Origin: a virus
Taxonomy: Duplodnaviria > Caudoviricetes
DNA: 64,000 bases
Virus record (IMG/VR): IMGVR_UViG_3300022908_000070
Location: 1,185 to 65,184 of that record
Strand: one strand, 5' to 3'
Positions 1 through 64,000 of the stretch are shown here, piece by piece. Position 1 is the stretch's first letter. Each line of letters begins with the position of its first letter. The notes under the pieces are model-generated. The model was not told where the DNA came from. It searched no databases and saw nothing but the letters and a program-made list of their open reading frames with translations. The translations under genes were made by a program, and so were the position numbers.

Positions 1-1119
1 CCCATCAGACCCGATCCGGTACTGGAGATAGGCATTGGAATTGGGGGAAGGCTGCAATTTCCAGCCGTCCTGCAGCAAGCGACGGATCGCAGCAGCATCT
101 TGCCCCCTCCACCCTCTTTTCAACAGCCAATCCTGTACATCGCTGATACAAAAAGTGACCGTTGCCACATCATCCCGGTTGTCCAATAGAAAAAGGAGGA
201 TCTGGGCGACCTCGCCTTCGAGTTTGTTCCGGTTGTAGCGTTTTACCCGGTGCAGAGCGGCAGTGTCGATTTGTTCCGGACGAAACCACATCCGGGTAGC
301 TGCCTGGGAGATGAAAGGACGCTCAACCAAATAGTGAATAAAGAAGGGAATCTCGGTCCGCAGTTCCGCCAGCAGGCTTTTGTTATCCTGCTGCAATGGC
401 GGTAGCCGTCGTATCCAATAGCGAATCTCTCCGGGGTCGATCTGGATGAAATTATCCTCGTTGTTGCTGCAGAGAACGAACTTTCCAAAAAACTCAATCT
501 CCTGTCGGTCCTGCCCTTTTGCTTCGATCTTGTAATATTTGGAGGTGCTGAGACTTTTGATCCGTTCGCTGTCTTCCTTCCGATCCAGGAAAGTTTCATC
601 AACTCCGATTAATAGTTTATGCGCCCATTCCGCATTGAAATTGCTCCGGAAATCCTCATTACTGTTAATAGTCATATTATCCCCGAAAATGGCCTTCAGG
701 AAGTTGAGGAAAGTTGTTTTGCCGGTATTGCGTTCAGTACTGACTAAGCACAGGATTGGCAGCATTTGGGTTGGATGCAGCAAAAGTATTTTTAGATAGT
801 CCAAACCCAGGTCAAGCTGTTCTCCAAAGACATGATTCAAAAAGAGCAAAGTGAGCTTCGGATAACCGGGTTGGGGTCCATGAGGAAAAGGGTGATAGCT
901 ATTGTAAAACCGACCGATCTCCCGTTTGTAGTCCAGGTGGCCGGGAACAAAGCAAAAGCCGTCATATTTTGGAATAGAGGATAAAAAGGATTTCCCGTGG
1001 TCCTGCTTGATGCATTCCACCGACCAGGGAAGCAAGCTGATCACAAATTTTCCGCCGACGAGGGGCTTTTCAACCTTTTTGAAATACGTAGTGCCAATCC
1101 GGATATATTCCAGTTCCAT
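1..1119 (-). CDS. Primase-helicase family P-loop NTPase (DUF5906-like) of integrative element, truncated by window edge
   Basis: Not in ORF track; I translated it from ATG at 1119 (MELEYIRIGTTYFKKV...) open to base 1; Walker A VSTERNTGKTT, Walker B LLIGVDE, typical of Bacteroidota mobilizable elements. Confidence 0.85.
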   Translation of the reverse strand, partial: MELEYIRIGTTYFKKVEKPLVGGKFVISLLPWSVECIKQDHGKSFLSSIPKYDGFCFVPGHLDYKREIGRFYNSYHPFPHGPQPGYPKLTLLFLNHVFGEQLDLGLDYLKILLLHPTQMLPILCLVSTERNTGKTTFLNFLKAIFGDNMTINSNEDFRSNFNAEWAHKLLIGVDETFLDRKEDSERIKSLSTSKYYKIEAKGQDRQEIEFFGKFVLCSNNEDNFIQIDPGEIRYWIRRLPPLQQDNKSLLAELRTEIPFFIHYLVERPFISQAATRMWFRPEQIDTAALHRVKRYNRNKLEGEVAQILLFLLDNRDDVATVTFCISDVQDWLLKRGWRGQDAAAIRRLLQDGWKLQPSPNSNAYLQYRIGSDG

Positions 1120-1163
1120 TGAAGTTCCTTTTTTGTCAAATGATAATTACCAATGCAAAGAAG

Positions 1164-1481
1164 TCAGGAAACAATAGGCGGGCTGTTTGGGACGCAGGTT
1201 TTGAGAAGGGCCTCAATGTCAGCCATGAGAAAATAAACCCTTGCCCGGACCTTATATGGCTTAAGCTTGCCGTGTCGGGTCCATTCGTAAATAGTAGGCT
1301 TGGTGATCTGAAACAGGTTGCAGACCTCTTTGATGGACAAAAGGGGGCGTGAAGTCATTCCAGCGGGAGGAGCCGGGTAGCTGCCGTTTTTCAGTTTTTC
1401 GCTGAGGAGCCGATCCACTATCTCAGACAGCTTTTGCCAGTATTCATCCGGCGAAATGGGAAATAAAATAGGAGTTTCCAT
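1164..1481 (-). CDS. Excisionase-like helix-turn-helix protein
   Basis: LLSIKEVCNLFQITKPTIYEW...G.LKPYK motif (HTH_17-like); likely start METPILFP at 1481. Confidence 0.8.
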   Translation of the reverse strand: METPILFPISPDEYWQKLSEIVDRLLSEKLKNGSYPAPPAGMTSRPLLSIKEVCNLFQITKPTIYEWTRHGKLKPYKVRARVYFLMADIEALLKTCVPNSPPIVS

Positions 1482-1572
1482 ACTTGTATTCTTTTGAATG
1501 CAAGATCGGGTCTCCTGTAAGGATGAATAAGAATGATACATCTTTCGAAGCCAAAAGACATATCTTATCTTA

Positions 1573-2535
1573 CTATTTCTTCCGGATAGCTGTCTTTTCT
1601 ATAAAGGATTGTAAATCCTCCGCGGTATTGTATAAGGCATCATCACCTATTTCCGCATAATGCTGCAGCAGGATATCAAGGTATTTCTTATGAGTAGTTC
1701 GGGCATTGGGTGTGGAAAGTACTATAGCATCACGCTTTTTATAATATTTAGTCTTATCCAGAATGTTCTTGGGCTTACACCCGGTTATTTGCGCATAATA
1801 GAGTACGGCTTTATGTACGTCCCCGCTATGAATGTTAGGCCGACCAGCTTCCTTCTTAACCAGTTCATGTAAAAGAATCGTATTAATACTTCCCTTATTG
1901 GGGCCTTCCGCAATCTCGCCCTCCTTTCTCTGACATAATTCATCGACCACACCTGGGATATCTAATAATTCTGTCTCCGACTGCATTATTTCCGCAGTGA
2001 TCAAAGGTACTTCCTTGATTTCCGTAGTCAAGACAGTTTCGGAAACCGATTTAGGGGGTTCAGGTTGTACATCACCGAAAGGTAATCTTTGCGCCTCTAT
2101 GGGTATAGAAGATGGCTGTTTTGTAGCGACCTTTTCCAATAAATTATCGCCAGCAAAATAAAGGGTACGGCAAGCATCCAGATATTGAGCAAAAAAAGTT
2201 TGCCGATAAATAATTGCGAATGTGAAAATAAGGCCGGAAACAACCCAAACGTGAAGCGGGCTGGTTGAAATCATTGCTCCACGTAAAAGAAAAATAGCGG
2301 AGCAGGCAAATGCCAGTAGCGGTAGGTATAGCGAGATCCATTGAATTTCCAATTTTCGCCTGTCAATAGCGTATTGCAAAACGAACGTCCCTATATCCCC
2401 ATCTCTCTTTTCAACAGCACTAAGTAATTGCTGTCGGCTGCGGTCAATCGTACAATATTCCGAAAGAGCAAGTTTGCGAAACACCGTACGTACAGTTCCT
2501 TCCCCTTCTATCCACGTGTTTGCATTTCTTTTCAT
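1573..2535 (-). CDS. Hypothetical membrane protein
   Basis: 320 aa ORF with two hydrophobic segments near residues 65-110. Confidence 0.6.
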   Translation of the reverse strand: MKRNANTWIEGEGTVRTVFRKLALSEYCTIDRSRQQLLSAVEKRDGDIGTFVLQYAIDRRKLEIQWISLYLPLLAFACSAIFLLRGAMISTSPLHVWVVSGLIFTFAIIYRQTFFAQYLDACRTLYFAGDNLLEKVATKQPSSIPIEAQRLPFGDVQPEPPKSVSETVLTTEIKEVPLITAEIMQSETELLDIPGVVDELCQRKEGEIAEGPNKGSINTILLHELVKKEAGRPNIHSGDVHKAVLYYAQITGCKPKNILDKTKYYKKRDAIVLSTPNARTTHKKYLDILLQHYAEIGDDALYNTAEDLQSFIEKTAIRKK

Positions 2536-2650
2536 AATAAGGCCATTTTACTCAATTTAATAAAAAAAGGCAAAATTCTACCCTTGCAAATCACATTTTA
2601 TCAATTCCTTTGCTAATTTGATTACCTATTATTAGATTTACACTGTTATA

Positions 2651-3460
2651 TTGCAGTTTTTCTTAACAACTCCCCATATGATTGCTCTCAAAAGCAGCAT
2701 GATTGATACCAAAGCAATAACCTTTCTGGCCAAAAACTACAATACGCTTAATTATTCTCCAGAATTAATTGAACTCTTATCTATAGTTTATCCAAATCAA
2801 AATTTTGTTGACTGTTCAAAATATGAACTTCATCAAAAGCTAAATGAAGTTCTGGTAGAATATTATCATGGAGAGCAAACATTAAAATATTCTCTTTTTA
2901 AACGATATGTAAAAAAAAAGAGTTACGTCGGCGCCTTCGAAATTAAGGTCAACAATAGCCGAGCTGACTTCCTAACAATTAACGGCCACACCACTTGTTT
3001 TGAAATAAAATCAGATTTAGATAATTTTTCAAAATTCGATAAGCAGGCAGCGGATTATTCGCTTGCATTTGAGTATAATTATCTCGTTGTCTCAAAATAT
3101 CACATGGAGAAGGCGCAACGAATTTTACCAAACCATTTTGGTCTTATGATTTTTCAAAAAGGAAAATATAGGGAGATAAAGAGAGCATGTCTAAACAATA
3201 AAATCGATGCTAAGACGCAGCTAACATTATTAAGCAAGAGAGAGATTATTCAAGCTTTTCGAGAGGTAGACGGAAATCACGATGAAATACTGAAACATTT
3301 TACTCCAAAAACAATTAATACGCGGTTTAAAAAAACACTAAAAAATAGGTATTTAACTCGTTGGAATTTTTTGACATTGCATCAAACAAAAATCTTGCCG
3401 ATTGATATCCAATTTTTCTTTCAGACCAACATATTACCCGATCATGTATACCATCATTGA
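2651..3460 (+). CDS. sce7726-family protein (PD-(D/E)xK-like nuclease fold)
   Basis: SRADF...FEIKSDLD...Q...Y...F motif; convergent with sce7725-like gene. Confidence 0.8.
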   Translation: MQFFLTTPHMIALKSSMIDTKAITFLAKNYNTLNYSPELIELLSIVYPNQNFVDCSKYELHQKLNEVLVEYYHGEQTLKYSLFKRYVKKKSYVGAFEIKVNNSRADFLTINGHTTCFEIKSDLDNFSKFDKQAADYSLAFEYNYLVVSKYHMEKAQRILPNHFGLMIFQKGKYREIKRACLNNKIDAKTQLTLLSKREIIQAFREVDGNHDEILKHFTPKTINTRFKKTLKNRYLTRWNFLTLHQTKILPIDIQFFFQTNILPDHVYHH

Positions 3461-3471
3461 ATCTAACGGCC

Positions 3472-4584
3472 TTAATTAAAAAAACCTTCCATAATTTTCT
3501 CTCTAAGACAATGTAAGTAATGTTCCATTCCGATCCTCTTGAACTTAGCCGCACTTTGACCAGGTTCTTGCCTATTATGTATCCTATCAAGTATTTTCCA
3601 CCCCACATTTCGTAGGCCCAAATAATCCAATTTACTTTTTTTCATTCGCTGGGTGGGGGCAGAGTTTACGATATCAGGGATCATAATTGTTTCATATGTT
3701 TCCGGCCTCTGATAGATTCCCTTAAACCCATAGAACTCATTTCTAACGGCATCATAATAAATAAATCCGGGACTTACAGTACCGCCATCGTTAACTTCAT
3801 CTTTTTTTATCCCTGCGTAATCAGAAAAGCAATCACCTCCAAAATCTTTATACTTCTCTAACAAACCATTATCAATACAATCTACTTTTTCATTATGCTC
3901 AAGCCCAACATTAGTTAATTCATTAGAAATAGAATTTCGATGAATTATTACCGTACATAATAGACGGCGCAGCTGCTCAACTATTTCAATTTGATCTTCG
4001 TCAGTAATATCTAATTCTGTTTCGCCCCAGTCCATTATTAAATAATCATCGATAGTTATTACTTTCTTAATTTGCTCTAAATCTCTTGATATGAAGCCAT
4101 CAGGAAATGTCCTAAATGCCAAACTTTTAAAATGAGGTCTTAAATCCTTCTCCTGTAATAGAATAGACCCTCGCTCACTTGATCTTCCGAAGTAAGTAGA
4201 AATAACCGGTATAACTTTCGACGCAAGCGGTTCTAATTTTTTAATGTATTCAGTGCGTTTCAAGCGATCACCTACAACAGTTCTCAGAAAAGAAAAGGTG
4301 GGAAGCTTCATTTTACGAGACTCTTTTAGATGAATAGGCAGATCGACAAAAACTTTTTCCGACTTAATTTCCCTTATAAGTGGCAAGTAAACTTTTTCAA
4401 ACGTCTTATCTTCACGTCTTTTAATTGAGCTTCCCATGCCCTTCTGCTTAGGAGGCATCCGATCCAATTCCTTAATTATCTCCAAGCAAGGGTAAATATT
4501 TTCACCGAAATCGAAGGATTTCAGTACGTAAAACTCCTGTTGCCTCCCTCTAAAAATTGGTACATACTTTAAATTTATGTTCAT
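3472..4584 (-). CDS. sce7725 / beta-family protein
   Basis: N-terminal YVPIFRGRQQE, IYPCLE, FSDYA...GG, C-terminal K.IGMEH; neighbour of sce7726. Confidence 0.75.
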   Translation of the reverse strand: MNINLKYVPIFRGRQQEFYVLKSFDFGENIYPCLEIIKELDRMPPKQKGMGSSIKRREDKTFEKVYLPLIREIKSEKVFVDLPIHLKESRKMKLPTFSFLRTVVGDRLKRTEYIKKLEPLASKVIPVISTYFGRSSERGSILLQEKDLRPHFKSLAFRTFPDGFISRDLEQIKKVITIDDYLIMDWGETELDITDEDQIEIVEQLRRLLCTVIIHRNSISNELTNVGLEHNEKVDCIDNGLLEKYKDFGGDCFSDYAGIKKDEVNDGGTVSPGFIYYDAVRNEFYGFKGIYQRPETYETIMIPDIVNSAPTQRMKKSKLDYLGLRNVGWKILDRIHNRQEPGQSAAKFKRIGMEHYLHCLREKIMEGFFN

Positions 4585-4604
4585 AATATGGCTTTAAATT
4601 TATA

Positions 4605-5717
4605 TCAGGCACCTTTCACATTATTAATCACGTCATCCAAAACAACTTTTAATTTAAGATCATTACCGAACGAATATGGAATGATTTTCAAATACTGCAA
4701 TCTCGCTACAATTATAGCTGGGTGAGTTTCGTGTTTTCGAGCTATTTGTCTTATTTCTTTTTCAGTAGGTCGCCCACTTATCTCTGTGGTAATATCGACA
4801 GGAAGAAGCGATCTATTTGCAAATTCATCTGCCTCTTTTTCTTTGTCAGGATCCAGTTTATGTTCATCCAAATCTTCAATAAATACTTCTTTCTTTCCAT
4901 GTAAAAGAATATGCGCTGCTTCGTGATAAAAAGTAAACCAAAAATGGTCGTTTGATTTATATCTGTCTGTTAATTGAATAATAGGATTTCCTCCAATCCA
5001 TCTTGCAGCTCCACTAATCGGAGCTTTAGAAATACACATAACATAAACTACAACTACTCCAGCCAATAAACACATTTCTTGCAAACGTGTGGCAAAATCT
5101 TCAGGATGATCCTTAACCAGCTTGCGTACGCCTATTAAACTTTGTTTAAACGTACCTTTATCGTAGGATTCCAAGTCGCCTATTTTTCGCATTTCTATTT
5201 CTCCTATCCTTAGCCATGCTGCCATACTGCCTAGAGTAGTCTGATGGGCATCACTTTTGCGAAATCCTGTTGTTACATATTGATCAACATATAACGACTC
5301 CCATTGGGAAGGGGTCGCTACTCCGTAAAACTGAAGACATTCATCCACCATAGCAGTTCCCACCTTATCGCTCTTAATATATCCTGCATTTTTTAATTCT
5401 TTGATAGGCTGAGCTTTTAACCAATCCATGCATTCCTCCAAAGCTTCTTCCTGTTCAAGCCTTGCCAATTTTTCACGGAAAATCATCTCTCTATTAAGCC
5501 AAAACTTCGCATCGATCCCTAACACTTTCTCCAGTTGTAAAGCTGTTGCTACAGTAATAGGTTCTTTCCCTGAGATTAAATCGTTCACTTTAGAAGGTGT
5601 CCTTCCCATTCTTTCGGCTAACTCAGCCTGACTCATTTTAATATACTCAATAGTTTCTAATATAGTATCTCCAGGCTTGGAGAGTAAGTCTCTTTCATCT
5701 TTTAATTTGTTACTCAT
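4605..5717 (-). CDS. HigA-type XRE HTH fused to ImmA/IrrE metallopeptidase
   Basis: PGDTI...MSQAELAERMG HTH, FWLN, HEXXH (FTFYHEAAH), EKEADEFA. Confidence 0.9.
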   Translation of the reverse strand: MSNKLKDERDLLSKPGDTILETIEYIKMSQAELAERMGRTPSKVNDLISGKEPITVATALQLEKVLGIDAKFWLNREMIFREKLARLEQEEALEECMDWLKAQPIKELKNAGYIKSDKVGTAMVDECLQFYGVATPSQWESLYVDQYVTTGFRKSDAHQTTLGSMAAWLRIGEIEMRKIGDLESYDKGTFKQSLIGVRKLVKDHPEDFATRLQEMCLLAGVVVVYVMCISKAPISGAARWIGGNPIIQLTDRYKSNDHFWFTFYHEAAHILLHGKKEVFIEDLDEHKLDPDKEKEADEFANRSLLPVDITTEISGRPTEKEIRQIARKHETHPAIIVARLQYLKIIPYSFGNDLKLKVVLDDVINNVKGA

Positions 5718-5739
5718 GATCTTCTTTTAGTTGTAGCAG

Positions 5740-6072
5740 TTAGTGATAGTCTCCAGTTTCAATAATACGGATGTCTGTTACAAAAATCGAATTAATACCT
5801 CCATCCTCTGTTTTGGGAATTGGATCATTTGCAATGACGAAAATCAAACGGTGATTTGCAGATATATCTACAGCCCATTCTCCCACCCTATCACCAGTCA
5901 GCGGATGACAATTAGCAGCAGGGATTTGCATTAACACTGCCAAATTTGGCGAAGCTCTAATATCTTCCATTCTTGCTGACACCCTCTTAGCATTAACCCC
6001 AAATGCTTTTTTGATTTCCGAAGCATCACTCAACTGCTTCTTTAATTTATTATTCTTATAATCTATATTCAT
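5740..6072 (-). CDS. HigB/RelE-like toxin (killer-protein family)
   Basis: CHPLTGDRVGEWAVDISANHRLIF and terminal DYH; upstream of HigA-like gene. Confidence 0.85.
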   Translation of the reverse strand: MNIDYKNNKLKKQLSDASEIKKAFGVNAKRVSARMEDIRASPNLAVLMQIPAANCHPLTGDRVGEWAVDISANHRLIFVIANDPIPKTEDGGINSIFVTDIRIIETGDYH

Positions 6073-6316
6073 TGCAAAAATAGTTTTTATTACCGAAAAA
6101 GGGTAATAAATTTTACAAATTTATATATTTATTATCTAGGTTGGTTAAAACACCAAAAAACAATCAATCATTTTTTATATAACTACACAACTGATTGATA
6201 TCTAACTATTAAGTTACTAATAAGGAGATGAAAGAGGAATTTTTGCATGGCAAAGGTTTAGTTAATAAGGAGTTATACGTAAAGTATATAAATAATCCTT
6301 AAAAAAGCAAATCAGG

Positions 6317-7639
6317 TTAAATCATTTCTCCTCGTTTTTTCCATATCTCTTGAATCTTCCTTCCCGCTTCCTCAGGTGTAATACGAATATATTTATAGAA
6401 ATCTTTCAGACTTTTATGCCCGCTGATCTTCATAATCAGTTCAGGCGGTGTCCCAGCTAGAAACTCATTCGTACAGAAAGAGCGCCGACACGTATGGGTC
6501 GTAATCCAGGAATATTTTGGCTTAGTACTGACAACATCCTGATTCCCCTTCTTATGAGAAGCCTTAATGGGAGAAATGATGCCCGCCAACTGACCTACCT
6601 TCTTTATATACCGGTTAAGCTCAGCGTTAGTTGTCTTGGGAACGTTCTGTCCAAACCGATTGATCAATATATCATGCGCCTCCGGGCGGAGCGGGATCAC
6701 AACCCAATGATCCGATTTACCCTGCTTTTTATATAACATTCCCTTACGAATATCCTCCGGCTTGATCCCGTTAAAATCGGAAAAACGCAGTCCAGTAAAA
6801 CATCCCAGGACAAACAAATCCCGGAAACGGCACCATTCCGGATGCCCAGACAGGTCCACGTTATATAAGGTCCGAATTTCCTGAACCGTCAGGTAAATAG
6901 CGTCCGTTTCCTCGTCCAGGATCTTAAAGTCGGTAAGGTCTATCGCCGGAATGATCTTCCGTCTCATCCTGTCCCGGAGGAATATCCGCAGCTGCTTGAT
7001 ACTCGTCCCAACAGAGTTCTTTTTCAAGCCGCGCAGGACTGTCAGTCGACGTCTGTGGATATGCTCATAAGTAAGGTAATTAACGAAGGACTCATAAAAA
7101 TTGTAGTCGAAGCTGGAAAAGGTAATTTTCTCTTTACGGTGCTTTTGAAAGGAAAGTAACCGCTGTTTCATCACATTATAGGTCCGGACCATCCCGGTGC
7201 TGACTTTCCGGGTTTTAGTCTTTATATAATCATCAAGCTGATAAAAGAAATCGAGATTGGCGGCTGTCTGCCTCTCCTCAACTAATGCCTCCTGCTTTGC
7301 CCTTTCGGATAGAGTAGCCGGGTCAAAATCCGGCTGGAACATTTTCTTTAAGAAATCAACCGGATCTTCCATTTTCTGCTGGATGGCAAAAGATACAATA
7401 TCCTCCGCCGTCCGAACCATCTTCTGCAGCCGCAGGTTCAGTTCATCCGCCTTCCCATACTGTTCCGGCAGTTCCTGCGATATTCTCAGCAGCTTCTTGT
7501 TCCAATACTTTGGCGGCACAGCCAGGCCGGTATACAACAGGGTCCGTTTGTCGGACGAATAACAATATTGAATGGAAATAACACTGGTTCCGTTCCGGCG
7601 CGGCCGGCGGTCGATGATCGGTTTGATAGGTAGTAACAT
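6317..7639 (-). CDS. Tyrosine integrase of the integrative element
   Basis: TGLRFSD, HTCRRSF, ISGH, Y catalytic motifs; arm-binding N-terminus; next to att site. Confidence 0.95.
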   Translation of the reverse strand: MLLPIKPIIDRRPRRNGTSVISIQYCYSSDKRTLLYTGLAVPPKYWNKKLLRISQELPEQYGKADELNLRLQKMVRTAEDIVSFAIQQKMEDPVDFLKKMFQPDFDPATLSERAKQEALVEERQTAANLDFFYQLDDYIKTKTRKVSTGMVRTYNVMKQRLLSFQKHRKEKITFSSFDYNFYESFVNYLTYEHIHRRRLTVLRGLKKNSVGTSIKQLRIFLRDRMRRKIIPAIDLTDFKILDEETDAIYLTVQEIRTLYNVDLSGHPEWCRFRDLFVLGCFTGLRFSDFNGIKPEDIRKGMLYKKQGKSDHWVVIPLRPEAHDILINRFGQNVPKTTNAELNRYIKKVGQLAGIISPIKASHKKGNQDVVSTKPKYSWITTHTCRRSFCTNEFLAGTPPELIMKISGHKSLKDFYKYIRITPEEAGRKIQEIWKKRGEMI

Positions 7640-7756
7640 GATTTTGTCGATTTTTTTGTCGATCTAAATAATGTTTACCCAAATAAAGTTACGAAGTAAA
7701 ACAGCCACCCCCTTGTTACAAAATACTGAAAATCAACCCTTCCAAAGTAAAACGGG

Positions 7757-7792
7757 GTAAAATAAAATAAGGATTACTTCGTGTAATCCTTA
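7757..7792 (-). terminator. Intrinsic terminator after tRNA 3'-end copy
   Basis: Perfect 10-bp stem TAAGGATTAC / GTAATCCTTA (7768-7792) followed by T-rich tract on minus strand. Confidence 0.7.
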
Positions 7793-7798
7793 CTGTTA

Positions 7799-7818
7799 GT
7801 GACCCGGATTGGATTCGA
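7799..7818 (-). other. att core: duplicated tRNA 3' end (T-loop and acceptor stem, probably tRNA-Arg)
   Basis: Minus strand TCGAATCCAATCCGGGTCAC; the rest of the tRNA is absent; isotype from memory of Bacteroidota tRNA-Arg(TCT), not verified. Confidence 0.75.
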
Positions 7819-7900
7819 CCTTGTTTTATAATATATTAACACTCATTTACTTAAGAGGACCAAAATATAAGTGGTACAACATATTTGGATTTTATCAATG

Positions 7901-7940
7901 AAAAACGGCCCCAAGTCTCTCCGATCGGGGCCGCTCTTTT
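7901..7940. terminator. Probable (bidirectional) terminator
   Basis: AAAAA CGGCCCC ... GGGGCCG CTCTTTT hairpin. Confidence 0.55.
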
Positions 7941-8229
7941 CCACCGACCCGGGCGGCGACTACTAAATCTCGGCCCTACCAAAAAAGTAAGCCCCGGACC
8001 TATTCGGTTGGGGCTCATAAATAAGTTGCTACGAACCAGAGTGCTACTATAAGATCGTGATCCGGGGACCTACCCGGCGAAATCCCACAGGCGTCCATGT
8101 GATCCGCCTCCGGCAGCCAGAGCCCTACAACCTAAACCTTGAACCTGTAAGAAGACCAATATACGAATTATTTTCATTTGTTGGGGTATACCCCTACTTT
8201 ATTGCCTTAATTTTCTAGGACATTGCCGG

Positions 8230-8457
8230 ATGATCGGCAATAGGGATAAAAAGGTTTTACGGGCGTTTGGCAACAACTTGAAAAAGATTAGGTTATCTCG
8301 CAAATTGAGCATCCGAAAATTAGCACTGGAGGCCGACATTGACTTTAGCCACCTCAATGAGATTGAGAAAGGGAGGAGCAATCCAGCGCTTACGACTATC
8401 CTTGTTCTGGCTAAAGCTCTTCAGATTCCCCCCGCCGACCTCCTGCCCTCTTCATAG
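8230..8457 (+). CDS. XRE-family transcriptional regulator
   Basis: FGNNLKKIR...LSIRKLA...IEKGRSNP HTH_3 pattern. Confidence 0.85.
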   Translation: MIGNRDKKVLRAFGNNLKKIRLSRKLSIRKLALEADIDFSHLNEIEKGRSNPALTTILVLAKALQIPPADLLPSS

Positions 8458-8710
8458 CCCAGTTATATTTCTTTTGGCCTTCAACCAAGCGACGCAAGGT
8501 AGATTCCTTTATGCCGGTAGCCTGATGGATATGGAAAACATGCCGGAAAGCAAAACGCTTCGGATCCTCTATCAGCCTTTCAATGACCCCTTTTCGGAAG
8601 CCGATAGCCTCTTTCCATTGAGATATAGGGGCATAGTCGAACAGCTGATTGATCCTGGTGATGGTCTTGTCTTTGATGGCCTGATGTATGGAGTTGAGTG
8701 GGATAGGCAT
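8411..8710 (-). CDS. Hypothetical protein (HTH-like)
   Basis: ORF from MPIPLNS; overlaps XRE gene 3' end. Confidence 0.5.
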   Translation of the reverse strand: MPIPLNSIHQAIKDKTITRINQLFDYAPISQWKEAIGFRKGVIERLIEDPKRFAFRHVFHIHQATGIKESTLRRLVEGQKKYNWAMKRAGGRRGESEEL

Positions 8711-8781
8711 GGGGCTAAGGTACAAAAAAGCCCGACATAGAAATGCCGAGCCAGATGATACAAATGGTCACCCGGTTATTT

Positions 8782-9012
8782 TTAAGAAATGATGTGAAGG
8801 GGGATTTCGATGAACTCGAAAAACTTGAATAGATCTTGGATTTCCTGAGCTCTGACTACGAGCATGTGCCGCCCCTGATTTTCTTCATCCTCTTCGTATT
8901 CAGAGGACAACTTCGGATAGTTGCTCAATACGGCACGTATGCCTTCCTCTTCGATAAGAGAGTAGCCCCTTATGACTACCTCGCTGTTCTGTACTATTAG
9001 TTTTGCTTTCAT
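8782..9012 (-). CDS. Hypothetical protein
   Basis: 76 aa ORF with ATG start in intergenic space. Confidence 0.55.
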   Translation of the reverse strand: MKAKLIVQNSEVVIRGYSLIEEEGIRAVLSNYPKLSSEYEEDEENQGRHMLVVRAQEIQDLFKFFEFIEIPLHIIS

Positions 9013-9129
9013 GAATCAAAGGAAAACAAAACCCCGGACAATATCTTACGGTAAACCGTAAAGAAGAAAAAAGGCCCGGATAAAAATCCAGGCCGTGGCC
9101 AAAACTTTCTGCTGATGAAAATGCGCTCT

Positions 9130-9654
9130 TTAGACGGCTGGCGTCTCTGCCACCGGCTGAGGATCGCCAAGCGTGACGACCAGGTCCGTGTCGGCTTCGC
9201 TGACCGGGGCGCTGATGGTTACATGCACAGTAACGGACTTGCTCTTTGTAACGACCTCGTTCGTGTTTGGGTCGGCATACGTTGCGTCCGCAGTGATCGT
9301 AATATCAGTTTCCCCTACAGCCACGCCCTGAATATCCAGGATGGCGGTATCCGGGCCGTCCGTGGGATCTACCACCACCACTGCGATATTAGGATCAGCG
9401 GATACAAAAGTCTCATTTGCGAATGTGGCTGTGATTGGCGAACCGTCGGCATGATTGACAAGGCTGATGACGCCCTGTACAAATTCCTTGATGTTTAACT
9501 TGCTGCTCATAATAATTCCCTCAAATTTTAAATGTTTATAAATAATGGATGATACGACAAGTCGGGTCTTTGCCTGCCGGGGGCGCCTGCGCCGGGAAAG
9601 AATTATCCCCGATGCAATGACGATAGCCGAGAGGCAAATGAGTGTTTTAATCAT
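9130..9654 (-). CDS. Ig-like (Big_2-like) domain protein with N-terminal membrane anchor
   Basis: MIKTLICLSAIVIASGIILSRRRR then SADPNIAVV...GVAVGETDITIT; ATGA overlap with upstream ORF. Confidence 0.6.
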   Translation of the reverse strand: MIKTLICLSAIVIASGIILSRRRRPRQAKTRLVVSSIIYKHLKFEGIIMSSKLNIKEFVQGVISLVNHADGSPITATFANETFVSADPNIAVVVVDPTDGPDTAILDIQGVAVGETDITITADATYADPNTNEVVTKSKSVTVHVTISAPVSEADTDLVVTLGDPQPVAETPAV

Positions 9655-9833
9655 ATATCCTGTTTTACGTTCTCTCCCGTTCTCCAGTCCCACAGCTGCC
9701 ATCCTTTAGTGGGCTGGTCCTGCGGGATGCCCACGATCCGGCAGGGTTGACCCAGCTGAAGAAAGGGCAGCCAGCGGGCTATATCCGGCTTCCACGGTTT
9801 AGGGGGTGGGTGTCTGACCAATTTACGGGCCAT
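9651..9833 (-). CDS. Small hypothetical protein
   Basis: 60 aa, stop overlaps next start. Confidence 0.5.
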   Translation of the reverse strand: MARKLVRHPPPKPWKPDIARWLPFLQLGQPCRIVGIPQDQPTKGWQLWDWRTGENVKQDI

Positions 9834-9850
9834 GGTTAGAGGTTAAAATC

Positions 9851-10507
9851 TCAGGAGACTGACGATCGTTTGTCCAAGATTTTATTAGACTTAATTCGAT
9901 TATCTATTCCCCAAAGAGGTTGTATGTTGCTATAAAGGAAGCATATAGCCTGCTGAGAAGCATCTGTCAAATCGAAGCTATCGCAAGGGACTATGTGATC
10001 TAAATGCCACTCCCCGTAGTTCTGAAAAGACATTCCCTCTGAGAACAAGGCCTGTAGATGATTCATAAAAAATGGAATATCGCACCCGAGCAATACCATT
10101 GTTTGAGCGCTCTTCTTTTCAAGATGAAGCCTAAGTAAGAATGAAAGCCTTTTTCTGAGATTGCACTGAATTCTAAAACCGGGGCTCTCGGCGCGCCTTT
10201 GCTTTCTCCGTTCATTGATCCTGTCTTTATTTATCTTGTGCCACTCCCTGGTTCCTTGGCGCCATTTTGCTAAAGATGCCGCCCTCTCTTCCTGAGATTT
10301 TTTATTATGCGGAGGCGAACCCTTTTTGAAGGATGTAATATTTGCCCCTTTCTTTTTATGCTCTGTTTTGGGTTGCCTTGCCTTCCAAGCTGCTTTTGTG
10401 GAATTATTTTTAACTCGAAATTCAATTACCCATGGATCGGCGGGCAGGCCGTTCGCGACCGCCTTATTTGAAAGCGCAATTCTATCTTTTATTTCTTGCT
10501 TAGTCAT
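9851..10507 (-). CDS. HNH-type endonuclease
   Basis: NYGEWHLDHIVPC.SF...YSNIQPLW...N..KSNK. Confidence 0.8.
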   Translation of the reverse strand: MTKQEIKDRIALSNKAVANGLPADPWVIEFRVKNNSTKAAWKARQPKTEHKKKGANITSFKKGSPPHNKKSQEERAASLAKWRQGTREWHKINKDRINERRKQRRAESPGFRIQCNLRKRLSFLLRLHLEKKSAQTMVLLGCDIPFFMNHLQALFSEGMSFQNYGEWHLDHIVPCDSFDLTDASQQAICFLYSNIQPLWGIDNRIKSNKILDKRSSVS

Positions 10508-10511
10508 CGTC

Positions 10512-10982
10512 TTAAAACCTTAGATATCCGATGATTGGTTTACCTTGATGTCTCACCTTCCGTTCTACGGCGTACCCATTTCTTGAACCATCGGCGTTTG
10601 TATTACCTTCGATGGTGTGCAGGGTTCCGTCCTCGTCGATCTTTTCGATAATGCCGGTATGACCCAGACCGTGGCCGAGGTCCATAACGAACACATCCCC
10701 TACGGCTGGGAGCCTCACCTGGCTGCGCGGGCGGTTGCCCCACCCTGTCAATACACCGCCCGTTTTACACATTGGATTGACGAGCCCCAACGAATCCGCT
10801 GCTTTTTGATAGCACCAATACATGAAGGCCATGCACCAGGAGGCCGGAAAGTTGATGCTGACGCTGGCCAGGTATTCCGGTACAGGATCACCAGGTTTCC
10901 CCCAGTTGCTTCCGCGGGGATTCTCTTCCTTGCCTATTTGGGAGATAGCGATTTCCAGTGCTTTATTTGATAGTTCGCTCAT
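10512..10982 (-). CDS. Endolysin, CHAP domain
   Basis: WCMAF catalytic Cys, GHTGII, TIEGNT; start MSELSNK at 10982. Confidence 0.88.
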   Translation of the reverse strand: MSELSNKALEIAISQIGKEENPRGSNWGKPGDPVPEYLASVSINFPASWCMAFMYWCYQKAADSLGLVNPMCKTGGVLTGWGNRPRSQVRLPAVGDVFVMDLGHGLGHTGIIEKIDEDGTLHTIEGNTNADGSRNGYAVERKVRHQGKPIIGYLRF

Positions 10983-11362
10983 ATAAACAGTTGAATAATT
11001 AAGAATATAAGCCCCAGTATACACTCCGTTATCCACGCCCTGCCGCCAAATAGCCGACCTTCTAGCTGGTCAATGACCGATGTTGTCGTTGGACTGGAAT
11101 ACTTCCAGGATAGGCCCCGGAAGAGGTTCAGGGATATATTAAAGACGGCCAGCCGTGAACATGCCTGCGCGGTGACAAAGAGAACCAGCTGTAGGTCGGA
11201 TAGATCAGGCCACACCCACCAGGTTGCGCCGGCAATCAGGGCACCGGCCAGCAATCCCCACCAACCGTGTTGTATAGGCCGGCCAGCTTTTATCAACCGG
11301 GAATGCCAGAAGGCGATACCGACGGTCAGCAAAATCAGGATCAGCTCAGGCAGCCAGATCAT
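10979..11362 (-). CDS. Multi-pass membrane protein (lysis region)
   Basis: 3-4 hydrophobic segments. Confidence 0.65.
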   Translation of the reverse strand: MIWLPELILILLTVGIAFWHSRLIKAGRPIQHGWWGLLAGALIAGATWWVWPDLSDLQLVLFVTAQACSRLAVFNISLNLFRGLSWKYSSPTTTSVIDQLEGRLFGGRAWITECILGLIFLIIQLFI

Positions 11363-11835
11363 TTGTAAAGATTTTGATCCCAGAATACTTTGAGATTGCC
11401 GTCGGCCTTCATCAGGCTATCGTATGTCGCTTTCGGGATCTCAGCCTCTTTAGTAACCGCCCAGTCGATAGAAGAAGCCGCTACAGGTAACAAGAGGATA
11501 GCAAGGATAAACGCCCCAATGCCTATATAGCTCTTCCCGGCCCCTGACAGATAGATGATCCCGAATACGATCAGGGCAATTGACAATCCCAGAAAGACAT
11601 AGCAGACCACCAGCTGGCCGTTCGATTTGGCAAGGGCGTATTTCTGGACCTTTGACGGAACGACTTTGTAAAGGCTGTCGAAGACCAGAACCCTCCGAAT
11701 GATCTTATCAGAAGAGTCGCCTACCAGCTCCCAATGTCCCTGCTGTGAGATGTATCGCTGAGTTATCTTATCTCCATATTTTTGGCATGACGCCAGCAGG
11801 AGGAGAATGGGAATAAGAAAGAGAAGTTTTTTCAT
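11359..11835 (-). CDS. Lipoprotein with two internal TM segments
   Basis: MKKLLFLIPILLLLASC lipobox. Confidence 0.7.
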   Translation of the reverse strand: MKKLLFLIPILLLLASCQKYGDKITQRYISQQGHWELVGDSSDKIIRRVLVFDSLYKVVPSKVQKYALAKSNGQLVVCYVFLGLSIALIVFGIIYLSGAGKSYIGIGAFILAILLLPVAASSIDWAVTKEAEIPKATYDSLMKADGNLKVFWDQNLYK

Positions 11836-11841
11836 GATTTG

Positions 11842-12480
11842 TTATTTGAAGATGAAGATTTTAGCCCCAGCTGCCAGTAAAGCAATTGCGAGCCCCCTGG
11901 ACAATGTCTTGTTGAACTTTAGGCGGAAATTGGCCTTGGTGTAATCGGAGTAAAGGCTTGCGTATTTCGCCCTTTGCAAGGCATAGGCCGTGTCCGCCTT
12001 ATAGAATAGCCCCTGCCAATGGGTGATAAGGGTGTCTTTAATAAGCCCTTCCTGTACGCAGGCATTGACCATTTCCATGGTGATGCTGTCATTGGCTACG
12101 ACAATAGGAAGGCCGGCCTTTACTTCAGCCCGCAGACTATCCCAGTTTACCAGGATAGCAGCCGTGTCTCTGCGAATAGCCGCCGCATCCCCGCTTGAAA
12201 GGGTCTTGCGGACGGCCTTACCTCGATCGGAGAGGTCTGCTCGGAGATTTTGAGACAACTCGCTAAGGCTGTCGAACCTGTTTTGCCATTGTTTTTCCTT
12301 GGTGGTCAGCTGGTCGATGGCGGCAAGCTTCGCCTCCCTTTCTGCAGAATAGGCGGTGGCAAGACTATCCATCATCTTTTTGTCGTCCTTATGGCCCGGG
12401 AGATTATTGCAACCCCGAAAGGCTATTACGAACAAAACGACGGCGCCGACTATTCCGGCAATCAAAAGAACTTTTTTCAT
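11842..12480 (-). CDS. Spanin-like coiled-coil protein
   Basis: N-terminal hydrophobic segment ending FRGC, helical coiled coil, C-terminal hydrophobic tail; in lysis module. Confidence 0.6.
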   Translation of the reverse strand: MKKVLLIAGIVGAVVLFVIAFRGCNNLPGHKDDKKMMDSLATAYSAEREAKLAAIDQLTTKEKQWQNRFDSLSELSQNLRADLSDRGKAVRKTLSSGDAAAIRRDTAAILVNWDSLRAEVKAGLPIVVANDSITMEMVNACVQEGLIKDTLITHWQGLFYKADTAYALQRAKYASLYSDYTKANFRLKFNKTLSRGLAIALLAAGAKIFIFK

Positions 12481-12654
12481 GCTACAGTTTTTTGATGAGC
12501 TTGCCAGTTGCGTCGACGACCGCCTTTCCTTTGGAGATCAGAGAATTGACGGCGGAAATATTGGGGTTGTTCCGGCCTACAAAGAAGCCGAAGAGCCAAA
12601 TACAAACAATTCCGAAAATGATTAAGAATGCCATATGCTTAGTTTTTGATGATG

Positions 12655-13071
12655 TTATTGAGGCTTGCCTGCTGGAGTCGGGGCATCCAGATTACCGGTC
12701 ACCCTATCCGCCTGCGTGGTCTTATAATCGATGGCCGCATTGATCCGGCTATTGACTACGCTGAAGAAACGGGACGCCAGGTCGCTGCCCAAATACCCGA
12801 ATGCCGCGAATATGATCAACGTCAGCAGCGTGTTATCGGCAAAAGATGGATACTTTTTAAGGAAAGGCCCCAGAAGGATCAGCGCCATCCCTACCATAAC
12901 CAGCGTACCAGCTACTGATATCCATATATCGGCCTTGAAAAAAAGCTTCCAATCGAAAATGACATTTGCTAATTTTGCTTTGGTCATCTGACTTTTCAGG
13001 ACCATCAATAGGGATAATATCAGTCCCAGCAGGCTGATAAAAAAGCAGTTGAAATAAAGAGCTAAAGACAT
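12655..13071 (-). CDS. Holin-like protein (3 TM)
   Basis: Three TM segments, hydrophilic C-terminus, upstream of endolysin. Confidence 0.6.
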   Translation of the reverse strand: MSLALYFNCFFISLLGLILSLLMVLKSQMTKAKLANVIFDWKLFFKADIWISVAGTLVMVGMALILLGPFLKKYPSFADNTLLTLIIFAAFGYLGSDLASRFFSVVNSRINAAIDYKTTQADRVTGNLDAPTPAGKPQ

Positions 13072-13074
13072 ATG

Positions 13075-13437
13075 CTATGTTTTTTTTATGAATAGATGAT
13101 CGATGACTGTCTTCGCTATCGTTCCCAGCACAACTCCAAGAGTACCGATGAAAGCAAAGAGATATTTCTGATTGAGCCGGGCGACCCTTTCTATGTCATC
13201 GAGACGGCTTTTCAATTTCACATGCTCCTCAATTATTGCCCGCACCTGGGCTACCATACCCTCCCTGCCCAAATCATCACCCTTGAAGGCCGTCACAAGC
13301 TTACCCACTTCACTGGTGAGCTTGTTGAGTTCCTTTCGGATGATGTATATGTCGTCCTGCGACCCTCTGTAGCGCTCCTCCCGGTCATCTCTTTCTTGGC
13401 TTTCTTCCAGGCTCATTTTGTAGATTATTGCATGCAC
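13075..13437 (-). CDS. Coiled-coil protein with C-terminal TM (XhlA/holin-accessory-like)
   Basis: Architecture and position. Confidence 0.55.
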   Translation of the reverse strand: MHAIIYKMSLEESQERDDREERYRGSQDDIYIIRKELNKLTSEVGKLVTAFKGDDLGREGMVAQVRAIIEEHVKLKSRLDDIERVARLNQKYLFAFIGTLGVVLGTIAKTVIDHLFIKKT

Positions 13438-13502
13438 GGTGATTGAATGGTGGTTTGTCGAAATAATTTAATTCGTCGTTACTATGTCTCATCTGACGGA
13501 TT

Positions 13503-13787
13503 TTACTTTTTCAGGTAGTTCAAAATGATTGCAACTATCACGGTGATGACTACGGCCCAAAACTCTTTCCTGCTTAGAAAGCTTACCATTTGGTCCTTAA
13601 ACTGAGCCCTCCATTCATTTTGCGCCTCAAATTTTTGCGTATTAGTGTCCTTTACTTCTCTTACGGCCGCCATATTCGTAGCCTCTACTTTGTTGACCGC
13701 CTCCCGAACGGCCCGGATTTCTGCCGCCTGGTGCTCTTTAAGCCAGTTTATTTGATTGTCGACATATGCCTTGGTGGATATTTTCAT
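13503..13787 (-). CDS. Coiled-coil protein with C-terminal TM
   Basis: Ends FWAVVITVIVAIILNYLKK. Confidence 0.55.
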   Translation of the reverse strand: MKISTKAYVDNQINWLKEHQAAEIRAVREAVNKVEATNMAAVREVKDTNTQKFEAQNEWRAQFKDQMVSFLSRKEFWAVVITVIVAIILNYLKK

Positions 13788-13788
13788 A

Positions 13789-14874
13789 TTATTTGGCTAA
13801 CGGGATAATCGTCCCATCCGAATAAACTATCGATGAAATACCTGTTGTCAGATCGCTGATTATTTTGACTGCCGTTCGCTGGGCAGGGCATACAACTGGC
13901 GGAGGGCATGCAGGGCACGGATGGGCTGCCACATACGCTTTAATAATGCCTGCGCTATCTGCCACAGGGCAGGGATGTGAGGAGACGTAAGCCTTTATGA
14001 TGCCGGCAGAGTCCACTTTTGGAACGACGACAACTGGCGGAGTAATGACAACCGGAGGAGGTATAGCATTTACCCGGTATTGCAATGCCCACTGGTATAT
14101 GTTCATTCCGTTTTGGGTAAATGCCGGATCGTAAAACTGTCCCCAGCAACAATGCCCACCACTATAGGCTGTTGAAATTCCATAGCCAGCCTTTATGTTG
14201 TTAATATCCCAGGTGACTAACGAAAGCGTATTGGCTCCGTGCGTGTCGGTTGCGGATCCGAAGCCCCATATTCTGACACTATCCGAAACGATCTGTTTTG
14301 CATACGTCGGGCGGTAGGCTGCATTCATAACCGCAGACATAGGGATGAAGGCGGCTATTTTATGCGTCGCCGGCACCTTTACGCCATTGGCATCTATCTT
14401 GCCAACATACTCCAGAATGCCCTCGCCTCCCGCTGAAAGACCGGTAAGATAGATACGGGATGTATCGATGCGGTAATTTTGGATGAGCCATGTGAGGATG
14501 TATTCCAGTTTCGCGGCTGTGGTGGAAGTTCCGGCGGCCGCGCTCTGTGGGGAAACAATAATAAACTTATAGGGCTGTTTATCAACTGGGTTTACGAAAG
14601 ACGATGGGAATTTGCCAGATGCGATAAAATACGCCGGTCCGCCGGCGGTCGTGCTACTATAAATAGCCGCGGGATTGGTACCGGCTTCGCCAATTCCGTG
14701 AAGAAAGACCATGATAGGATACCTGGTTGTTGTCTTACTGTAGTCATCAGGCAGGTGCAATATTGCCTGCTGGGTTGCGGCTGGTCCGATAGGAACTGAA
14801 ATAATAGTCTGATCTCCCTGTCCGAAACAAAGAAGAGAAGCGAAAATGAGAATGATCGATAATAGTTTTTTCAT
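13789..14874 (-). CDS. Signal-peptide alpha/beta hydrolase with Pro/Cys-rich tail
   Basis: MKKLLSIILIFASLLCFG/Q; VFLHGIGE, RIYLTGLSAGG nucleophile elbow, GGH. Confidence 0.8.
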   Translation of the reverse strand: MKKLLSIILIFASLLCFGQGDQTIISVPIGPAATQQAILHLPDDYSKTTTRYPIMVFLHGIGEAGTNPAAIYSSTTAGGPAYFIASGKFPSSFVNPVDKQPYKFIIVSPQSAAAGTSTTAAKLEYILTWLIQNYRIDTSRIYLTGLSAGGEGILEYVGKIDANGVKVPATHKIAAFIPMSAVMNAAYRPTYAKQIVSDSVRIWGFGSATDTHGANTLSLVTWDINNIKAGYGISTAYSGGHCCWGQFYDPAFTQNGMNIYQWALQYRVNAIPPPVVITPPVVVVPKVDSAGIIKAYVSSHPCPVADSAGIIKAYVAAHPCPACPPPVVCPAQRTAVKIISDLTTGISSIVYSDGTIIPLAK

Positions 14875-14882
14875 AATTGTTT

Positions 14883-16640
14883 TTATTTAAATCTGAATGG
14901 TCTTGGTAAAATGAGGCAGTTGGAGCAACGAGTAGGGCCGACCGTGACCGCCGCAGTAGTCGAGTCGGAAAGCCAGCCGTTATCAACAACTTTCAATTGG
15001 AAGGTGTAGGTGCCCGGCGGCACGTTATAGATGGTGTCTTTGGGACTGGTGACAATCCCCATGCTGACAGTATTGCCGGTTAGTTTTGAATGCGTGTAAT
15101 AGCTGATGTGTACATTATCGGTTGAGGTAGAGCCGTCCAGAATAACCGTGCTACCTGATGCCGTTGCAGTAAGGTGCGGTACTGGTTTGGTATTGGCTGG
15201 AGGAGAGTAGACGTTACAACCTGTCGCTCCGGGGTTGCTTATACACCAGGGAGAAGTAGAGTAGGCAGTAGTTCCGCCTGAAAAAGGAAAGATTTCCGTG
15301 AGGAAGGTCCTGTCCCAGGAATTGGCATAGTTTGATCCCAAAGCCCCATTGCTGGGGCTGCCTTCCGAAATACCGTCCGCCAATACAGATCCCTTGTTTC
15401 GGCCTACAGCATAAAGTCTACCGCCGGCGCGAATGAAGTGTTTGTAAAATACGTAGTCATACCCCTCCGACATATCGATAAAATCGGTGATTCCCGGCGC
15501 CATGTTGATCGGCTTATGCACCTGTAGCTGCGCAGTGCTGGCGTCCTGGTTCCATGCATATGGCCATGGCGTTGTTGTACCATAGGGGAAAGGGTCTCCA
15601 TAGGCCGCCCAGTTGATTTCGTACCCGGCCCCTGCCTGTCCACATTCATTGGCCCCCCAGCTCCATAAGCTCCCATCGTTTAGAATGACATAGGTTGTGT
15701 AATAATTGGTGGACAGTTTGTTGATCGGAGAAGGCAAGTTAAGGGCTGTATCGAGGAGTATCGGCGCATTCAGCGGGTTATAGCCGCTTGTTGCCGCGCT
15801 GCCTACTCCCATATATCCCGGCCACAGTCCCCAACCATAAAGCTTGTTGTTCGTCAGGAGTGCATAGGAAAAGAAGCCCCCGCCGGCTATATCCTTAGCG
15901 GCGGTAGGAAGAGTGAGCTTAACCGGTGTCATGTAATTGGTCCGGGAAGTGCTTCCCAAGAGAGAGTTATTCGGCCCGTTTCCGCCCCATGTCCATACGG
16001 AACCAGTGTTGTCCAGTGCAATTACCACGTTTTGGATCATCACCTTGGTGATCACCGTTCCCCCGGGGAAAGGCACTTGTACAGGTCGCGTGTTCACTTG
16101 ACCATAAGTCCCGTCACCACGATAGCCACCCTTCGTATTGCCCCAAACCCACAAAGTACCATCCGATTTTATTGCGTAAATAATGGCGCCATAGCCCGCG
16201 CCCCCGGTAAAGATTGATGAGCCCATGCGCAGTTGGGTGACGCCATTAAAAGGATTACCGAGAGAATCGACGTCTATTTTCCTGAAATAATTCGTTCCAC
16301 CGGAAGTAGATCCATTGCCCCAAGTCCCATCTTCATTATTCCCGGTTATGTACACATAGCCGGCTGCATCAGCGCAGGAACCGGTATGAAGACCTCCAGC
16401 GACAAATGCGACGGAGGGGGAGGCTATTGTTGTCCCGGCCGAATTTTGGAACTGGGCGGCTGTAGCGTATCCAATATTTTGAGTTGCCGATCCAATCCCC
16501 AGCCCGGTCCCCAGCGCATAGAGAACATGCGAATTTTGATCGAGAATAAAATTCTCATACTCGCCATTGCCGATTTGGTATGGTGATTGCGCAAAGCTAA
16601 AGACCGGCAGAAAAAGTAGTATGAGGAGGAGTCTTTTCAT
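14883..16640 (-). CDS. Signal-peptide RCC1-repeat protein with C-terminal PKD-like domain
   Basis: MKRLLLILLFLPVFSFA/Q; repeated DGTLWVWG.N/GSVWTWG.N/DGSLWSWG.N; VILDGS.S.D...GTYTFQLKVVDN. Confidence 0.8.
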   Translation of the reverse strand: MKRLLLILLFLPVFSFAQSPYQIGNGEYENFILDQNSHVLYALGTGLGIGSATQNIGYATAAQFQNSAGTTIASPSVAFVAGGLHTGSCADAAGYVYITGNNEDGTWGNGSTSGGTNYFRKIDVDSLGNPFNGVTQLRMGSSIFTGGAGYGAIIYAIKSDGTLWVWGNTKGGYRGDGTYGQVNTRPVQVPFPGGTVITKVMIQNVVIALDNTGSVWTWGGNGPNNSLLGSTSRTNYMTPVKLTLPTAAKDIAGGGFFSYALLTNNKLYGWGLWPGYMGVGSAATSGYNPLNAPILLDTALNLPSPINKLSTNYYTTYVILNDGSLWSWGANECGQAGAGYEINWAAYGDPFPYGTTTPWPYAWNQDASTAQLQVHKPINMAPGITDFIDMSEGYDYVFYKHFIRAGGRLYAVGRNKGSVLADGISEGSPSNGALGSNYANSWDRTFLTEIFPFSGGTTAYSTSPWCISNPGATGCNVYSPPANTKPVPHLTATASGSTVILDGSTSTDNVHISYYTHSKLTGNTVSMGIVTSPKDTIYNVPPGTYTFQLKVVDNGWLSDSTTAAVTVGPTRCSNCLILPRPFRFK

Positions 16641-19600
16641 TATTGCATAATTATATAGTCCCAAGAATAATTAGTGCTCGCCGCTATGGTATCGCTTCCT
16701 TGAAGAGTTATCGTCCATGTTGTGCCAGAAGTATGTTGAACATATACATGCGCTATCGTTGGAGATGTTGGCTGAAGGATAACTACGTATGTAGCACTTG
16801 TTGGCATTGTGAAGGTGGCGATTGTCGACCCGGTTCCGGTTCCGGTTCCGGACGTAAATTGAAATGAACCTTTTATGAGATTGCTTCCACTGCCCATTGA
16901 GCTTGGAGCACCGCCGCCGCCAGTTGGTACGGCCCCTCCTAAGCTAAAAGAAGGCGCCGATCCTGTCGTAGTGATCGTAGAAAAAGGCATCGAAGACCCT
17001 CCTGAAAGCGACGATTGCGATACCCACTTCAATTCTCCTGTACCTGTTACTCTGACAAGCACCGAATCGCCAGAAGAGCCTGTCGCAGGCGTTTGAAGCA
17101 TGTAATGTTTTCCCAGTCTGTCGATTTTGAAAAGTGGAGTACTACCGGCTCCAAATTGGACATTGTTGCCTGTTGATACCTTAAAGGAAGAGTCCGATGG
17201 ATCGAGTCCTGCATAGTAATCTCTACCCCAAACTGTGCTCCTAAAAGTGAGCAGAGGGGCACTATTGCCTGTAGTTCCGTTGGATTCAAAATATCCATTA
17301 GCATAGGCCCCTGATGCAGAAGAAGTGTTTTTAAGATAATATTGCAATCCGGATGAAGCCGATCCATTAGCAGCCATATGTTGGTATGTGCCAGACACTA
17401 CAAAAGAAGAGGCGTTAACGCCTATCTCGCCAGCATACGGGATGATATCAATCCCATTGCCTGATGTTGTATTAGCTCTAACCGTTGAATTGAATTGAGC
17501 ATTGAGGATAGTGTTACCGCTTCCAGAATAATTGAATTGAAGAAAAGTATTAGCGCTTACCTCATTGTCTAGTACAGCCCTGAATTGAAGCGAAGCGCTA
17601 CCATAAGGTTTGTAGATATCAATTAATTTTTGATTTGTCGAACCAGTGGGATCGTAAAAAGAAATTAAGTTTCCGAATTGATTCCACCCAACTGTCATTC
17701 GGGCGTTTTTTTCTGAGGTTATGCCGCCGCCGACGTCTACAAGATTAGCGCTTAACTTATCTCCAATATAACTATGGTTCAAAACATTAAAGCCGCCAGT
17801 TTGCGGATAAGCTGTTTGATTCATTACCCCAATCGAATCCTCAGCAGTCATTATCCGGGCATCCGTATTATCATTTCGACGGACATGGAGCCCGTTACGC
17901 ATGTAATAGACCATCCCCGGCGCAATTGGCGTATTAGTATAGCTGACAACAGCTAGACTATCTGCCTGGTAATGGTGATAATACCCCAGCGTGTCCGGGT
18001 GTATGCCATCAGTATAAAGATCTGTGGCGATATTGAAGTAGGTATTGACATGAGAGACCAGGATAGGGTATCCTGGCAGCGTCTGCGCTTTTAAAGAATC
18101 GATCCGGCCATTGAGTGTATCCTGCAATGCTTGTGTAGAATTAGCGGGAGCAGTGGCGTATCCCGTCGAGTTCATATGCGTCGCTTGAATCAGCATGATG
18201 CCATACGCCTTCTTTTTATCAACCAAATTGCCCACATAGTCCATTATGAAAAGCCCCGATCCCGTCTTAACGATCTTTAGAGTATGTGCCGCATTTGTAA
18301 GCCCGGTGATAAAAAAGGCCATCGGGATGCAATCGTTCGAATAGCTGGAGACATCTACTTTACCGTCGGACTGCTGAACAGTTGTACCGGAAAACTGAAG
18401 GACATTATCTATATAGACCGAAAAGGCACTCCCGGTATACCCGTTGAGCCCCGAATTACCCAATGGCACCAGGAAAACCGTGGAGTCGGTGAACTGGTAA
18501 ACCAGGGAGTCGTTGGCTGTGCTGGTGTATGCGGCGTTGGTAAACTTACCTGTCTGCAGAGTAGCATCCCACGGAGTAGTCCAGCTCCCGTATCTCGTCA
18601 CGCCAAGCCCAGTACTACCCGCCGGCACCTGCTTTTTCGCAAACTGATTCGCTATAGCAGCCTTCATGGCATTAAGGACTTTCTGAGAAGTAGGGCGGGG
18701 TAAGCCATTTTGCCGCACATCGTTAAACTCACCGCCAAAGTTCGTAAAGGTGGAGTGACCCGGATTTACTTGTTTGTTCATGTTGGCAATAGCTGTCGCT
18801 ACCCCGGTTGAAGACACTGAATAGTTTTTCTCTTGTACATGCAGAACTTTCGAAGCCAGTTGATAAGACCAGCGGATTGTTGTATCCGTATAGGGGTAGC
18901 CGACACCGATGGAGTTATCGAACGTGCTCATTGTGGTTGGATAAAGTAGTCCCCCTAAATTCGTGTATTGAGACGAGTCTATATAATCGAGGTGGGTTCT
19001 GGAAGAATCGGAATTGAGCGTACCCGTTGTCTTGTTAACCTTCAGGTTTGTCACCGTTCCGAAGGCGCCAGAATTATTTATCTGAATCTGTCCGTCTGAA
19101 GCCGCCGGCGTGCCCGATGACGCCGATATAACTGCTCCCAAGCTATCTATTACCTTCCTGGTCCTGGCCAGCGTAGTATACCCAACGCCAGATGAGTCTC
19201 CTTTATGTAGAATGATCAGGTTAAGGCTATCCAGAGTCTTGTAGAGTCGCTTAAAGGTGGCATAAGAAGTTGAGTCTTTTATCTGGATGTACTTTCCCTG
19301 GTTGAAGCCATCAGTATGAAATCCCCCGCCCTGAGTCGCTGCAGAGTCAAAAGCGGCTGCTGCCGGATCAACGTAGACGGTTACTGTGCTATCCGGATTT
19401 AAATACACATGGGCTGCTCCGCTATCAATTATGCCTTTAAGAGCTATCACACTATCGTGACCCCGACCGAGCATGATACCTCTTCCTCCATCCTTCTGAA
19501 AATAGATATTCGCCTTTGTCCCCGTATCCACTTTCCCCAGCAGGAGGTTATTAAACACTGCCCGTAAACTGTCTGCGACCTTATTTGTATGAGCCACTGT

Positions 19601-20293
19601 TGTGTACCCTGAAGGAACAACGGAGTCCGCTTTGAGCTTATATAAAGTCAGGAGGGCATTGAAGTTTGCCGTCAGGCTGTCCGCCAACTTATTTTTGTTC
19701 GCTATCGTCGTATACCCGGAAAGACGGACCGAATCCGTTGACAATTTGTACAAACTGATCAACGCATTGAAATTGGCCGTAAGACTATCAGCAAGCTTGT
19801 TTTTGTTGGCGATGGTGGTGTATCCCGAGAGTCTTACTGAGTCCGTGCTCAGTTTGAAAAGAGAGTTGAAGATAGCTGTAAGGCTGTCGGCGAGTTTAAG
19901 GCGGTTCGCGTTTGTGCTATACCCAGATAATGATACAGAATCGGATTTATCCTTTTTGGCGTTGATCCGGTTCGAAAGGGAGGTGGTGTCGGTTGAGCCA
20001 CCGGTGCCTGAGCCAATTTCAGTCCAAATGTGTCCCCCCGTCAGGACTGTGTCTCGCTTATACTGCTTTCCATTGCCGATAATTTGAATTATCAGGCCAA
20101 GTTCGTCTTTGCCGTTATGTAGCCCATGGGCCGTATCTACGACCGTCGGGATAGCTAGATTAAACATGACCTTTTGCCGATAATCTATTACTCTCACGGT
20201 TGAATCGCCGCGTGTCAGGCTTGGCTGCTGTCCATATGCCAATGTGCTCGAAAAGAGCAGGAATGCTGTAATTAACTTATAATACAAACGCAT
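16640..20293 (-). CDS. Large tail-fibre-position protein with signal peptide, 36-aa repeats and SGNH-hydrolase-like domain
   Basis: Start MRLYYKLITAFLLFSSTLAYG/QQ; GTPAASDGQIQINNSGAFG fibre-like linker; SGNH blocks FDNSI, GEFND, DGIHP. Confidence 0.75.
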   Translation of the reverse strand: MRLYYKLITAFLLFSSTLAYGQQPSLTRGDSTVRVIDYRQKVMFNLAIPTVVDTAHGLHNGKDELGLIIQIIGNGKQYKRDTVLTGGHIWTEIGSGTGGSTDTTSLSNRINAKKDKSDSVSLSGYSTNANRLKLADSLTAIFNSLFKLSTDSVRLSGYTTIANKNKLADSLTANFNALISLYKLSTDSVRLSGYTTIANKNKLADSLTANFNALLTLYKLKADSVVPSGYTTVAHTNKVADSLRAVFNNLLLGKVDTGTKANIYFQKDGGRGIMLGRGHDSVIALKGIIDSGAAHVYLNPDSTVTVYVDPAAAAFDSAATQGGGFHTDGFNQGKYIQIKDSTSYATFKRLYKTLDSLNLIILHKGDSSGVGYTTLARTRKVIDSLGAVISASSGTPAASDGQIQINNSGAFGTVTNLKVNKTTGTLNSDSSRTHLDYIDSSQYTNLGGLLYPTTMSTFDNSIGVGYPYTDTTIRWSYQLASKVLHVQEKNYSVSSTGVATAIANMNKQVNPGHSTFTNFGGEFNDVRQNGLPRPTSQKVLNAMKAAIANQFAKKQVPAGSTGLGVTRYGSWTTPWDATLQTGKFTNAAYTSTANDSLVYQFTDSTVFLVPLGNSGLNGYTGSAFSVYIDNVLQFSGTTVQQSDGKVDVSSYSNDCIPMAFFITGLTNAAHTLKIVKTGSGLFIMDYVGNLVDKKKAYGIMLIQATHMNSTGYATAPANSTQALQDTLNGRIDSLKAQTLPGYPILVSHVNTYFNIATDLYTDGIHPDTLGYYHHYQADSLAVVSYTNTPIAPGMVYYMRNGLHVRRNDNTDARIMTAEDSIGVMNQTAYPQTGGFNVLNHSYIGDKLSANLVDVGGGITSEKNARMTVGWNQFGNLISFYDPTGSTNQKLIDIYKPYGSASLQFRAVLDNEVSANTFLQFNYSGSGNTILNAQFNSTVRANTTSGNGIDIIPYAGEIGVNASSFVVSGTYQHMAANGSASSGLQYYLKNTSSASGAYANGYFESNGTTGNSAPLLTFRSTVWGRDYYAGLDPSDSSFKVSTGNNVQFGAGSTPLFKIDRLGKHYMLQTPATGSSGDSVLVRVTGTGELKWVSQSSLSGGSSMPFSTITTTGSAPSFSLGGAVPTGGGGAPSSMGSGSNLIKGSFQFTSGTGTGTGSTIATFTMPTSATYVVILQPTSPTIAHVYVQHTSGTTWTITLQGSDTIAASTNYSWDYIIMQ
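19545..19960 (-). repeat. Four ~36-aa tandem coding repeats
   Basis: (K)..DSV..SGY.T.A...K.ADSL.A.FN repeated four times. Confidence 0.85.
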
Positions 20294-20651
20294 AAAAATG
20301 AAAATTTGATGTTGTTGCGTCAAAGTCCGGAATCAGGATTCTGAACCCACCTCCAGGCAGGTCCGTCCATTCTCCATTGGCTTTAATCAAGAACCTCGAA
20401 TTCTCATTAAAGAACACTGCTATATTCTTACCCGCTAAAGTTGTAAGCGGGCAGTCTGTTGCATTGATAAAATTTGCGCTCGTCAATTCCACCACCGTAG
20501 ACCCGTTGCCGCCTCCACCACCATATGAATCCGCCAGGTCGGTGATCATTAACAGAATTCTGTTCAACCCCATATCATGGAAGGCCTCGACCGCATAATT
20601 GCGAACGATCTTATTAATAAGGGTCTTTATGTTTTCTGCATTTGCACTCAT
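20277..20651 (-). CDS. Hypothetical structural protein
   Basis: 124 aa; C-terminal domain similar to that of 27497-28183. Confidence 0.7.
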   Translation of the reverse strand: MSANAENIKTLINKIVRNYAVEAFHDMGLNRILLMITDLADSYGGGGGNGSTVVELTSANFINATDCPLTTLAGKNIAVFFNENSRFLIKANGEWTDLPGGGFRILIPDFDATTSNFHFYAFVL

Positions 20652-20652
20652 A

Positions 20653-21936
20653 TTATAATCCTGCTACCTGCGTTATTGAATAATCATCCCCGTTTGGAAT
20701 GAAAGTAAATTGCAATATGTTTCCAAACGCTTGATCTTGTGTTTCTCCGAATAATTGCGTCGTGAGCGTTACGTCGTCCACCGTCATTTCAATGTGTGTC
20801 ATACTTACATGAGGATCAGGCCCTACCGCTTCCATAAATGCCTTTACAGAACTTCCAACCGGAAGATTTAAAGTGCCTGTTTTATTTCCGGTTTCCGATA
20901 CGGTTAATACCCCGTTTATGTAGATCCTGAAGAAAGTATGATAGGGTGCGTTGTAACTTGTATTGAAAGTGTAGTTCAAAATAGACTGCGACGGCTGTAC
21001 GGATATAGTGAAATTTTTAACGAATCCCGTTCCTTCAATATTATTAGCGCAGATAGGAACCATTTCCACTGTATGACCACCTACCGACAAGCTTCCCATA
21101 TACACCGGATTGGCGATCAGGGCTGGTTGCCATGGGCCGCCATCGATCCGATATTTCATTTGAGTAGCGGCGCCGGCATATACGGCTGTTGCAGTAGCCG
21201 GGCCACTCGTAATGGTTATATCGGATATAACTGTACCACATGTCAAAGACTGAGTAACTACGAAATCTTGAGCTAGTCCCGTCCCTTCATATCCGTTAAC
21301 GCACACTGGTATCATCTCAATTGAGTGGCTTCCCAAAGACAACCCTGGCACACTTAAAACCAAATCCGCCAATGCAAAAACATAATCCCCGGTATCGTCG
21401 ATTCGATATTTTATCTGATATGCCTCTCCGGTGTAGGTATATGATACATGCACTATGCCATCTTCTGCGGTCTGACCATCAACAACGATGGCGTCTATTA
21501 CTGTAGGACAAGGGGTAAATCCGTCGAACATATCCATTTTGCCGTTACCCTGAAGTTGAAAATCATTCTTAACAAGGGTGCCCACCGAAAAACTAAAGGT
21601 GGATGTTTCAATCATTACATAGCCCTGGATAGTCTTCGCATTTCCCTCCTGGTCCTGAAAGCTGCACCGAGCAAGTACATGGTTAAAATTGAAGCTGTTA
21701 TCCAGCATATCCCATCCGGTCCAGTTGTCGGTGTCGAAAACCAGCAACCCAGAAAGGGTGATGGAGAACTCCGAATCCTGGTAGGTATACTTTTTCCAAT
21801 GCCCGTCTCCCCTGGTTCTGATCGGAAGTTTTGTATTACTTATTTCAATAGAAACATCTGTCCCACAAACAAAAGGAACCCAGTCGTTTTTAAACAGGCT
21901 TACTACGGCGTCATTTCCTTGTATGGTGTTATTTAT
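20653..21936 (-). CDS. Tail-tube-like domain plus two FN3/Ig-like repeats (minor tail protein)
   Basis: Frame open 63 codons upstream of the TTG at 21747, back to ATA at 21936; IQGNDAVV..PFVCGTDVSIEI..GHWKKY..SITLSGL; repeats KYRID...G.H..EM.P.C.N..EGTG. Confidence 0.7.
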   Translation of the reverse strand: MNNTIQGNDAVVSLFKNDWVPFVCGTDVSIEISNTKLPIRTRGDGHWKKYTYQDSEFSITLSGLLVFDTDNWTGWDMLDNSFNFNHVLARCSFQDQEGNAKTIQGYVMIETSTFSFSVGTLVKNDFQLQGNGKMDMFDGFTPCPTVIDAIVVDGQTAEDGIVHVSYTYTGEAYQIKYRIDDTGDYVFALADLVLSVPGLSLGSHSIEMIPVCVNGYEGTGLAQDFVVTQSLTCGTVISDITITSGPATATAVYAGAATQMKYRIDGGPWQPALIANPVYMGSLSVGGHTVEMVPICANNIEGTGFVKNFTISVQPSQSILNYTFNTSYNAPYHTFFRIYINGVLTVSETGNKTGTLNLPVGSSVKAFMEAVGPDPHVSMTHIEMTVDDVTLTTQLFGETQDQAFGNILQFTFIPNGDDYSITQVAGL

Positions 21937-24134
21937 TGAAATAAATAGGAGAATTTATATTGGTCAGGTAAAATGAATCCATCGGCATTCTGGTCGGCCA
22001 GGGTTTCGACAAAGACTCCCCGCCATTGGCCGGTTGCGTAGTCCTTTTCATAGCTCGTTAGCATATATCTTTTGGTAGGCTCATCGCCCTCTATGAAAGA
22101 ATAGCTTCCGAGATAACCGTTCATCCGAATGACGTATAAGTTATCCTTTGGCAGATAGACAAGGCCCCTCCAGGTTCCCTCAAGTTTTTGGTTCATCCGG
22201 AATAGATGGTTGTACATGATCCGCTCCATCAGCTGGGCAAACCGGAAGCTTTCTGTTATTCCAGCCCTTTCCCAGGTGGGTCGGCATAGGTCGCCATTCG
22301 CTAGCAGGAGCGCGCCTTTAAAATACCGCTTCGGGCTGTCCGAGATCTCTACATCGTCGGACTCCGTCTGCTTGATGGCATTGTTCGATCCGGAGAAATT
22401 GTAATCACCTTTCAGCGCCTTATATGACCCCTGTAAATAAGGGACGATTGTTACTTGCAGGTTTTTATACCACTGTTCGTCATTCGCGGGACCGTTGGAA
22501 GTGGTCAGCAATATCTTCACGGTTCCGGATACCGGAGCTATAAGAGGGTAAACTGAACCCATCTGCATAGTAATCCAGTCCGTTGCCTTATCTGAAGAAG
22601 TACCCTCATATCCGTAACCGGGTGTGCCGTTGAATCCGCTGGCCGCGTTACGAAACTGGCTATTCGTGGCAAACCATTGGGCCCTGTTCGAAAATGGATC
22701 CGCTATTCCAGGCCCCTCGGCTCCGTTTACGGCCCAGAAAGTCCCGTCATCGCCGGTAAGGGTTACGATAATATTGCCGTAGGAAGGTCCTCCTGCGCGA
22801 GTATTTTTCCACCTTGCGGTAACGGATATTTGCAAGGCGTCGGATGTGTCAATATAAAAAGTAGAGGATTCTAAATAGGATAACACCGAGGTGGCTTCAA
22901 TAACCGAGTATCTTTCTTTCTCATAATCCAGTTGATCCAATACCGACCTTATGTAAGCTCTTTTATCCGGAGTCGTGGCGGGATAAGGGTTTTTGAAAAC
23001 ATCCGCGTTCGTGCCGTTACTAAGCGCCCAGCAATAAACATCATATCCTTCTGTCTTCAGATCAACCGGCGGCTGTATAGATGGGTCTAAGATTGAGCTA
23101 CTGATAACGGCATCGTACGTCGCGTTCCTATCTCCTTCGGCAAAATCCTGATTGCAAACTTTATTTTGAGACTGATCGTAATTGTAGGTGAGCTTTATCC
23201 ATTTCGTCGCCAGCTTCAGATATATAATCTGATCTTCGTTGACCGGGTGAATGATTTCTTGACGGCCAATAGCTATGCTGTAGTCCTGAGACAGTCCTGA
23301 TCCAACCGCCGTCACGGGAACAATCCCGCTTACTGGGCTTCCAAATTGGTATTCCCGATATGTAAAGCCGGCTGGGTTCAGGTATTCGTACAAGGAAACC
23401 AAATTCCAGACACCATCCTCCTGGAAGAGACGACATCGGAAACACCTTACTATCTTTTCCAGCGCCGTATAACAGTCGTCCGCCGATGTAGCGTTTACGT
23501 CAACCGACGGGTCATCCGGAGTGGAATTGAAGGCATCGCCCTGTGAGAACGTGATGGCGCTTAAATAGACCTGTTCCAGGGCGCCTATATTCTGATTGAA
23601 GGAAGATTCGAAGAAATTGAAATAGACCCGCAGATTGAGGGTTTGGCCGGTCTTGTGTAATATTTGAGCAATCCAGGAGAGTACGGATTGGATGCCGACA
23701 AATCGAAGGCTATCCGTGTCTTCCAGGTCGACGCCCTTGAGCAGGCCCAACCCATCCAGTGCGCGAATGGAAAGAACAAAAGGCTTGTCTAAAAACGGCT
23801 GGCTATTATCTTCAACAACTACGAAACCCTGAAAAACAGACTTTGTGTAATCCTCGTCCCGGTAGATGGTAACCCGGATTTGGTTATCCTGAGACGCAAC
23901 TAGGTCGGCTATGGTAATATCCGTATCCTCTTCGACCACTATATTTATCAGGGCTTCGGTGCCTATAATCGATTCCAACTTATTCTCGTCGCCAGCTGTT
24001 GATCGAAGAGTCAATACGTCGTCCGTTCCTTTCAGGATGGTAGGGTCGCCAACAAAATCCAGATATTCCAGATAGATCTCGTAGAACTCATCGAGATCGT
24101 TATCAAATGGCAATATGTACCTGGTATTATACAA
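21933..24134 (-). CDS. Tail tip / minor tail structural protein
   Basis: 733 aa directly after tape measure; A.DGLGLLK motif common in Bacteroidota siphovirus tail proteins. Confidence 0.7.
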   Translation of the reverse strand: MYNTRYILPFDNDLDEFYEIYLEYLDFVGDPTILKGTDDVLTLRSTAGDENKLESIIGTEALINIVVEEDTDITIADLVASQDNQIRVTIYRDEDYTKSVFQGFVVVEDNSQPFLDKPFVLSIRALDGLGLLKGVDLEDTDSLRFVGIQSVLSWIAQILHKTGQTLNLRVYFNFFESSFNQNIGALEQVYLSAITFSQGDAFNSTPDDPSVDVNATSADDCYTALEKIVRCFRCRLFQEDGVWNLVSLYEYLNPAGFTYREYQFGSPVSGIVPVTAVGSGLSQDYSIAIGRQEIIHPVNEDQIIYLKLATKWIKLTYNYDQSQNKVCNQDFAEGDRNATYDAVISSSILDPSIQPPVDLKTEGYDVYCWALSNGTNADVFKNPYPATTPDKRAYIRSVLDQLDYEKERYSVIEATSVLSYLESSTFYIDTSDALQISVTARWKNTRAGGPSYGNIIVTLTGDDGTFWAVNGAEGPGIADPFSNRAQWFATNSQFRNAASGFNGTPGYGYEGTSSDKATDWITMQMGSVYPLIAPVSGTVKILLTTSNGPANDEQWYKNLQVTIVPYLQGSYKALKGDYNFSGSNNAIKQTESDDVEISDSPKRYFKGALLLANGDLCRPTWERAGITESFRFAQLMERIMYNHLFRMNQKLEGTWRGLVYLPKDNLYVIRMNGYLGSYSFIEGDEPTKRYMLTSYEKDYATGQWRGVFVETLADQNADGFILPDQYKFSYLFQ

Positions 24135-26298
24135 GCGAGTTGTTTTTATTGGACCGGGCCAATGCCAGACGAATATTGTTTCCTGAGATCATCCCCCGGA
24201 CATTGATGTCCTGCGGTCCTCTACCCTGAGTAGATTGAACGAACCTGTTTAACTGGCTGAGTGGGAATATGACTTCCGGGCCAGCCTCACCCACGAGTCC
24301 CAGGGTAGGGCCGGTGACGATGCCGCCGGTAGCAAAAGCATGGGCGCCAGTTTTTGATACTGAGTTTTTAAGCACTTCGCCCAGAGCAATTGCGCCTATA
24401 CCAATTGCGATACCTGCGATAGGATCTTTGAAAAGGCTGTCCAATGCGACTTTTATTCCTTTGATAATAGTGCTAGCCAATATCAACTCCTTGCCTACCG
24501 CTATCAGGCCGTTGCCGAGTATTTCACCAAACGCAGCAATGGACTTATCAAAACTAACGCCCGTTAACGCATCCCCGATCGCTATACCCACCTGATCGAA
24601 TCCGGCCGCGGCGACACCTTGCACGATTGACGTTGCGGCCTTGTTCAAATCCCTCAATACGCCATCTGCTATTGTTTTTTCATCGACAATTGCTTGAATC
24701 TTAGGAGTCCATCTGATTGTCGGTAGATTTTTCTGTGCGTCATCTGTGATCTGCTTTAATAGGTATCCTTGATCTGTTTTATTCAGCCCCGAATCCTCTA
24801 TAGCCAGCTTTATATCAGCCGGCACTTTTAATTGTATTTGCTTGCCAAACGTTTTTTCTATCTGACTTTCCAATTTCTCCGTTGACTTTACTGCATCCTC
24901 TGGATTCGCCAGCGTGAAATCGACACTGGAAAGCAGGTTGGGATTTTTGATCCGGGCAATCTGCCGGTTTACCAGTTCGATCAGCGTTTTTACCTCAGTG
25001 GCCGCTTCGGGTGTGCCGAGTTCGGCGCCCTTTTTTATGGCGTCTGCTATCTGTTTTTGTAATAGTGCAACGCCGTTGAGTTTATCATCAGCGATAGAAT
25101 CCCGCAGCCGAGTAAACAAGGTTCTCGTATCAACTTTATCCAGGGACTTCTGCGCTGCCTCAATTTGTTTAAGCAGATCATCTGTGGGGCCTTTTTTACC
25201 AGCCGGCTCATCCTTCAGGGGCTTCTGCAATAATTGCAGGGCAATATTCTTATTTAGCTCCCCATTGTAGGTTGCTATGGCCGTCCGCAGATCCAACACT
25301 GCCGCCCTTTGCTTTTCGTAAGCAGTATTCGCCGCGTCAAGCGCTTCAAGATTTTTATTGGTTAGAATATCTGGACCGCCTCCCGCTACATTGCCGGCAG
25401 ATGCGGCAATCGGCCCCTGTTTGGTGACGGCCGCCTGCGCTCTATCTCTGGCGTCCCTCAGTTTATCGAGTACGTGAGCCTGTTTTTCCAATTCACTGGA
25501 AACCTTGGCTATCTCATCCACCTGCCCTTTAACAATCGCTTCGGTGATAAGCGCCTGGCTATATTCATTGACGCGACCGGCAAGCGTTTTTAGCGAGTTG
25601 GCTTCCAGGGTCAAATCCCCGAAATAAGCTTTATTAGTTTCCCTTAATTCGATGAGTGCGTTCTGCCTCTCCTTGTACGACTTATTGGTATCCTGGATGG
25701 CTGCTGCCAAGGCTCGCACCCTGGCGATATTGCCTTGTTCGCCGCCGGTAGCCGAAAGGGTTATATCCCCGGCTTCTTTCAGGCCGTCAATAGCTTTTTG
25801 AAGCGCTATTACATCTTCTGATGCCTTTTTAGCCGTCCTGCCCGTTCCATCCAGCCCCTCGTCAAATATTCCTATGGACTTGGCCGCCTCAAGCAGGCCG
25901 GCCCCTATCGCTCCGAATATCCCCGCCACTCCGATGCCCGGAAGTACAAAAGCGAGTTTGCGAATGGAACTAAATGCACTGGTGGCAAACCCTGCAACAT
26001 TACCCCCCGCGTTTTTCACTTTATTGCCGAACTCGTCGAATCCTTCAACGCCTATTTTCCCCAGTCGGGAAGACTCGGCGCTGAGATCTTTAATTGCACG
26101 GTTTAATACCTGCAACTCTGCCGGATCTCCTACTTCCTTCTGTGCGTCGCGCAATGACTTCAGCGCCTGGTTGATCGCCGTTATATTACCAACGCCTTCA
26201 ACCGCCAGCTCTCCCGTTGCGTCGGTCAGGTCCGAAAGCTTCAAAATAGCCTCCCGAACATCTGCGCTAATTTTTATTTTCAGACCGACGTCACTCAT
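24127..26298 (-). CDS. Tape measure protein
   Basis: Ala/Gly-rich helical 723 aa; C-terminal AFATGGIVTGPT..LVGEAGPEVIFPL. Confidence 0.9.
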   Translation of the reverse strand: MSDVGLKIKISADVREAILKLSDLTDATGELAVEGVGNITAINQALKSLRDAQKEVGDPAELQVLNRAIKDLSAESSRLGKIGVEGFDEFGNKVKNAGGNVAGFATSAFSSIRKLAFVLPGIGVAGIFGAIGAGLLEAAKSIGIFDEGLDGTGRTAKKASEDVIALQKAIDGLKEAGDITLSATGGEQGNIARVRALAAAIQDTNKSYKERQNALIELRETNKAYFGDLTLEANSLKTLAGRVNEYSQALITEAIVKGQVDEIAKVSSELEKQAHVLDKLRDARDRAQAAVTKQGPIAASAGNVAGGGPDILTNKNLEALDAANTAYEKQRAAVLDLRTAIATYNGELNKNIALQLLQKPLKDEPAGKKGPTDDLLKQIEAAQKSLDKVDTRTLFTRLRDSIADDKLNGVALLQKQIADAIKKGAELGTPEAATEVKTLIELVNRQIARIKNPNLLSSVDFTLANPEDAVKSTEKLESQIEKTFGKQIQLKVPADIKLAIEDSGLNKTDQGYLLKQITDDAQKNLPTIRWTPKIQAIVDEKTIADGVLRDLNKAATSIVQGVAAAGFDQVGIAIGDALTGVSFDKSIAAFGEILGNGLIAVGKELILASTIIKGIKVALDSLFKDPIAGIAIGIGAIALGEVLKNSVSKTGAHAFATGGIVTGPTLGLVGEAGPEVIFPLSQLNRFVQSTQGRGPQDINVRGMISGNNIRLALARSNKNNSLV

Positions 26299-26971
26299 TG
26301 CTTTTTCCCTTGTTTGTATTGGCTTAACGTATCTTTAATCTTCTGTTTGAGCCTTTTATATTCCGCATCTTCATCGGGCAGACTATCATCATCAGAGGGC
26401 AGCGGCCAAAACTTTTCAATCTTTGGAAATACCTTTTTTGGATCTCGGTTAACTGCGACGATGTGGTAACAAATGGCCCTGGTATGCTCGAATTCCTGCG
26501 ACCTTCTTTTATTATACCCTCGGGCCATGAATACATATTGCCGCCACGTGGTCCTTGTATACTCTGCTGGTGTCATCCTCAACTCACCCAGCGCGAAGGC
26601 TTCTATTTCGTCGAAATCTGGTTTTCTGTCGTCGGCGTCTCCGCTTTTTTTTTGCCGAATGCCAGTTTTATGTACTTGCTGTCTTCGAACACCTGCATCG
26701 CAGCTATAACCTCCCGTTTGATCGTTTCTTCTTCGATATTTTCAACCAGGTTGTAAAAGGACTCATAGGGGATCGTCGCCAGAGTATCCTTCATGGCGCA
26801 GCCGTTCAGGTAGCCTGCATATAGGATATGAGACAGCCCCAGTTCGTTGTAGTCTTCCCCTGATAGCAGGTCATATTGAGCCATCTTTTCGAATATGCGG
26901 CGCAATGCAGGCAACCCGAACTTCAGGACGAGCGCTTGGCCATCCACAGTTATTTGAGCGAGTCCGTTCAT
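26295..26971 (-). CDS. Tail assembly chaperone pair (G 26603-26971 and -1 frameshifted GT extension to 26295)
   Basis: A9 run at 26645-26653 (FGKKK); -1 frame is open: KSGDADDRKPDFDEIEAFALGELRMTPAEY... Confidence 0.85.
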
Positions 26972-27399
26972 TATGCAGGCACGTTTGTGGGAGTTCCCTG
27001 ACCAGTTAATGTATAGGTGAACTTGAGGACCTCATTTACGGCACCCTGCAACTCCGTTGCTGTTACCGAGCATTCGCCGGTGAGGTATATGATGCCGCCC
27101 ACTGACCCGGTTCCAGGAAACTGGACCCGGAACTCCAGAATGGTTTTTGCAAGCTGCCACGAAACGAGGTCATTATAGGTAACCTGATCGGAGGTAGGTT
27201 GTTGCTCGCAAACGGCGGAGCCGGCGGGGTTGAACTCGATAACGCCCAGGCCCACGGCTCGCCCGCAGAAGGTATCAACCGTGTTCACGGTAGTATTAAG
27301 GGGGATATTGTAGTCCGATGTACAGACCAGTGTTTTATACTCTTCTGTACCGGCTACCCGGAGCTCTATGGGAGCGTCCGACGATTGAATAGTTTGCAT
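26971..27399 (-). CDS. Major tail tube protein
   Basis: 142 aa beta-rich, ends FTYTLTGQGTP; position before chaperones. Confidence 0.8.
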   Translation of the reverse strand: MQTIQSSDAPIELRVAGTEEYKTLVCTSDYNIPLNTTVNTVDTFCGRAVGLGVIEFNPAGSAVCEQQPTSDQVTYNDLVSWQLAKTILEFRVQFPGTGSVGGIIYLTGECSVTATELQGAVNEVLKFTYTLTGQGTPTNVPA

Positions 27400-27496
27400 T
27401 TCGCTGATTTTGAGGATGAAAATTCAGCGCAATGGCGATCCTTACATATCTGTCTTAGTAGTGTGGGAAGTACATATTACGAGTGAGCGAGAAAAT

Positions 27497-28183
27497 CTAT
27501 TTCAAAAGTACGTATAAATTGTAATTATGCAAGGTTGCGTCAAAATCTTCTATCAAAATAGTAAAGCCGCCGGATAGCTGGTACTCCCAGTCCACCCCAT
27601 GTTCAAGGAACTTCGGCACATCGTTCGAGAATACTTCAAACTGTTTGCCGGCCAAATCCGGGTTGTTGTAATGGGTTGCGTCGGCAAAGTCCGCGCTTTT
27701 GATCTGGATAATGCCTTTTAATCCGAACATGGGTGCAGAGTCTAAAGTTTGACGAACGTGTTGCCTGAATGTAATGCGTCGGCGAACCATGGTACTGGCC
27801 TGGGCCAAAGTCAAATCCAGGTTGCGGTCATCTGTTACGCGGACGCAGTTTACCTGTATGCCTGTCTGAGCAATCAGGCCCGCTATTCCCGGCGAAGGGA
27901 GAACCAAGGCGAGTATTTGCCCGGCGACATTATCGACGACCTGCTTATTAGCCCTGGCTGCCTTGTAGACGATATCCAGGACAACATCTTCATCGGTATC
28001 GAAGCTCTGCATGGTGCCGGAATCATTGCCCGACTGGTTGGTAATGAGTACATATAAGTTGGTTCCAGCGTCCTGCAATTTCTTCAGGTCGTCGCTGATC
28101 GGCACACCCACCCCATTATAGAGCAAGGAGCCGTTCAGCAGCTCATAATAAGACTTTCGCAAGGGGTATTTGACGTCTATCAT
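27497..28183 (-). CDS. Tail completion/terminator protein with extra C-terminal domain
   Basis: Synteny after HK97 gp10-like gene; MID...LR..YY..LNG start. Confidence 0.65.
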   Translation of the reverse strand: MIDVKYPLRKSYYELLNGSLLYNGVGVPISDDLKKLQDAGTNLYVLITNQSGNDSGTMQSFDTDEDVVLDIVYKAARANKQVVDNVAGQILALVLPSPGIAGLIAQTGIQVNCVRVTDDRNLDLTLAQASTMVRRRITFRQHVRQTLDSAPMFGLKGIIQIKSADFADATHYNNPDLAGKQFEVFSNDVPKFLEHGVDWEYQLSGGFTILIEDFDATLHNYNLYVLLK

Positions 28184-28401
28184 TCTAATTCAAGTAGTTG
28201 ATCATCAACAGGAGTAATATGGTTATATGATCCAGTTACTGGATTAAAGTACATAGCGGCTACCTCCCACTGGGATACAGATTTGCCCTGCATGGTCTCC
28301 ACCCATTTCAGGGGTATCTTTTCTATCAAAAAAGTCAGACCGGATAAGCGGCATTTGTAAACACATCCAACAATAAGATCCTGTACTTTGTAAGTCTTCA
28401 T
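28180..28401 (-). CDS. Hypothetical protein
   Basis: 73 aa, tightly coupled to neighbours. Confidence 0.6.
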   Translation of the reverse strand: MKTYKVQDLIVGCVYKCRLSGLTFLIEKIPLKWVETMQGKSVSQWEVAAMYFNPVTGSYNHITPVDDQLLELE

Positions 28402-28402
28402 G

Positions 28403-28942
28403 TCATTTGTTTAAAGCGGTTGCGACCACCTTTTGCACCCTATCATTGATGATCGGGGATATCCGGTTGAAGGCTGGGAAAAAGAAAGGCTGGGGCGTTA
28501 TCCCATGTACCATGATCGACACATAAATCGGATACCATAGCTTTTCGTCGATCCCCTTCCGTTGGCACCAGGCAAAGATTGCCTCTTTGGCAGTCAGCCC
28601 GTTAGCTTCAGAATACAAACCGCTGGCAAAGTTCCCTTTGAACTGGGCCGCATATTCTTCTAGTCCATCCGGAATGCGGACCTTTTCCATAGTACCGAAC
28701 TCGATATAAGGGCTATATTCTGCATTACTGGTGATCTCATATCTCAATGCCTCGACCTGGTGATAATCGATCTGTTGACGTAATGTACCCTGATCTCCGG
28801 GCGCTCGTTGTTTTGCTTCCGCCACAATTGCCTGAGAACCGTCCCGCAATTCTCTATCAACATCGCGAACAAGCTTATCCTGCGCTCTATACAGGCGTTG
28901 CCTCAGTTCATCGATTCCTACTATGGCGGGATTGTCAGCCAT
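28403..28942 (-). CDS. HK97 gp10-like neck protein
   Basis: AK.RAP.D.G.LR..I, YSPYIEFGT, PQPFFFPA. Confidence 0.85.
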   Translation of the reverse strand: MADNPAIVGIDELRQRLYRAQDKLVRDVDRELRDGSQAIVAEAKQRAPGDQGTLRQQIDYHQVEALRYEITSNAEYSPYIEFGTMEKVRIPDGLEEYAAQFKGNFASGLYSEANGLTAKEAIFAWCQRKGIDEKLWYPIYVSIMVHGITPQPFFFPAFNRISPIINDRVQKVVATALNK

Positions 28943-29276
28943 CGATTTTATTTAGGGAAAAGGTGAATAAATGACGTTTCTGATCTACTAATTCCCAATC
29001 CATTATCTGATACGGCTGGCCGTTGATCAGCGCCCTGGTATCCTGATTAATAACCAGGTCGGATTGATAGCGGCATTCCAGGTTGTATCCTTTGTCAAAC
29101 TGAAGGCTACCGGCCTCTATGGACTTGCCTCCTTTGATCTTTGTCAGCTTGCCCCGAGTCGTTGCTGTGGTTACCCAATTGTCATCCTGTCCCCCGCTGG
29201 CATTATCAATCGGCTGGTTCTGTTGGAAGACTACCGCCTCCCGCATATCGCCAATGCTAAATGCGCTCAATGCCAT
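28935..29276 (-). CDS. Head closure / head-tail adaptor
   Basis: IGDMRE.V.FQ...D..GG...W pattern. Confidence 0.8.
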   Translation of the reverse strand: MALSAFSIGDMREAVVFQQNQPIDNASGGQDDNWVTTATTRGKLTKIKGGKSIEAGSLQFDKGYNLECRYQSDLVINQDTRALINGQPYQIMDWELVDQKRHLFTFSLNKIDG

Positions 29277-29884
29277 ACTATCCTCCTGTATTTATCGGCC
29301 AACACCTGAGAGGCAGCACAGACGCCCGGCTGGTCCGCGTTATACCTTTTCCCTTCATCTCCCCGCTTCTCATAACGGAAAGCGATCTCATTGAGGATTG
29401 CGAGTTTTAGATCTTTCGGAATGGCGTTCTGATAGCCAGAGGTGTACACGATCAGCAAAGCGCAAGCTGCATTCATCGTCATACTCTTGAATTGCGTGCC
29501 GGTCAGGCTGAAATCCTCGTTTTCTGTCAACGTCTGCAATCCGCCGCCGGAAGTCTTTTGAGTGACGCTAAGAAGCTCTTTTATCGGCCCGTACGGAAGT
29601 TCAAAGATATTTTCTTCATCCTCCGGGCTGCGGTAGTTATTCGAAAAGCGGGTGCTGATATTGTTCTCTATTCGAAGTGCGACAGTAACCGTCTTCTCGA
29701 CCAGGGAGATGTGGCAGTAGTTTTCCAAAACAGCCCGACAGGCCGGAATGAGCATGTCCGTAAAATAGTCGTCATCCTCATTGTGGGTTACAATACATTG
29801 CGCCTTAGCTTCGGCCAGGGTAACCGGCTCGGTGATGGTGTAGGATTCTTCCTGTTGTATGTCGGTGAAGAAGTTTTGAAGCAT
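29267..29884 (-). CDS. Head-tail connector (gp6-like)
   Basis: EPVTLAEAKAQC....EDD, GY..IP.DLK.AIL...YEKRG. Confidence 0.85.
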   Translation of the reverse strand: MLQNFFTDIQQEESYTITEPVTLAEAKAQCIVTHNEDDDYFTDMLIPACRAVLENYCHISLVEKTVTVALRIENNISTRFSNNYRSPEDEENIFELPYGPIKELLSVTQKTSGGGLQTLTENEDFSLTGTQFKSMTMNAACALLIVYTSGYQNAIPKDLKLAILNEIAFRYEKRGDEGKRYNADQPGVCAASQVLADKYRRIVWH

Positions 29885-29890
29885 CGGGCC

Positions 29891-30844
29891 TTATTTTGCG
29901 TTTTGGATGAAGAGTTCCAATTCCTGGTATCCCTTCAGCGGATCCAGTTCGCGGCTGCGATGCTTACATATTTCGCTTTGTCGAAGATACGTTTTTTTAT
30001 TGTCCAGCCGCCTAATTTCCCGGACCCAGCCGTCAACGTCGTTCCGGTCCACGAATATTCCAGCCTCACCGGCGTTTTCCTTCAGGCCGAAAGTCGGCGA
30101 GCAAATCACTGGGATACCGTTACACATGGCCTCCGTGCAGGTCATACCCCAGCTCTCATACTCCGATGGCATAAGAAGGATACGCGTCTGCTGGTATATA
30201 GGAAGGATATAGGGGCTGTTTTCCAGGATCATGACATTGGGCAGGCGTTCAATTATCTGCTCGTCATAGCTTCCCCTAATGCCCATGAACATCTTATCAG
30301 GCATTCTCCGGGCGATCTCGTAGAAGATATGTCCGCCTTTATTGGCGTTGAGGTTGATAAGGGAAATAAACCGATTATTGATAGGCTCGAGGCAAACATC
30401 ATATTTTCGATAATCCACAGGAGGGCGGAGGACCATTGATGGATGTGGATATTTCAGAAGATCGGCGGCGTATTGGCTGTTATAAATGATGTTCATCGGA
30501 ATGCGGCCGTCATCCGCGCAGGCGTACCGGCGGGTATTGTGAACGATGAAGAAAACTGGCTTTTTGTAGATTTTGCAGATATGCGCCGTCCAGTTGGTAT
30601 ATTCCAGGTGGGTGAATACCCGGTCGGCCCAGTTGATATGATTCTCCAGCTGCCTTGCCGCCGGCCAAACCTCCACTCCTTCGAAGTTGTAGGTTTGGGT
30701 AATGCCGTACCGCTTCGCCTGATGCAGTAATACCCGGCATTGATGTCCTTTGGAGATCAAGTATTTGGCCATGTTATGGATAAACATCTCCCCGCCGCAG
30801 TTGTGCTTCGGCGGATACAGGTGAACGCTAAATAATACTCTCAT
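29891..30844 (-). CDS. Glycosyltransferase, GT4-like (GT-B)
   Basis: YPP..CGGE; LLMPSEYESWGMTCTEAMCNGIPVI. Confidence 0.9.
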   Translation of the reverse strand: MRVLFSVHLYPPKHNCGGEMFIHNMAKYLISKGHQCRVLLHQAKRYGITQTYNFEGVEVWPAARQLENHINWADRVFTHLEYTNWTAHICKIYKKPVFFIVHNTRRYACADDGRIPMNIIYNSQYAADLLKYPHPSMVLRPPVDYRKYDVCLEPINNRFISLINLNANKGGHIFYEIARRMPDKMFMGIRGSYDEQIIERLPNVMILENSPYILPIYQQTRILLMPSEYESWGMTCTEAMCNGIPVICSPTFGLKENAGEAGIFVDRNDVDGWVREIRRLDNKKTYLRQSEICKHRSRELDPLKGYQELELFIQNAK

Positions 30845-31608
30845 ATGATTATTGCATTTTCGGGGTACAAATCCTTTGTTTCAGGCGTCCAGGCCGGGCC
30901 GAACCATTGAGATGGGCAGACGATCTTTTTCTTCTTAGCGGGCGAAAGGATTGCGGCCATTAAAGAAAAAGAGCTGTTGCCGCAGATAAAGCCGCCGCAT
31001 CTTTTCATCATTCGGAAGTCTTCGAAATAGCTTTGTTTTGGTGCGGCATGCAGTCCGCCCGAATGCGACGCATAGGTAGAAGTGGCTATAATCATTGCCG
31101 CTGCCAAAGGGTCATCCGAAAAAACTACAAATTTTGTTGCTGGCGGGAATTGCTCAATAGCACGGGCATAGTAACTTTGATCTAGCCTTGTGTGGTATTG
31201 ATTATCGTAGTCGCCAAGGCGTACGTGGATGGCTACAAAGTCTTCGAAAGAGTCTTCTTCCTTCATCGCAAAATAATGCTGTATAACATCTTTGCAATGC
31301 TTGAAATACTTCTCGCTCTGCATATGCCCCGACAGGCTTACGCCATCGGGGATACGCATATCCGGATGATACCCCCATGAGATCGGGAAGTCAGGAAGGT
31401 TGATGTCGGAAGCTGGTAGGGGGTTGACAAAATACTTCTGGAGGTCAACGTCTTCGGTTGAACCAAACCGGTCCTTGTGATCATAATTGATCCACTTCGG
31501 GAAGGCGTAACTATAACCATGCTTTGTTGCAAGGCCAATGGTCCCGGCTATCTGGAATAGCTGGTTTGCGAAACGACCGTACCGGCCGAGCTGGGAAAAT
31601 GTGATCAT
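30841..31608 (-). CDS. Alpha-1,2-fucosyltransferase, GT11
   Basis: GRFANQLFQ, QSEKYF, VAIHVRLGDY, FSDD, NSSFS. Confidence 0.9.
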   Translation of the reverse strand: MITFSQLGRYGRFANQLFQIAGTIGLATKHGYSYAFPKWINYDHKDRFGSTEDVDLQKYFVNPLPASDINLPDFPISWGYHPDMRIPDGVSLSGHMQSEKYFKHCKDVIQHYFAMKEEDSFEDFVAIHVRLGDYDNQYHTRLDQSYYARAIEQFPPATKFVVFSDDPLAAAMIIATSTYASHSGGLHAAPKQSYFEDFRMMKRCGGFICGNSSFSLMAAILSPAKKKKIVCPSQWFGPAWTPETKDLYPENAIII

Positions 31609-31645
31609 GCGGCTCGATCCGCCGTAGTGCTTTATGAGTTACATA

Positions 31646-32278
31646 TTACAGCCAAGACCTGTCGAAATATTGGTCTGCGTTCACCACGCCATCGCCGTCA
31701 ATCTCAGGGAATAGGTCGCGGTATTTATTCAGGATAAAAATACAATTGCCTTTATGAGCCAACAGGAAGTACCCTTTAGACAACCCCAGCATGACCATTC
31801 CCGAATAGGAGGCGCCCGACTTGCCTGGTATAACGATCTCAGGCGGCGCAATGGAGCTATTTACCTCGATTACCACTACGTCCGCGTTGCCCCTATAGGC
31901 ATTCCAGATATGGAAGTCGTCGTTGTCTACGTCGATGGAAAGCAGGTTCAGCCGTTCGGGAATCAATTCATTGGCGTTATGGGCGGTCACCGACCCGAAA
32001 TAAAGCTCAATCGGCTTGCCTATAGTATTGTCGATCAGGGCCTTCGCGCGGACAGGATCAGCTTCTATGAGTTTTCCCGTCCAGCCGTTTTCAAGGAGCA
32101 GTCTGGTGTTGCTACAAAAGATACCGTCAGCTGCTCCGAACTCGCAAAAAGTGCCTTTATCGATCTTCAGACGGCGAAAGACTTCGGAGAGAACTCCATC
32201 CTCCCCATTCTGGGAGTGGATATCAGCCCCGTATCTGGAATAGAAATTAACATGCTCAATAAGTGCTGATGTGCTCAT
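31646..32278 (-). CDS. FkbM-like SAM methyltransferase
   Basis: SQNGEDG, FCEFGAADG..SNT, LLSIDVD.DD, VVVIE.N. Confidence 0.75.
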   Translation of the reverse strand: MSTSALIEHVNFYSRYGADIHSQNGEDGVLSEVFRRLKIDKGTFCEFGAADGIFCSNTRLLLENGWTGKLIEADPVRAKALIDNTIGKPIELYFGSVTAHNANELIPERLNLLSIDVDNDDFHIWNAYRGNADVVVIEVNSSIAPPEIVIPGKSGASYSGMVMLGLSKGYFLLAHKGNCIFILNKYRDLFPEIDGDGVVNADQYFDRSWL

Positions 32279-32478
32279 TTAATTTGATTATAACATACCT
32301 GACATAAGTCAGAAACGGTTTTCTTTTCTTCCCCTACTTGCACCTCCAGCGTAAACCGCTGGCCCATTATAAAGGCCCCGCAATTTCTGCATGGCAGGCA
32401 GCGTGGCGATAAATTTACCCCTATTGTCATCCCCAGTACCTTTCGACGCTTCAAAAACATCTTTCTTATTTTTCCCAT
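32275..32478 (-). CDS. Small Cys-rich (zinc-finger-like) protein
   Basis: CRNC and CQVC pairs; stop overlaps next start. Confidence 0.5.
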   Translation of the reverse strand: MGKIRKMFLKRRKVLGMTIGVNLSPRCLPCRNCGAFIMGQRFTLEVQVGEEKKTVSDLCQVCYNQIK

Positions 32479-33203
32479 TCATGATTACGTTTACGGTGGT
32501 GCCAAAGTAACACAGGATATCTGTCATTTGCAAATCCGGCCCTTAGGTGTTCTGCGGTAATCGTTGGAAACCAATGTAATCGATATCCGTATTTAATTTG
32601 CAAACAGCATAGAATTGACTGATCCCAGCGGTGTTCTTGGAAAGATGCGACATTTAGGTTTTTGCTGGGTTCGTTGTCGATCATCCCGGGAAGCAGGGAC
32701 CACGCGTACCACTCTTGAATAAACCGGCGCGTTTCAGTCGTTACCCTTACAAAGAAAGTCGATGCCTGTACCTGGGGTTTATCAATCCGGCAATCATTGT
32801 CAAGGTCTCTGTAATAATACTCCGGCAGGATGTTCTCGATACAATCCATCTTACACCAATCCGTATGAGGCCACCCATTAGAAAAGAAAAGGATATCTTG
32901 GTCCATCCCCTGTATTGCCTGCCGCATATCCGCTATCCATTCGTTACCGGCATCGCAATACACAAGGATATCTCCGTCGCTTAGTCGGCACATCTCCCGG
33001 TGGACAATATAGGGTTTCCAGCAATAAAAGCCGGCTCCGCGCTCGTGCTTCAGGACGTCGGCCATTGTCTCCTTGAACTCAGGGGACAGATCGCCTGGCG
33101 TCCAGATGCTATAAGCATCCGCCCCATGCTCCATCGCAGACTGAGCGCATTTGTTGGCGCTTATGGTCATGCGGTCATCGGTGAAGGTTATCAGTTTAAT
33201 CAC
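32466..33203 (-). CDS. Putative GT-A-fold glycosyltransferase
   Basis: RGAGFYCWKP, DILVYCDAG, EHRWDQSIL. Confidence 0.65.
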   Translation of the reverse strand: MIKLITFTDDRMTISANKCAQSAMEHGADAYSIWTPGDLSPEFKETMADVLKHERGAGFYCWKPYIVHREMCRLSDGDILVYCDAGNEWIADMRQAIQGMDQDILFFSNGWPHTDWCKMDCIENILPEYYYRDLDNDCRIDKPQVQASTFFVRVTTETRRFIQEWYAWSLLPGMIDNEPSKNLNVASFQEHRWDQSILCCLQIKYGYRLHWFPTITAEHLRAGFANDRYPVLLWHHRKRNHEWEK

Positions 33204-33333
33204 GCGGCTTAGGGTTTATAATAACGTATACGATTGCGCTTAGCCATCCTGCCAAAAAATCGCTTGCGCCAATGTGTTCCAAAATAACAGCCGCACCAAG
33301 TGACGCGACCAAGCCGAGTATTATATTTTTCAT
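33196..33333 (-). CDS. 45-aa two-helix membrane peptide (below ORF-track cutoff)
   Basis: MKNIILGLVASLGAAVILEHIGASDFLAGWLSAIVYVIINPKPRD; ATGA overlap with GT25 stop. Confidence 0.55.
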   Translation of the reverse strand: MKNIILGLVASLGAAVILEHIGASDFLAGWLSAIVYVIINPKPRD

Positions 33334-33968
33334 ATGCTCATTATTTTATTCCCTTCGGCAAAAGCGCCAGTATAGTCCGTATCCGTTCCCCAGAGATCCG
33401 ATTTCCCTGGACGCTGCCAGGCAACCATCGGATTGACGATATAGGCGTTACAGGCGGGCAGTATGACCTCTGAAAGCCACGCGTCGTACATAGCCTCTGG
33501 GTTGAAGAGCGACACGATTCGCGCAGCGCATTCCCGGGTGTAAGCTACTGCGTGAGTTGTCCACGCTCGGTATACCTGGTAGATCGTTGGCGTGATCTGC
33601 CGAGGGGGGAAATCTTTAATCCCGGTTACCATACCGGTAATGTTCGCTCCCAGATACAAAATATCCCAGCCCTTCGGCAAATCCTTCAGCGCGGTCGGCA
33701 AGTGCCCTAAATCATGAAAGACCACATCATCCTCCAAGGCGAGAAGTGTCTGCTTACCCGTAGCCAGAAAGCTTTTAAGCATAGCATACTGAGACAGGCA
33801 GAAGGATTTTATCGGCTGATCAGCCGGCAGACTGGCAAATCGTTCAACTCTTTCCATCTTCGCCCGTGATAATTCTTCCTTGGCCTGCTCCCAACGGTCC
33901 GGTCGGCTGTCCTGGTTGAGGCAATAAATCACTTCGAAGAAGTCCCATACGCTTTTGTTGTTGCTCAT
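33330..33968 (-). CDS. Glycosyltransferase, GT25-like
   Basis: YCLNQDSRPDRW, LALEDD, WDILYLG, TTHAVAY. Confidence 0.85.
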   Translation of the reverse strand: MSNNKSVWDFFEVIYCLNQDSRPDRWEQAKEELSRAKMERVERFASLPADQPIKSFCLSQYAMLKSFLATGKQTLLALEDDVVFHDLGHLPTALKDLPKGWDILYLGANITGMVTGIKDFPPRQITPTIYQVYRAWTTHAVAYTRECAARIVSLFNPEAMYDAWLSEVILPACNAYIVNPMVAWQRPGKSDLWGTDTDYTGAFAEGNKIMSI

Positions 33969-34260
33969 GCTTCAATATTTGTGCAATTCCCAGCAGCTCG
34001 TCGGTGCTGATTAGGTCCTTATGGCTAAGATATTGGGCTTTTATACAGTCTACGAACTCCTGCAGGCTTTTAGTTTCGAATATTGGCCCCGGTTCTCCGT
34101 CGCTCCATACCCAATATGCAATGAATTGATGCGGGATGAATACGACGGTTGACCGCTGGCATTTCAACCCGAAAGGCTGCTTTTTGACCACACAGCGTTC
34201 AATCTCTTCGATGGTCTTTTCGTCACTGCTGGCCGATGATAGATAGACTCGAATATTCAT
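33844..34260 (-). CDS. Hypothetical protein
   Basis: ATG at 34260; 3' end overlaps GT25 by 125 nt. Confidence 0.45.
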   Translation of the reverse strand: MNIRVYLSSASSDEKTIEEIERCVVKKQPFGLKCQRSTVVFIPHQFIAYWVWSDGEPGPIFETKSLQEFVDCIKAQYLSHKDLISTDELLGIAQILKHEQQQKRMGLLRSDLLPQPGQPTGPLGAGQGRIITGEDGKS

Positions 34261-34359
34261 AATGAAAAAAGACCGGTCATCAATTCGAGGTTGATTTCCG
34301 GCCTTTTGGCTTATCAATAAGTCGTTGGCGCCCTCGAAACACTAACGACCTGAACTTTC

Positions 34360-34392
34360 AAAAAATAGTGAAGGAGTAGAAACCCCCTCACT
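34360..34392 (-). terminator. Terminator downstream of major capsid gene
   Basis: GTGAGGGGG-TTTCTA-CTCCTTCAC stem then TATTTTTT. Confidence 0.65.
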
Positions 34393-34437
34393 CGTAATAT
34401 GTAAGACTCGCACACTGCGACACGATGTTGATACCCT

Positions 34438-35610
34438 TTATGCGTAAATAAACGCATCAGGGCGAAGGATAGCCAGATCCACGCGGCACTCAGCGCGGGC
34501 GGTGATGATATTCTGACGAACGTTAGTCCCGTCCTGCTCAAAGAATTCCACCGATAATCCCTCGGCTTGGATCAAGGCTGCCCTCGTGAAGTCACCAATA
34601 AGGGTCATGTTGGCGGCGATGTTGTTTTGGGCGATCAATGGAATGCCCATAAACATAATCGTACCATCGGGCGCTATCTGAATACCGCCAGGAACAGAAT
34701 AGTCGTTAGGCTTTGTTTTAAGGATTTTGGCCTTATTTCTTGCGGTGGTTACAATGGCGTTTGCGTAGTAATCATTGGCTTCCAGGTTGGCAATCCAATC
34801 GATGTAGTGCTCTGCCAGAACGGTGCCGCCGTCATTTGATGCGTCACCAACAGCAGCGGCTGCAAGCGCAGAAAAGAATTTCTGACTCTCAGACCTCTTA
34901 TAGTCTTCGACCAGCTCATTGGCGACGTAAGACTGAAGGAAGGGTAGATCCTGCATCATCTGCTTTGCGATGAGCGCAAAGCCAGCCAGGTATTCCGCAT
35001 TGACCGTTACTTCAGTCAGATCATAATCCAGCTGGTTTTTTGTTGTACCGTGGGAAGACTGTGTACCGAAAGAGCCCTCGCCTACAGGAGTGTTCTGGCG
35101 GTAGAACTTCCATGTGCCGGTAGAGCTGTTGATGACAGGGAGAAGATCGCGTATGTTAATCCTGCGCCTGCCACGTACAGCCGGTGTCAGGTCATATGTA
35201 GCCACAGTATTTCCAGTCAGATTGGCGGCAGCCGTCATCGTCCCAGCGGCTTTCATTTCCAGCTTTACGGAATTACCCTTTCGAGCGCCCTTAATTTGCT
35301 CGTGATGTTCAGCGAAGGCCTCGGCAATAAGGTCAACCGCTTTCTTTTCGAGGCCTGTTTCGCCTCCTTTAAATCGTCCCGTCTTGGCTTTGAAATCACG
35401 GATTTCCTTTTGAATTTCTTCGAGGGTAGCTCCTTTCTTGCTCATTTCCTCGTTGATCGCCTTGACTTCGTCCTGGATTTTCTGCTCCAGTTTGGTGTTC
35501 ATTTCGGCAGCCACCTGCTCAACGGAGGCAAACTTGGTATCAAAGGCAGATTTCTGCTCATCGATCTTTTTGCCGACAGATTTTATCTCGTCGATTAATA
35601 TGTCGCTCAT
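34438..35610 (-). CDS. Major capsid protein, HK97 fold
   Basis: N-terminal coiled-coil delta domain; C-terminal IGDF...RQNIITARAECRVDLAILRPDAF. Confidence 0.93.
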   Translation of the reverse strand: MSDILIDEIKSVGKKIDEQKSAFDTKFASVEQVAAEMNTKLEQKIQDEVKAINEEMSKKGATLEEIQKEIRDFKAKTGRFKGGETGLEKKAVDLIAEAFAEHHEQIKGARKGNSVKLEMKAAGTMTAAANLTGNTVATYDLTPAVRGRRRINIRDLLPVINSSTGTWKFYRQNTPVGEGSFGTQSSHGTTKNQLDYDLTEVTVNAEYLAGFALIAKQMMQDLPFLQSYVANELVEDYKRSESQKFFSALAAAAVGDASNDGGTVLAEHYIDWIANLEANDYYANAIVTTARNKAKILKTKPNDYSVPGGIQIAPDGTIMFMGIPLIAQNNIAANMTLIGDFTRAALIQAEGLSVEFFEQDGTNVRQNIITARAECRVDLAILRPDAFIYA

Positions 35611-36572
35611 GACATTGAAATTTTTAGATTAAGTAATTTGAGAGCAGCGAGTGTCTCGCTTTCGTTCGCATTACTCTTTCCGCTGGCGCCCGGCTCATTG
35701 ATCTCATGAGTGATCGCGGTATCGTAGAGAGAAATGATATGTTGAGCCGCTTTTAATTCGGCATCAATTTGCTGTATGCATTCGTCGGATGCCTTCGCCT
35801 CCCGAACGAATTTTTCTGCAGTTGGCAGAAATGATTTTAGGTCAAGCATGGCCGACTCCATCGCTTTCGTACCCCACCGGAGGTTACTCCGCGCATCGCC
35901 TATCCAACTTGCCTGACCGGAAATAAAATACATGATCCAGTTATACAGGTCGCTGGTCGTATCTAATGAGTCGGCTAGGTTGATGGCGTCCCGCATAACG
36001 CTAATGCCTCGGGAAATAACACTGGATAGAAACGCCTGTTCATTGTCGGAGAGCGCCTTTAGTTCCAGCCCCTGCACATTCATTGCCTTCTGCAGGAACT
36101 TAACCGTACTGAGCGGATTAACGGGGGCCAGTTCGTTAGCTAGCGTACTTTCACCATGGAAAACCTCTTTCAGTTCGCGCACCTTTCTCCCTTTAATGGT
36201 CGTGGATGAAGACTTAATAGCCTTAAAGCCAAAAGAGGCCTCACTAACCATGCCCATATCGACCATTTCCATCATGTCGTTGCCTCTCGTGGTATTGGCA
36301 AACTTGCCAGCCGTAAAAGCCTGTTCGGCGGCCTTATCCTCCCAAACATCAGTCACGACACCCAACTTCTTACCAAAACTGTGATCCTCCAGAAAATAGA
36401 TCCCGGCTTTGCTTTCAGACCAAGACTTATCAAACATACCCGGCCGAGAGATATCCCCCAATCGGTCAATGTTGTTATAAGTGGCATGAGCAAAGACGAC
36501 AGTTCTTTTCTCTGTAGAGAAATCCTTTTTAGTGAGGGGGAGTGACTTATATTCTAATCCGGCAATTTCCAT
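35607..36572 (-). CDS. HK97-type prohead protease
   Basis: NIDRLGDI..PGMF, FLEDH, SFGF, LKEV. Confidence 0.85.
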   Translation of the reverse strand: MEIAGLEYKSLPLTKKDFSTEKRTVVFAHATYNNIDRLGDISRPGMFDKSWSESKAGIYFLEDHSFGKKLGVVTDVWEDKAAEQAFTAGKFANTTRGNDMMEMVDMGMVSEASFGFKAIKSSSTTIKGRKVRELKEVFHGESTLANELAPVNPLSTVKFLQKAMNVQGLELKALSDNEQAFLSSVISRGISVMRDAINLADSLDTTSDLYNWIMYFISGQASWIGDARSNLRWGTKAMESAMLDLKSFLPTAEKFVREAKASDECIQQIDAELKAAQHIISLYDTAITHEINEPGASGKSNANESETLAALKLLNLKISMS

Positions 36573-36627
36573 GAATTATTCGTTCATCGAAATTAGGTAG
36601 ATAGATATTCTCTATTGAAACTATAAT

Positions 36628-36645
36628 ATGATTGATTTCACCTAT
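36628..36645 (-). promoter_or_regulatory. 18-bp late-gene upstream box, copy 2
   Basis: ATGATTGATTTCACCTAT identical to 41070-41087. Confidence 0.7.
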
Positions 36646-37469
36646 GCCGCCTGCCGGGCCATTTCCAGACGGGATACAAAACTGAGGGGTGACGGCTGCT
36701 TAGGGATCATATTTCCGTTCAAATCTCGTTTAGCGAAATACCCCATCGTGCATCTGCAGTTGCAAACTTCCTTGGCTGACCCTTCCGGATCTCCGGGGAA
36801 CATAAGGCCGTTGCTGAATGGCTGATTCAGGTCTATGCGTTCGCCATCTACGCCGGCATGGGAGTGAGATTTTCGGGTGCGGTTATCCTCGATGGCAATC
36901 CACTGCTTTTCCATCTCCACATCTTCCTCGTCAGCCGCTGCCATCTGGGTGAAGTTCGTCGCTCTGGCTGATTCTGTCCGCACTATTAACCGGGCCCGGG
37001 CCTTGGTGATATCTTCCTCTTCCAGTTCCTTGACCGTTTTATCGACGCCCCAACCTTCATTTAAGGCGTCCTGCAAGGTGGACTCAATCCGATCCACTGT
37101 CGTCTGGCTGATGGGTACGACTACTTTGTTGAGCAGGTATTTTTTGAAATAATCGATAACCGAATTGATAAACTCCTCGTTAAAACCAAAGGCTTTTTTA
37201 TTGGGCTTGTATTTCTTTGCGGCCAAAGTAGCCGCAGTGCGGTAGAGATCGGCGATAACGTCGCCAATCTCCGTGTTGAGGATGGAACCATGTATATTAC
37301 CCTGGGCAGCAGCTACTCCGTTTTTCTTAACCGCATCCGCAGCCGAGGCAATCTGCGACTGCAGGGCGGCATATACCCGACCGACATACATCTTTTCCAT
37401 GCGCCGGCGGATGATCTCCTGGTTACGTGTGTATTGCTCCTTCGTCATACTTAGCTTTAATTTCGTCAT
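36642..37469 (-). CDS. Minor head / head morphogenesis protein (Mu gpF / SPP1 gp7-like)
   Basis: RARLIVRTE, KQWIAIEDNRTR.SH, LMFPGDP...NCRC. Confidence 0.9.
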   Translation of the reverse strand: MTKLKLSMTKEQYTRNQEIIRRRMEKMYVGRVYAALQSQIASAADAVKKNGVAAAQGNIHGSILNTEIGDVIADLYRTAATLAAKKYKPNKKAFGFNEEFINSVIDYFKKYLLNKVVVPISQTTVDRIESTLQDALNEGWGVDKTVKELEEEDITKARARLIVRTESARATNFTQMAAADEEDVEMEKQWIAIEDNRTRKSHSHAGVDGERIDLNQPFSNGLMFPGDPEGSAKEVCNCRCTMGYFAKRDLNGNMIPKQPSPLSFVSRLEMARQAA

Positions 37470-37641
37470 CAGTCATCCCATCCGCCATATGCTGGAGGAT
37501 GCGGCGCCGAAATGACTCGCGGGTCAGTTCCTTTATCCGAATCGTCATCGGGCAGTCTCGCTTAATCCCCTTTGCTGGGTCCGCCCTTCGGCGAATTGGA
37601 TACCGCAGGTTTTGCAAATCCAGTATTTGTTGTTCCGTCAT
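37423..37641 (-). CDS. Small hypothetical protein
   Basis: Bridges the portal to minor-head gap, overlapping both. Confidence 0.45.
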   Translation of the reverse strand: MTEQQILDLQNLRYPIRRRADPAKGIKRDCPMTIRIKELTRESFRRRILQHMADGMTDDEIKAKYDEGAIHT

Positions 37642-39055
37642 CGAATGAATCTAAAGTGTCAGTTAATGCGGCATCATCCATAGTGATCAAGGTATTTGGA
37701 ATCCAGCGCTTGTCCATGTTCGGGTCTGGGTCTTCCTCTTCTCCCATGGCTTTCAGCTTCTGGTTTGGCGTCAACCACCAGGCGGCTACCAACTGGGTGA
37801 CCAACTGCCCCATTTCTGTTTGAAGTTCTGGCAACTGGCTGATATCGATGTCGTGAGTAAATGTCTTATCGAGACCGAATGCGGGCAGTAGCACCCGGTT
37901 CATCTCATCTCGCAGGCTGGCGGCCGCTGGTGCGATCAAGTTGGTTACAAAAGCCTTCTCCGCCTGTTCTACATTGGCATACGTGGTATCGGTCAGGAAC
38001 AGCATTGGGGGGACGTGAAATAGGTTACAGAGGCGAATAAATCCTTTCTCCCGGACGTTTACCGATTCCATTTCAACCCCCGTCTGACCCATAGGAAGGT
38101 AGCCCCATTCGCCCTCCAGCGCAGTCACCGCGCCTTTCAGCGATCGATTGTTGATCTTCCGGTTGATCATTCGATCCACAGCGCTCTTCTGTTCTGGCGA
38201 CATGTTACCCAACTGCTTATTGAACAGGGCGCCTTTTGATCCGTCATTCTGCTGCATAGCCACTGAAGCGTCGGTAGCACTATCATCTTCGGTCAGCCAC
38301 TTGTTGCCTGGTTGCAGCGGCGAAAGTCCACGCATGTGCGTCCGGGTCACCGCATCGAAGTTTGGATTCGGGCTTTTCCAGTGGACCATGTCGTCCTTTC
38401 GGATAAAATGTTCAATGCCACCAACAAGAAATTTATACCCCAAACAACCCCATACGTCCGTCGGGTCGGGTATTATTCGCACATACTGAGTTGGAAGTAC
38501 GTACATTTCCAATGGCGGAATAGCGTTAGCCCCTTCATCATCGAGCCCTGTTATATCGCCCCTGTTGAGCCAAATAAAAGCTTCACCCGTAGCCATCTTG
38601 AATACCATTGCCAACTCATAAAAGGCATCCTGCCCCTGCTTCTCGTTCGGCCGGGCCAGCAGCTCGCTAAACCCGTTCTGGACCTCTTGCTCATCGTACG
38701 CCTTCTTTTGAAGGTTCTTTAGATCCTTCAGCTTAAATCCCCGCTGGCGCATCAGCGCTTTCTTTTGCTGATCGGCTTTTGAGTCTTTTATCTTGTATAC
38801 GTACCGAGGGATGCTACCGAACTTAAGAGCGGCGCGAGATATGATCGTATAGACCGATCCATTCCCCGAAAAGGCGTCTTTAACCCACCGCTCAGCGTTC
38901 GGATCAGGATAGACAGCTGGCCCACCTATGAACGTGCCGAATAAACCAGGATTGCTTTGGTTAGTAGATGAACCCCTTCCAAACATGGAAGAAAGGAGAT
39001 TGCCGAAGGCATTGGAGATATTTTGAAGCCTGGTGGGTTCTTTCGTTGCTGCCAT
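37562..39055 (-). CDS. Portal protein (HK97-like)
   Basis: LLARPN, GEAFIW, RGLSPL, FHVPP, YAN.EQ, LTPN. Confidence 0.92.
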   Translation of the reverse strand: MAATKEPTRLQNISNAFGNLLSSMFGRGSSTNQSNPGLFGTFIGGPAVYPDPNAERWVKDAFSGNGSVYTIISRAALKFGSIPRYVYKIKDSKADQQKKALMRQRGFKLKDLKNLQKKAYDEQEVQNGFSELLARPNEKQGQDAFYELAMVFKMATGEAFIWLNRGDITGLDDEGANAIPPLEMYVLPTQYVRIIPDPTDVWGCLGYKFLVGGIEHFIRKDDMVHWKSPNPNFDAVTRTHMRGLSPLQPGNKWLTEDDSATDASVAMQQNDGSKGALFNKQLGNMSPEQKSAVDRMINRKINNRSLKGAVTALEGEWGYLPMGQTGVEMESVNVREKGFIRLCNLFHVPPMLFLTDTTYANVEQAEKAFVTNLIAPAAASLRDEMNRVLLPAFGLDKTFTHDIDISQLPELQTEMGQLVTQLVAAWWLTPNQKLKAMGEEEDPDPNMDKRWIPNTLITMDDAALTDTLDSFDDGTTNTGFAKPAVSNSPKGGPSKGD

Positions 39056-39098
39056 TTTGAAGTGGGTTAATGGCGCAGTATTGGGCTTACATATTTAC

Positions 39099-39106
39099 CA
39101 AAGATA
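39099..39106 (-). promoter_or_regulatory. Bacteroidota -7 promoter box before portal
   Basis: TATCTTTG matches TAnnTTTG. Confidence 0.55.
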
Positions 39107-39115
39107 GAAAAATTA

Positions 39116-40471
39116 TTACATGGCACCCCATGAGAATTTGGGAGCCAGTTCAAAGTACTCGCGCATCATCAGGGTATCGGCGAAATCTGGAGATCTACCC
39201 AACAGCTCCTTCATCTCGTCTTTTGGGATAACCCCCCGCTTCATATCGCTGTCCATGTTTTTTTGCTTAATGACCTCCAATTCCTCGATGATCCTTTGCC
39301 GAATCTCGGAATCGTCGGATTCAATGTACACCCCATTCTCATTTATTCGTTTTGCCAGGCGGAAATAGCACTGGGATTTCAGGTTATCGAAGTTCTCCCT
39401 TATAGGGTTGCCTTTGTCGTCCAACTGTCCATCGGGCGATGGCAACGGAGAGCTGTTATTGACGAAGCCTTTGCATTTGTAAAAGTCCACAATCCCACCG
39501 CCGATCCCGTCCTCATCAACGATAATATCGCTTTTGCCGCACCGCAGGCGCAAACGCACTTCTTCGATCTTTTGTGCAGTGACATCAGTGGGCTGCTTTT
39601 CAAAAACAGATACTTTGCCCCGCCAGCCTATCCACTCGATAATAACAATCTTGTCACTGCCAAACCGGGCTATGTCCGCCGTTATTTTCCTGTCACCATG
39701 CTCTACGTGAGTATTGCTGAAGATGTCTATAATCTTGTCGTAATTCATCAGCACGGACGGATCATCATCGAATTCCCAGTTACCCTTGATTAGCCGCTCG
39801 ATTTCATTCTTTGAAAGTGTGCGCAGCAGATTTTCGACATAGCCGGCCGGTAGCATTTTGTTGTCTTGGGGGAATGCCTGAATGAAAGCCTTCCACGATT
39901 CCAGCTTTCGGTCCTTATGCTTGCGGTAGTATTCCCGATACAGGTAGTTTTTAGCCGGGTTGCAAGTCTGCAAGATCTTTGGGGCCAAATTATATACATC
40001 ATTCTTCCAGCGCCCTATTGAAGCGACCAGATTGTTTTTCGCAGCCTCCTCGAACTCCCCAGCTTCCTCAATCCACCCCCTGGTCATCGTCATTGATCCA
40101 AACCGCATATAGTAAGGATCGGATGGCTGTGGCGCAGCATCCAACAGGAAGACTTGGCTACCATTGTGCAGTTTATAGACATTATCCTGGCCGTTGTACT
40201 TGTAATACTGGTCCGTTACACCCCACTGCTGGAATATCTGTTGAATAGTGGGAACGGTGAATTTGCGAAGGTCGTTGAGCTTCTTTCGGGCGATGAAATA
40301 CATCGTTTCCGGATAGATAAAAGCATCCCCAAAAATAAGGGATGCTCCGGTCCAGCTCTTCGCGCCCCCCTTTGCACCGCCGTAGACGATATCTGTAATG
40401 GATGGATCAATCCAAGCGCGGGCGCAAGCCTTTTGTTTTTCGTTCTCTCGGGTATCAAAGGTTAATTTCAC
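39116..40471 (-). CDS. Terminase large subunit
   Basis: YGGAKGGAKS Walker A, WIEEA Walker B, TCNP, ADIARFGSD, SPDFAD. Confidence 0.93.
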   Translation of the reverse strand: MKLTFDTRENEKQKACARAWIDPSITDIVYGGAKGGAKSWTGASLIFGDAFIYPETMYFIARKKLNDLRKFTVPTIQQIFQQWGVTDQYYKYNGQDNVYKLHNGSQVFLLDAAPQPSDPYYMRFGSMTMTRGWIEEAGEFEEAAKNNLVASIGRWKNDVYNLAPKILQTCNPAKNYLYREYYRKHKDRKLESWKAFIQAFPQDNKMLPAGYVENLLRTLSKNEIERLIKGNWEFDDDPSVLMNYDKIIDIFSNTHVEHGDRKITADIARFGSDKIVIIEWIGWRGKVSVFEKQPTDVTAQKIEEVRLRLRCGKSDIIVDEDGIGGGIVDFYKCKGFVNNSSPLPSPDGQLDDKGNPIRENFDNLKSQCYFRLAKRINENGVYIESDDSEIRQRIIEELEVIKQKNMDSDMKRGVIPKDEMKELLGRSPDFADTLMMREYFELAPKFSWGAM

Positions 40472-40537
40472 CGCTCAGTGGGATTTTTGCTGTCTGTGGC
40501 CGGCGAGAAAATATGACTTTGTGGGAAAACCATTCGA

Positions 40538-41014
40538 TTATTTTATCTCCATGCCTGTAATCTGTTCGATCTGAAGCGGGCCACCGTTTGGTCCGGACAA
40601 CTCGGACTTATCAGAAAGGCCTAAATCCCGGGCGATAATATTCGCATTGAAGGCGCCAACTGATGCTCCGGTGAACTTCTGAGTGCGGATTATTTCCTCT
40701 ATGCGCGTGATGATTGGCAAAAAATCTTCTATGTTGTCTCCTTTCCTGAACTCTTTCCACCATCCTTCAGAGGCATCGCAATATATGCAAAGACCTGACA
40801 ACGTGTAAGGTATGGCGGTAGGGACTTTGATAAGCTTATCCGTCGGCTTCGCCTTAGGATTCTTATTGGCTTCTACCTTGTACCAAGGATGCGCATCGCA
40901 CCAATTAAAATACTCCTGTGCCGCCTCCCAGAGCAGGTCCGGGCTTGCAAAAAGCTTTTCCCGGCCATGCGTAGACCGTAATTTCCAAAACTGATTTCCT
41001 TTTGGGGCACTCAT
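40538..41014 (-). CDS. Terminase small subunit (P22 gp3-like)
   Basis: MSAPKGNQFW..RS.HGR, FNANIIARDLGL.DK. Confidence 0.9.
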   Translation of the reverse strand: MSAPKGNQFWKLRSTHGREKLFASPDLLWEAAQEYFNWCDAHPWYKVEANKNPKAKPTDKLIKVPTAIPYTLSGLCIYCDASEGWWKEFRKGDNIEDFLPIITRIEEIIRTQKFTGASVGAFNANIIARDLGLSDKSELSGPNGGPLQIEQITGMEIK

Positions 41015-41069
41015 AGATCAAAGTTATTACTTTTAAAATCAGATAGATAGCTGTTGTTCCACAAGAAAC

Positions 41070-41087
41070 ATGATTGATTTCACCTAT
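41070..41087 (-). promoter_or_regulatory. 18-bp late-gene upstream box, copy 1 (with -7 box TAACTTTG at 41019-41026)
   Basis: Exact repeat of 36628-36645. Confidence 0.7.
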
Positions 41088-41326
41088 ATTATTCCAGCCT
41101 CCATCAAAATGCCGACCGCGCCTGTCATGTTCTTGCTCGTCAGCTTCCAGATAATGCTTCGTCTGTAGTTCTGTACCGTTTTGTGGCTTATGCTCAACTT
41201 ATCGGCCGTGGCCTTAATACTCAGTCCTTCCTTTGCTGCTATGGCTACTTCGATTTCTCTGGGGGCAAGCTTCTTATAAACGCCCTGGTCAAATTGGATA
41301 CTGTTCATAGCTGTGGGTGTTTTCAT
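41084..41326 (-). CDS. LuxR-type HTH regulator (probable late activator)
   Basis: LAPREIEV....EGLS.K..ADKLSISHKTV. Confidence 0.8.
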   Translation of the reverse strand: MKTPTAMNSIQFDQGVYKKLAPREIEVAIAAKEGLSIKATADKLSISHKTVQNYRRSIIWKLTSKNMTGAVGILMEAGII

Positions 41327-41349
41327 GGTTGGGGGTAGGATTCAATGGG

Positions 41350-41592
41350 TTATCTTGTTTTGCGCGGGCATCTTTTGACCTCCTTAAGATCCCAGTCACC
41401 GCAGATAGTCTTTATCATTGCAATATGCAGGTCGACCCATCTCGGTCGGGTGGCATACAGCCAAATCTTCTTATAGCGTTCAAGCCAGATCGTCCCGCTC
41501 GTTGTTTTTACGGGCCACCAGGCGTAGTGCAGGGTGATTTTATAGTCTCCTTCGGATGGCTGCTTTTCTGTTTTTTCTTTTTTGAGTAGCAT
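41350..41592 (-). CDS. Hypothetical protein
   Basis: 80 aa, AWWPV..IWLE motif common in phages. Confidence 0.55.
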   Translation of the reverse strand: MLLKKEKTEKQPSEGDYKITLHYAWWPVKTTSGTIWLERYKKIWLYATRPRWVDLHIAMIKTICGDWDLKEVKRCPRKTR

Positions 41593-41625
41593 CTGTCTTT
41601 GTAGTTTTCGGGTTTATGGGTAGGA

Positions 41626-41787
41626 TTATTTTATTCTGCGGCTTTTATAAGTCAGGTGAACTCCTATCCACCGGGAGCACTCCTTGGCGTTATGGTCATC
41701 GAAAAGGATGAAGTAGGTTATCATCCGTCCAAATAGCCAAAGGAAGTGCCGCCACCAATCGTATTTTATTTTTATCCAGCGTTTCAT
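41626..41787 (-). CDS. Small hypothetical protein (53 aa)
   Basis: My translation MKRWIKIKYDWWRHFLW...SRRIK fills the gap. Confidence 0.45.
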   Translation of the reverse strand: MKRWIKIKYDWWRHFLWLFGRMITYFILFDDHNAKECSRWIGVHLTYKSRRIK

Positions 41788-41819
41788 TTGTTCTTTCTTT
41801 TGAGGGTGGTTTTACCCGG

Positions 41820-42242
41820 TTAATTGATTGGTTGCTTGGCGTTTAAAAGCTCTGGATGTTCGTAGATATTGCCGACGACTTCGATTTGTTCCCAGTTCCA
41901 TAGCGATTCGCCTTCCCACCCGAAACTCTCTTTGTCGATCCAAAATCCATGTCCTCTATATTCGACAACGCCGGTCTTTCGGATCCAGCGCACTACATCC
42001 CCTTCGAATATCTCGTTTCCGTTCTTGTCCAGTAGTCCGGTGAATTGCATTACATAGCAGGGTCTGGCTACCCCGTCGTCGATATCCTGCCACGTCTCAT
42101 AATGGCGAAACGGCATTTTCTCCCAGTCGGCCGTTTCTGGATGTTCCAAAATGAATTGAGGGGTTGGCTCGAAGCGATATGGTTCATTGACCATTCGATT
42201 ATTATAGGGCTCCCAAGCCCGGAACTTTATTATCCTGCTCAT
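41820..42242 (-). CDS. YopX-family protein
   Basis: IKFRAW, MQFTGLLDKNGNEIFEGD, EVVGNIYEHPELL. Confidence 0.9.
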   Translation of the reverse strand: MSRIIKFRAWEPYNNRMVNEPYRFEPTPQFILEHPETADWEKMPFRHYETWQDIDDGVARPCYVMQFTGLLDKNGNEIFEGDVVRWIRKTGVVEYRGHGFWIDKESFGWEGESLWNWEQIEVVGNIYEHPELLNAKQPIN

Positions 42243-42502
42243 TTTAAATCGTTTAAAGGTTCCTCAATCTTTCTTAATTCAATATGAAACCACTCGCCGG
42301 TCGTCTGCTCCTGGATGGTCCCTTCCACGAATCTGGGCGCTTCAAGGGTCACCATAGCGAAGTATAGAGTCCCGTAGGCATCCTTGATACACTTGCCGAG
42401 AAAGGCTTCCTTTTCCTGTTGCGAGCCGATCCTGACCTTTGCCATGTAGCGGATCATTCGGGTTTGGCGGCGCTCTTTCAGCCAGCGAGCTATTCTACTC
42501 AT
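42239..42502 (-). CDS. Hypothetical protein
   Basis: ATGA-coupled ORF. Confidence 0.55.
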   Translation of the reverse strand: MSRIARWLKERRQTRMIRYMAKVRIGSQQEKEAFLGKCIKDAYGTLYFAMVTLEAPRFVEGTIQEQTTGEWFHIELRKIEEPLNDLK

Positions 42503-42741
42503 TTTATTTCCTCCTTTTTAACTGCGGCCGTTGCTGAATCCTCCGGTATCTCCGAATGCTCCTCAATCCACACCGTATCGATGCCCTCGTGCTCCAGAAG
42601 TGCCTTTCTTTCCAACTGGACGCTATATAAGGTTGATAGACATACGATAAGGGCGATTACTCCTATAAGGCCTGCAATGAACCATTTGAAGGCGCGGGAG
42701 TTTTTGTCGAGCTTTTGCTGTTGGTAGGGAGAGTTGCTCAT
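42499..42741 (-). CDS. Hypothetical single-TM protein
   Basis: ATGA-coupled, one TM segment. Confidence 0.55.
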   Translation of the reverse strand: MSNSPYQQQKLDKNSRAFKWFIAGLIGVIALIVCLSTLYSVQLERKALLEHEGIDTVWIEEHSEIPEDSATAAVKKEEIK

Positions 42742-42965
42742 GGTTGAGGGGTTTGGGAAATTAAAGACTGAAGTTCGACAACGCGGAAATCCATCTTCAG
42801 GTCAGGGGATGGCGGCCCATACATTCCGCTGATCCAATCCTGAATCTCACCAATTGTTGTCCTGTCGGTTACCTTAAGCGAATAGTTTGACATTGCCCAA
42901 GTTTCGGGGCCGGTCTGTTCGCATTTGTCTATCGTCACTTGATATTCTTTTTCCATTTCGGACAT
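42738..42965 (-). CDS. Hypothetical protein
   Basis: ATGA-coupled ORF. Confidence 0.55.
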   Translation of the reverse strand: MSEMEKEYQVTIDKCEQTGPETWAMSNYSLKVTDRTTIGEIQDWISGMYGPPSPDLKMDFRVVELQSLISQTPQP

Positions 42966-42999
42966 TTAGTTTGTTGAAGAATGGGGTTATATAGCCCGG

Positions 43000-43344
43000 T
43001 TAAAATGCTTCCTGATCCTCTTCGTCATCATTTGGCTCAGGCGCGGTTGCAAGCAAAAGCGTTTCCCTGTTCTTTTTAACAAGGGCTTGAATATCCCAGG
43101 AATCGATCGGTTTTACCTGAAGGTTTTGCGCATAAAACCGGCAAGTCTGCTCGTCTATCGGGTTTATCGCATAGATAGCTGATGAACCAAAAAATCGGGT
43201 AAATGCCGGCTGCTTGTCTGTTTCCGGCACATCAACCCGGAGCATGTTTGTCCCAGCGATGTTTTGCTCAGTGCAAAGGCCGGCGATCTTTTGGTGCCCA
43301 AATAATTCGACCAAACACCATAATTCAAATTTTTCTGTAGCCAT
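43000..43344 (-). CDS. Conserved phage hypothetical protein
   Basis: VELFGHQKIAG...MLRVDVP...SAIYAINP. Confidence 0.7.
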   Translation of the reverse strand: MATEKFELWCLVELFGHQKIAGLCTEQNIAGTNMLRVDVPETDKQPAFTRFFGSSAIYAINPIDEQTCRFYAQNLQVKPIDSWDIQALVKKNRETLLLATAPEPNDDEEDQEAF

Positions 43345-43369
43345 GTTATTGCTGTTTAATTGTTTACGT

Positions 43370-43789
43370 TTAAAATCCGAATACCAACATGCAGGCATCC
43401 CGCGCATGGCTTGATGTGATCCCGGTAAATTGGGTGAGCTTTTTAAAAGCGTCGGCGCTCAGTTTGGTCGTCGATTTCTTTGGGCGTGTCGTCCGGTAAT
43501 CTACCTTGAGATATTCCAGATAGGCCTGCCAAATCGAACAATCCCGTTTAACTGATCCTGCACCCTGAGCCTTGTGCATGTCGTCCTTCCGCCCGTAGGT
43601 GGCCTGGCGGGCATCCTCGACCACTACCAGGACTTGGCCGGGGTTAGTGGTATGCCAGTATTTTACAGCCTCCATTGCCTCATGAATCGGGACGGTCCGC
43701 AGGTGTCGGATCCTCTGGTCTTCTTTTGACCAGACGCAGAAGCCGGTTTTTACTCCAGGGTCTATGCCGATATAATATTTATAGCTCAT
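43370..43789 (-). CDS. RuvC-like Holliday junction resolvase
   Basis: IGIDPGVKTG, VVVED, HARDA. Confidence 0.7.
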   Translation of the reverse strand: MSYKYYIGIDPGVKTGFCVWSKEDQRIRHLRTVPIHEAMEAVKYWHTTNPGQVLVVVEDARQATYGRKDDMHKAQGAGSVKRDCSIWQAYLEYLKVDYRTTRPKKSTTKLSADAFKKLTQFTGITSSHARDACMLVFGF

Positions 43790-45030
43790 TTCAGGCCCTC
43801 CGGTTTAAACCCTTCCACACTCACCCCCGTATTCCTCCACCTTCCTAACTCCTGGTAGATAGCTCTTTCTATAGCTGTGGATAAGGTAGCTCGTATGTTC
43901 TGCTCGTTCTCGGGGAGGAGGTCACTATTTACGGATACCTTCAGGAAAAAGTCTTTGGTAAAGCGCTGGTCGAGGGAGGTGCGGGCTTCGGGTATCTCCT
44001 GCTTCTCTCCTGTCTCTACTATAGGGGCCTGCTCTGTGGGAGTCGGCAAAGGATATTTAGAAAGAATATCCCTTGCTATTTGCACCTCATCACTCATCCA
44101 ATTAGCTCTTTTGATGATATCAATAAATGCTTGACGGTAGGCTTGTATCTCTGATACTCTGGGATCTACTATAGGGGAGGGGGATGGATGGGGGGCTGGT
44201 ATTTCGGTTAGTTTACGGTAAAAATCAGCCGACATAAAAGCGACAGGGCCTTTAATAGGCTTCACGAAACAATCTCCTGGGACCCATTCTTGTTCGTCAT
44301 CATCAAAATCGCAAACAGCGCTCGGATATTCTCCACCAGGCTCATTCTTGGTAGGGACGAATATCTTATCGTAAACGATATTAACACCATCCGGTATTTC
44401 TCCTTTCTGCTCTCCTGTCTCTATGACAGGGGGCGGGGCTACGATCGGTTGCGCCACGCTCATTAGCCTGCGATACATCCACATTTGCCCCGATTCGTGA
44501 GCTTCGGTGATATCGCAGCTATCGTAACTCCTTTCGCCTCTCATCTTTTCTATTTTGGCACCATAGTCAAGAGCGGCTATATCTGACTGCGCAGATATCT
44601 GGTCACTCATTTGGGGAATTTCTCTTTCCGGCTTATCCCCTATGACAGGGGAGGCGGCTGGGGCTTCGATCTCTTCGAGCCATTCAATATTATCAATTTG
44701 CCATTGAGTGTATACCCCATTTGCAGTTGTCGTTCGCCACACTTCATCAGAAGCGGTATTTACACATATGCTCCCTTTTTCTGGCTTCCTTTCGCTTGCC
44801 TTAACCCATCGGAGTATCTTTTGCCTTTCGGCTGGCTGTTCCTCTTTTATATCCTCCTGCTCCAAAGGGCTTAAACAGTACCAACATTTATTTCTAAGTT
44901 TACCTTTAATTGCATCGTTCCATGTGCCGCAGTGCGGGCATTTTATGTGATTTTCTTGCTGTTGTTGCATGGTTATTTGTTTTGCGACTGTATGGAAGCC
45001 TAAGTATTTTAAAAAGTCTCTTCGGGCCAT
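43786..45030 (-). CDS. Mosaic hypothetical protein with zinc ribbon and repeated Pro-rich linkers
   Basis: CPHC..CWYC; WVKASERKP; repeated P(V/I)(I/V)ETGE linkers. Confidence 0.65.
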   Translation of the reverse strand: MARRDFLKYLGFHTVAKQITMQQQQENHIKCPHCGTWNDAIKGKLRNKCWYCLSPLEQEDIKEEQPAERQKILRWVKASERKPEKGSICVNTASDEVWRTTTANGVYTQWQIDNIEWLEEIEAPAASPVIGDKPEREIPQMSDQISAQSDIAALDYGAKIEKMRGERSYDSCDITEAHESGQMWMYRRLMSVAQPIVAPPPVIETGEQKGEIPDGVNIVYDKIFVPTKNEPGGEYPSAVCDFDDDEQEWVPGDCFVKPIKGPVAFMSADFYRKLTEIPAPHPSPSPIVDPRVSEIQAYRQAFIDIIKRANWMSDEVQIARDILSKYPLPTPTEQAPIVETGEKQEIPEARTSLDQRFTKDFFLKVSVNSDLLPENEQNIRATLSTAIERAIYQELGRWRNTGVSVEGFKPEGLK

Positions 45031-45032
45031 TG

Positions 45033-45413
45033 TTACGGTTTAGGAATAGGGCGCGGTTGCCGGGCCATTGTTCGAGGAAACTTAGTGACAGCCGCATCTA
45101 TCATTTCTTCTGCGCTGGAAAAGCCTGTTCCTATGAGGTTGCTATTGCTGTTCCCTCGGCTATCGCCAGTATAATCCCACCAAGACACGATCATAAACGG
45201 CGGGATGGTGTTCACTTGATAAAGTCCCTGCTTATTGGTATCTCCGGGCGCAAACATTCCATCGAGGCAGTTATAAATCCTCCCGTGGCTTTCAGTACCA
45301 AAGTATCTTGCCGCATCACTTTCGCGGAGGCTGCTGCTGTCTTCTCTTTCAACGAGATAATGCCCTTTCTGTCGATTACCGCATCCAAAAAAAAGAAGTT
45401 TCTGTTCTTGCAT
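45033..45413 (-). CDS. Hypothetical protein
   Basis: FFGC..GHY, WWDYTGDSR.NSNS. Confidence 0.6.
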   Translation of the reverse strand: MQEQKLLFFGCGNRQKGHYLVEREDSSSLRESDAARYFGTESHGRIYNCLDGMFAPGDTNKQGLYQVNTIPPFMIVSWWDYTGDSRGNSNSNLIGTGFSSAEEMIDAAVTKFPRTMARQPRPIPKP

Positions 45414-45468
45414 TATTTTTATTTTATCTCTCCTGTGTAATGGGGGGGGGGATAAACAGAAGAGGGGG

Positions 45469-45753
45469 TTATAGATTGGTCACATCGTCATAGTAATACC
45501 GGGGAAGTTTTCCGATGGCAAGCAAGTACCCTCTGACCATCCCTTTGAGTATCCACGGTTGTAATTTTTCATTCCAGATTTCAACGGACTTATAAATCTT
45601 GTCCATGTCCTCTTTAGGGATATCGGGATGCCCATAAAGTTTTTGCGTTGGCAGCTGCAAAGTCTTATCTGCCTCTTTTTTTCTCTCAGGGATTGACATA
45701 CCTCTGGAGGTATACCATTCGTCCGTACCGGGAAAGTCTTCTCTGCTAGTCAT
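45469..45753 (-). CDS. Hypothetical protein
   Basis: Operon-packed ORF. Confidence 0.55.
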   Translation of the reverse strand: MTSREDFPGTDEWYTSRGMSIPERKKEADKTLQLPTQKLYGHPDIPKEDMDKIYKSVEIWNEKLQPWILKGMVRGYLLAIGKLPRYYYDDVTNL

Positions 45754-45756
45754 GTC

Positions 45757-46143
45757 TTATACTGTTTTAGGGAGTGATTGGAGATAGATAACGTAGAGTT
45801 GTTCCGTTGTGATATTCTCCTGCGGTCCCCTTGTCCATTGATCTTCGTCAGTCATGGAGTATTCGCAATCAGGACAAGCCGTCCAATTTGTGAAGGCTAT
45901 AGCCTCTTTTCTCTTCTCCTGGTCGATGGCCTCTTTAAAGTCATTTACCGTCCATGAAAGGCCGTCGAATCCTAGACCGTCCTCTCCCAGTAGCTTGGCT
46001 ATATCGCGTATGAAATCGTTTACTTTTTTTAGTTCTTGATCAGCGTAGGCTTTCGCAAACTTCAGGATAGCAAGGGCATTTTCCGTTCCACCCGTCTCAA
46101 CTCCGGCTTCTAATGCCAGTTGGGTTATTGTCTTATCGCTCAT
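45757..46143 (-). CDS. Hypothetical protein
   Basis: Operon-packed ORF. Confidence 0.55.
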   Translation of the reverse strand: MSDKTITQLALEAGVETGGTENALAILKFAKAYADQELKKVNDFIRDIAKLLGEDGLGFDGLSWTVNDFKEAIDQEKRKEAIAFTNWTACPDCEYSMTDEDQWTRGPQENITTEQLYVIYLQSLPKTV

Positions 46144-46937
46144 AGCTTTATTTGTTGGGGGTGAGGAAATTCACGTTTACGCAGCGCCAGAGGGAACTCA
46201 TTGATATTGCTTCCATGCCGGTCGCTCATGCCGAGCGATTTGGAAAGATATGTACCCATTTGCTTCACGAATACCGGGACGCCGCAGCTGCTGAAGGCTT
46301 CCGATATTTCTTTCATCCATTCAATTTCGCAGGGTCGGTAACGGTATTTTCCGGTATCGTTGCCGCTCTCGCCGCCGATGATCACCCAGTCAAAAGACAT
46401 GATTGTACTCAAATCCTCGTTGTCAAAATCCAGCCTTTCCCACAGCGGCTCAAATGAGACAAACGTTTTGCATGTCGTCGTAAGATGGCTCAAATCCCAT
46501 AGTCGATTTTTAGCCGTCTTGTGGCCTACGCTTGTCCCAAACCAGACGTTTTCCAACCCGTCGCCAAAATCAGGCGGCAAGTGGTCGGCAATGCGTTCAG
46601 GACGCTTTGTAAGTATTTGGAATATCAGGTGCGGGCATTTTCTGATAATATCCCACGCTTCTTTCCTGTAGCCATCTATTGACTCATGAAAAAAATCAGT
46701 TAAAGAATTGGTGAAGACCAACGGCCGGCCAGACCAGACGGCGGATTTTGTTTCCTTATACCGCAGCGGCATATCGAAGACGGTCTTAGTCCGGACAACC
46801 TGTAAGGGGTCGTACCTATGGCTATCAAAACTGTCCCGATACATGTAACAGTACTTACAGTCGGCATCCACTTTGGTGCATCCCCGGGCAATATTCCAGG
46901 TCGCATCGGTCCATTGTATTGCGCTTTTTTCGCTCAT
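46140..46937 (-). CDS. DUF5131 (phage gp37/gp68) radical-SAM-like protein
   Basis: IQWTDATWN..GC.KV...C..CY, LTKRPE, WVIIGGESG, FVKQ.G. Confidence 0.9.
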   Translation of the reverse strand: MSEKSAIQWTDATWNIARGCTKVDADCKYCYMYRDSFDSHRYDPLQVVRTKTVFDMPLRYKETKSAVWSGRPLVFTNSLTDFFHESIDGYRKEAWDIIRKCPHLIFQILTKRPERIADHLPPDFGDGLENVWFGTSVGHKTAKNRLWDLSHLTTTCKTFVSFEPLWERLDFDNEDLSTIMSFDWVIIGGESGNDTGKYRYRPCEIEWMKEISEAFSSCGVPVFVKQMGTYLSKSLGMSDRHGSNINEFPLALRKREFPHPQQIKL

Positions 46938-46969
46938 TTTATTGGTTTATAGCTCCTGTAGGAAGCTGG

Positions 46970-47401
46970 TTAGAGTTGACTGTTCAAAAATTCTATTTCT
47001 AATCTCAGTTCGCCGTCAAGTTGCATGAGCTCAATAAGACGGTCCCGATTGTGAATGACGGTCGTATGGTCCTTTGCGAATAACTGACCTATCGACACCA
47101 TACTCATTTTGGTCCGGACGGCGAGCAAATACATGATCACCCGGCGGACGGCTACCACCTCTTTCTTCCTGGTCTTCCTGACTATATCCTCCCATTTGGC
47201 CCCGTAATATTCCAGAACCTTATTACTGATCCTTTCGAAGGTTAGCCGCCCTCTTTTCCTCTTTCTGCTGGTTGCCATTGTTTTAGGGTAGTATCTCTCT
47301 GTGATGTAATCTGTAAGTATTCCGGGCAAATCCTCATGCCTATGAAGACGCTGCATGCGCTTTATCTCGCTTAGTAATAATTCAGGGCTGGGCTTTAGCA
47401 T
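46970..47401 (-). CDS. DnaA C-terminal (domain IV)-like DNA-binding protein
   Basis: RR.IMYL....S...IG..F.KDHTTVIH. Confidence 0.8.
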   Translation of the reverse strand: MLKPSPELLLSEIKRMQRLHRHEDLPGILTDYITERYYPKTMATSRKRKRGRLTFERISNKVLEYYGAKWEDIVRKTRKKEVVAVRRVIMYLLAVRTKMSMVSIGQLFAKDHTTVIHNRDRLIELMQLDGELRLEIEFLNSQL

Positions 47402-47403
47402 GG

Positions 47404-48807
47404 TTAAAAGGGGTTATCGCGTTGATAATCGACGTCGGGCGCAATGCTGCTGACCGGTCGGAAATTGTTTTGCTTATTGAATCGGAAGGCCATTTTCGGC
47501 CCGTCGAACTCCAACGGGATATGAAGGTTGGGTTCCGCGTTTCTCCATTTCCGCACAATGAGGTCCGCCTGGTTTTCGGTGCTATTCCCATCCGCATCCT
47601 GGGTAATGCCCACTACCCAGTCCCGGTGAATGAACATGACCACGTCGGCATCCTGCTCGATAGCGCCGGATTCCCGCAGATCACTCAGCTGCGGATAACG
47701 GGCGTCTCCCTGCCGTTTGGTCGCCTCCCGGTTCAGCTGGCAGAGGATAGCGATGGGAATATTCAACTCCTTGGCCATGATCTTCACTGCCCTACTGATC
47801 TCGCTGATGATGTTTTCCCGAGTTTTGTTCTTTGGCTGGTCGGAGCTGATCAACTGCAGATAGTCAATGAAGAGGAAATCCAATCCTTTTTTTGCTTTCA
47901 GCTTATCAGCTTTTGCGCGGATGTCGATGGTGCTGACTTTTGTAGCGTCGGATACGGAAATAGGCAGGTAGGAGGTCGACCGGGCCAGCCGATCATAAAA
48001 CCGGGCCTTTTCGTTTTCATCCTGAAACAGACCCCGGTATATCCGCTGGAAATCCATATCCGTATCCAGAGCGCTCAGGCGGCCCGCTATTTCGTTGTTC
48101 GACATCTCCAGGGATATAATCCCTACCTTCTTCCCTGCCCTCGCCATATTGACCGCTAATTGGCCCATAAAGGCACTCTTGCCGGCGCCGGGTCGCGCGC
48201 CGATGACGATAACATTACCAGGGAAGAAACCGCCGTTCTTTTCGTCCAGGTCACGGATGCCTGTTTTTATATAGGCTTCCGGATTGGCGGCCAGGTGCTC
48301 CTGGTGCTTCAGCAGCCCCATTGCCAGCTCCGACATATCATACCAGTCTTTTACAAATTCCCCGGAATTGATATCCCGGATGGCCGTCTGGAGCTGAATG
48401 AGCTTCATTGAGACGTCACCCTCCAGCGCTACGCCGCCGGTTGTAAGCTTGATAACCTCCCGTTCCATCCACATGCGTTTCAGTACCCAGGAATGAAATT
48501 CGATGTTCGCTGAGCTGACAACCGCGTTTGTGAGCTTCGTCAGATAATAGCCCACATTGTCCCCCGCCAAGTGCTCGAAAGCGAAGACCCGCCTGATTCG
48601 GTCTGTGACCGTGAGGATATCCACAGGAAGCCCGATGGAATAAAGTTCGTTGATAGCCCTGTAGGTAACCTGGTTAGCATTGGCGTAAAATATTTCTTCT
48701 TTCAAAACCCCATGCGTACGGCCAAAGGCGGTCTTTTCCAGCATGCTGGCTCCCAGGATGGCCGCTTCAAGGTCGGGTGAGTAGTGTATGTCCTTTTGGA
48801 ATTCCAT
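47404..48807 (-). CDS. DnaB-like replicative helicase
   Basis: GARPGAGKS, SLEMS, IDYLQL, QLNR, DLRESGAIEQDAD. Confidence 0.95.
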   Translation of the reverse strand: MEFQKDIHYSPDLEAAILGASMLEKTAFGRTHGVLKEEIFYANANQVTYRAINELYSIGLPVDILTVTDRIRRVFAFEHLAGDNVGYYLTKLTNAVVSSANIEFHSWVLKRMWMEREVIKLTTGGVALEGDVSMKLIQLQTAIRDINSGEFVKDWYDMSELAMGLLKHQEHLAANPEAYIKTGIRDLDEKNGGFFPGNVIVIGARPGAGKSAFMGQLAVNMARAGKKVGIISLEMSNNEIAGRLSALDTDMDFQRIYRGLFQDENEKARFYDRLARSTSYLPISVSDATKVSTIDIRAKADKLKAKKGLDFLFIDYLQLISSDQPKNKTRENIISEISRAVKIMAKELNIPIAILCQLNREATKRQGDARYPQLSDLRESGAIEQDADVVMFIHRDWVVGITQDADGNSTENQADLIVRKWRNAEPNLHIPLEFDGPKMAFRFNKQNNFRPVSSIAPDVDYQRDNPF

Positions 48808-49580
48808 CAGTTACGAATAATTTTTTTAAGAGGCGCGGCGCCAGTCGTTTCTATTTTCACCACAGGAGTTTGTTCTATTTTCTGATCTTTAAGCCAATTG
48901 CGGAAATGTTTCACCAAGTCTGCGCGGGTCTGATAAAACTGTTCGCCGCTTAGGTTTAACCGGAAGGCCGTCCAGTAATCGGCGATTCGCTGATCAGTCA
49001 ACATGATTTGCTTTAGCCGGAAAATGAATTCAATGGCCGTGGTCGTCTCTCCTGATTCCAGCAAAATTTCCAGATCAGCTTTTGGGTAATAGTCCCAATT
49101 TTCTTTTTTATCTTTTTCTTTAATTGGATACTGGTTACTGGTTACTGGTATAGCTTTCACTTGGGTTTCGGTTGGGTTAGGCGTTGGGTTTTCCGTCGTT
49201 AAGCCGTCGGTTTCCGAAATTAAACCCGTCGCTTTTCCGTCGCTTAGCGATGGCTTTTTAGGGCGACCCCCCTTTTTCCCATTCTTTGCGTTCGCTTCTA
49301 TTTTTTTAATCGCCGCGTTCCTGACATCGATCATAAAGCCATTCTGTAATTCACCCTGGTTTTCGCCCGCCTTAAATTTCTTCGAAAGCAAAGGCCAATT
49401 CTTTTTATAACTGGTGATCAGCCTGGATAACTCCATCGGATCTTCTGGAATAAAACCCCTGTCGGCCTGCTCAATTAAAAGTTTCACATAAGCGCCCACC
49501 TCTTCATCCGACCAGCCTTTGGTGCTGGCGATAAACCGTTGAAAATAAAAGTCGAAATAATGTAGCTTGTGTTCTGGCAT
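48807..49580 (-). CDS. Replication initiator (DUF1376/YdaU-like)
   Basis: EEVGAYVKLL, NGKKGGRP; upstream of helicase. Confidence 0.75.
   Translation of the reverse strand: MPEHKLHYFDFYFQRFIASTKGWSDEEVGAYVKLLIEQADRGFIPEDPMELSRLITSYKKNWPLLSKKFKAGENQGELQNGFMIDVRNAAIKKIEANAKNGKKGGRPKKPSLSDGKATGLISETDGLTTENPTPNPTETQVKAIPVTSNQYPIKEKDKKENWDYYPKADLEILLESGETTTAIEFIFRLKQIMLTDQRIADYWTAFRLNLSGEQFYQTRADLVKHFRNWLKDQKIEQTPVVKIETTGAAPLKKIIRN
49131..49250. repeat. Iteron-like repeats, probable phage origin
   Basis: TTGGGTT at 49161, 49172, 49184; CCGTCG at 49193, 49204, 49226, 49237. Confidence 0.6.
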
Positions 49581-49600
49581 CTATGGGCTTTTATGGATTA

Positions 49601-49846
49601 TCAGGTAGCGGATTGTTTCTGGGTTTCATTGAATAAGGTGAAAAGGTTGGCCTGCTGACCGGGTTGGCATTTCTTCAGCATCCGGAGTAAAGTCTTCGCC
49701 GCTTCTACCTGGTGCGTCAGGGTGTTCATGTTAGTTGCTCCGAAGGCCTGCGCCCCCGCATACCGCTTTTCTTTATCGGCCAACAACTCAGCTGCAAGGG
49801 CAACCAGATCGGTATATGTGACGGTATGAGGGGATTTGCGCGGCAT
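49601..49846 (-). CDS. Hypothetical protein
   Basis: Likely start MPRKSPH just after upstream stop. Confidence 0.55.
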   Translation of the reverse strand: MPRKSPHTVTYTDLVALAAELLADKEKRYAGAQAFGATNMNTLTHQVEAAKTLLRMLKKCQPGQQANLFTLFNETQKQSAT

Positions 49847-49847
49847 G

Positions 49848-50585
49848 TTATTTCCAAATAATGCAGTGATCGAGATAGCCAGCAACCTGGTCCTTGAATA
49901 TCTTCTTCCTGTCCGCGTCGATGATCTCGATAAGCTCCACGGATTCAAACCAGAACCGGACGGAAGCGTCCGTTGCATCAAGACAGATCTCCACCCGGAA
50001 CTTCTTTGCCGGCTGACCCTTAAAGACAGGCATCTCCAAGGTGAACTCTGTGGGGATATTACTGCTGTCGATCGTCTTCTTAAACATTGCCTCCCTGTTG
50101 CCCCGGTCGTCAGATTCATTCTTAAGATTCGTCTGGCCGGTCAGGTTGAGCTTTTGGTATGCGCTCAGCATGATCATGTGCTGGCTGGGATCGGGGAAGA
50201 AGCGGCGGTTTAATTTCAGCAACTTTATCAGCTGCTCCCTGGTAAACTGCGTATCCTTGTTAATACTCCACACCAGTAAGTCGGGGTTGAATTCCAGCTT
50301 ACCGATAACGACTGTCCCGAACGGGTGGTTAGGGTCTACATCAAGGGTAATGGTCCCGGCCAATTCGTCCATGGTGATGACGGCAAGGTCCCGGTCAATG
50401 TACTGAAGGCAGTCCGCCGGCTGCAGCGTTCCCCTGCGAGCAGTCAGATAGCTGTTTACGGATTCGATCTGCCCGATGATCTTCAGCGGTAAAGGGTGCT
50501 TGGGGTCCAGCGCCTTGCCTTCCAAAACACTGATGGTATCGCCTCTGGGCGAAATGAGATACTGATTTCCTGATTCCGATTTCAT
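49848..50585 (-). CDS. Conserved phage protein (DUF2303-like)
   Basis: IPTEFTLEMPVFKG motif. Confidence 0.6.
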   Translation of the reverse strand: MKSESGNQYLISPRGDTISVLEGKALDPKHPLPLKIIGQIESVNSYLTARRGTLQPADCLQYIDRDLAVITMDELAGTITLDVDPNHPFGTVVIGKLEFNPDLLVWSINKDTQFTREQLIKLLKLNRRFFPDPSQHMIMLSAYQKLNLTGQTNLKNESDDRGNREAMFKKTIDSSNIPTEFTLEMPVFKGQPAKKFRVEICLDATDASVRFWFESVELIEIIDADRKKIFKDQVAGYLDHCIIWK

Positions 50586-50633
50586 GCAAAAAATTTAGAA
50601 TTTGTTGTAAAAAATATTTCTCGAAATTTGTAA

Positions 50634-51065
50634 TTACTCCCCGTTGGCTACTTTCCCGCCGGGCGCAATGAACAGACGGGCCTGCTTCTCTTCCGGCTTC
50701 AGCCTCCGAGATGCCACGAACTCACCCATCTCGTCGTAGGTGTTCATGACCGATTGCTCATGGTCCGCGAAATGGAAAAGCATGCCATTGACTTCTTCCT
50801 TGCCTGTTTCAACCTGCTGGCAAAGCAGCCGGGTTTGGTCTTTCAAAGGATCGATCTGAGCCTTAAATGCGGCTACGGCATCCTTCTTTTCTTCTTCCAG
50901 GTGGAAAACCCTGATGCAGTTGGCCGTAAGCGTCTCCCGCTTGATGTCTTTTTCCTCGTTGGTGAGGTCTTTTAAATAGCTGGTCTTCTCGTGACCATCG
51001 CAGTTGTCCATCAGGACCTGCAGTCTTTGTGCCGGTGGCACGTCCGCAAACATTGTCTTTGCCAT
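50634..51065 (-). CDS. Conserved Bacteroidota phage hypothetical protein
   Basis: LMDNCD..E...Y, ends SRRLKPEEKQ. Confidence 0.65.
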   Translation of the reverse strand: MAKTMFADVPPAQRLQVLMDNCDGHEKTSYLKDLTNEEKDIKRETLTANCIRVFHLEEEKKDAVAAFKAQIDPLKDQTRLLCQQVETGKEEVNGMLFHFADHEQSVMNTYDEMGEFVASRRLKPEEKQARLFIAPGGKVANGE

Positions 51066-51088
51066 AATGGGGGTATTTTTATTGTTTG

Positions 51089-51943
51089 TTAAAAAGCGAG
51101 TAATTGTTTTTTTCCTTCCAGTGCGGCTTTTACATTCTTAACAGCCTGATCGAAATATGCTTTCTTCAGCTCGATGCCGACTCCTTTTCGCCCCATCTTT
51201 ATCGCCTGGAAGATCTCTGATCCTATCCCCATGAAAGTGGTCAGGACGGTATCTCCTTCGTTAGTATATAGATGGATAAGCCTTTCTATGGTGGGGAGTT
51301 GGAGCGGGCAAATGTGTTTTTCGTCCTGTTCTTCCCTGGCTGTAGTTGCGTTAAGCGTGTCGCCATAGTCTATGTCCATCCATACAGGGGAGGCGTATCG
51401 CTGCCATGTATCGACCGATATAGGGCACTTTACCGGGTCGGCGCGGTCTCCGTCCTTCCGGAAGATCAGGATGTAATCAGGAATCCCCACCCGGCTCATT
51501 GTAGAATCTTTCTTTACCTGCTTATGAAGCAGTCCGAGGGCTTTAGTCCGCTGCATTTCGGTGACCGGATTCTTCCATATGGTCACCCGGGAGTGATAGA
51601 TAAATCCAGCCTTTTCCATTTCCCGGAGGATAATCCCGGAGAAGTCCCGCAAACCGATGTAACCGTATTTGCCTTTTTGAACAGGAGTATCCATGCAGTG
51701 GATAGCAATATTGCGTCCCGGTTTCGTGACCCGGTATAGCTGCGGAGGAAGAAAACCGAAATGCTCCTCAAATTCCTCGTAGGTCTTACAGTTGCCCATG
51801 TCCCGTTTGTCATCCGAGTAACAGTACAGATCAGGAAACGGGGGGCTGAAGACTGTAAAGCCTATGCTTTCATCCGGGACACCTGGCAACTCTTCAATGC
51901 TATCGCCATGAATAAGCTTATTTCCTTGCAAATCAACGGTCAT
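51089..51943 (-). CDS. N4-C/N6-A DNA methyltransferase (beta class)
   Basis: FSPPF, HICPLQL, FMGIGS, GIELK. Confidence 0.9.
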   Translation of the reverse strand: MTVDLQGNKLIHGDSIEELPGVPDESIGFTVFSPPFPDLYCYSDDKRDMGNCKTYEEFEEHFGFLPPQLYRVTKPGRNIAIHCMDTPVQKGKYGYIGLRDFSGIILREMEKAGFIYHSRVTIWKNPVTEMQRTKALGLLHKQVKKDSTMSRVGIPDYILIFRKDGDRADPVKCPISVDTWQRYASPVWMDIDYGDTLNATTAREEQDEKHICPLQLPTIERLIHLYTNEGDTVLTTFMGIGSEIFQAIKMGRKGVGIELKKAYFDQAVKNVKAALEGKKQLLAF

Positions 51944-53217
51944 ACTGCTATATTTTTGGTCATTAAGTATTTCATTTTTTCGAACTGAGCCTGCTTTTGC
52001 TTGATGGACTGCGAGACGTTCCGCATGGTGTCGGTCGTGATCAGGAAGGCGTTTACGGCATGCCGCTGGCCGAACCGATGGAACCGCCTGATCGCCTGGT
52101 AAAGACGCTCAAAGGAAAAGTCAAGGGAAGCAAAAACGGTATTGTGGCAGTTCTGGTAATTGAGGCCAAACGAGGCAATCTTTTGCTTGGTTATCAGCAC
52201 CCGGAATTGATTCTCTGCGAAACCCTGAAGCATTTCCTCCTTATACTCGGAGCTGTCTGAACCCGTAACCTCATAAGACCCAGGGATAAGCCGGCGGAGC
52301 ATTTCGCCTTCGGGGTTGTGATTTATCCAGACCACAAAATTTTCAGAAGAATTATTGACGATTTCTGCGGTGGAGTGCATGCGGGCGACCATCGTCCGGC
52401 GAAGCTCGGCGTTAAATTGGGTAGCCGAAACGGCCATATCATTGTAGAGGGAAAGACCGACGGATTCTGTTTTGATCTGGCGTTCGATGTAATTGAGGCC
52501 AGGGAGATTGTAACCCTCGTCGTCAAATCCGATATCTGACGGCCTGCTGAGCATGGTCGCCCAGCTGCGGACGTATTCATAGAATTTAAACTCTGCATGA
52601 CCTTTAAGCCGCCATTTCGCCGTTTCACCGCCATCGTGGACAAAGTACATAGATAGCATCTCCTGCCGGCTCATGGCGCCAAGGAATTCGCTGTGGTTGC
52701 CTAACTCCATCGGGTCGTTCGGGGCGGGCGTAGCCGTCGCTGCCAGCTTGTAGGGGGTATTCCGGAAACCTTCAATGATCATATTCCGGTAGGCTCCTTC
52801 GTAATTTTTGAGGATGGAGCTTTCATCCAGGCCGACACCAGCGTACTTCGAAAAATCAACCTTATCGAGATTCTCGAAGTTGATGACCTCGATGGCATTG
52901 TCAGTGCCGAACTTTGAGATATTGGCACCGTACCCGAATTTCTGAGCCTCCCGGATTGTTTGAGCGCCGACGGCCAAAGGGCAGGTGATTAGAAAAGGGC
53001 GTCCGGTATGGTTTGCTACCTGGCTGGCAAATTCCAACTCCATGAGTGTTTTGCCTAGCCCACAATCCGCGAAGATCCCGAAACGTCCCTTTTCAAGCGC
53101 CTGGGTAACAACATGTTTTTGGAATGGGAAAAGAGAAGGATTTAATGCAGTCGGAGTAAATCCCCCGGCGTGAAACCTCTTTTCCTTTTTTTGAAGAAAC
53201 TGTTCGTATGTACTCAT
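51940..53217 (-). CDS. SF2 helicase-like protein
   Basis: DCGLGKT, LDESS, ATATPAPN, QAIRRFHRFGQ. Confidence 0.88.
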   Translation of the reverse strand: MSTYEQFLQKKEKRFHAGGFTPTALNPSLFPFQKHVVTQALEKGRFGIFADCGLGKTLMELEFASQVANHTGRPFLITCPLAVGAQTIREAQKFGYGANISKFGTDNAIEVINFENLDKVDFSKYAGVGLDESSILKNYEGAYRNMIIEGFRNTPYKLAATATPAPNDPMELGNHSEFLGAMSRQEMLSMYFVHDGGETAKWRLKGHAEFKFYEYVRSWATMLSRPSDIGFDDEGYNLPGLNYIERQIKTESVGLSLYNDMAVSATQFNAELRRTMVARMHSTAEIVNNSSENFVVWINHNPEGEMLRRLIPGSYEVTGSDSSEYKEEMLQGFAENQFRVLITKQKIASFGLNYQNCHNTVFASLDFSFERLYQAIRRFHRFGQRHAVNAFLITTDTMRNVSQSIKQKQAQFEKMKYLMTKNIAV

Positions 53218-54392
53218 TGGATGTTTAGCTTAAAGATTTTATCGACCATATCAATTCTCAGCCCTATTCTGCGCATGACGGGTATGGCCATTGAGTTGCC
53301 GATGCTTTCATATCGAGGCGAGTCTGCGGCACCAGGAATTCCAGTATAATGATCCGGAAATCCTTGGAGTCTTTCGCATTCAAGTGGAGACAGGCGCCGC
53401 ACGCAATGCTCCTGCTGGATGATATCGCCGCCATTATTTGAAATTCCTTGATTGGCGGTTATGGGTTGAGTGACCTGAACTTCTCGAGCTTTGTAATCTT
53501 TGGAGCTATTCATCGGCATGATTGACCATATAAAAGTTTCAGATTCGAAATCGAGGCGGCCGGAGGCCGATTTGCTGCTGTTTACTGCCGTGGCTATACC
53601 TATAGGACCAGAAGTATTATTGCCGCCAAAAACTAAGGTTGAATGTCCATGCCCAGCGTCCTTTCCGCTGGCGCCCTGCAAGCGGCCATAGGATGCATCT
53701 ATTGTTCCGGCGATAAGCAATCCGGCCCCGGCCTCTTCAGCGCCGATGCTACGGCCACCAGTGCGCTTTCCAATGGTTCCGGCAACCGTTTGCCTCTTTT
53801 TGCTGCTCTTCGGAGAATCCCGGCGCAGGCCTTCGGGCTCAAATAATACCGCTGCAGATGGTCTCCAGTCGTCTCCAAAATGTCCGACAACGAAGACTCT
53901 ACGGCGTCTTTGGGGTACTCCGTAAAATTGAGCGTCCAGCACCCTCCAGGAGCAACTATACCCGCAGTCCCGAAACGAGGTGAGGATGGACGCGAAGTCT
54001 GAGGTTTCCCAATCTTCCGTTTCATGGCTGTAAGAGCTAAAAACACCGGGGACGTTTTCCCAAACAAACCAGCGTGGCCGTTTTGCAATAAGAATTCTGC
54101 AAAATTCAAGGGCCAGGTTTCCACGATCATCCGCAAGGCCTCCGCGGAGCCCAGCTGTGCTGAATGACTGGCAGGGGGTTCCTCCGACGAGAAGATCGAT
54201 AGCTGATTGCTGGAAGTGCTCATTATGTCCGATTTTAAGCATGTCTCCCAGGTTGGGGACATTAGGGTAATAGTGCTGAAGGAGACGGCAGGGGAATCTC
54301 CCGATCTCGCTAAACCATGCCGGTTGCCACCCGAGGGGGTGCCAGGCCACAGTTGCAGCTTCAATTCCAGAACAGACAGATCCGTAAGTCAT
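53214..54392 (-). CDS. DNA (cytosine-5) methyltransferase
   Basis: SVCSGIE, GGTPCQSFS, ENVPG, QRRRR, ECERLQGFP, GNS. Confidence 0.95.
   Translation of the reverse strand: MTYGSVCSGIEAATVAWHPLGWQPAWFSEIGRFPCRLLQHYYPNVPNLGDMLKIGHNEHFQQSAIDLLVGGTPCQSFSTAGLRGGLADDRGNLALEFCRILIAKRPRWFVWENVPGVFSSYSHETEDWETSDFASILTSFRDCGYSCSWRVLDAQFYGVPQRRRRVFVVGHFGDDWRPSAAVLFEPEGLRRDSPKSSKKRQTVAGTIGKRTGGRSIGAEEAGAGLLIAGTIDASYGRLQGASGKDAGHGHSTLVFGGNNTSGPIGIATAVNSSKSASGRLDFESETFIWSIMPMNSSKDYKAREVQVTQPITANQGISNNGGDIIQQEHCVRRLSPLECERLQGFPDHYTGIPGAADSPRYESIGNSMAIPVMRRIGLRIDMVDKIFKLNIQ
53699..54223 (-). CDS. Nested alternative-frame polypeptide (M.EcoHK31I beta-like)
   Basis: 174 aa from ATG 54223; WTLN..E.P.DAVESSLSDILE...YYLSPKACAGILRRA..RGK.LP. 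Confidence 0.65.
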   Translation of the reverse strand: MSTSSNQLSIFSSEEPPASHSAQLGSAEALRMIVETWPLNFAEFLLQNGHAGLFGKTSPVFLALTAMKRKIGKPQTSRPSSPRFGTAGIVAPGGCWTLNFTEYPKDAVESSLSDILETTGDHLQRYYLSPKACAGILRRAAKRGKRLPEPLESALVAVASALKRPGPDCLSPEQ

Positions 54393-54498
54393 TCATCCTG
54401 CTTTTAATAGATAGAAAATTGTTTCGATTCAATTTCCAGCAGGGACAGATTAAAGCGCGTGTCTCCGAAGACTGAGGCGCTATGGGGACATTAAAAAC

Positions 54499-54891
54499 TT
54501 ATTGTATCAGAAGCTTTTCAACTTCGTCCCTTCTCTTTTTTACTTTCGGCACCTTGTCCAGATCAACCTCAGCTTGTGTGTGACAGTCCGGACAAAGGAT
54601 CATGATGTTTTCAGGGGTATGTCGGAACTGCGGATATTTCGCTTTCGGGAGCAGATGATGGAAGAAAAGGGTAAGCGGCTCCTTGCCGAGTTTATTTGAG
54701 CATTCTCCGCACACATGTGGGCTGGCAAGCCATATCTCCAGGTAAAAGTCTTTGTCCGCTGCTAACACAGCCTTCTCTTCGGCCTGCTTTGCTTTTGTTT
54801 TCTCGCTCATTTGCTTTAGCGGCTGCGGCTTCTTCTTCTCCCTTGGAGTTCGGGCGGCGACAAGTCGGGCAAGTACATCAGCGTTTACCAT
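54499..54891 (-). CDS. HNH endonuclease
   Basis: CGEC, HHLLPK, NIMILCPDCH. Confidence 0.8.
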   Translation of the reverse strand: MVNADVLARLVAARTPREKKKPQPLKQMSEKTKAKQAEEKAVLAADKDFYLEIWLASPHVCGECSNKLGKEPLTLFFHHLLPKAKYPQFRHTPENIMILCPDCHTQAEVDLDKVPKVKKRRDEVEKLLIQ

Positions 54892-55316
54892 TACGAGTTC
54901 GCATTTTGTTGGTTAGCATATCCTTCCAGTTTGGCCTCTTCCTTCAGCGCTGAGATGGCAGTTCTGAGGGCATCAACCGTGTGAACGATAGTCCGGCCCG
55001 TCCGCTCGCACATATCATAGTTGTACTGCTCTTCCGACACCTTGCTGGCGATATAATCCTTTGCCAAGGACGGCGCGAAATAGCTCTCATTGGCGATGCT
55101 ACTGGCAACAAGGCTCTCGTAGGCTTTTCTCTTCACGTCGTTCAACCGCTGTTTGGCGACCGCCATCTGACCGTTTATAAAGGCCATGGACTTGACCAAC
55201 ATTCCCAGCTGATCTATCAGCCAATGGACTGAAGAAGTTGCTGTATAATCGTCTGCACAGCTTTCCAGCCATTCAGCACATCCGTGGACCCGGGCCATAT
55301 CGAGAACTGGTTTCAT
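54891..55316 (-). CDS. Hypothetical helical protein
   Basis: Coupled to recombination operon. Confidence 0.6.
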   Translation of the reverse strand: MKPVLDMARVHGCAEWLESCADDYTATSSVHWLIDQLGMLVKSMAFINGQMAVAKQRLNDVKRKAYESLVASSIANESYFAPSLAKDYIASKVSEEQYNYDMCERTGRTIVHTVDALRTAISALKEEAKLEGYANQQNANS

Positions 55317-56068
55317 TAAAAGGGGGTTTTGTTGAAATTCTCTATCACCATACCTTTATCCGCCGCCCATACTGTTTTGCCGGTCACCTGCTCTACCTCC
55401 CGCTTGAAACGCGCCTCGTCGCTGTGACTGTCCGATAGATGGATCAGCACCACATTGTTGACCTGGCTCAGATCATTTGCCCGTAGAAACGCCTTGCAGT
55501 TCTGCAGTGACATATGCGACTCGATGACTCGGTCCCGCAGCATCTCTATAGTCGACCCGGATTGCCGCTTTTGCTCAAGGATGTCCTCACAGTAATTGGC
55601 CTCTACGATGATGTTATTCAGGTTCTTAAAGGAATAAGGACTATATACTGTGTCGGTCAGGAAAAGGGTTGTCCCGCATTCTGCATGACGGATCATATAC
55701 CCGCAAGGCTCCTTTGTGTCGTGGATGGTTTTAAAAGGCATTATCTGGAAGCCGCCAAGATTGAAAGACTGTTCGGTATGTTTCGGGTGAACCCGATGCG
55801 GGTTGGCCTTCCATTTATGAACAAGATCGTTGCACGTTCCGGCCGTTCCGTAGACATTGATCCCTGAATAAGTCAAGTCCTTCACACCGCAGCAATGGTC
55901 TCCGTGTTCGTGCGTGACAATGCACCCGACAACTTTAGACAGGCTAAAATTCAGCGCCTTTTTAATCATATCGAACCGAACACCGCACTCGATAAGCAAC
56001 GCCTCCTGGTCATTTTCCACGATGTAGGCGTTACCCTTCGAGTTACTGTTGATTATTTTTAGGCGCAT
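55316..56068 (-). CDS. Metallo-beta-lactamase-fold exonuclease
   Basis: THEHGDH, HD, TDT, HLS; follows RecT. Confidence 0.88.
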   Translation of the reverse strand: MRLKIINSNSKGNAYIVENDQEALLIECGVRFDMIKKALNFSLSKVVGCIVTHEHGDHCCGVKDLTYSGINVYGTAGTCNDLVHKWKANPHRVHPKHTEQSFNLGGFQIMPFKTIHDTKEPCGYMIRHAECGTTLFLTDTVYSPYSFKNLNNIIVEANYCEDILEQKRQSGSTIEMLRDRVIESHMSLQNCKAFLRANDLSQVNNVVLIHLSDSHSDEARFKREVEQVTGKTVWAADKGMVIENFNKTPF

Positions 56069-56979
56069 TAGAATCCCGGGCCTCCGATTTGCGTTTGACC
56101 ATTGTTGTTTACTTCTGGCTTTGCCTCTTCCTTCTGCCCGGTAGTAACTTCGGCGGCTGTAATTGGCTCCTCAGAAAAACCAAGCTCCTTTTTATTGGCC
56201 CCGTTGCTGACCAAGTTTTTTACATTGGCCTCGGCAGCGTTCGGACGTTCTTCGATTTCTTTATAAAGGTCCGCGTCGTCTGTCCCGTTAATGATACCCT
56301 TGCATGCCCTGGCTGTCACTGTCTTTTCTGCCATTTCATCGGTGAATTTTTGGTGAGCCGGGGAATTGCCCTTGGTTGCTCCCATGGTCCACGCCATGCG
56401 GATTTGCTTAATGCTCATTATTTCCACATCGACCGTCCCGTCATTGTAGGTTATGACGCAATACGCCCCCTTCACCTTTTCGTGGTCGATATTTTCGATC
56501 TTCTGCTTATGGCTGATGATCCTGTTGCGACCGGTCAGGGTGTCCTTTTCGAACTCGAACTCGTCATCCTGGTAGATGGTGACCGGCTTAATATCCTTCA
56601 CATTCCCTACTCTCTTTGCGGCGACCTCTTTACCGAAATATGACTCGTCGCAGGAAAGCTCGTTTCCGTAGGCTATAAAATAACACTGCTTTTTGACAGG
56701 GCTCAACCCCTTCAATACCATATCCAATAGAGAGTTGGCAATACTGGCCTGGGTGCAAACCTCAAGAACCGGCTTGTCGTTCCTATCGAAAGTATCCTGA
56801 AGGATAAGCCATGCGGATTTAAGCGCATTCTCGGGACTGTAGTTGGCCGGCAGTCTTATTTCTCCTGCGGACTTGAAATGATTTATCTTTTCAAGAACGC
56901 GCGTAATGGTTTCTTCCTGAAATCTTTTAGCGGGGGTCGAAGGTGTGGCCGCCGATGCGACCGGAGTTGTTGTTGACAT
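56068..56979 (-). CDS. recT: RecT-family single-strand annealing protein
   Basis: GLSPVKKQCYFIAYG, H.KF.DEMA.KTV. Confidence 0.88.
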   Translation of the reverse strand: MSTTTPVASAATPSTPAKRFQEETITRVLEKINHFKSAGEIRLPANYSPENALKSAWLILQDTFDRNDKPVLEVCTQASIANSLLDMVLKGLSPVKKQCYFIAYGNELSCDESYFGKEVAAKRVGNVKDIKPVTIYQDDEFEFEKDTLTGRNRIISHKQKIENIDHEKVKGAYCVITYNDGTVDVEIMSIKQIRMAWTMGATKGNSPAHQKFTDEMAEKTVTARACKGIINGTDDADLYKEIEERPNAAEANVKNLVSNGANKKELGFSEEPITAAEVTTGQKEEAKPEVNNNGQTQIGGPGF

Positions 56980-56990
56980 AATGAATACGG

Positions 56991-59012
56991 TTAGGCGACG
57001 CGCAGTTGCTTGTCGGCCGGTGAAACAATTAGGTTAATTATCTGAGCATCCGTATCCGGAATGGAGCTTACCGATTCCCGATTATCCAGCCAGATAGGCG
57101 CGGATGCTTTGTAGAAGTCGGATAAGGCGTTGATGATATCGATACCGACCAGGATCTTACCGGCCGTATTCAGGTCGGAGAATGGAACACCCTTATAGGT
57201 TGTCTCGCAGCATTCGGCCTGGCCGCCGTTGATCTGATCTTCAAACAGTTTGAAGCGGGCATATTTAAACCGGCTATTTATCCTTTCGGTGATAGCTTCC
57301 ATCTTTGCCCGGATGAATTGATTGATAATAAACTCCAAACCGTCTTGCTGAACCAGCTGATCGGCAAGGGTTGATTCTTCGGCATTCAGTTGGGCGATGC
57401 GCTGATGCGCTTTTTCGATCTGCTCCTTGGTGTTGTATTGCTTTTTAAGGGCATCCAGTTCTACCGTAAGCGCAGCCCGCCGCGTCTTGATCTCGCTGTT
57501 GTCCTCCTGGTCCTGCGAGGCTTCGATTTCGGCTTGCAGCGCAGCGATGCGTTCCTTCAATTCATTTATCTCCTGGCTCTGTGCGATCTGGGCGGCGATG
57601 ATCTGATCTGATTCGCTATCAAGAGTAGCCGTTTCCGCTTCCAGGGCGGAGATGCTTTGACGGAGGGCTTCGGTTTCTTTGGTCAGGGTATTGATTGCAG
57701 CCAACGTATCGGTTATCTGCTTTTCAGTTGCCTCATGGCTTTTCTTGGCCTCCTGCCCGGCGGCGGTGATTTCTCCGAGGCGCTTGGCCTTATTATCGCT
57801 AAAGGTCTTATCGGCCTTTTCCTGAGCGGCTTTCCTTTCGGCAACGGTTCCGGCTGGCAGAGTCTGCTTGCATGAGGGACAGGTAAAATCGTCATCATGC
57901 TTATGGGGCTGTGTGGCGTTGACTTTCGCCCAGTCGGCGCGGAGGTCGGCCATTTCCTTTTCAAGTGTTCCTTTCTTGCGCTCACAAGACGAAAGGAAAG
58001 TCCTTTGAGTGGTCAGTTCTGAATCCTTCGCCCGGCCATCAGCGCGGAGCTTCTTAACGTTCGTATCCCGGTCGATCTTATCCTGGTTGAGTAAGGACCG
58101 GATTTCACTTTCAATGGTCTGTATCTGTCGCTGATGCGCGTATATCTCATTTTGCCGGGCAAGGTTGGCGTTATTCTTTTCCTTCTGAGCATTGGCGACG
58201 TTCTGTAGGGCGGCGTCCAGCTCTGCTATTTCGGCCTGTTTGGCTTCGATCTCCACTTGCAGGGAATCGAAATCCAGCGCTTCGGGAGTTGCGCGGGTAG
58301 CCTCATCGATGCGGGTAGGCAGCATTTCCAGCTGATCTTTTACCTTCTTTCTTTGGGCGGCTACCTTTCGGCGGTATTCTTCCAGAGCCTTTTCTGAGGT
58401 CAGGCCGGATACGATGCCGTGATTGATGTTGGCTAACAGGTCAGCCCATTCGCCCTTATTACTCGCGGTGATCAGCGGGTCTGTAATTTCCCCGACCGAT
58501 ATCTCTCCGGCAATTTCCATGAGGACATTGCGGCGGTCCTGCCATTTGATAGAGTTGAAATAGAGGGGGTTGGTGATCAGTTTGAAAACAGATTCATTGA
58601 TCAGTCCGTTGACTTTCGCCTGATATTCGCTCAGGTTGACCGGGACACCATTCCAGAATAATTCCGTTTCGTGGCCGGTCATATCTTCCTTTTTACTACC
58701 ACGCTTAACGGTCCACTTTTCCCGATAGATCCTGCGGGCTTCGACCTCCCGGCCATCAACTATAAGGATGCCGCTTACTTCGTGGTCAAGCTTTTCCTTT
58801 GCTTTCCCGTTGGAATCGAGGGTTTTGATCTCGAAATCCTTTCGGTCTGTGGAGTCTTTGCCGAAGAGCAGGAATAGAAAGGCGTCCATGAGCGTGGTCT
58901 TGCCGGCCTCGTTCGCGCCGTAAATAGACGTAACTGACTGGAAGTCTACTACAAGGCTCTTTATTCCCTTGAAGTTTACCAGGGTCAGCCGTTGAAGTGT
59001 TAGAATTTTCAT
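56991..59012 (-). CDS. Rad50/SbcC-like AAA ATPase
   Basis: NFKGI, GANEAGKTT, CPSC zinc hook, coiled coils, PIWLDN.ES. Confidence 0.88.
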   Translation of the reverse strand: MKILTLQRLTLVNFKGIKSLVVDFQSVTSIYGANEAGKTTLMDAFLFLLFGKDSTDRKDFEIKTLDSNGKAKEKLDHEVSGILIVDGREVEARRIYREKWTVKRGSKKEDMTGHETELFWNGVPVNLSEYQAKVNGLINESVFKLITNPLYFNSIKWQDRRNVLMEIAGEISVGEITDPLITASNKGEWADLLANINHGIVSGLTSEKALEEYRRKVAAQRKKVKDQLEMLPTRIDEATRATPEALDFDSLQVEIEAKQAEIAELDAALQNVANAQKEKNNANLARQNEIYAHQRQIQTIESEIRSLLNQDKIDRDTNVKKLRADGRAKDSELTTQRTFLSSCERKKGTLEKEMADLRADWAKVNATQPHKHDDDFTCPSCKQTLPAGTVAERKAAQEKADKTFSDNKAKRLGEITAAGQEAKKSHEATEKQITDTLAAINTLTKETEALRQSISALEAETATLDSESDQIIAAQIAQSQEINELKERIAALQAEIEASQDQEDNSEIKTRRAALTVELDALKKQYNTKEQIEKAHQRIAQLNAEESTLADQLVQQDGLEFIINQFIRAKMEAITERINSRFKYARFKLFEDQINGGQAECCETTYKGVPFSDLNTAGKILVGIDIINALSDFYKASAPIWLDNRESVSSIPDTDAQIINLIVSPADKQLRVA

Positions 59013-59143
59013 AACTTTATTTCTGGTATTTGATTGATAATTATAGGGCCGGCCTCTACCCCGGCCCTTTTTGTTTACCTCATGTGTGACTCTACTTTAA
59101 TTCGTCGGGCATATCTGAAACCGGGTTACCTTTTCCGGTGGGT

Positions 59144-59509
59144 TTAAAAGTCATCGGTCACGCCGCTATAGGCAAACGTTCCGTCAGTATTACATTGATC
59201 CCACCACTCTTGATAGGAATATTTCCTTTTCCGATTCGGTCTTTTCGAAAATTTTACCCCTGTTTTTTCCGTCACTATTTCCAGAAATTTTGGGAAGTTT
59301 TCGAAGTATGAAGAACAGCTTAGGATGAAATTTCTATCAACGCAGGGTTTGCCATTATATCTGTTGATATGTCGATCGCTGTATTCAGTGAGGCATTGTT
59401 TAACTATTTCAACGGAGATGCCTTTCTTTATAACCAAGAGGTTATATAAGCCCTGCTGAATGCCCTTCGCTGACTTGCAGTACCACGTATTTTGTTCTGA
59501 TGCTTTCAT
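59144..59509 (-). CDS. Hypothetical protein
   Basis: Likely ATG at 59509; ends DGTFAYSGVTDDF. Confidence 0.55.
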   Translation of the reverse strand: MKASEQNTWYCKSAKGIQQGLYNLLVIKKGISVEIVKQCLTEYSDRHINRYNGKPCVDRNFILSCSSYFENFPKFLEIVTEKTGVKFSKRPNRKRKYSYQEWWDQCNTDGTFAYSGVTDDF

Positions 59510-59652
59510 GATTTGCTTTTTAAAAGTAGCAGGACCAGGGTTACTGATCCCGCTTGCCAAACCTCACTGCCTATGAAGACTAAAAAAGAAACTTTTGAAA
59601 AGCCGATCCTTAGAAAAGGACCGGCACCATTAAACCTAATCCTATGAAAAAA

Positions 59653-59874
59653 TCAGTCGTGATAAAACCGCTCGTATTCATCCAGCTTAATCTTCCTGCG
59701 CCTCTTCCAAATCCTGCTCACTCCCAACCACACCTGCGCCGTGAAATCCTTCAGGCAATCAATTATTCCCGACATCCTGTAGCGGAACTCCTTTACCGAC
59801 TCGCTTATAGCGGCTATATATATCAGTAAAAGGGGTATAAGGGCGACCATCCAGATAAAGAGTATTTGTGTCAT
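59653..59874 (-). CDS. Small membrane hypothetical protein
   Basis: MTQILFIWMVALIPLLLIYIAAI. Confidence 0.45.
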   Translation of the reverse strand: MTQILFIWMVALIPLLLIYIAAISESVKEFRYRMSGIIDCLKDFTAQVWLGVSRIWKRRRKIKLDEYERFYHD

Positions 59875-59986
59875 CGTAGTGGGTTTTATGGGTTTTGGCG
59901 TTCTTGTTGGCTTCGAGCATGATCCGGCGGCACAATCCAAAGAGCCAGATAAAGAGGGTTACAGAGGCGAAGAAGATCCAATTCAT
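59759..59986 (-). CDS. Small membrane hypothetical protein
   Basis: ATGA-coupled to upstream ORF; overlaps next ORF. Confidence 0.4.
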   Translation of the reverse strand: MNWIFFASVTLFIWLFGLCRRIMLEANKNAKTHKTHYDDTNTLYLDGRPYTPFTDIYSRYKRVGKGVPLQDVGNN

Positions 59987-60303
59987 AGAAGGTACTTTTT
60001 AGCGATCTGGCGGGCCTCTTCAATAAGCTTGATCTCTTCATCGGTAAAAAAAGTAACGCCGTGATACAATCCAGAAAGCGTGTCGGGAGAAAGCATTTCA
60101 GCTACAGTAGCTAACTTCCTTATGTCTGCCAACAGTGCAGGAGCAGAAGCCGCAAGTTTCGCATTATCTGACGCAGCTGCGGTATGCTCTTCATCAAGCA
60201 GATCGCCCTCGTCAGTATAAAAGGGTTCTGTTTGAAGATTCCAGTATCCAGCGTATTCGACTGCGAACCAAGGGCCGGGCGTATGTTTAGATTCTTCTGG
60301 CAT
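59983..60303 (-). CDS. Phage hypothetical protein
   Basis: KHTPGPW ... NAKLAASAP.LL, a common phage motif. Confidence 0.7.
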   Translation of the reverse strand: MPEESKHTPGPWFAVEYAGYWNLQTEPFYTDEGDLLDEEHTAAASDNAKLAASAPALLADIRKLATVAEMLSPDTLSGLYHGVTFFTDEEIKLIEEARQIAKKYLL

Positions 60304-60452
60304 ACTTTACTTTTTTTTCTGGGTTAAGGCCAGCATCGCCCATTGAAGAGCAATTGCAGCCGGGCATTTTGTTTTCATATTGTAGGGATTACTTTTGCCG
60401 CCAAATCCCGCTCCGATTATGGTAGCGGGATGCGGACTGATGGCCGGACCAA

Positions 60453-60755
60453 TTACTTTTCCTTCAGCGCGTTTATCTCTCTGCGCATTGATTCTATCGT
60501 GTTTTTGTTGCCGAGCAGCTTATTCATTTGATGCTGAGAGATATCCTGAACAATGTTTCTTGCAATAGTTGGATCTGCCTCGGCTGCACGGGTAACTGCG
60601 CCAACCAAATACACCTTACCTCTATCGTCCCTTTCAATGAAGGCCCCAAGTATAGCGGGTATTTTAAAGTATTGATTTTCGTCGCCCGTAAGATGTAAGT
60701 CAACTTCTTTGCCTGGAATGCAGGTCGTATCTATTGTAATGATAAGTTTTGCCAT
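60453..60755 (-). CDS. Hypothetical protein
   Basis: 100 aa early-region ORF. Confidence 0.55.
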   Translation of the reverse strand: MAKLIITIDTTCIPGKEVDLHLTGDENQYFKIPAILGAFIERDDRGKVYLVGAVTRAAEADPTIARNIVQDISQHQMNKLLGNKNTIESMRREINALKEK

Positions 60756-60888
60756 AAAAATATTTTTACCGCCTTGAGCCCGGTGTTACCCGAGCTGTCC
60801 GACGCGTTTATCTTTTAACAAAAAGTCAATTCAATTATCCAGGTAGCGATCGTGAGTAGTGTCAAAAGCGCTACTGCTGTGAGGTGTT

Positions 60889-61131
60889 TCATAGAGGGTG
60901 TTTGATAAATATTTCAGGGATCGAGTCCGCATCATACAGGTAGGTCGTTTTTACTTTCTTGAATACTAGAACTCCAGTTTTTCGCAACCGATACATGTCA
61001 TCCTTATTCCACCCGGTCAACTTCATCACATCCGAAGCGTTTACCCATACCTGCTTTTTCCTCGGCACTACCTGCGCTTTTATCAGCTTCTCTATTCGGT
61101 CCAGTCGTTGTATGATAGTTGCTTCGTTCAT
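60889..61131 (-). CDS. Excisionase-like DNA-binding protein
   Basis: WVNASDVMKLTGW...LR..G winged-helix pattern. Confidence 0.6.
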   Translation of the reverse strand: MNEATIIQRLDRIEKLIKAQVVPRKKQVWVNASDVMKLTGWNKDDMYRLRKTGVLVFKKVKTTYLYDADSIPEIFIKHPL

Positions 61132-61216
61132 TGAAATGTCTTATTGACTATTGCAAAATCGGTTTAGGAGAATTACTTTTGTCTGGCCACGCCCAAAATC
61201 CTCACGGAAAGCCTTT

Positions 61217-61408
61217 TTAACTCCACGCAATATTTTTCTCTGCAAAGACCTCCTTGGCCATATCGGTAGTAAGTCTGATATCCTTCCTGTCAACCCATCG
61301 CTTGATGGTCAGCGGATCCTTTTTGAACTTGTCAGCCAGTGCGCCGATCACCTCGAAGGGAAGGGTGACCGGTTGGGTCTGGTCCACTTTTTTGATCTGC
61401 TTTGCCAT
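61217..61408 (-). CDS. Cro-like protein
   Basis: Small HTH (LADKFKKDPLTIKRW) divergent from repressor. Confidence 0.65.
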   Translation of the reverse strand: MAKQIKKVDQTQPVTLPFEVIGALADKFKKDPLTIKRWVDRKDIRLTTDMAKEVFAEKNIAWS

Positions 61409-61429
61409 TGTTTTTGTATTTTGTTTCAA

Positions 61430-61502
61430 TTCTGAATCAAAGATAAAGAACTTTCTGAATTACGCAAACATTTTCTTAATTATTCTGAATTTATTTCTGA
61501 GA
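61430..61502. promoter_or_regulatory. Lysis/lysogeny switch: leftward promoter and operator repeats
   Basis: TTTG (61465-68) N19 TATCTTTG (61438-45) on minus; TTCTGAAT at 61430, 61453, 61483 plus variants at 61473, 61495. Confidence 0.7.
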
Positions 61503-62065
61503 TGGCTGAATCGGCTAACATATTGGACAGAACGGAACTATTTATTAAAGCTTACAGAAGACTAGAAGCAGACTCTAAATTGCCTGAAAATAAGCACATT
61601 GCAAAGATGATAGGATACAATTCAGCAAGCAGTATTTCTAATATATTGGCCCGGAGGCAGAATATCACTGCTCAGGCATGGAAAACATTTAAGGACCTTT
61701 TTGGAATAAAAGAAGGAAAGAATAATTCAGAAGATTTAGAAATTGAGATTAATCCGCGGGAGCAAAATGACCCCTCGCCACTGCAAATAATGATGACATT
61801 GACGGAAGCCTTTCGGGCATTATCCGAATCCAGCAGGTCTCAAACAGAAATATTAAAAATCATTGAAAACAAAATGGCCCGGGAGGATACCCAGGCCGCG
61901 ATGGAAACTAATTTGAATGAAGTTCGATCAATTGTCGATAAACTTTCAAAGGGTCAGAATAAGGGGCTGGAGATTCTTCGGCAGGAATTTGCCAAAATTC
62001 ACGCTGAGATTGTTCATCCAACGGCAAAAGACAAGCGGAAGATAGGCGGCGGCGAAGGCGGATAA
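61502..62065 (+). CDS. Probable phage repressor (N-terminal HTH)
   Basis: IAKMIGYNSASSISNIL..R; divergent from cro-like gene. Confidence 0.7.
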   Translation: MAESANILDRTELFIKAYRRLEADSKLPENKHIAKMIGYNSASSISNILARRQNITAQAWKTFKDLFGIKEGKNNSEDLEIEINPREQNDPSPLQIMMTLTEAFRALSESSRSQTEILKIIENKMAREDTQAAMETNLNEVRSIVDKLSKGQNKGLEILRQEFAKIHAEIVHPTAKDKRKIGGGEGG

Positions 62066-62359
62066 AGCAGTCGCATTCTTCCCTTAGACTACAGGCAAGA
62101 CATTGGAAGTCCATACGATTGTGGTCATTTAGGAGAGTTAAAAAATGGGTTAAGCCGATGATGCTACTAATCAGGCACACCTATTTCTTAGTGAGAACTT
62201 TGTTTGGAGAGACTTCGGAGAAGTAAGAGGATAAAAGTTATATCCGATCGGGCGGCTAAAATAATCATTATTATCAAATGACCAAATTAAAATGAACTAT
62301 TTTACACTTACATAGTTCACAGTTATACAAATTTTGTATGACAATCAATAAACCGATAT

Positions 62360-62902
62360 ATGAAACGATTATTTCTCCCCATGCTTTGCCTACTATCAGG
62401 GTGCAAAAACGACCAACAAAGGAACCTCGAACACGCAGACAGCCTCATAGCCGAATCGAAGAAACAATTGCAATATTATAAGATCTCCACCATGGCCGAT
62501 AGTATTATGAAGGCGGACACAAAAACGATCATGTTCGATACCGTAGGCGTGGGGTCAGGCCCTGTCGTTGTAACGTCCAGCGCTTTTGTTGAGAAACAAT
62601 ATTCGAATTTCAAAGACATGCATCTTAAATACAAAAATGTCTCTGGCAAAAAGATAGACGCTATTCGTTTCCGATGGTACGGTGAAAATGCGTTCGGAGA
62701 GCCCGCTGATATGGGCACTTCCCCGGAAAGAGGATTCGGCGGAGGGTTTACCGATTCCCCACTTCTTCCGGGAAAAACCGGATCGGGTACATGGGGCATA
62801 TTAAGCAGGGACGGGAAAAGGATTATCGCGGCGTGGGCGTATGAGGTTGTCTTTTCGGACGGTTCGAAGTGGAAATCGTCATCGCCGGGCCTTCGTCCTT
62901 GA
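62360..62902 (+). CDS. Lipoprotein in lysogeny module
   Basis: MKRLFLPMLCLLSGC lipobox. Confidence 0.75.
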   Translation: MKRLFLPMLCLLSGCKNDQQRNLEHADSLIAESKKQLQYYKISTMADSIMKADTKTIMFDTVGVGSGPVVVTSSAFVEKQYSNFKDMHLKYKNVSGKKIDAIRFRWYGENAFGEPADMGTSPERGFGGGFTDSPLLPGKTGSGTWGILSRDGKRIIAAWAYEVVFSDGSKWKSSSPGLRP

Positions 62903-62905
62903 CAG

Positions 62906-64000
62906 CTAAACCTCCTTCATTGCCGCCGCTTGCTCAATAATATCAGCTCCGGTCAGGTGGTAGTACACATTTACCACCTTCTCGCTGATCCCCATTAATT
63001 CGGCTGCTGTTGACTTCGGGAGACGGAGCTGAGCGCAGAGGCAGCCGAACGTATGCCTTGCCGTATGGGTCGTTATGTTGCGGCTGCAGCCTATCCGGCC
63101 GGCCAGGATCTTTAAATAGGCTCGCATCTTATCCCCGGATAGTGGCGCCGGCGTATCCTTGACCACATCAATAATCTCTGCCAGGGTTTTGCCTATAGGA
63201 AGGACTACCCAGCTGCCTGTCTTTTTAGTTCGCAGCTTTAAAAATTCTCCTTCTATCCGGCGCTTATAGTCGAACTGCTCCCAGTCGGAATGCCGCAGGC
63301 CCGAGTAGCATCCGAAAAGGAACCAGGTCAAAGTATTATACATGGACCCGTCGCACTTCCTTTTACGCCAGTAGTCGAGCCATTGCTGTCGCTCTTCTTC
63401 AACCAGGTAGATTCGCTCAGGGTTTACGTACTTCGGCGTCTGGTAAATCGGCAGCTCACGGAGGATCCCCTCTTTTCGGGCCTTGTTCATGATAGCTTTC
63501 ATCCAGCGGATAGTCGTGTTGAGGGTGTTTTGGGCCTGACCCCGGTTTCGCTCGTGGCGTTCGTAGTTGCGCATGAACTGTGTCGTAATATCCCGGAATT
63601 CCAATTTAGGTCCTGCGTATCTCTTCAGTCGGTTGGACTCACAGGTATACCGCCGCTGCGTGGCGCCATGCATGTTCTTCTTTACGTCCTCCACGAATTC
63701 AAAGACATTGACCAGCCGGGTAGCTTTTACGTTCCTGCTGGTCACCAGTTCGCCCGATAGCGACCTGGAAAGAATCTCCGACTCAATTTCGGCTATCTTG
63801 TCCCGGAGGGTCCGGTTATACAGCGCGGCATTCGGATGCCTGCCAACCTGGTTGTTTTCCCACTCTTCGGCGCGGATGCGTAGAGCGGTTTTGAAATATC
63901 GTACCTTACGGGCAATCGTAACCGCGATCATAATAGGGCCAGTGCCCTTTGAGTTGATCTTGTGTTGCCAAAATACTGGGCGGATGGTGTAATTGTTCAT
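62906..64000 (-). CDS. Prophage tyrosine integrase
   Basis: SGLRHSD, KT, HTARHTF, LMG, YY; arm-binding and SAM-like N-terminal domains. Confidence 0.93.
   Translation of the reverse strand: MNNYTIRPVFWQHKINSKGTGPIMIAVTIARKVRYFKTALRIRAEEWENNQVGRHPNAALYNRTLRDKIAEIESEILSRSLSGELVTSRNVKATRLVNVFEFVEDVKKNMHGATQRRYTCESNRLKRYAGPKLEFRDITTQFMRNYERHERNRGQAQNTLNTTIRWMKAIMNKARKEGILRELPIYQTPKYVNPERIYLVEEERQQWLDYWRKRKCDGSMYNTLTWFLFGCYSGLRHSDWEQFDYKRRIEGEFLKLRTKKTGSWVVLPIGKTLAEIIDVVKDTPAPLSGDKMRAYLKILAGRIGCSRNITTHTARHTFGCLCAQLRLPKSTAAELMGISEKVVNVYYHLTGADIIEQAAAMKEV

Follow-up and report, generated by a model that had tools for sequence, protein, structure and literature searches.

A probable prophage fibre/esterase gene with a predicted Sec leader and an excess of Bacteroidota O-glycosylation sequons

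The window analysed here, a 64,000-nucleotide stretch of an IMG/VR provirus record (IMGVR_UViG_3300022908_000070), carries on its minus strand a gene for a 1217-aa protein (16640-20293), which we call the fibre/esterase gene. The gene is co-oriented with the tail module and lies 3′ of the tape measure and tip genes, in the order tape measure, 733-aa protein, 364-aa protein, 124-aa protein, fibre/esterase gene, lysis genes. The 124-aa gene immediately upstream (20277..20651, minus strand) encodes no leader, and its stop overlaps the fibre/esterase start by 17 nt. The C-terminal 71 residues of its product resemble the C-terminus of a 228-aa protein encoded at 27497-28183, and its position matches that of gp090 of Cellulophaga phage phi10:1, which is structural by MS/MS according to the record; as a guess, the 124-aa protein could be the docking partner of the fibre.

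Downstream, a TAATG stop/start overlap joins the fibre/esterase gene to a gene for a 585-aa RCC1-repeat and PKD protein (14883..16640, minus strand), and 8 nt further lies the gene for a 361-aa alpha/beta hydrolase (13789..14874, minus strand), which weakly matched PHB-depolymerase-type esterases. Both products begin with predicted leaders that end before Gln (MKRLLLILLFLPVFSFA followed by Q and MKKLLSIILIFASLLCFG followed by Q). A five-gene lysis cassette lies 3′ of this module (10512..13071, minus strand), encoding a holin-like transmembrane protein (12655-13071), a transmembrane-anchored spanin-like protein of 212 aa (11842-12480), a lipoprotein (11359-11835), a further transmembrane protein (10979-11362), and a CHAP endolysin (10512-11036). 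The GC content of the fibre/esterase gene is similar to that of the remaining prophage. A scan for promoters and terminators, in which Bacteroidota promoters were not modelled, returned chance-level numbers (15 versus 14.3 and 9 versus 8.5).

By its sequence, the N-terminus of the fibre/esterase protein (MRLYYKLITAFLLFSSTLAYG followed by QQ) is a textbook Bacteroidota Sec/SPI leader. Leaders were judged by n/h/c anatomy by eye, by our own crude Kyte-Doolittle hydrophobicity rule, and by conservation. The features sought were a basic n-region, an h-region made up of some 10-15 uncharged, hydrophobic residues, small side chains at -3 and -1, and Gln at +1, in keeping with the Bacteroidetes Q-rule (PMC5837995 and PMC10653852). 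By eye and by the hydrophobicity rule, the predicted signal peptide (residues 1-21; 20231..20293, minus strand) has all of these: two basic residues in MRLYYK, a 12-residue hydrophobic core (LITAFLLFSSTL), and A-x-G before Gln, as AYG followed by QQ. Cleavage is thus predicted before Gln22. With an alternative TTG start at 20323, the protein would be 10 residues longer and still contain the leader-like segment. Searches of NCBIfam (E ≤ 0.1) and Pfam found no T9SS C-terminal sorting domain in this protein or in the RCC1-PKD protein, and the fibre/esterase protein also has no lipobox.

The mature protein can be divided into four regions, all on the minus strand. The N-terminal domain (approximately residues 22-105; 19979..20230) is shared by homologues P0002, P0009, P0010, P0014, and P0154. 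It was poorly modelled by AF2 and is a candidate docking domain. It is followed by an Asp-Ser-rich stalk (residues 106-440; 18974..19978) that includes four 36-aa repeat units (residues 111-254; 19532-19963). The stalk is predicted, with low confidence, to be helical with short loops. Tail fibres are elongated and as a rule trimeric; here, mean pLDDT was 41.5 for a monomer model of residues 22-460. Two 32-aa repeat stretches are identical as protein, yet have the same codons at only 8 of 32 positions. As synonymous change is saturated while the amino acids are unchanged, the repeats have probably been under long purifying selection in place.

Alignment, AF2, and Foldseek together identify an SGNH-type carbohydrate esterase with an inserted beta-sandwich (residues 441-830; 17804..18973). 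AF2 confidence was high (pLDDT >90) across approximately residues 451-785 (about 335 residues), and the catalytic-block residues S461 (in DNSIG), G497, N524 (in FND), and D762 and H765 (in DGIHP) are invariant in the 10 sequences of alignment A2. Matches in the PDB included acetyl-mannan esterase (6hfz) and viral hemagglutinin-esterases. In BFVD, the viral structure library, the top hits were tail fibres and minor tail proteins of phages. Although Pfam returned no family for the protein at E ≤ 0.01, homologues P0011 and P0012 carry precomputed PF13472. The SGNH-esterase label of the initial annotation, made from the sequence alone, holds by alignment and modelled fold. The remaining beta-rich C-terminal region (residues 831-1217; 16643..17803), of which AF2 modelled only part with confidence, varies among homologues and is a candidate distal or receptor-binding part. 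The N-terminal domain and repeats are common to the nearest homologues, the enzymatic module is SGNH, pectate lyase (PF12708), or PF26696, and the C-termini differ. As judged from these sequences, the architecture is that of a modular fibre, with a constant proximal part and exchangeable distal or enzymatic parts.

We counted strict O-glycosylation sequons as D-[ST]-[AILVMT], the motif defined in the review PMC12871550. According to that review, the motif marks non-cytoplasmic Bacteroidota proteins, its sites are nearly fully occupied, and engineered motifs become glycosylated. The fibre/esterase protein contains 65 Asp, of which 34 are followed by Ser or Thr; 28 are strict sequons, and D-S/T accounts for 23 of the first 31 Asp. 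These numbers reproduce exactly those counted by hand in the initial annotation. In 10,000 composition-preserving shuffles, strict sequons numbered 5.8 ± 2.3 with a maximum of 16, and D-S/T averaged 14.3 with a maximum of 27; no shuffle reached 28 or 34, respectively. The sequon count is about 5 times that expected by chance. The excess is specific for Asp and for the permitted third residue. When X in X-[ST]-[AILVMT] was Asp, occurrences were 4.8 times expectation, compared to at most 1.6-fold for 18 of the 19 other residues (the exception, Trp, was at 2.5-fold with only two observed). The mirror of the motif occurs twice. The third residue was a permitted one in 28 of the 34 D-S/T (background 0.406, binomial 7e-7).

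All 28 sequons lie C-terminal of residue 21, with four in the N-terminal domain and 14 in the stalk. The excess sits in the N-terminal stalk and esterase domain (18 versus 2.8 expected for residues 22-440 and 8 versus 1.9 for residues 441-830), not in the C-terminal part (2 versus 1.2 for residues 831-1217). As noted initially, a DSV and a DSL recur in each 36-aa repeat, and we found both in all four units, which contribute 8 of the 28 sequons. These units are not independent; merging them into one left 22 sequons, a count that also exceeds the highest seen in any shuffle (16). Structurally, DS(L/V) could partly serve as a helix cap in the repeats. The excess is also present outside the repeats, in residues 22-110 and 261-440.

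Across the window, sequon content followed the presence of a signal peptide or transmembrane segment. The 44 leader-less phage ORFs contained 24 sequons versus 33.4 expected (0.72-fold). The eight ORFs with a signal peptide or transmembrane segment contained 45 versus 11.1 expected, and 17 versus 5.3 when the fibre/esterase protein was left out. Individual counts were 4 versus 1.6 for the RCC1-PKD protein, 3 versus 1.0 for the alpha/beta hydrolase, and seven sequons for the spanin-like protein. At 2.3 sequons per 100 aa, the fibre/esterase protein is far above the other exported ORFs in the window. The major capsid protein (34438-35610) has no strict sequon, as had been reported for it. A cytoplasmic methylase (51089-51943) has four by chance.

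We scored the fibre/esterase protein and 155 homologues for leaders. Using our crude hydrophobicity rule, 119 of the 156 proteins bear a leader, 26 have none, six are apparently N-terminally truncated, and five are ambiguous; by a crude rule, Gln follows the first small-x-small in 53 of 115. A leader was found in 11 of the 13 closest homologues, either at the annotated start or once the ORF is extended upstream; P0008 retains just a remnant, and P0013 lacks a leader. Conservation of the leader extends to diverged homologues with at least three N-terminal domain types. The signal peptide proposed in the initial annotation is thus supported by both its anatomy and its conservation.

The sequon excess is coupled to the leader, both in the homologous esterase domain and across the prophage ORFs. 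Esterase domains of leader-bearing homologues (n = 104) contained 453 sequons versus 159.7 expected (2.84-fold), compared to 39 versus 33.0 (1.18-fold) in leader-less homologues (n = 23). Most of this excess derives from four conserved columns, which hold four of the eight esterase-domain sequons of the fibre/esterase protein. A complete sequon is present at these columns in 64, 57, 49, and 89 of the 104 leader-bearing homologues, and in 3, 2, 3, and 3 of the 23 leader-less ones. At column 603, the leader-less homologues have Asp in 13 of 23 and a sequon in 2 of 23. Outside the four columns, the means were 1.77 (leader-bearing) and 1.22 (leader-less) sequons per domain. Part of this contrast is due to common ancestry, as the leader-bearing homologues are more closely related among themselves. 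No excess was found in six leader-bearing homologues (P0096, P0100, P0113, P0122, P0127, and P0128) or in a 1303-aa leader-bearing protein of contig L006 (3 versus 5.0 expected). Such coupling would be expected of a mature protein that comes into contact with the O-glycosylation machinery of the periplasm.

In IMG/VR contigs L002, L003, and L007, leader-bearing homologues are likewise flanked by tail genes on one side and lysis genes on the other. L003 is a phi18:3-like phage with no further large fibre candidate in the displayed region; in L007, the fibre homologue is followed by a leader-bearing homologue of the RCC1-PKD gene. The longest contigs for P0002 and P0009 match in size those for capsid homologues that are 58% and 55% identical to ours (55,873 and 40,225 bases), and the equal sizes suggest that each pair shares a contig.

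By sequence identity, the prophage is a relative of the phi10:1-like siphoviruses (Assiduviridae per the record), rather than a formal member of the taxon. Compared to phi10:1 (NC_021802), TerL is 40% identical (E 1e-97), the major capsid protein 34% (4e-57), portal 25%, MuF 26%, protease 28%, and the 733-aa protein 25% to gp088, and gene order is identical. The slot of the fibre/esterase gene, which separates the tape measure and tip genes from the holin gene, is occupied in phi10:1 by gp091-gp095, five proteins with Sec-type leaders that end before Gln. The GenBank record annotates gp091-094 as structural from experimental MS/MS, as are gp085-gp087, with leaders of the same type, in this slot of phi18:3 (NC_021794); neither record mentions the leaders. 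The slot proteins of both phages have tailspike-type enzyme modules (pectate lyase). The primary paper on these Cellulophaga phages is said to be that of Holmfeldt et al. in PNAS in 2013. BLASTP detected no similarity between the slot proteins and the fibre/esterase protein, so the MS/MS support is by synteny only; by this analogy, it favours virion association. Unlike the enriched fibre/esterase protein, the slot proteins are sequon-depleted (5 versus 13.0 in phi10:1 gp091-095; 3 versus 9.8 in phi18:3 gp085-087); thus, export and sequon richness are separable. Both phages are lytic marine phages of Flavobacteriaceae, whereas the fibre/esterase gene is in a prophage.

Several phylum hallmarks indirectly suggest a Bacteroidota host with an O-glycosylation system: the Q-rule leaders, an Arm-DNA-bind_5 integrase in the prophage, the Cellulophaga-phage-related core genes, a fibre/esterase homologue assigned to Puia sp., and the sequon excess of exported ORFs. 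The prophage also has GT4 and GT11 glycosyltransferase genes (29891-31608) inside its structural module.

Taking together the leader, the surplus of sequons that is coupled to it, the fold of the esterase, the gene's position, and the kinship to phi10:1, we infer a model to which we assign a probability of roughly 0.5: the gene belongs to a temperate siphovirus of the phi10:1 type, and its product is a fibre/esterase that is made late, exported by Sec, O-glycosylated by the host, and probably added to the particle at lysis. It would be translated late, as part of a single compact gene run that also contains the tail genes, and reach the periplasm of a Bacteroidota host as a Sec preprotein. Signal peptidase I would cut after AYG21, and the Gln22 thus exposed would probably be converted to pyroglutamate by the host. 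Many of the 28 sequons, mainly those in the N-terminal stalk, may then be decorated by the general O-glycosylation system of the host. The mature protein, with its short N-terminal domain, repeat stalk, SGNH carbohydrate O-acyl esterase (whose inserted beta-sandwich may be of a sugar-binding type), and variable distal part, would serve as a distal fibre and receptor-modifying enzyme. Since heads and tails are built in the cytoplasm, it would meet them only after the holin breaches the inner membrane, and attachment would therefore occur at or after lysis. We know of no documented export-then-attach route by which a periplasmic fibre joins a cytoplasmic tail. For the periplasmic routing and dense glycosylation proposed in the initial annotation, leader conservation and sequon-leader coupling provide in silico support, with cleavage, pyroglutamate, and glycans as predicted consequences. 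That annotation left open whether the protein joins virions at lysis or is displayed on the cell. The phi10:1 and phi18:3 synteny favours the virion, although the syntenic proteins are non-homologous and sequon-depleted.

It is possible, if clearly less probable, that the protein is exported and glycosylated but never enters the virion, and is instead secreted as enzyme cargo with the RCC1-PKD protein and alpha/beta hydrolase. Such cargo would deacylate envelope or capsule sugars and thereby aid release, destroy receptors on debris, or block superinfection, with adsorption left to the leader-less 733-aa and 364-aa tail-tip proteins encoded upstream. Three leader-bearing enzymes in a row directly before the holin would suit this role, as would the fold matches to receptor-destroying hemagglutinin-esterases and carbohydrate esterases, and export would physically separate the protein from tail assembly. 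Matrishin et al. (2023; PMC10367356) take Q-rule leader proteins of Porphyromonas gingivalis prophages to be modifiers of the host envelope. The two downstream enzymes fit exported cargo as well as they fit a fibre set. However, MS/MS-based annotation makes the proteins that fill this slot in phi10:1 and phi18:3 structural, the top viral hits by structure are to tail fibres and minor tail proteins, and a constant N-terminus, variable distal part, and length of 1000-1600 aa are traits of receptor-binding fibres. Moreover, no other large fibre candidate is present in the displayed region of L003, and no T9SS domain or lipobox is available to carry the protein beyond the periplasm.

Two further readings, which dispense with export or virion assembly, seem unlikely. 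In one, the leader is unused, folding and attachment to the tail both take place in the cytoplasm, the only documented route for tail fibres, and the sequons are structural and glycan-free. The eight sequons in repeat units and four more at conserved columns are compatible with this, as are the small difference between leader-bearing and leader-less domains outside those columns and the leader-bearing Cellulophaga structural proteins that are not sequon-rich. This reading fits less well with a leader that is kept though the domain following it differs among homologues, which argues for function, and whose anatomy, with Gln at +1, is the type of host exported proteins and of both neighbours. 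Also against it are the excess in the non-repeat residues 22-110 and 261-440, and the lack of complete sequons in leader-less homologues even where Asp is kept (column 603). Least probable, in our view, is a moron, acquired not long ago from a host gene for a surface or periplasmic protein and expressed in the lysogen to alter its surface, with leader and sequons as cellular baggage. Secreted bacterial proteins often contain the domain types encoded downstream (RCC1, PKD, PHB-depolymerase-like), and Bdellovibrio cells own leader-bearing, phage-fibre-like trimers, as described in part of PMC10769870. Yet start/stop overlaps bind the gene to both the upstream tail gene and the downstream gene, the promoter and terminator scan (within the limits noted above) was at chance, and GC is like that of the prophage. 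Recent capture also fits poorly with the saturated synonymous change in the 32-aa repeats and with the apparent persistence of protein and leader in phages with 55-58% capsid identity, as suggested by the equal contig sizes.

SGNH phage fibres and tailspikes likewise combine an SGNH esterase with a beta-sandwich module on a long modular tail protein, and the best BFVD matches included a minor tail protein of Gordonia phage Beenie, a hydrolase and minor tail proteins of Arthrobacter phages, and tail fibres of Rhodococcus and Klebsiella phages (best Foldseek E 7.5e-22; identity 9-15%). The fold plan is shared with viral hemagglutinin-esterases (ISAV, torovirus, coronavirus, and influenza D; 5t9y, 3i26, 5n11, and 5e64), and the two-domain acetyl-mannan esterase CEX (6hfz) has the same SGNH and lectin/CBM-like beta-sandwich plan. 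Viral hemagglutinin-esterases are glycosylated surface proteins of the secretory pathway that bind and destroy a sugar receptor. These matches are at the fold level only (E 1e-5 to 1e-7, TM-scores 0.2-0.4, identity 8-11%), and we take the modelled likeness as fold resemblance, not as evidence of common descent or the same substrate.

Bacteroidota O-glycosylation substrates, as described in PMC12871550, likewise pair a non-cytoplasmic targeting signal with motifs above composition expectation. The fibre/esterase protein differs in being phage-encoded, within a virion gene module; the word "phage" does not occur in that review. The phage-tail-fibre-like MAT (mosaic adhesive trimer) fibres of Bdellovibrio bacteriovorus also begin with a signal peptide, after which come an N-terminal domain that is conserved and adhesive tips that vary, but, per the same part of PMC10769870, are encoded by the predator's cellular genes and shown on its own surface. 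We found no homology between them and the fibre/esterase protein, and that part of the source reports no O-glycosylation sequons. The P. gingivalis prophage Q-rule proteins are phage-encoded and were read as using host Sec; they comprise five genes of unknown function that are not described as fibres, and "glycosylat" does not occur in PMC10367356. Mycobacteriophages have glycans on structural proteins and, like the prophage with its GT4 and GT11, encode glycosyltransferases within the structural module. Freeman and colleagues reportedly found in 2023 that the phage enzymes of this virion glycosylation modify capsid and tail tube proteins while these are in the cytoplasm. To our knowledge, neither export nor a host sequon system is involved.

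Our literature search found no description of a sequon-rich, leader-bearing phage fibre. Characterised tail fibres are cytoplasmic and have no targeting signal, and, as the initial annotation held for ordinary fibres, leaders are absent from gp22-26 of crAss001 and gp46 of Flavobacterium phage 11b, two cultured Bacteroidota phages. The fibre/esterase protein, in contrast, carries a leader. Unlike in known tailed-phage fibre making, the host-recognition part of this phage probably matures outside the cytoplasm.

The minus-strand ORF at 16640-20293 encodes a 1,217-residue candidate fibre and SGNH esterase whose N terminus has the anatomy of a Sec/SPI signal peptide: two basic residues are followed by a hydrophobic core of 12 uncharged residues and by A-Y-G (together within residues 1-21), before Gln-Gln. 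This is the pattern given for SPI substrates in Bacteroidota in the Q-rule papers (PMC5837995, PMC10653852). The leader call is a prediction from sequence, based on this anatomy and its conservation. We rejected a lipoprotein, as the leader contains no Cys and there is no lipobox; a T9SS cargo, as the C-terminal sorting domain was absent in Pfam and NCBIfam searches; and a leader-less isoform starting at Met43, as this residue is not kept in homologue P0002.

The initial annotation described the protein as packed with the Bacteroidota O-glycosylation sequon, D-(S/T)-(A/I/L/V/M/T). Its manual counts (65 Asp, 34 followed by Ser or Thr, 28 strict sequons, 23 of the first 31 Asp in D-S/T) were all exact, as was its statement that the capsid protein has no strict sequon. 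When we carried out the comparison with composition-preserving shuffles that it had proposed, 10,000 shuffles gave a mean of 5.8 ± 2.3 strict sequons and a maximum of 16, compared to the 28 observed. Asp preceded (S/T)(A/I/L/V/M/T) 4.8 times as often as expected, while other residues did so at most 1.6-fold, except Trp (2.5-fold, on 2 observed), and the mirror motif occurred twice. The third residue after D-S/T was an allowed one in 28 of 34 cases, against a background of 0.41 (binomial, 7e-7). Eight of the sequons are located in four 36-residue repeat units and so cannot be counted as independent; with the four units reduced to a single one, 22 sequons remained, still more than in any shuffle. 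By region, observed and expected sequons were 18 and 2.8 in residues 22-440 and 8 and 1.9 in residues 441-830, with no excess (2 versus 1.2) in the last 387 residues.

In composition, the protein combines its many Asp with 10 Glu (0.8%) and one Cys. According to a review of Bacteroidota O-glycosylation, Glu in place of Asp is not tolerated in the motif in B. fragilis (PMC12871550). Residues 147-178 and 183-214 (window 19652-19855) are identical 32-residue stretches that have 8 of 32 codons (67 of 96 bases) in common, and all 29 base differences are synonymous. Such a pattern suggests that the peptide is under strong purifying selection, or that identity at the DNA level is selected against.

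Sequon content was compared between predicted compartments. In the window, 44 ORFs lacking a leader or TM segment held 24 sequons (33.4 expected) and 14 leader-less structural ORFs held 11 (14.9 expected), while eight ORFs with a leader, lipobox or TM anchor held 45 (11.1 expected), or 17 versus 5.3 with the candidate left out. The sole clear leader-less exception, a cytoplasmic N6/N4 DNA methylase (51089-51943), has 4 strict sequons versus 0.8 expected, which we took as chance.

A HMMER scan of 1.84 billion representatives yielded 306 homologues of the candidate, mostly matching through the central domain. We scored 156 proteins, consisting of the candidate, the best 149 others among the 306 homologues and six further homologues. 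By our own, crude hydrophobicity rule, 119 of these have a leader and 26 lack one; 6 are probably truncated and 5 are ambiguous. Within the homologous domain, leader-bearing proteins (n = 104 of those scored) contained 453 sequons versus 159.7 expected (2.84-fold), compared to 39 versus 33.0 (1.18-fold) in leader-less proteins (n = 23), the leader-bearing set being more closely kin within itself. Outside the domain, the same proteins showed 2.77-fold and 0.93-fold ratios, respectively. Four of the candidate's eight esterase-domain sequons (residues 595, 603, 725 and 732) lie at conserved columns, where 64, 57, 49 and 89 of the 104 leader-bearing homologues have a complete sequon, as opposed to 3, 2, 3 and 3 of the 23 leader-less ones, even where the Asp is kept. 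Beyond these columns the difference was small (1.77 versus 1.22 per domain). Six leader-bearing homologues and the homologue on viral contig L006 had no excess, and the leader-less homologue on contig L004 had 1 sequon versus 5.1 expected. By tracking the leader, the excess provides indirect evidence for exposure of the mature protein to the periplasm.

An excess of sequons is also seen in TM-anchored, spanin-like lysis proteins from Bacteroidota phages, with 7 sequons versus 0.7 expected in the window (11842-12480), 4 versus 0.3 in gp27 of crAss001, 6 versus 0.4 on contig L007 (11344-12087) and 3 versus 0.6 on contig L003 (16229-16879).

Alignment and the predicted fold identify the central 390 residues as an esterase of the SGNH type into which a beta-sandwich is inserted. 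Ser461, Gly497, Asn524, Asp762 and His765 were invariant in an alignment of 10 sequences, and the AlphaFold model was confident over the esterase region (pLDDT >90). Fold matches in the PDB were a two-domain acetyl-mannan esterase and viral hemagglutinin-esterases; in a viral structure library, the matches were minor tail proteins and tail fibres of phages, the best at E 7.5e-22. The N-terminal 440 residues comprise a conserved domain of ~85 residues, a Gly-rich linker and Asp-Ser-rich repeats. AF2 modelled the N-terminal 439 residues poorly (pLDDT 41.5), and complex prediction with three copies of residues 91-271 scored 0.02 against a mark of 0.42, which speaks neither for nor against a trimer. 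The closest homologues keep the leader, N-terminal domain and repeats and exchange the enzyme (SGNH, pectate lyase or PF26696) and the distal part; as judged from these comparisons, this is the modular plan of receptor-binding fibres. Pfam, PHROGs and NCBIfam held no family for the protein, no match was detected among PDB sequences by phmmer (E <= 1) or in 50,697 phage records by tblastn, and the best ESM Atlas feature scores (0.85-0.86) were under the meaningful level. A profile search with the esterase-domain alignment found 8 viral loci and none in genome contigs, and the full-length alignment found no confirmed relative in genome or viral contigs.

The window, 64,000 bases out of a 65,184-base IMG/VR provirus record, contains a siphovirus-like prophage on the minus strand. 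Its gene order starts with the large terminase (39116-40471) and portal (37562-39055), followed by a Mu-F-like protein and then a prohead protease, the HK97-type capsid protein (34438-35610), a block with GT4 and GT11 glycosyltransferases (29891-31608) plus three unassigned ORFs, head-tail adaptors, the major tail protein (26971-27399), the tape measure (24127-26298) and proteins of 733, 364 and 124 aa. The candidate comes next, followed by two more leader-bearing genes (14883-16640 and 13789-14874) and a lysis cassette of holin-like, TM-anchored spanin-like, lipoprotein and CHAP endolysin genes (10512-13071), all on the minus strand; an integrase (6317-7639) is last. A sigma-70 promoter and terminator scan gave chance-level results with a model ill-suited to Bacteroidota. 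Two tyrosine integrases with Arm-DNA-bind_5 and SAM-like domains (6317-7639 and 62906-64000) flank the prophage, the second of which may be part of another element. The C-terminal 71 residues of the 124-aa protein (20277-20495) are 39% identical (E 7e-14) to the C terminus (27497-27715) of a 228-aa protein encoded between the major tail and neck genes; this common domain could serve in docking or decoration.

Other IMG/VR contigs have a similar arrangement. On L002 (84.7 kb), L003 (71.4 kb) and L007 (63 kb), a leader-bearing homologue comes after tail genes and is followed by holin-like, spanin-like and lysozyme genes, often with further leader-bearing genes after it. The leader-bearing gene after the fibre on L007 (7960-9747) is a homologue of the RCC1-PKD gene that follows the candidate at 14883-16640 (28% identity over 283 aa, E 7e-8), which suggests that the two genes form a conserved module. 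L003 resembles Cellulophaga phage phi18:3 in its terminase and portal. A search with the capsid protein returned 420 homologues, and the longest contigs of fibre homologues P0002 and P0009 equal in size (55,873 and 40,225 bases) those of capsid homologues 58% and 55% identical. From these matching sizes we infer that each pair lies on one contig, in which case the leader-bearing fibre has been retained in the phage lineage over long divergence.

By sequence comparison the prophage is also a relative of a cultured phage, Cellulophaga phage phi10:1, with identities of 40% for TerL (E 1e-97), 34% for the capsid protein (4e-57), 25% for the portal and 25% between the 733-aa protein and gp088. The phi10:1 gene order is that of the window: tape measure, gp088, tail-tube-like protein, small protein, fibre slot and holin-like genes. 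Its fibre slot is occupied by gp091-gp095, all five of which begin with Sec-type leaders ending before Gln. The record labels gp091-094 as structural "based on experimental MS/MS proteomics analysis", and phi18:3 gp085-087 are likewise leader-bearing and recorded as structural by MS/MS. Thus, according to these annotations, leader-bearing slot proteins are found with purified particles in cultured Bacteroidota phages. The slot proteins are depleted in sequons (5 versus 13.0 expected in gp091-095; 3 versus 9.8 in gp085-087). BLASTP detected no homology between them and the candidate and, against P0002-P0156, only a weak C-terminal match of 40-67 aa from phi18:3 gp086 to P0085 and P0035. The tie to the cultured phages consists of synteny and homologous core genes and does not extend to the fibres. 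phi18:3 gp086 and phi10:1 gp093 have the same first 45 residues, and gp094 and gp087 are almost the same over this stretch; as these phages are a siphovirus and a podovirus, the leader appears to travel with the fibre module. Since crAss001 gp22-26 and gp46 of Flavobacterium phage 11b have ordinary N termini without a leader, the trait is limited to some Bacteroidota phage lineages.

The O-glycosylation review describes the motif as marking non-cytoplasmic Bacteroidota proteins, with sites that are almost fully occupied and engineered motifs that become glycosylated; the glycan is assembled on undecaprenyl phosphate and transferred in the periplasm (PMC12871550). If the leader is functional, glycosylation of many of the 28 sites is thus the default expectation. 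Our best reading, with a probability of about one half, is that the candidate is a fibre/esterase that is made late, exported, cleaved by SPI and O-glycosylated, and that is added to the tail once the holin has opened the inner membrane, at which point the exported fibre would meet the cytoplasmically built tail. In the main alternative, the protein is likewise exported and glycosylated but works together with its two exported neighbours as an enzyme, either free or bound to the envelope. This reading is in keeping with the adjacent leader-bearing genes, but we consider it less likely in view of the fibre-like modular plan and the leader-bearing structural proteins of phi10:1 and phi18:3.

It is unlikely that the candidate is a cytoplasmic fibre in which the motif is structural; half of the esterase-domain sequons do occupy conserved columns, and these columns lose the complete sequon in most leader-less homologues. 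A captured host gene expressed in the lysogen is very unlikely. The ORF is fitted tightly among phage genes: there is a 17-nt overlap between its start and the end of the upstream 124-aa gene, and its stop has one base in common with the ATG of the following gene.

A late-joining, glycosylated fibre raises the tentative possibility of a second, extracytoplasmic branch of morphogenesis in tailed Bacteroidota phages, in which a Sec-exported, pyroGlu-trimmed fibre coated with host O-glycan would dock after holin opening. The glycan would perhaps be re-tailored by the GT4/GT11/methyltransferase cluster (29891-33968) between the capsid and head-tail adaptor genes. In this cluster we confirmed GT4 (PF00534) and a GT11 fucosyltransferase-family protein (PF01531), and three neighbours (210, 245 and 212 aa) had no Pfam match; the enzymes could modify the O-glycan while it is lipid-linked, or act in the cytoplasm to add sugars to virion proteins. 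Were such a branch to exist, lysis would be an assembly step and the host-recognition gear of the virion would bear a host-type sugar coat.

To our knowledge, heads, tails and fibres are assembled in the cytoplasm in all characterised tailed phages. A Sec-exported, probably host-glycosylated fibre would give phage assembly an added compartment and a timing problem, make infectivity dependent on host secretion and glycosylation genes, opening new routes to resistance, and place host-type glycans on virions in a phylum that is dominant in gut, soil and marine particle communities. Direct tests are possible, as phi10:1 and phi18:3 of Cellulophaga baltica are cultured and have virion proteomes, the motif is easily mutated and glycoproteomics methods exist for Bacteroidota. 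In the literature covered, which included few subscription journals and no supplements, we found no description of a leader or of O-glycosylation sequons on a tail fibre, and phages go unmentioned in the O-glycosylation review (PMC12871550). The parts are individually known, namely SGNH tail fibres, the Q-rule, the O-glycosylation motif and phage Q-rule proteins; the nearest published match is that P. gingivalis prophages encode Q-rule proteins (PMC10367356). To these the window contributes a temperate siphovirus with the gene order of a cultured phage, a within-domain control of leader-bearing versus leader-less proteins, and the co-occurrence of the fibre with a phage glycosyltransferase cluster.
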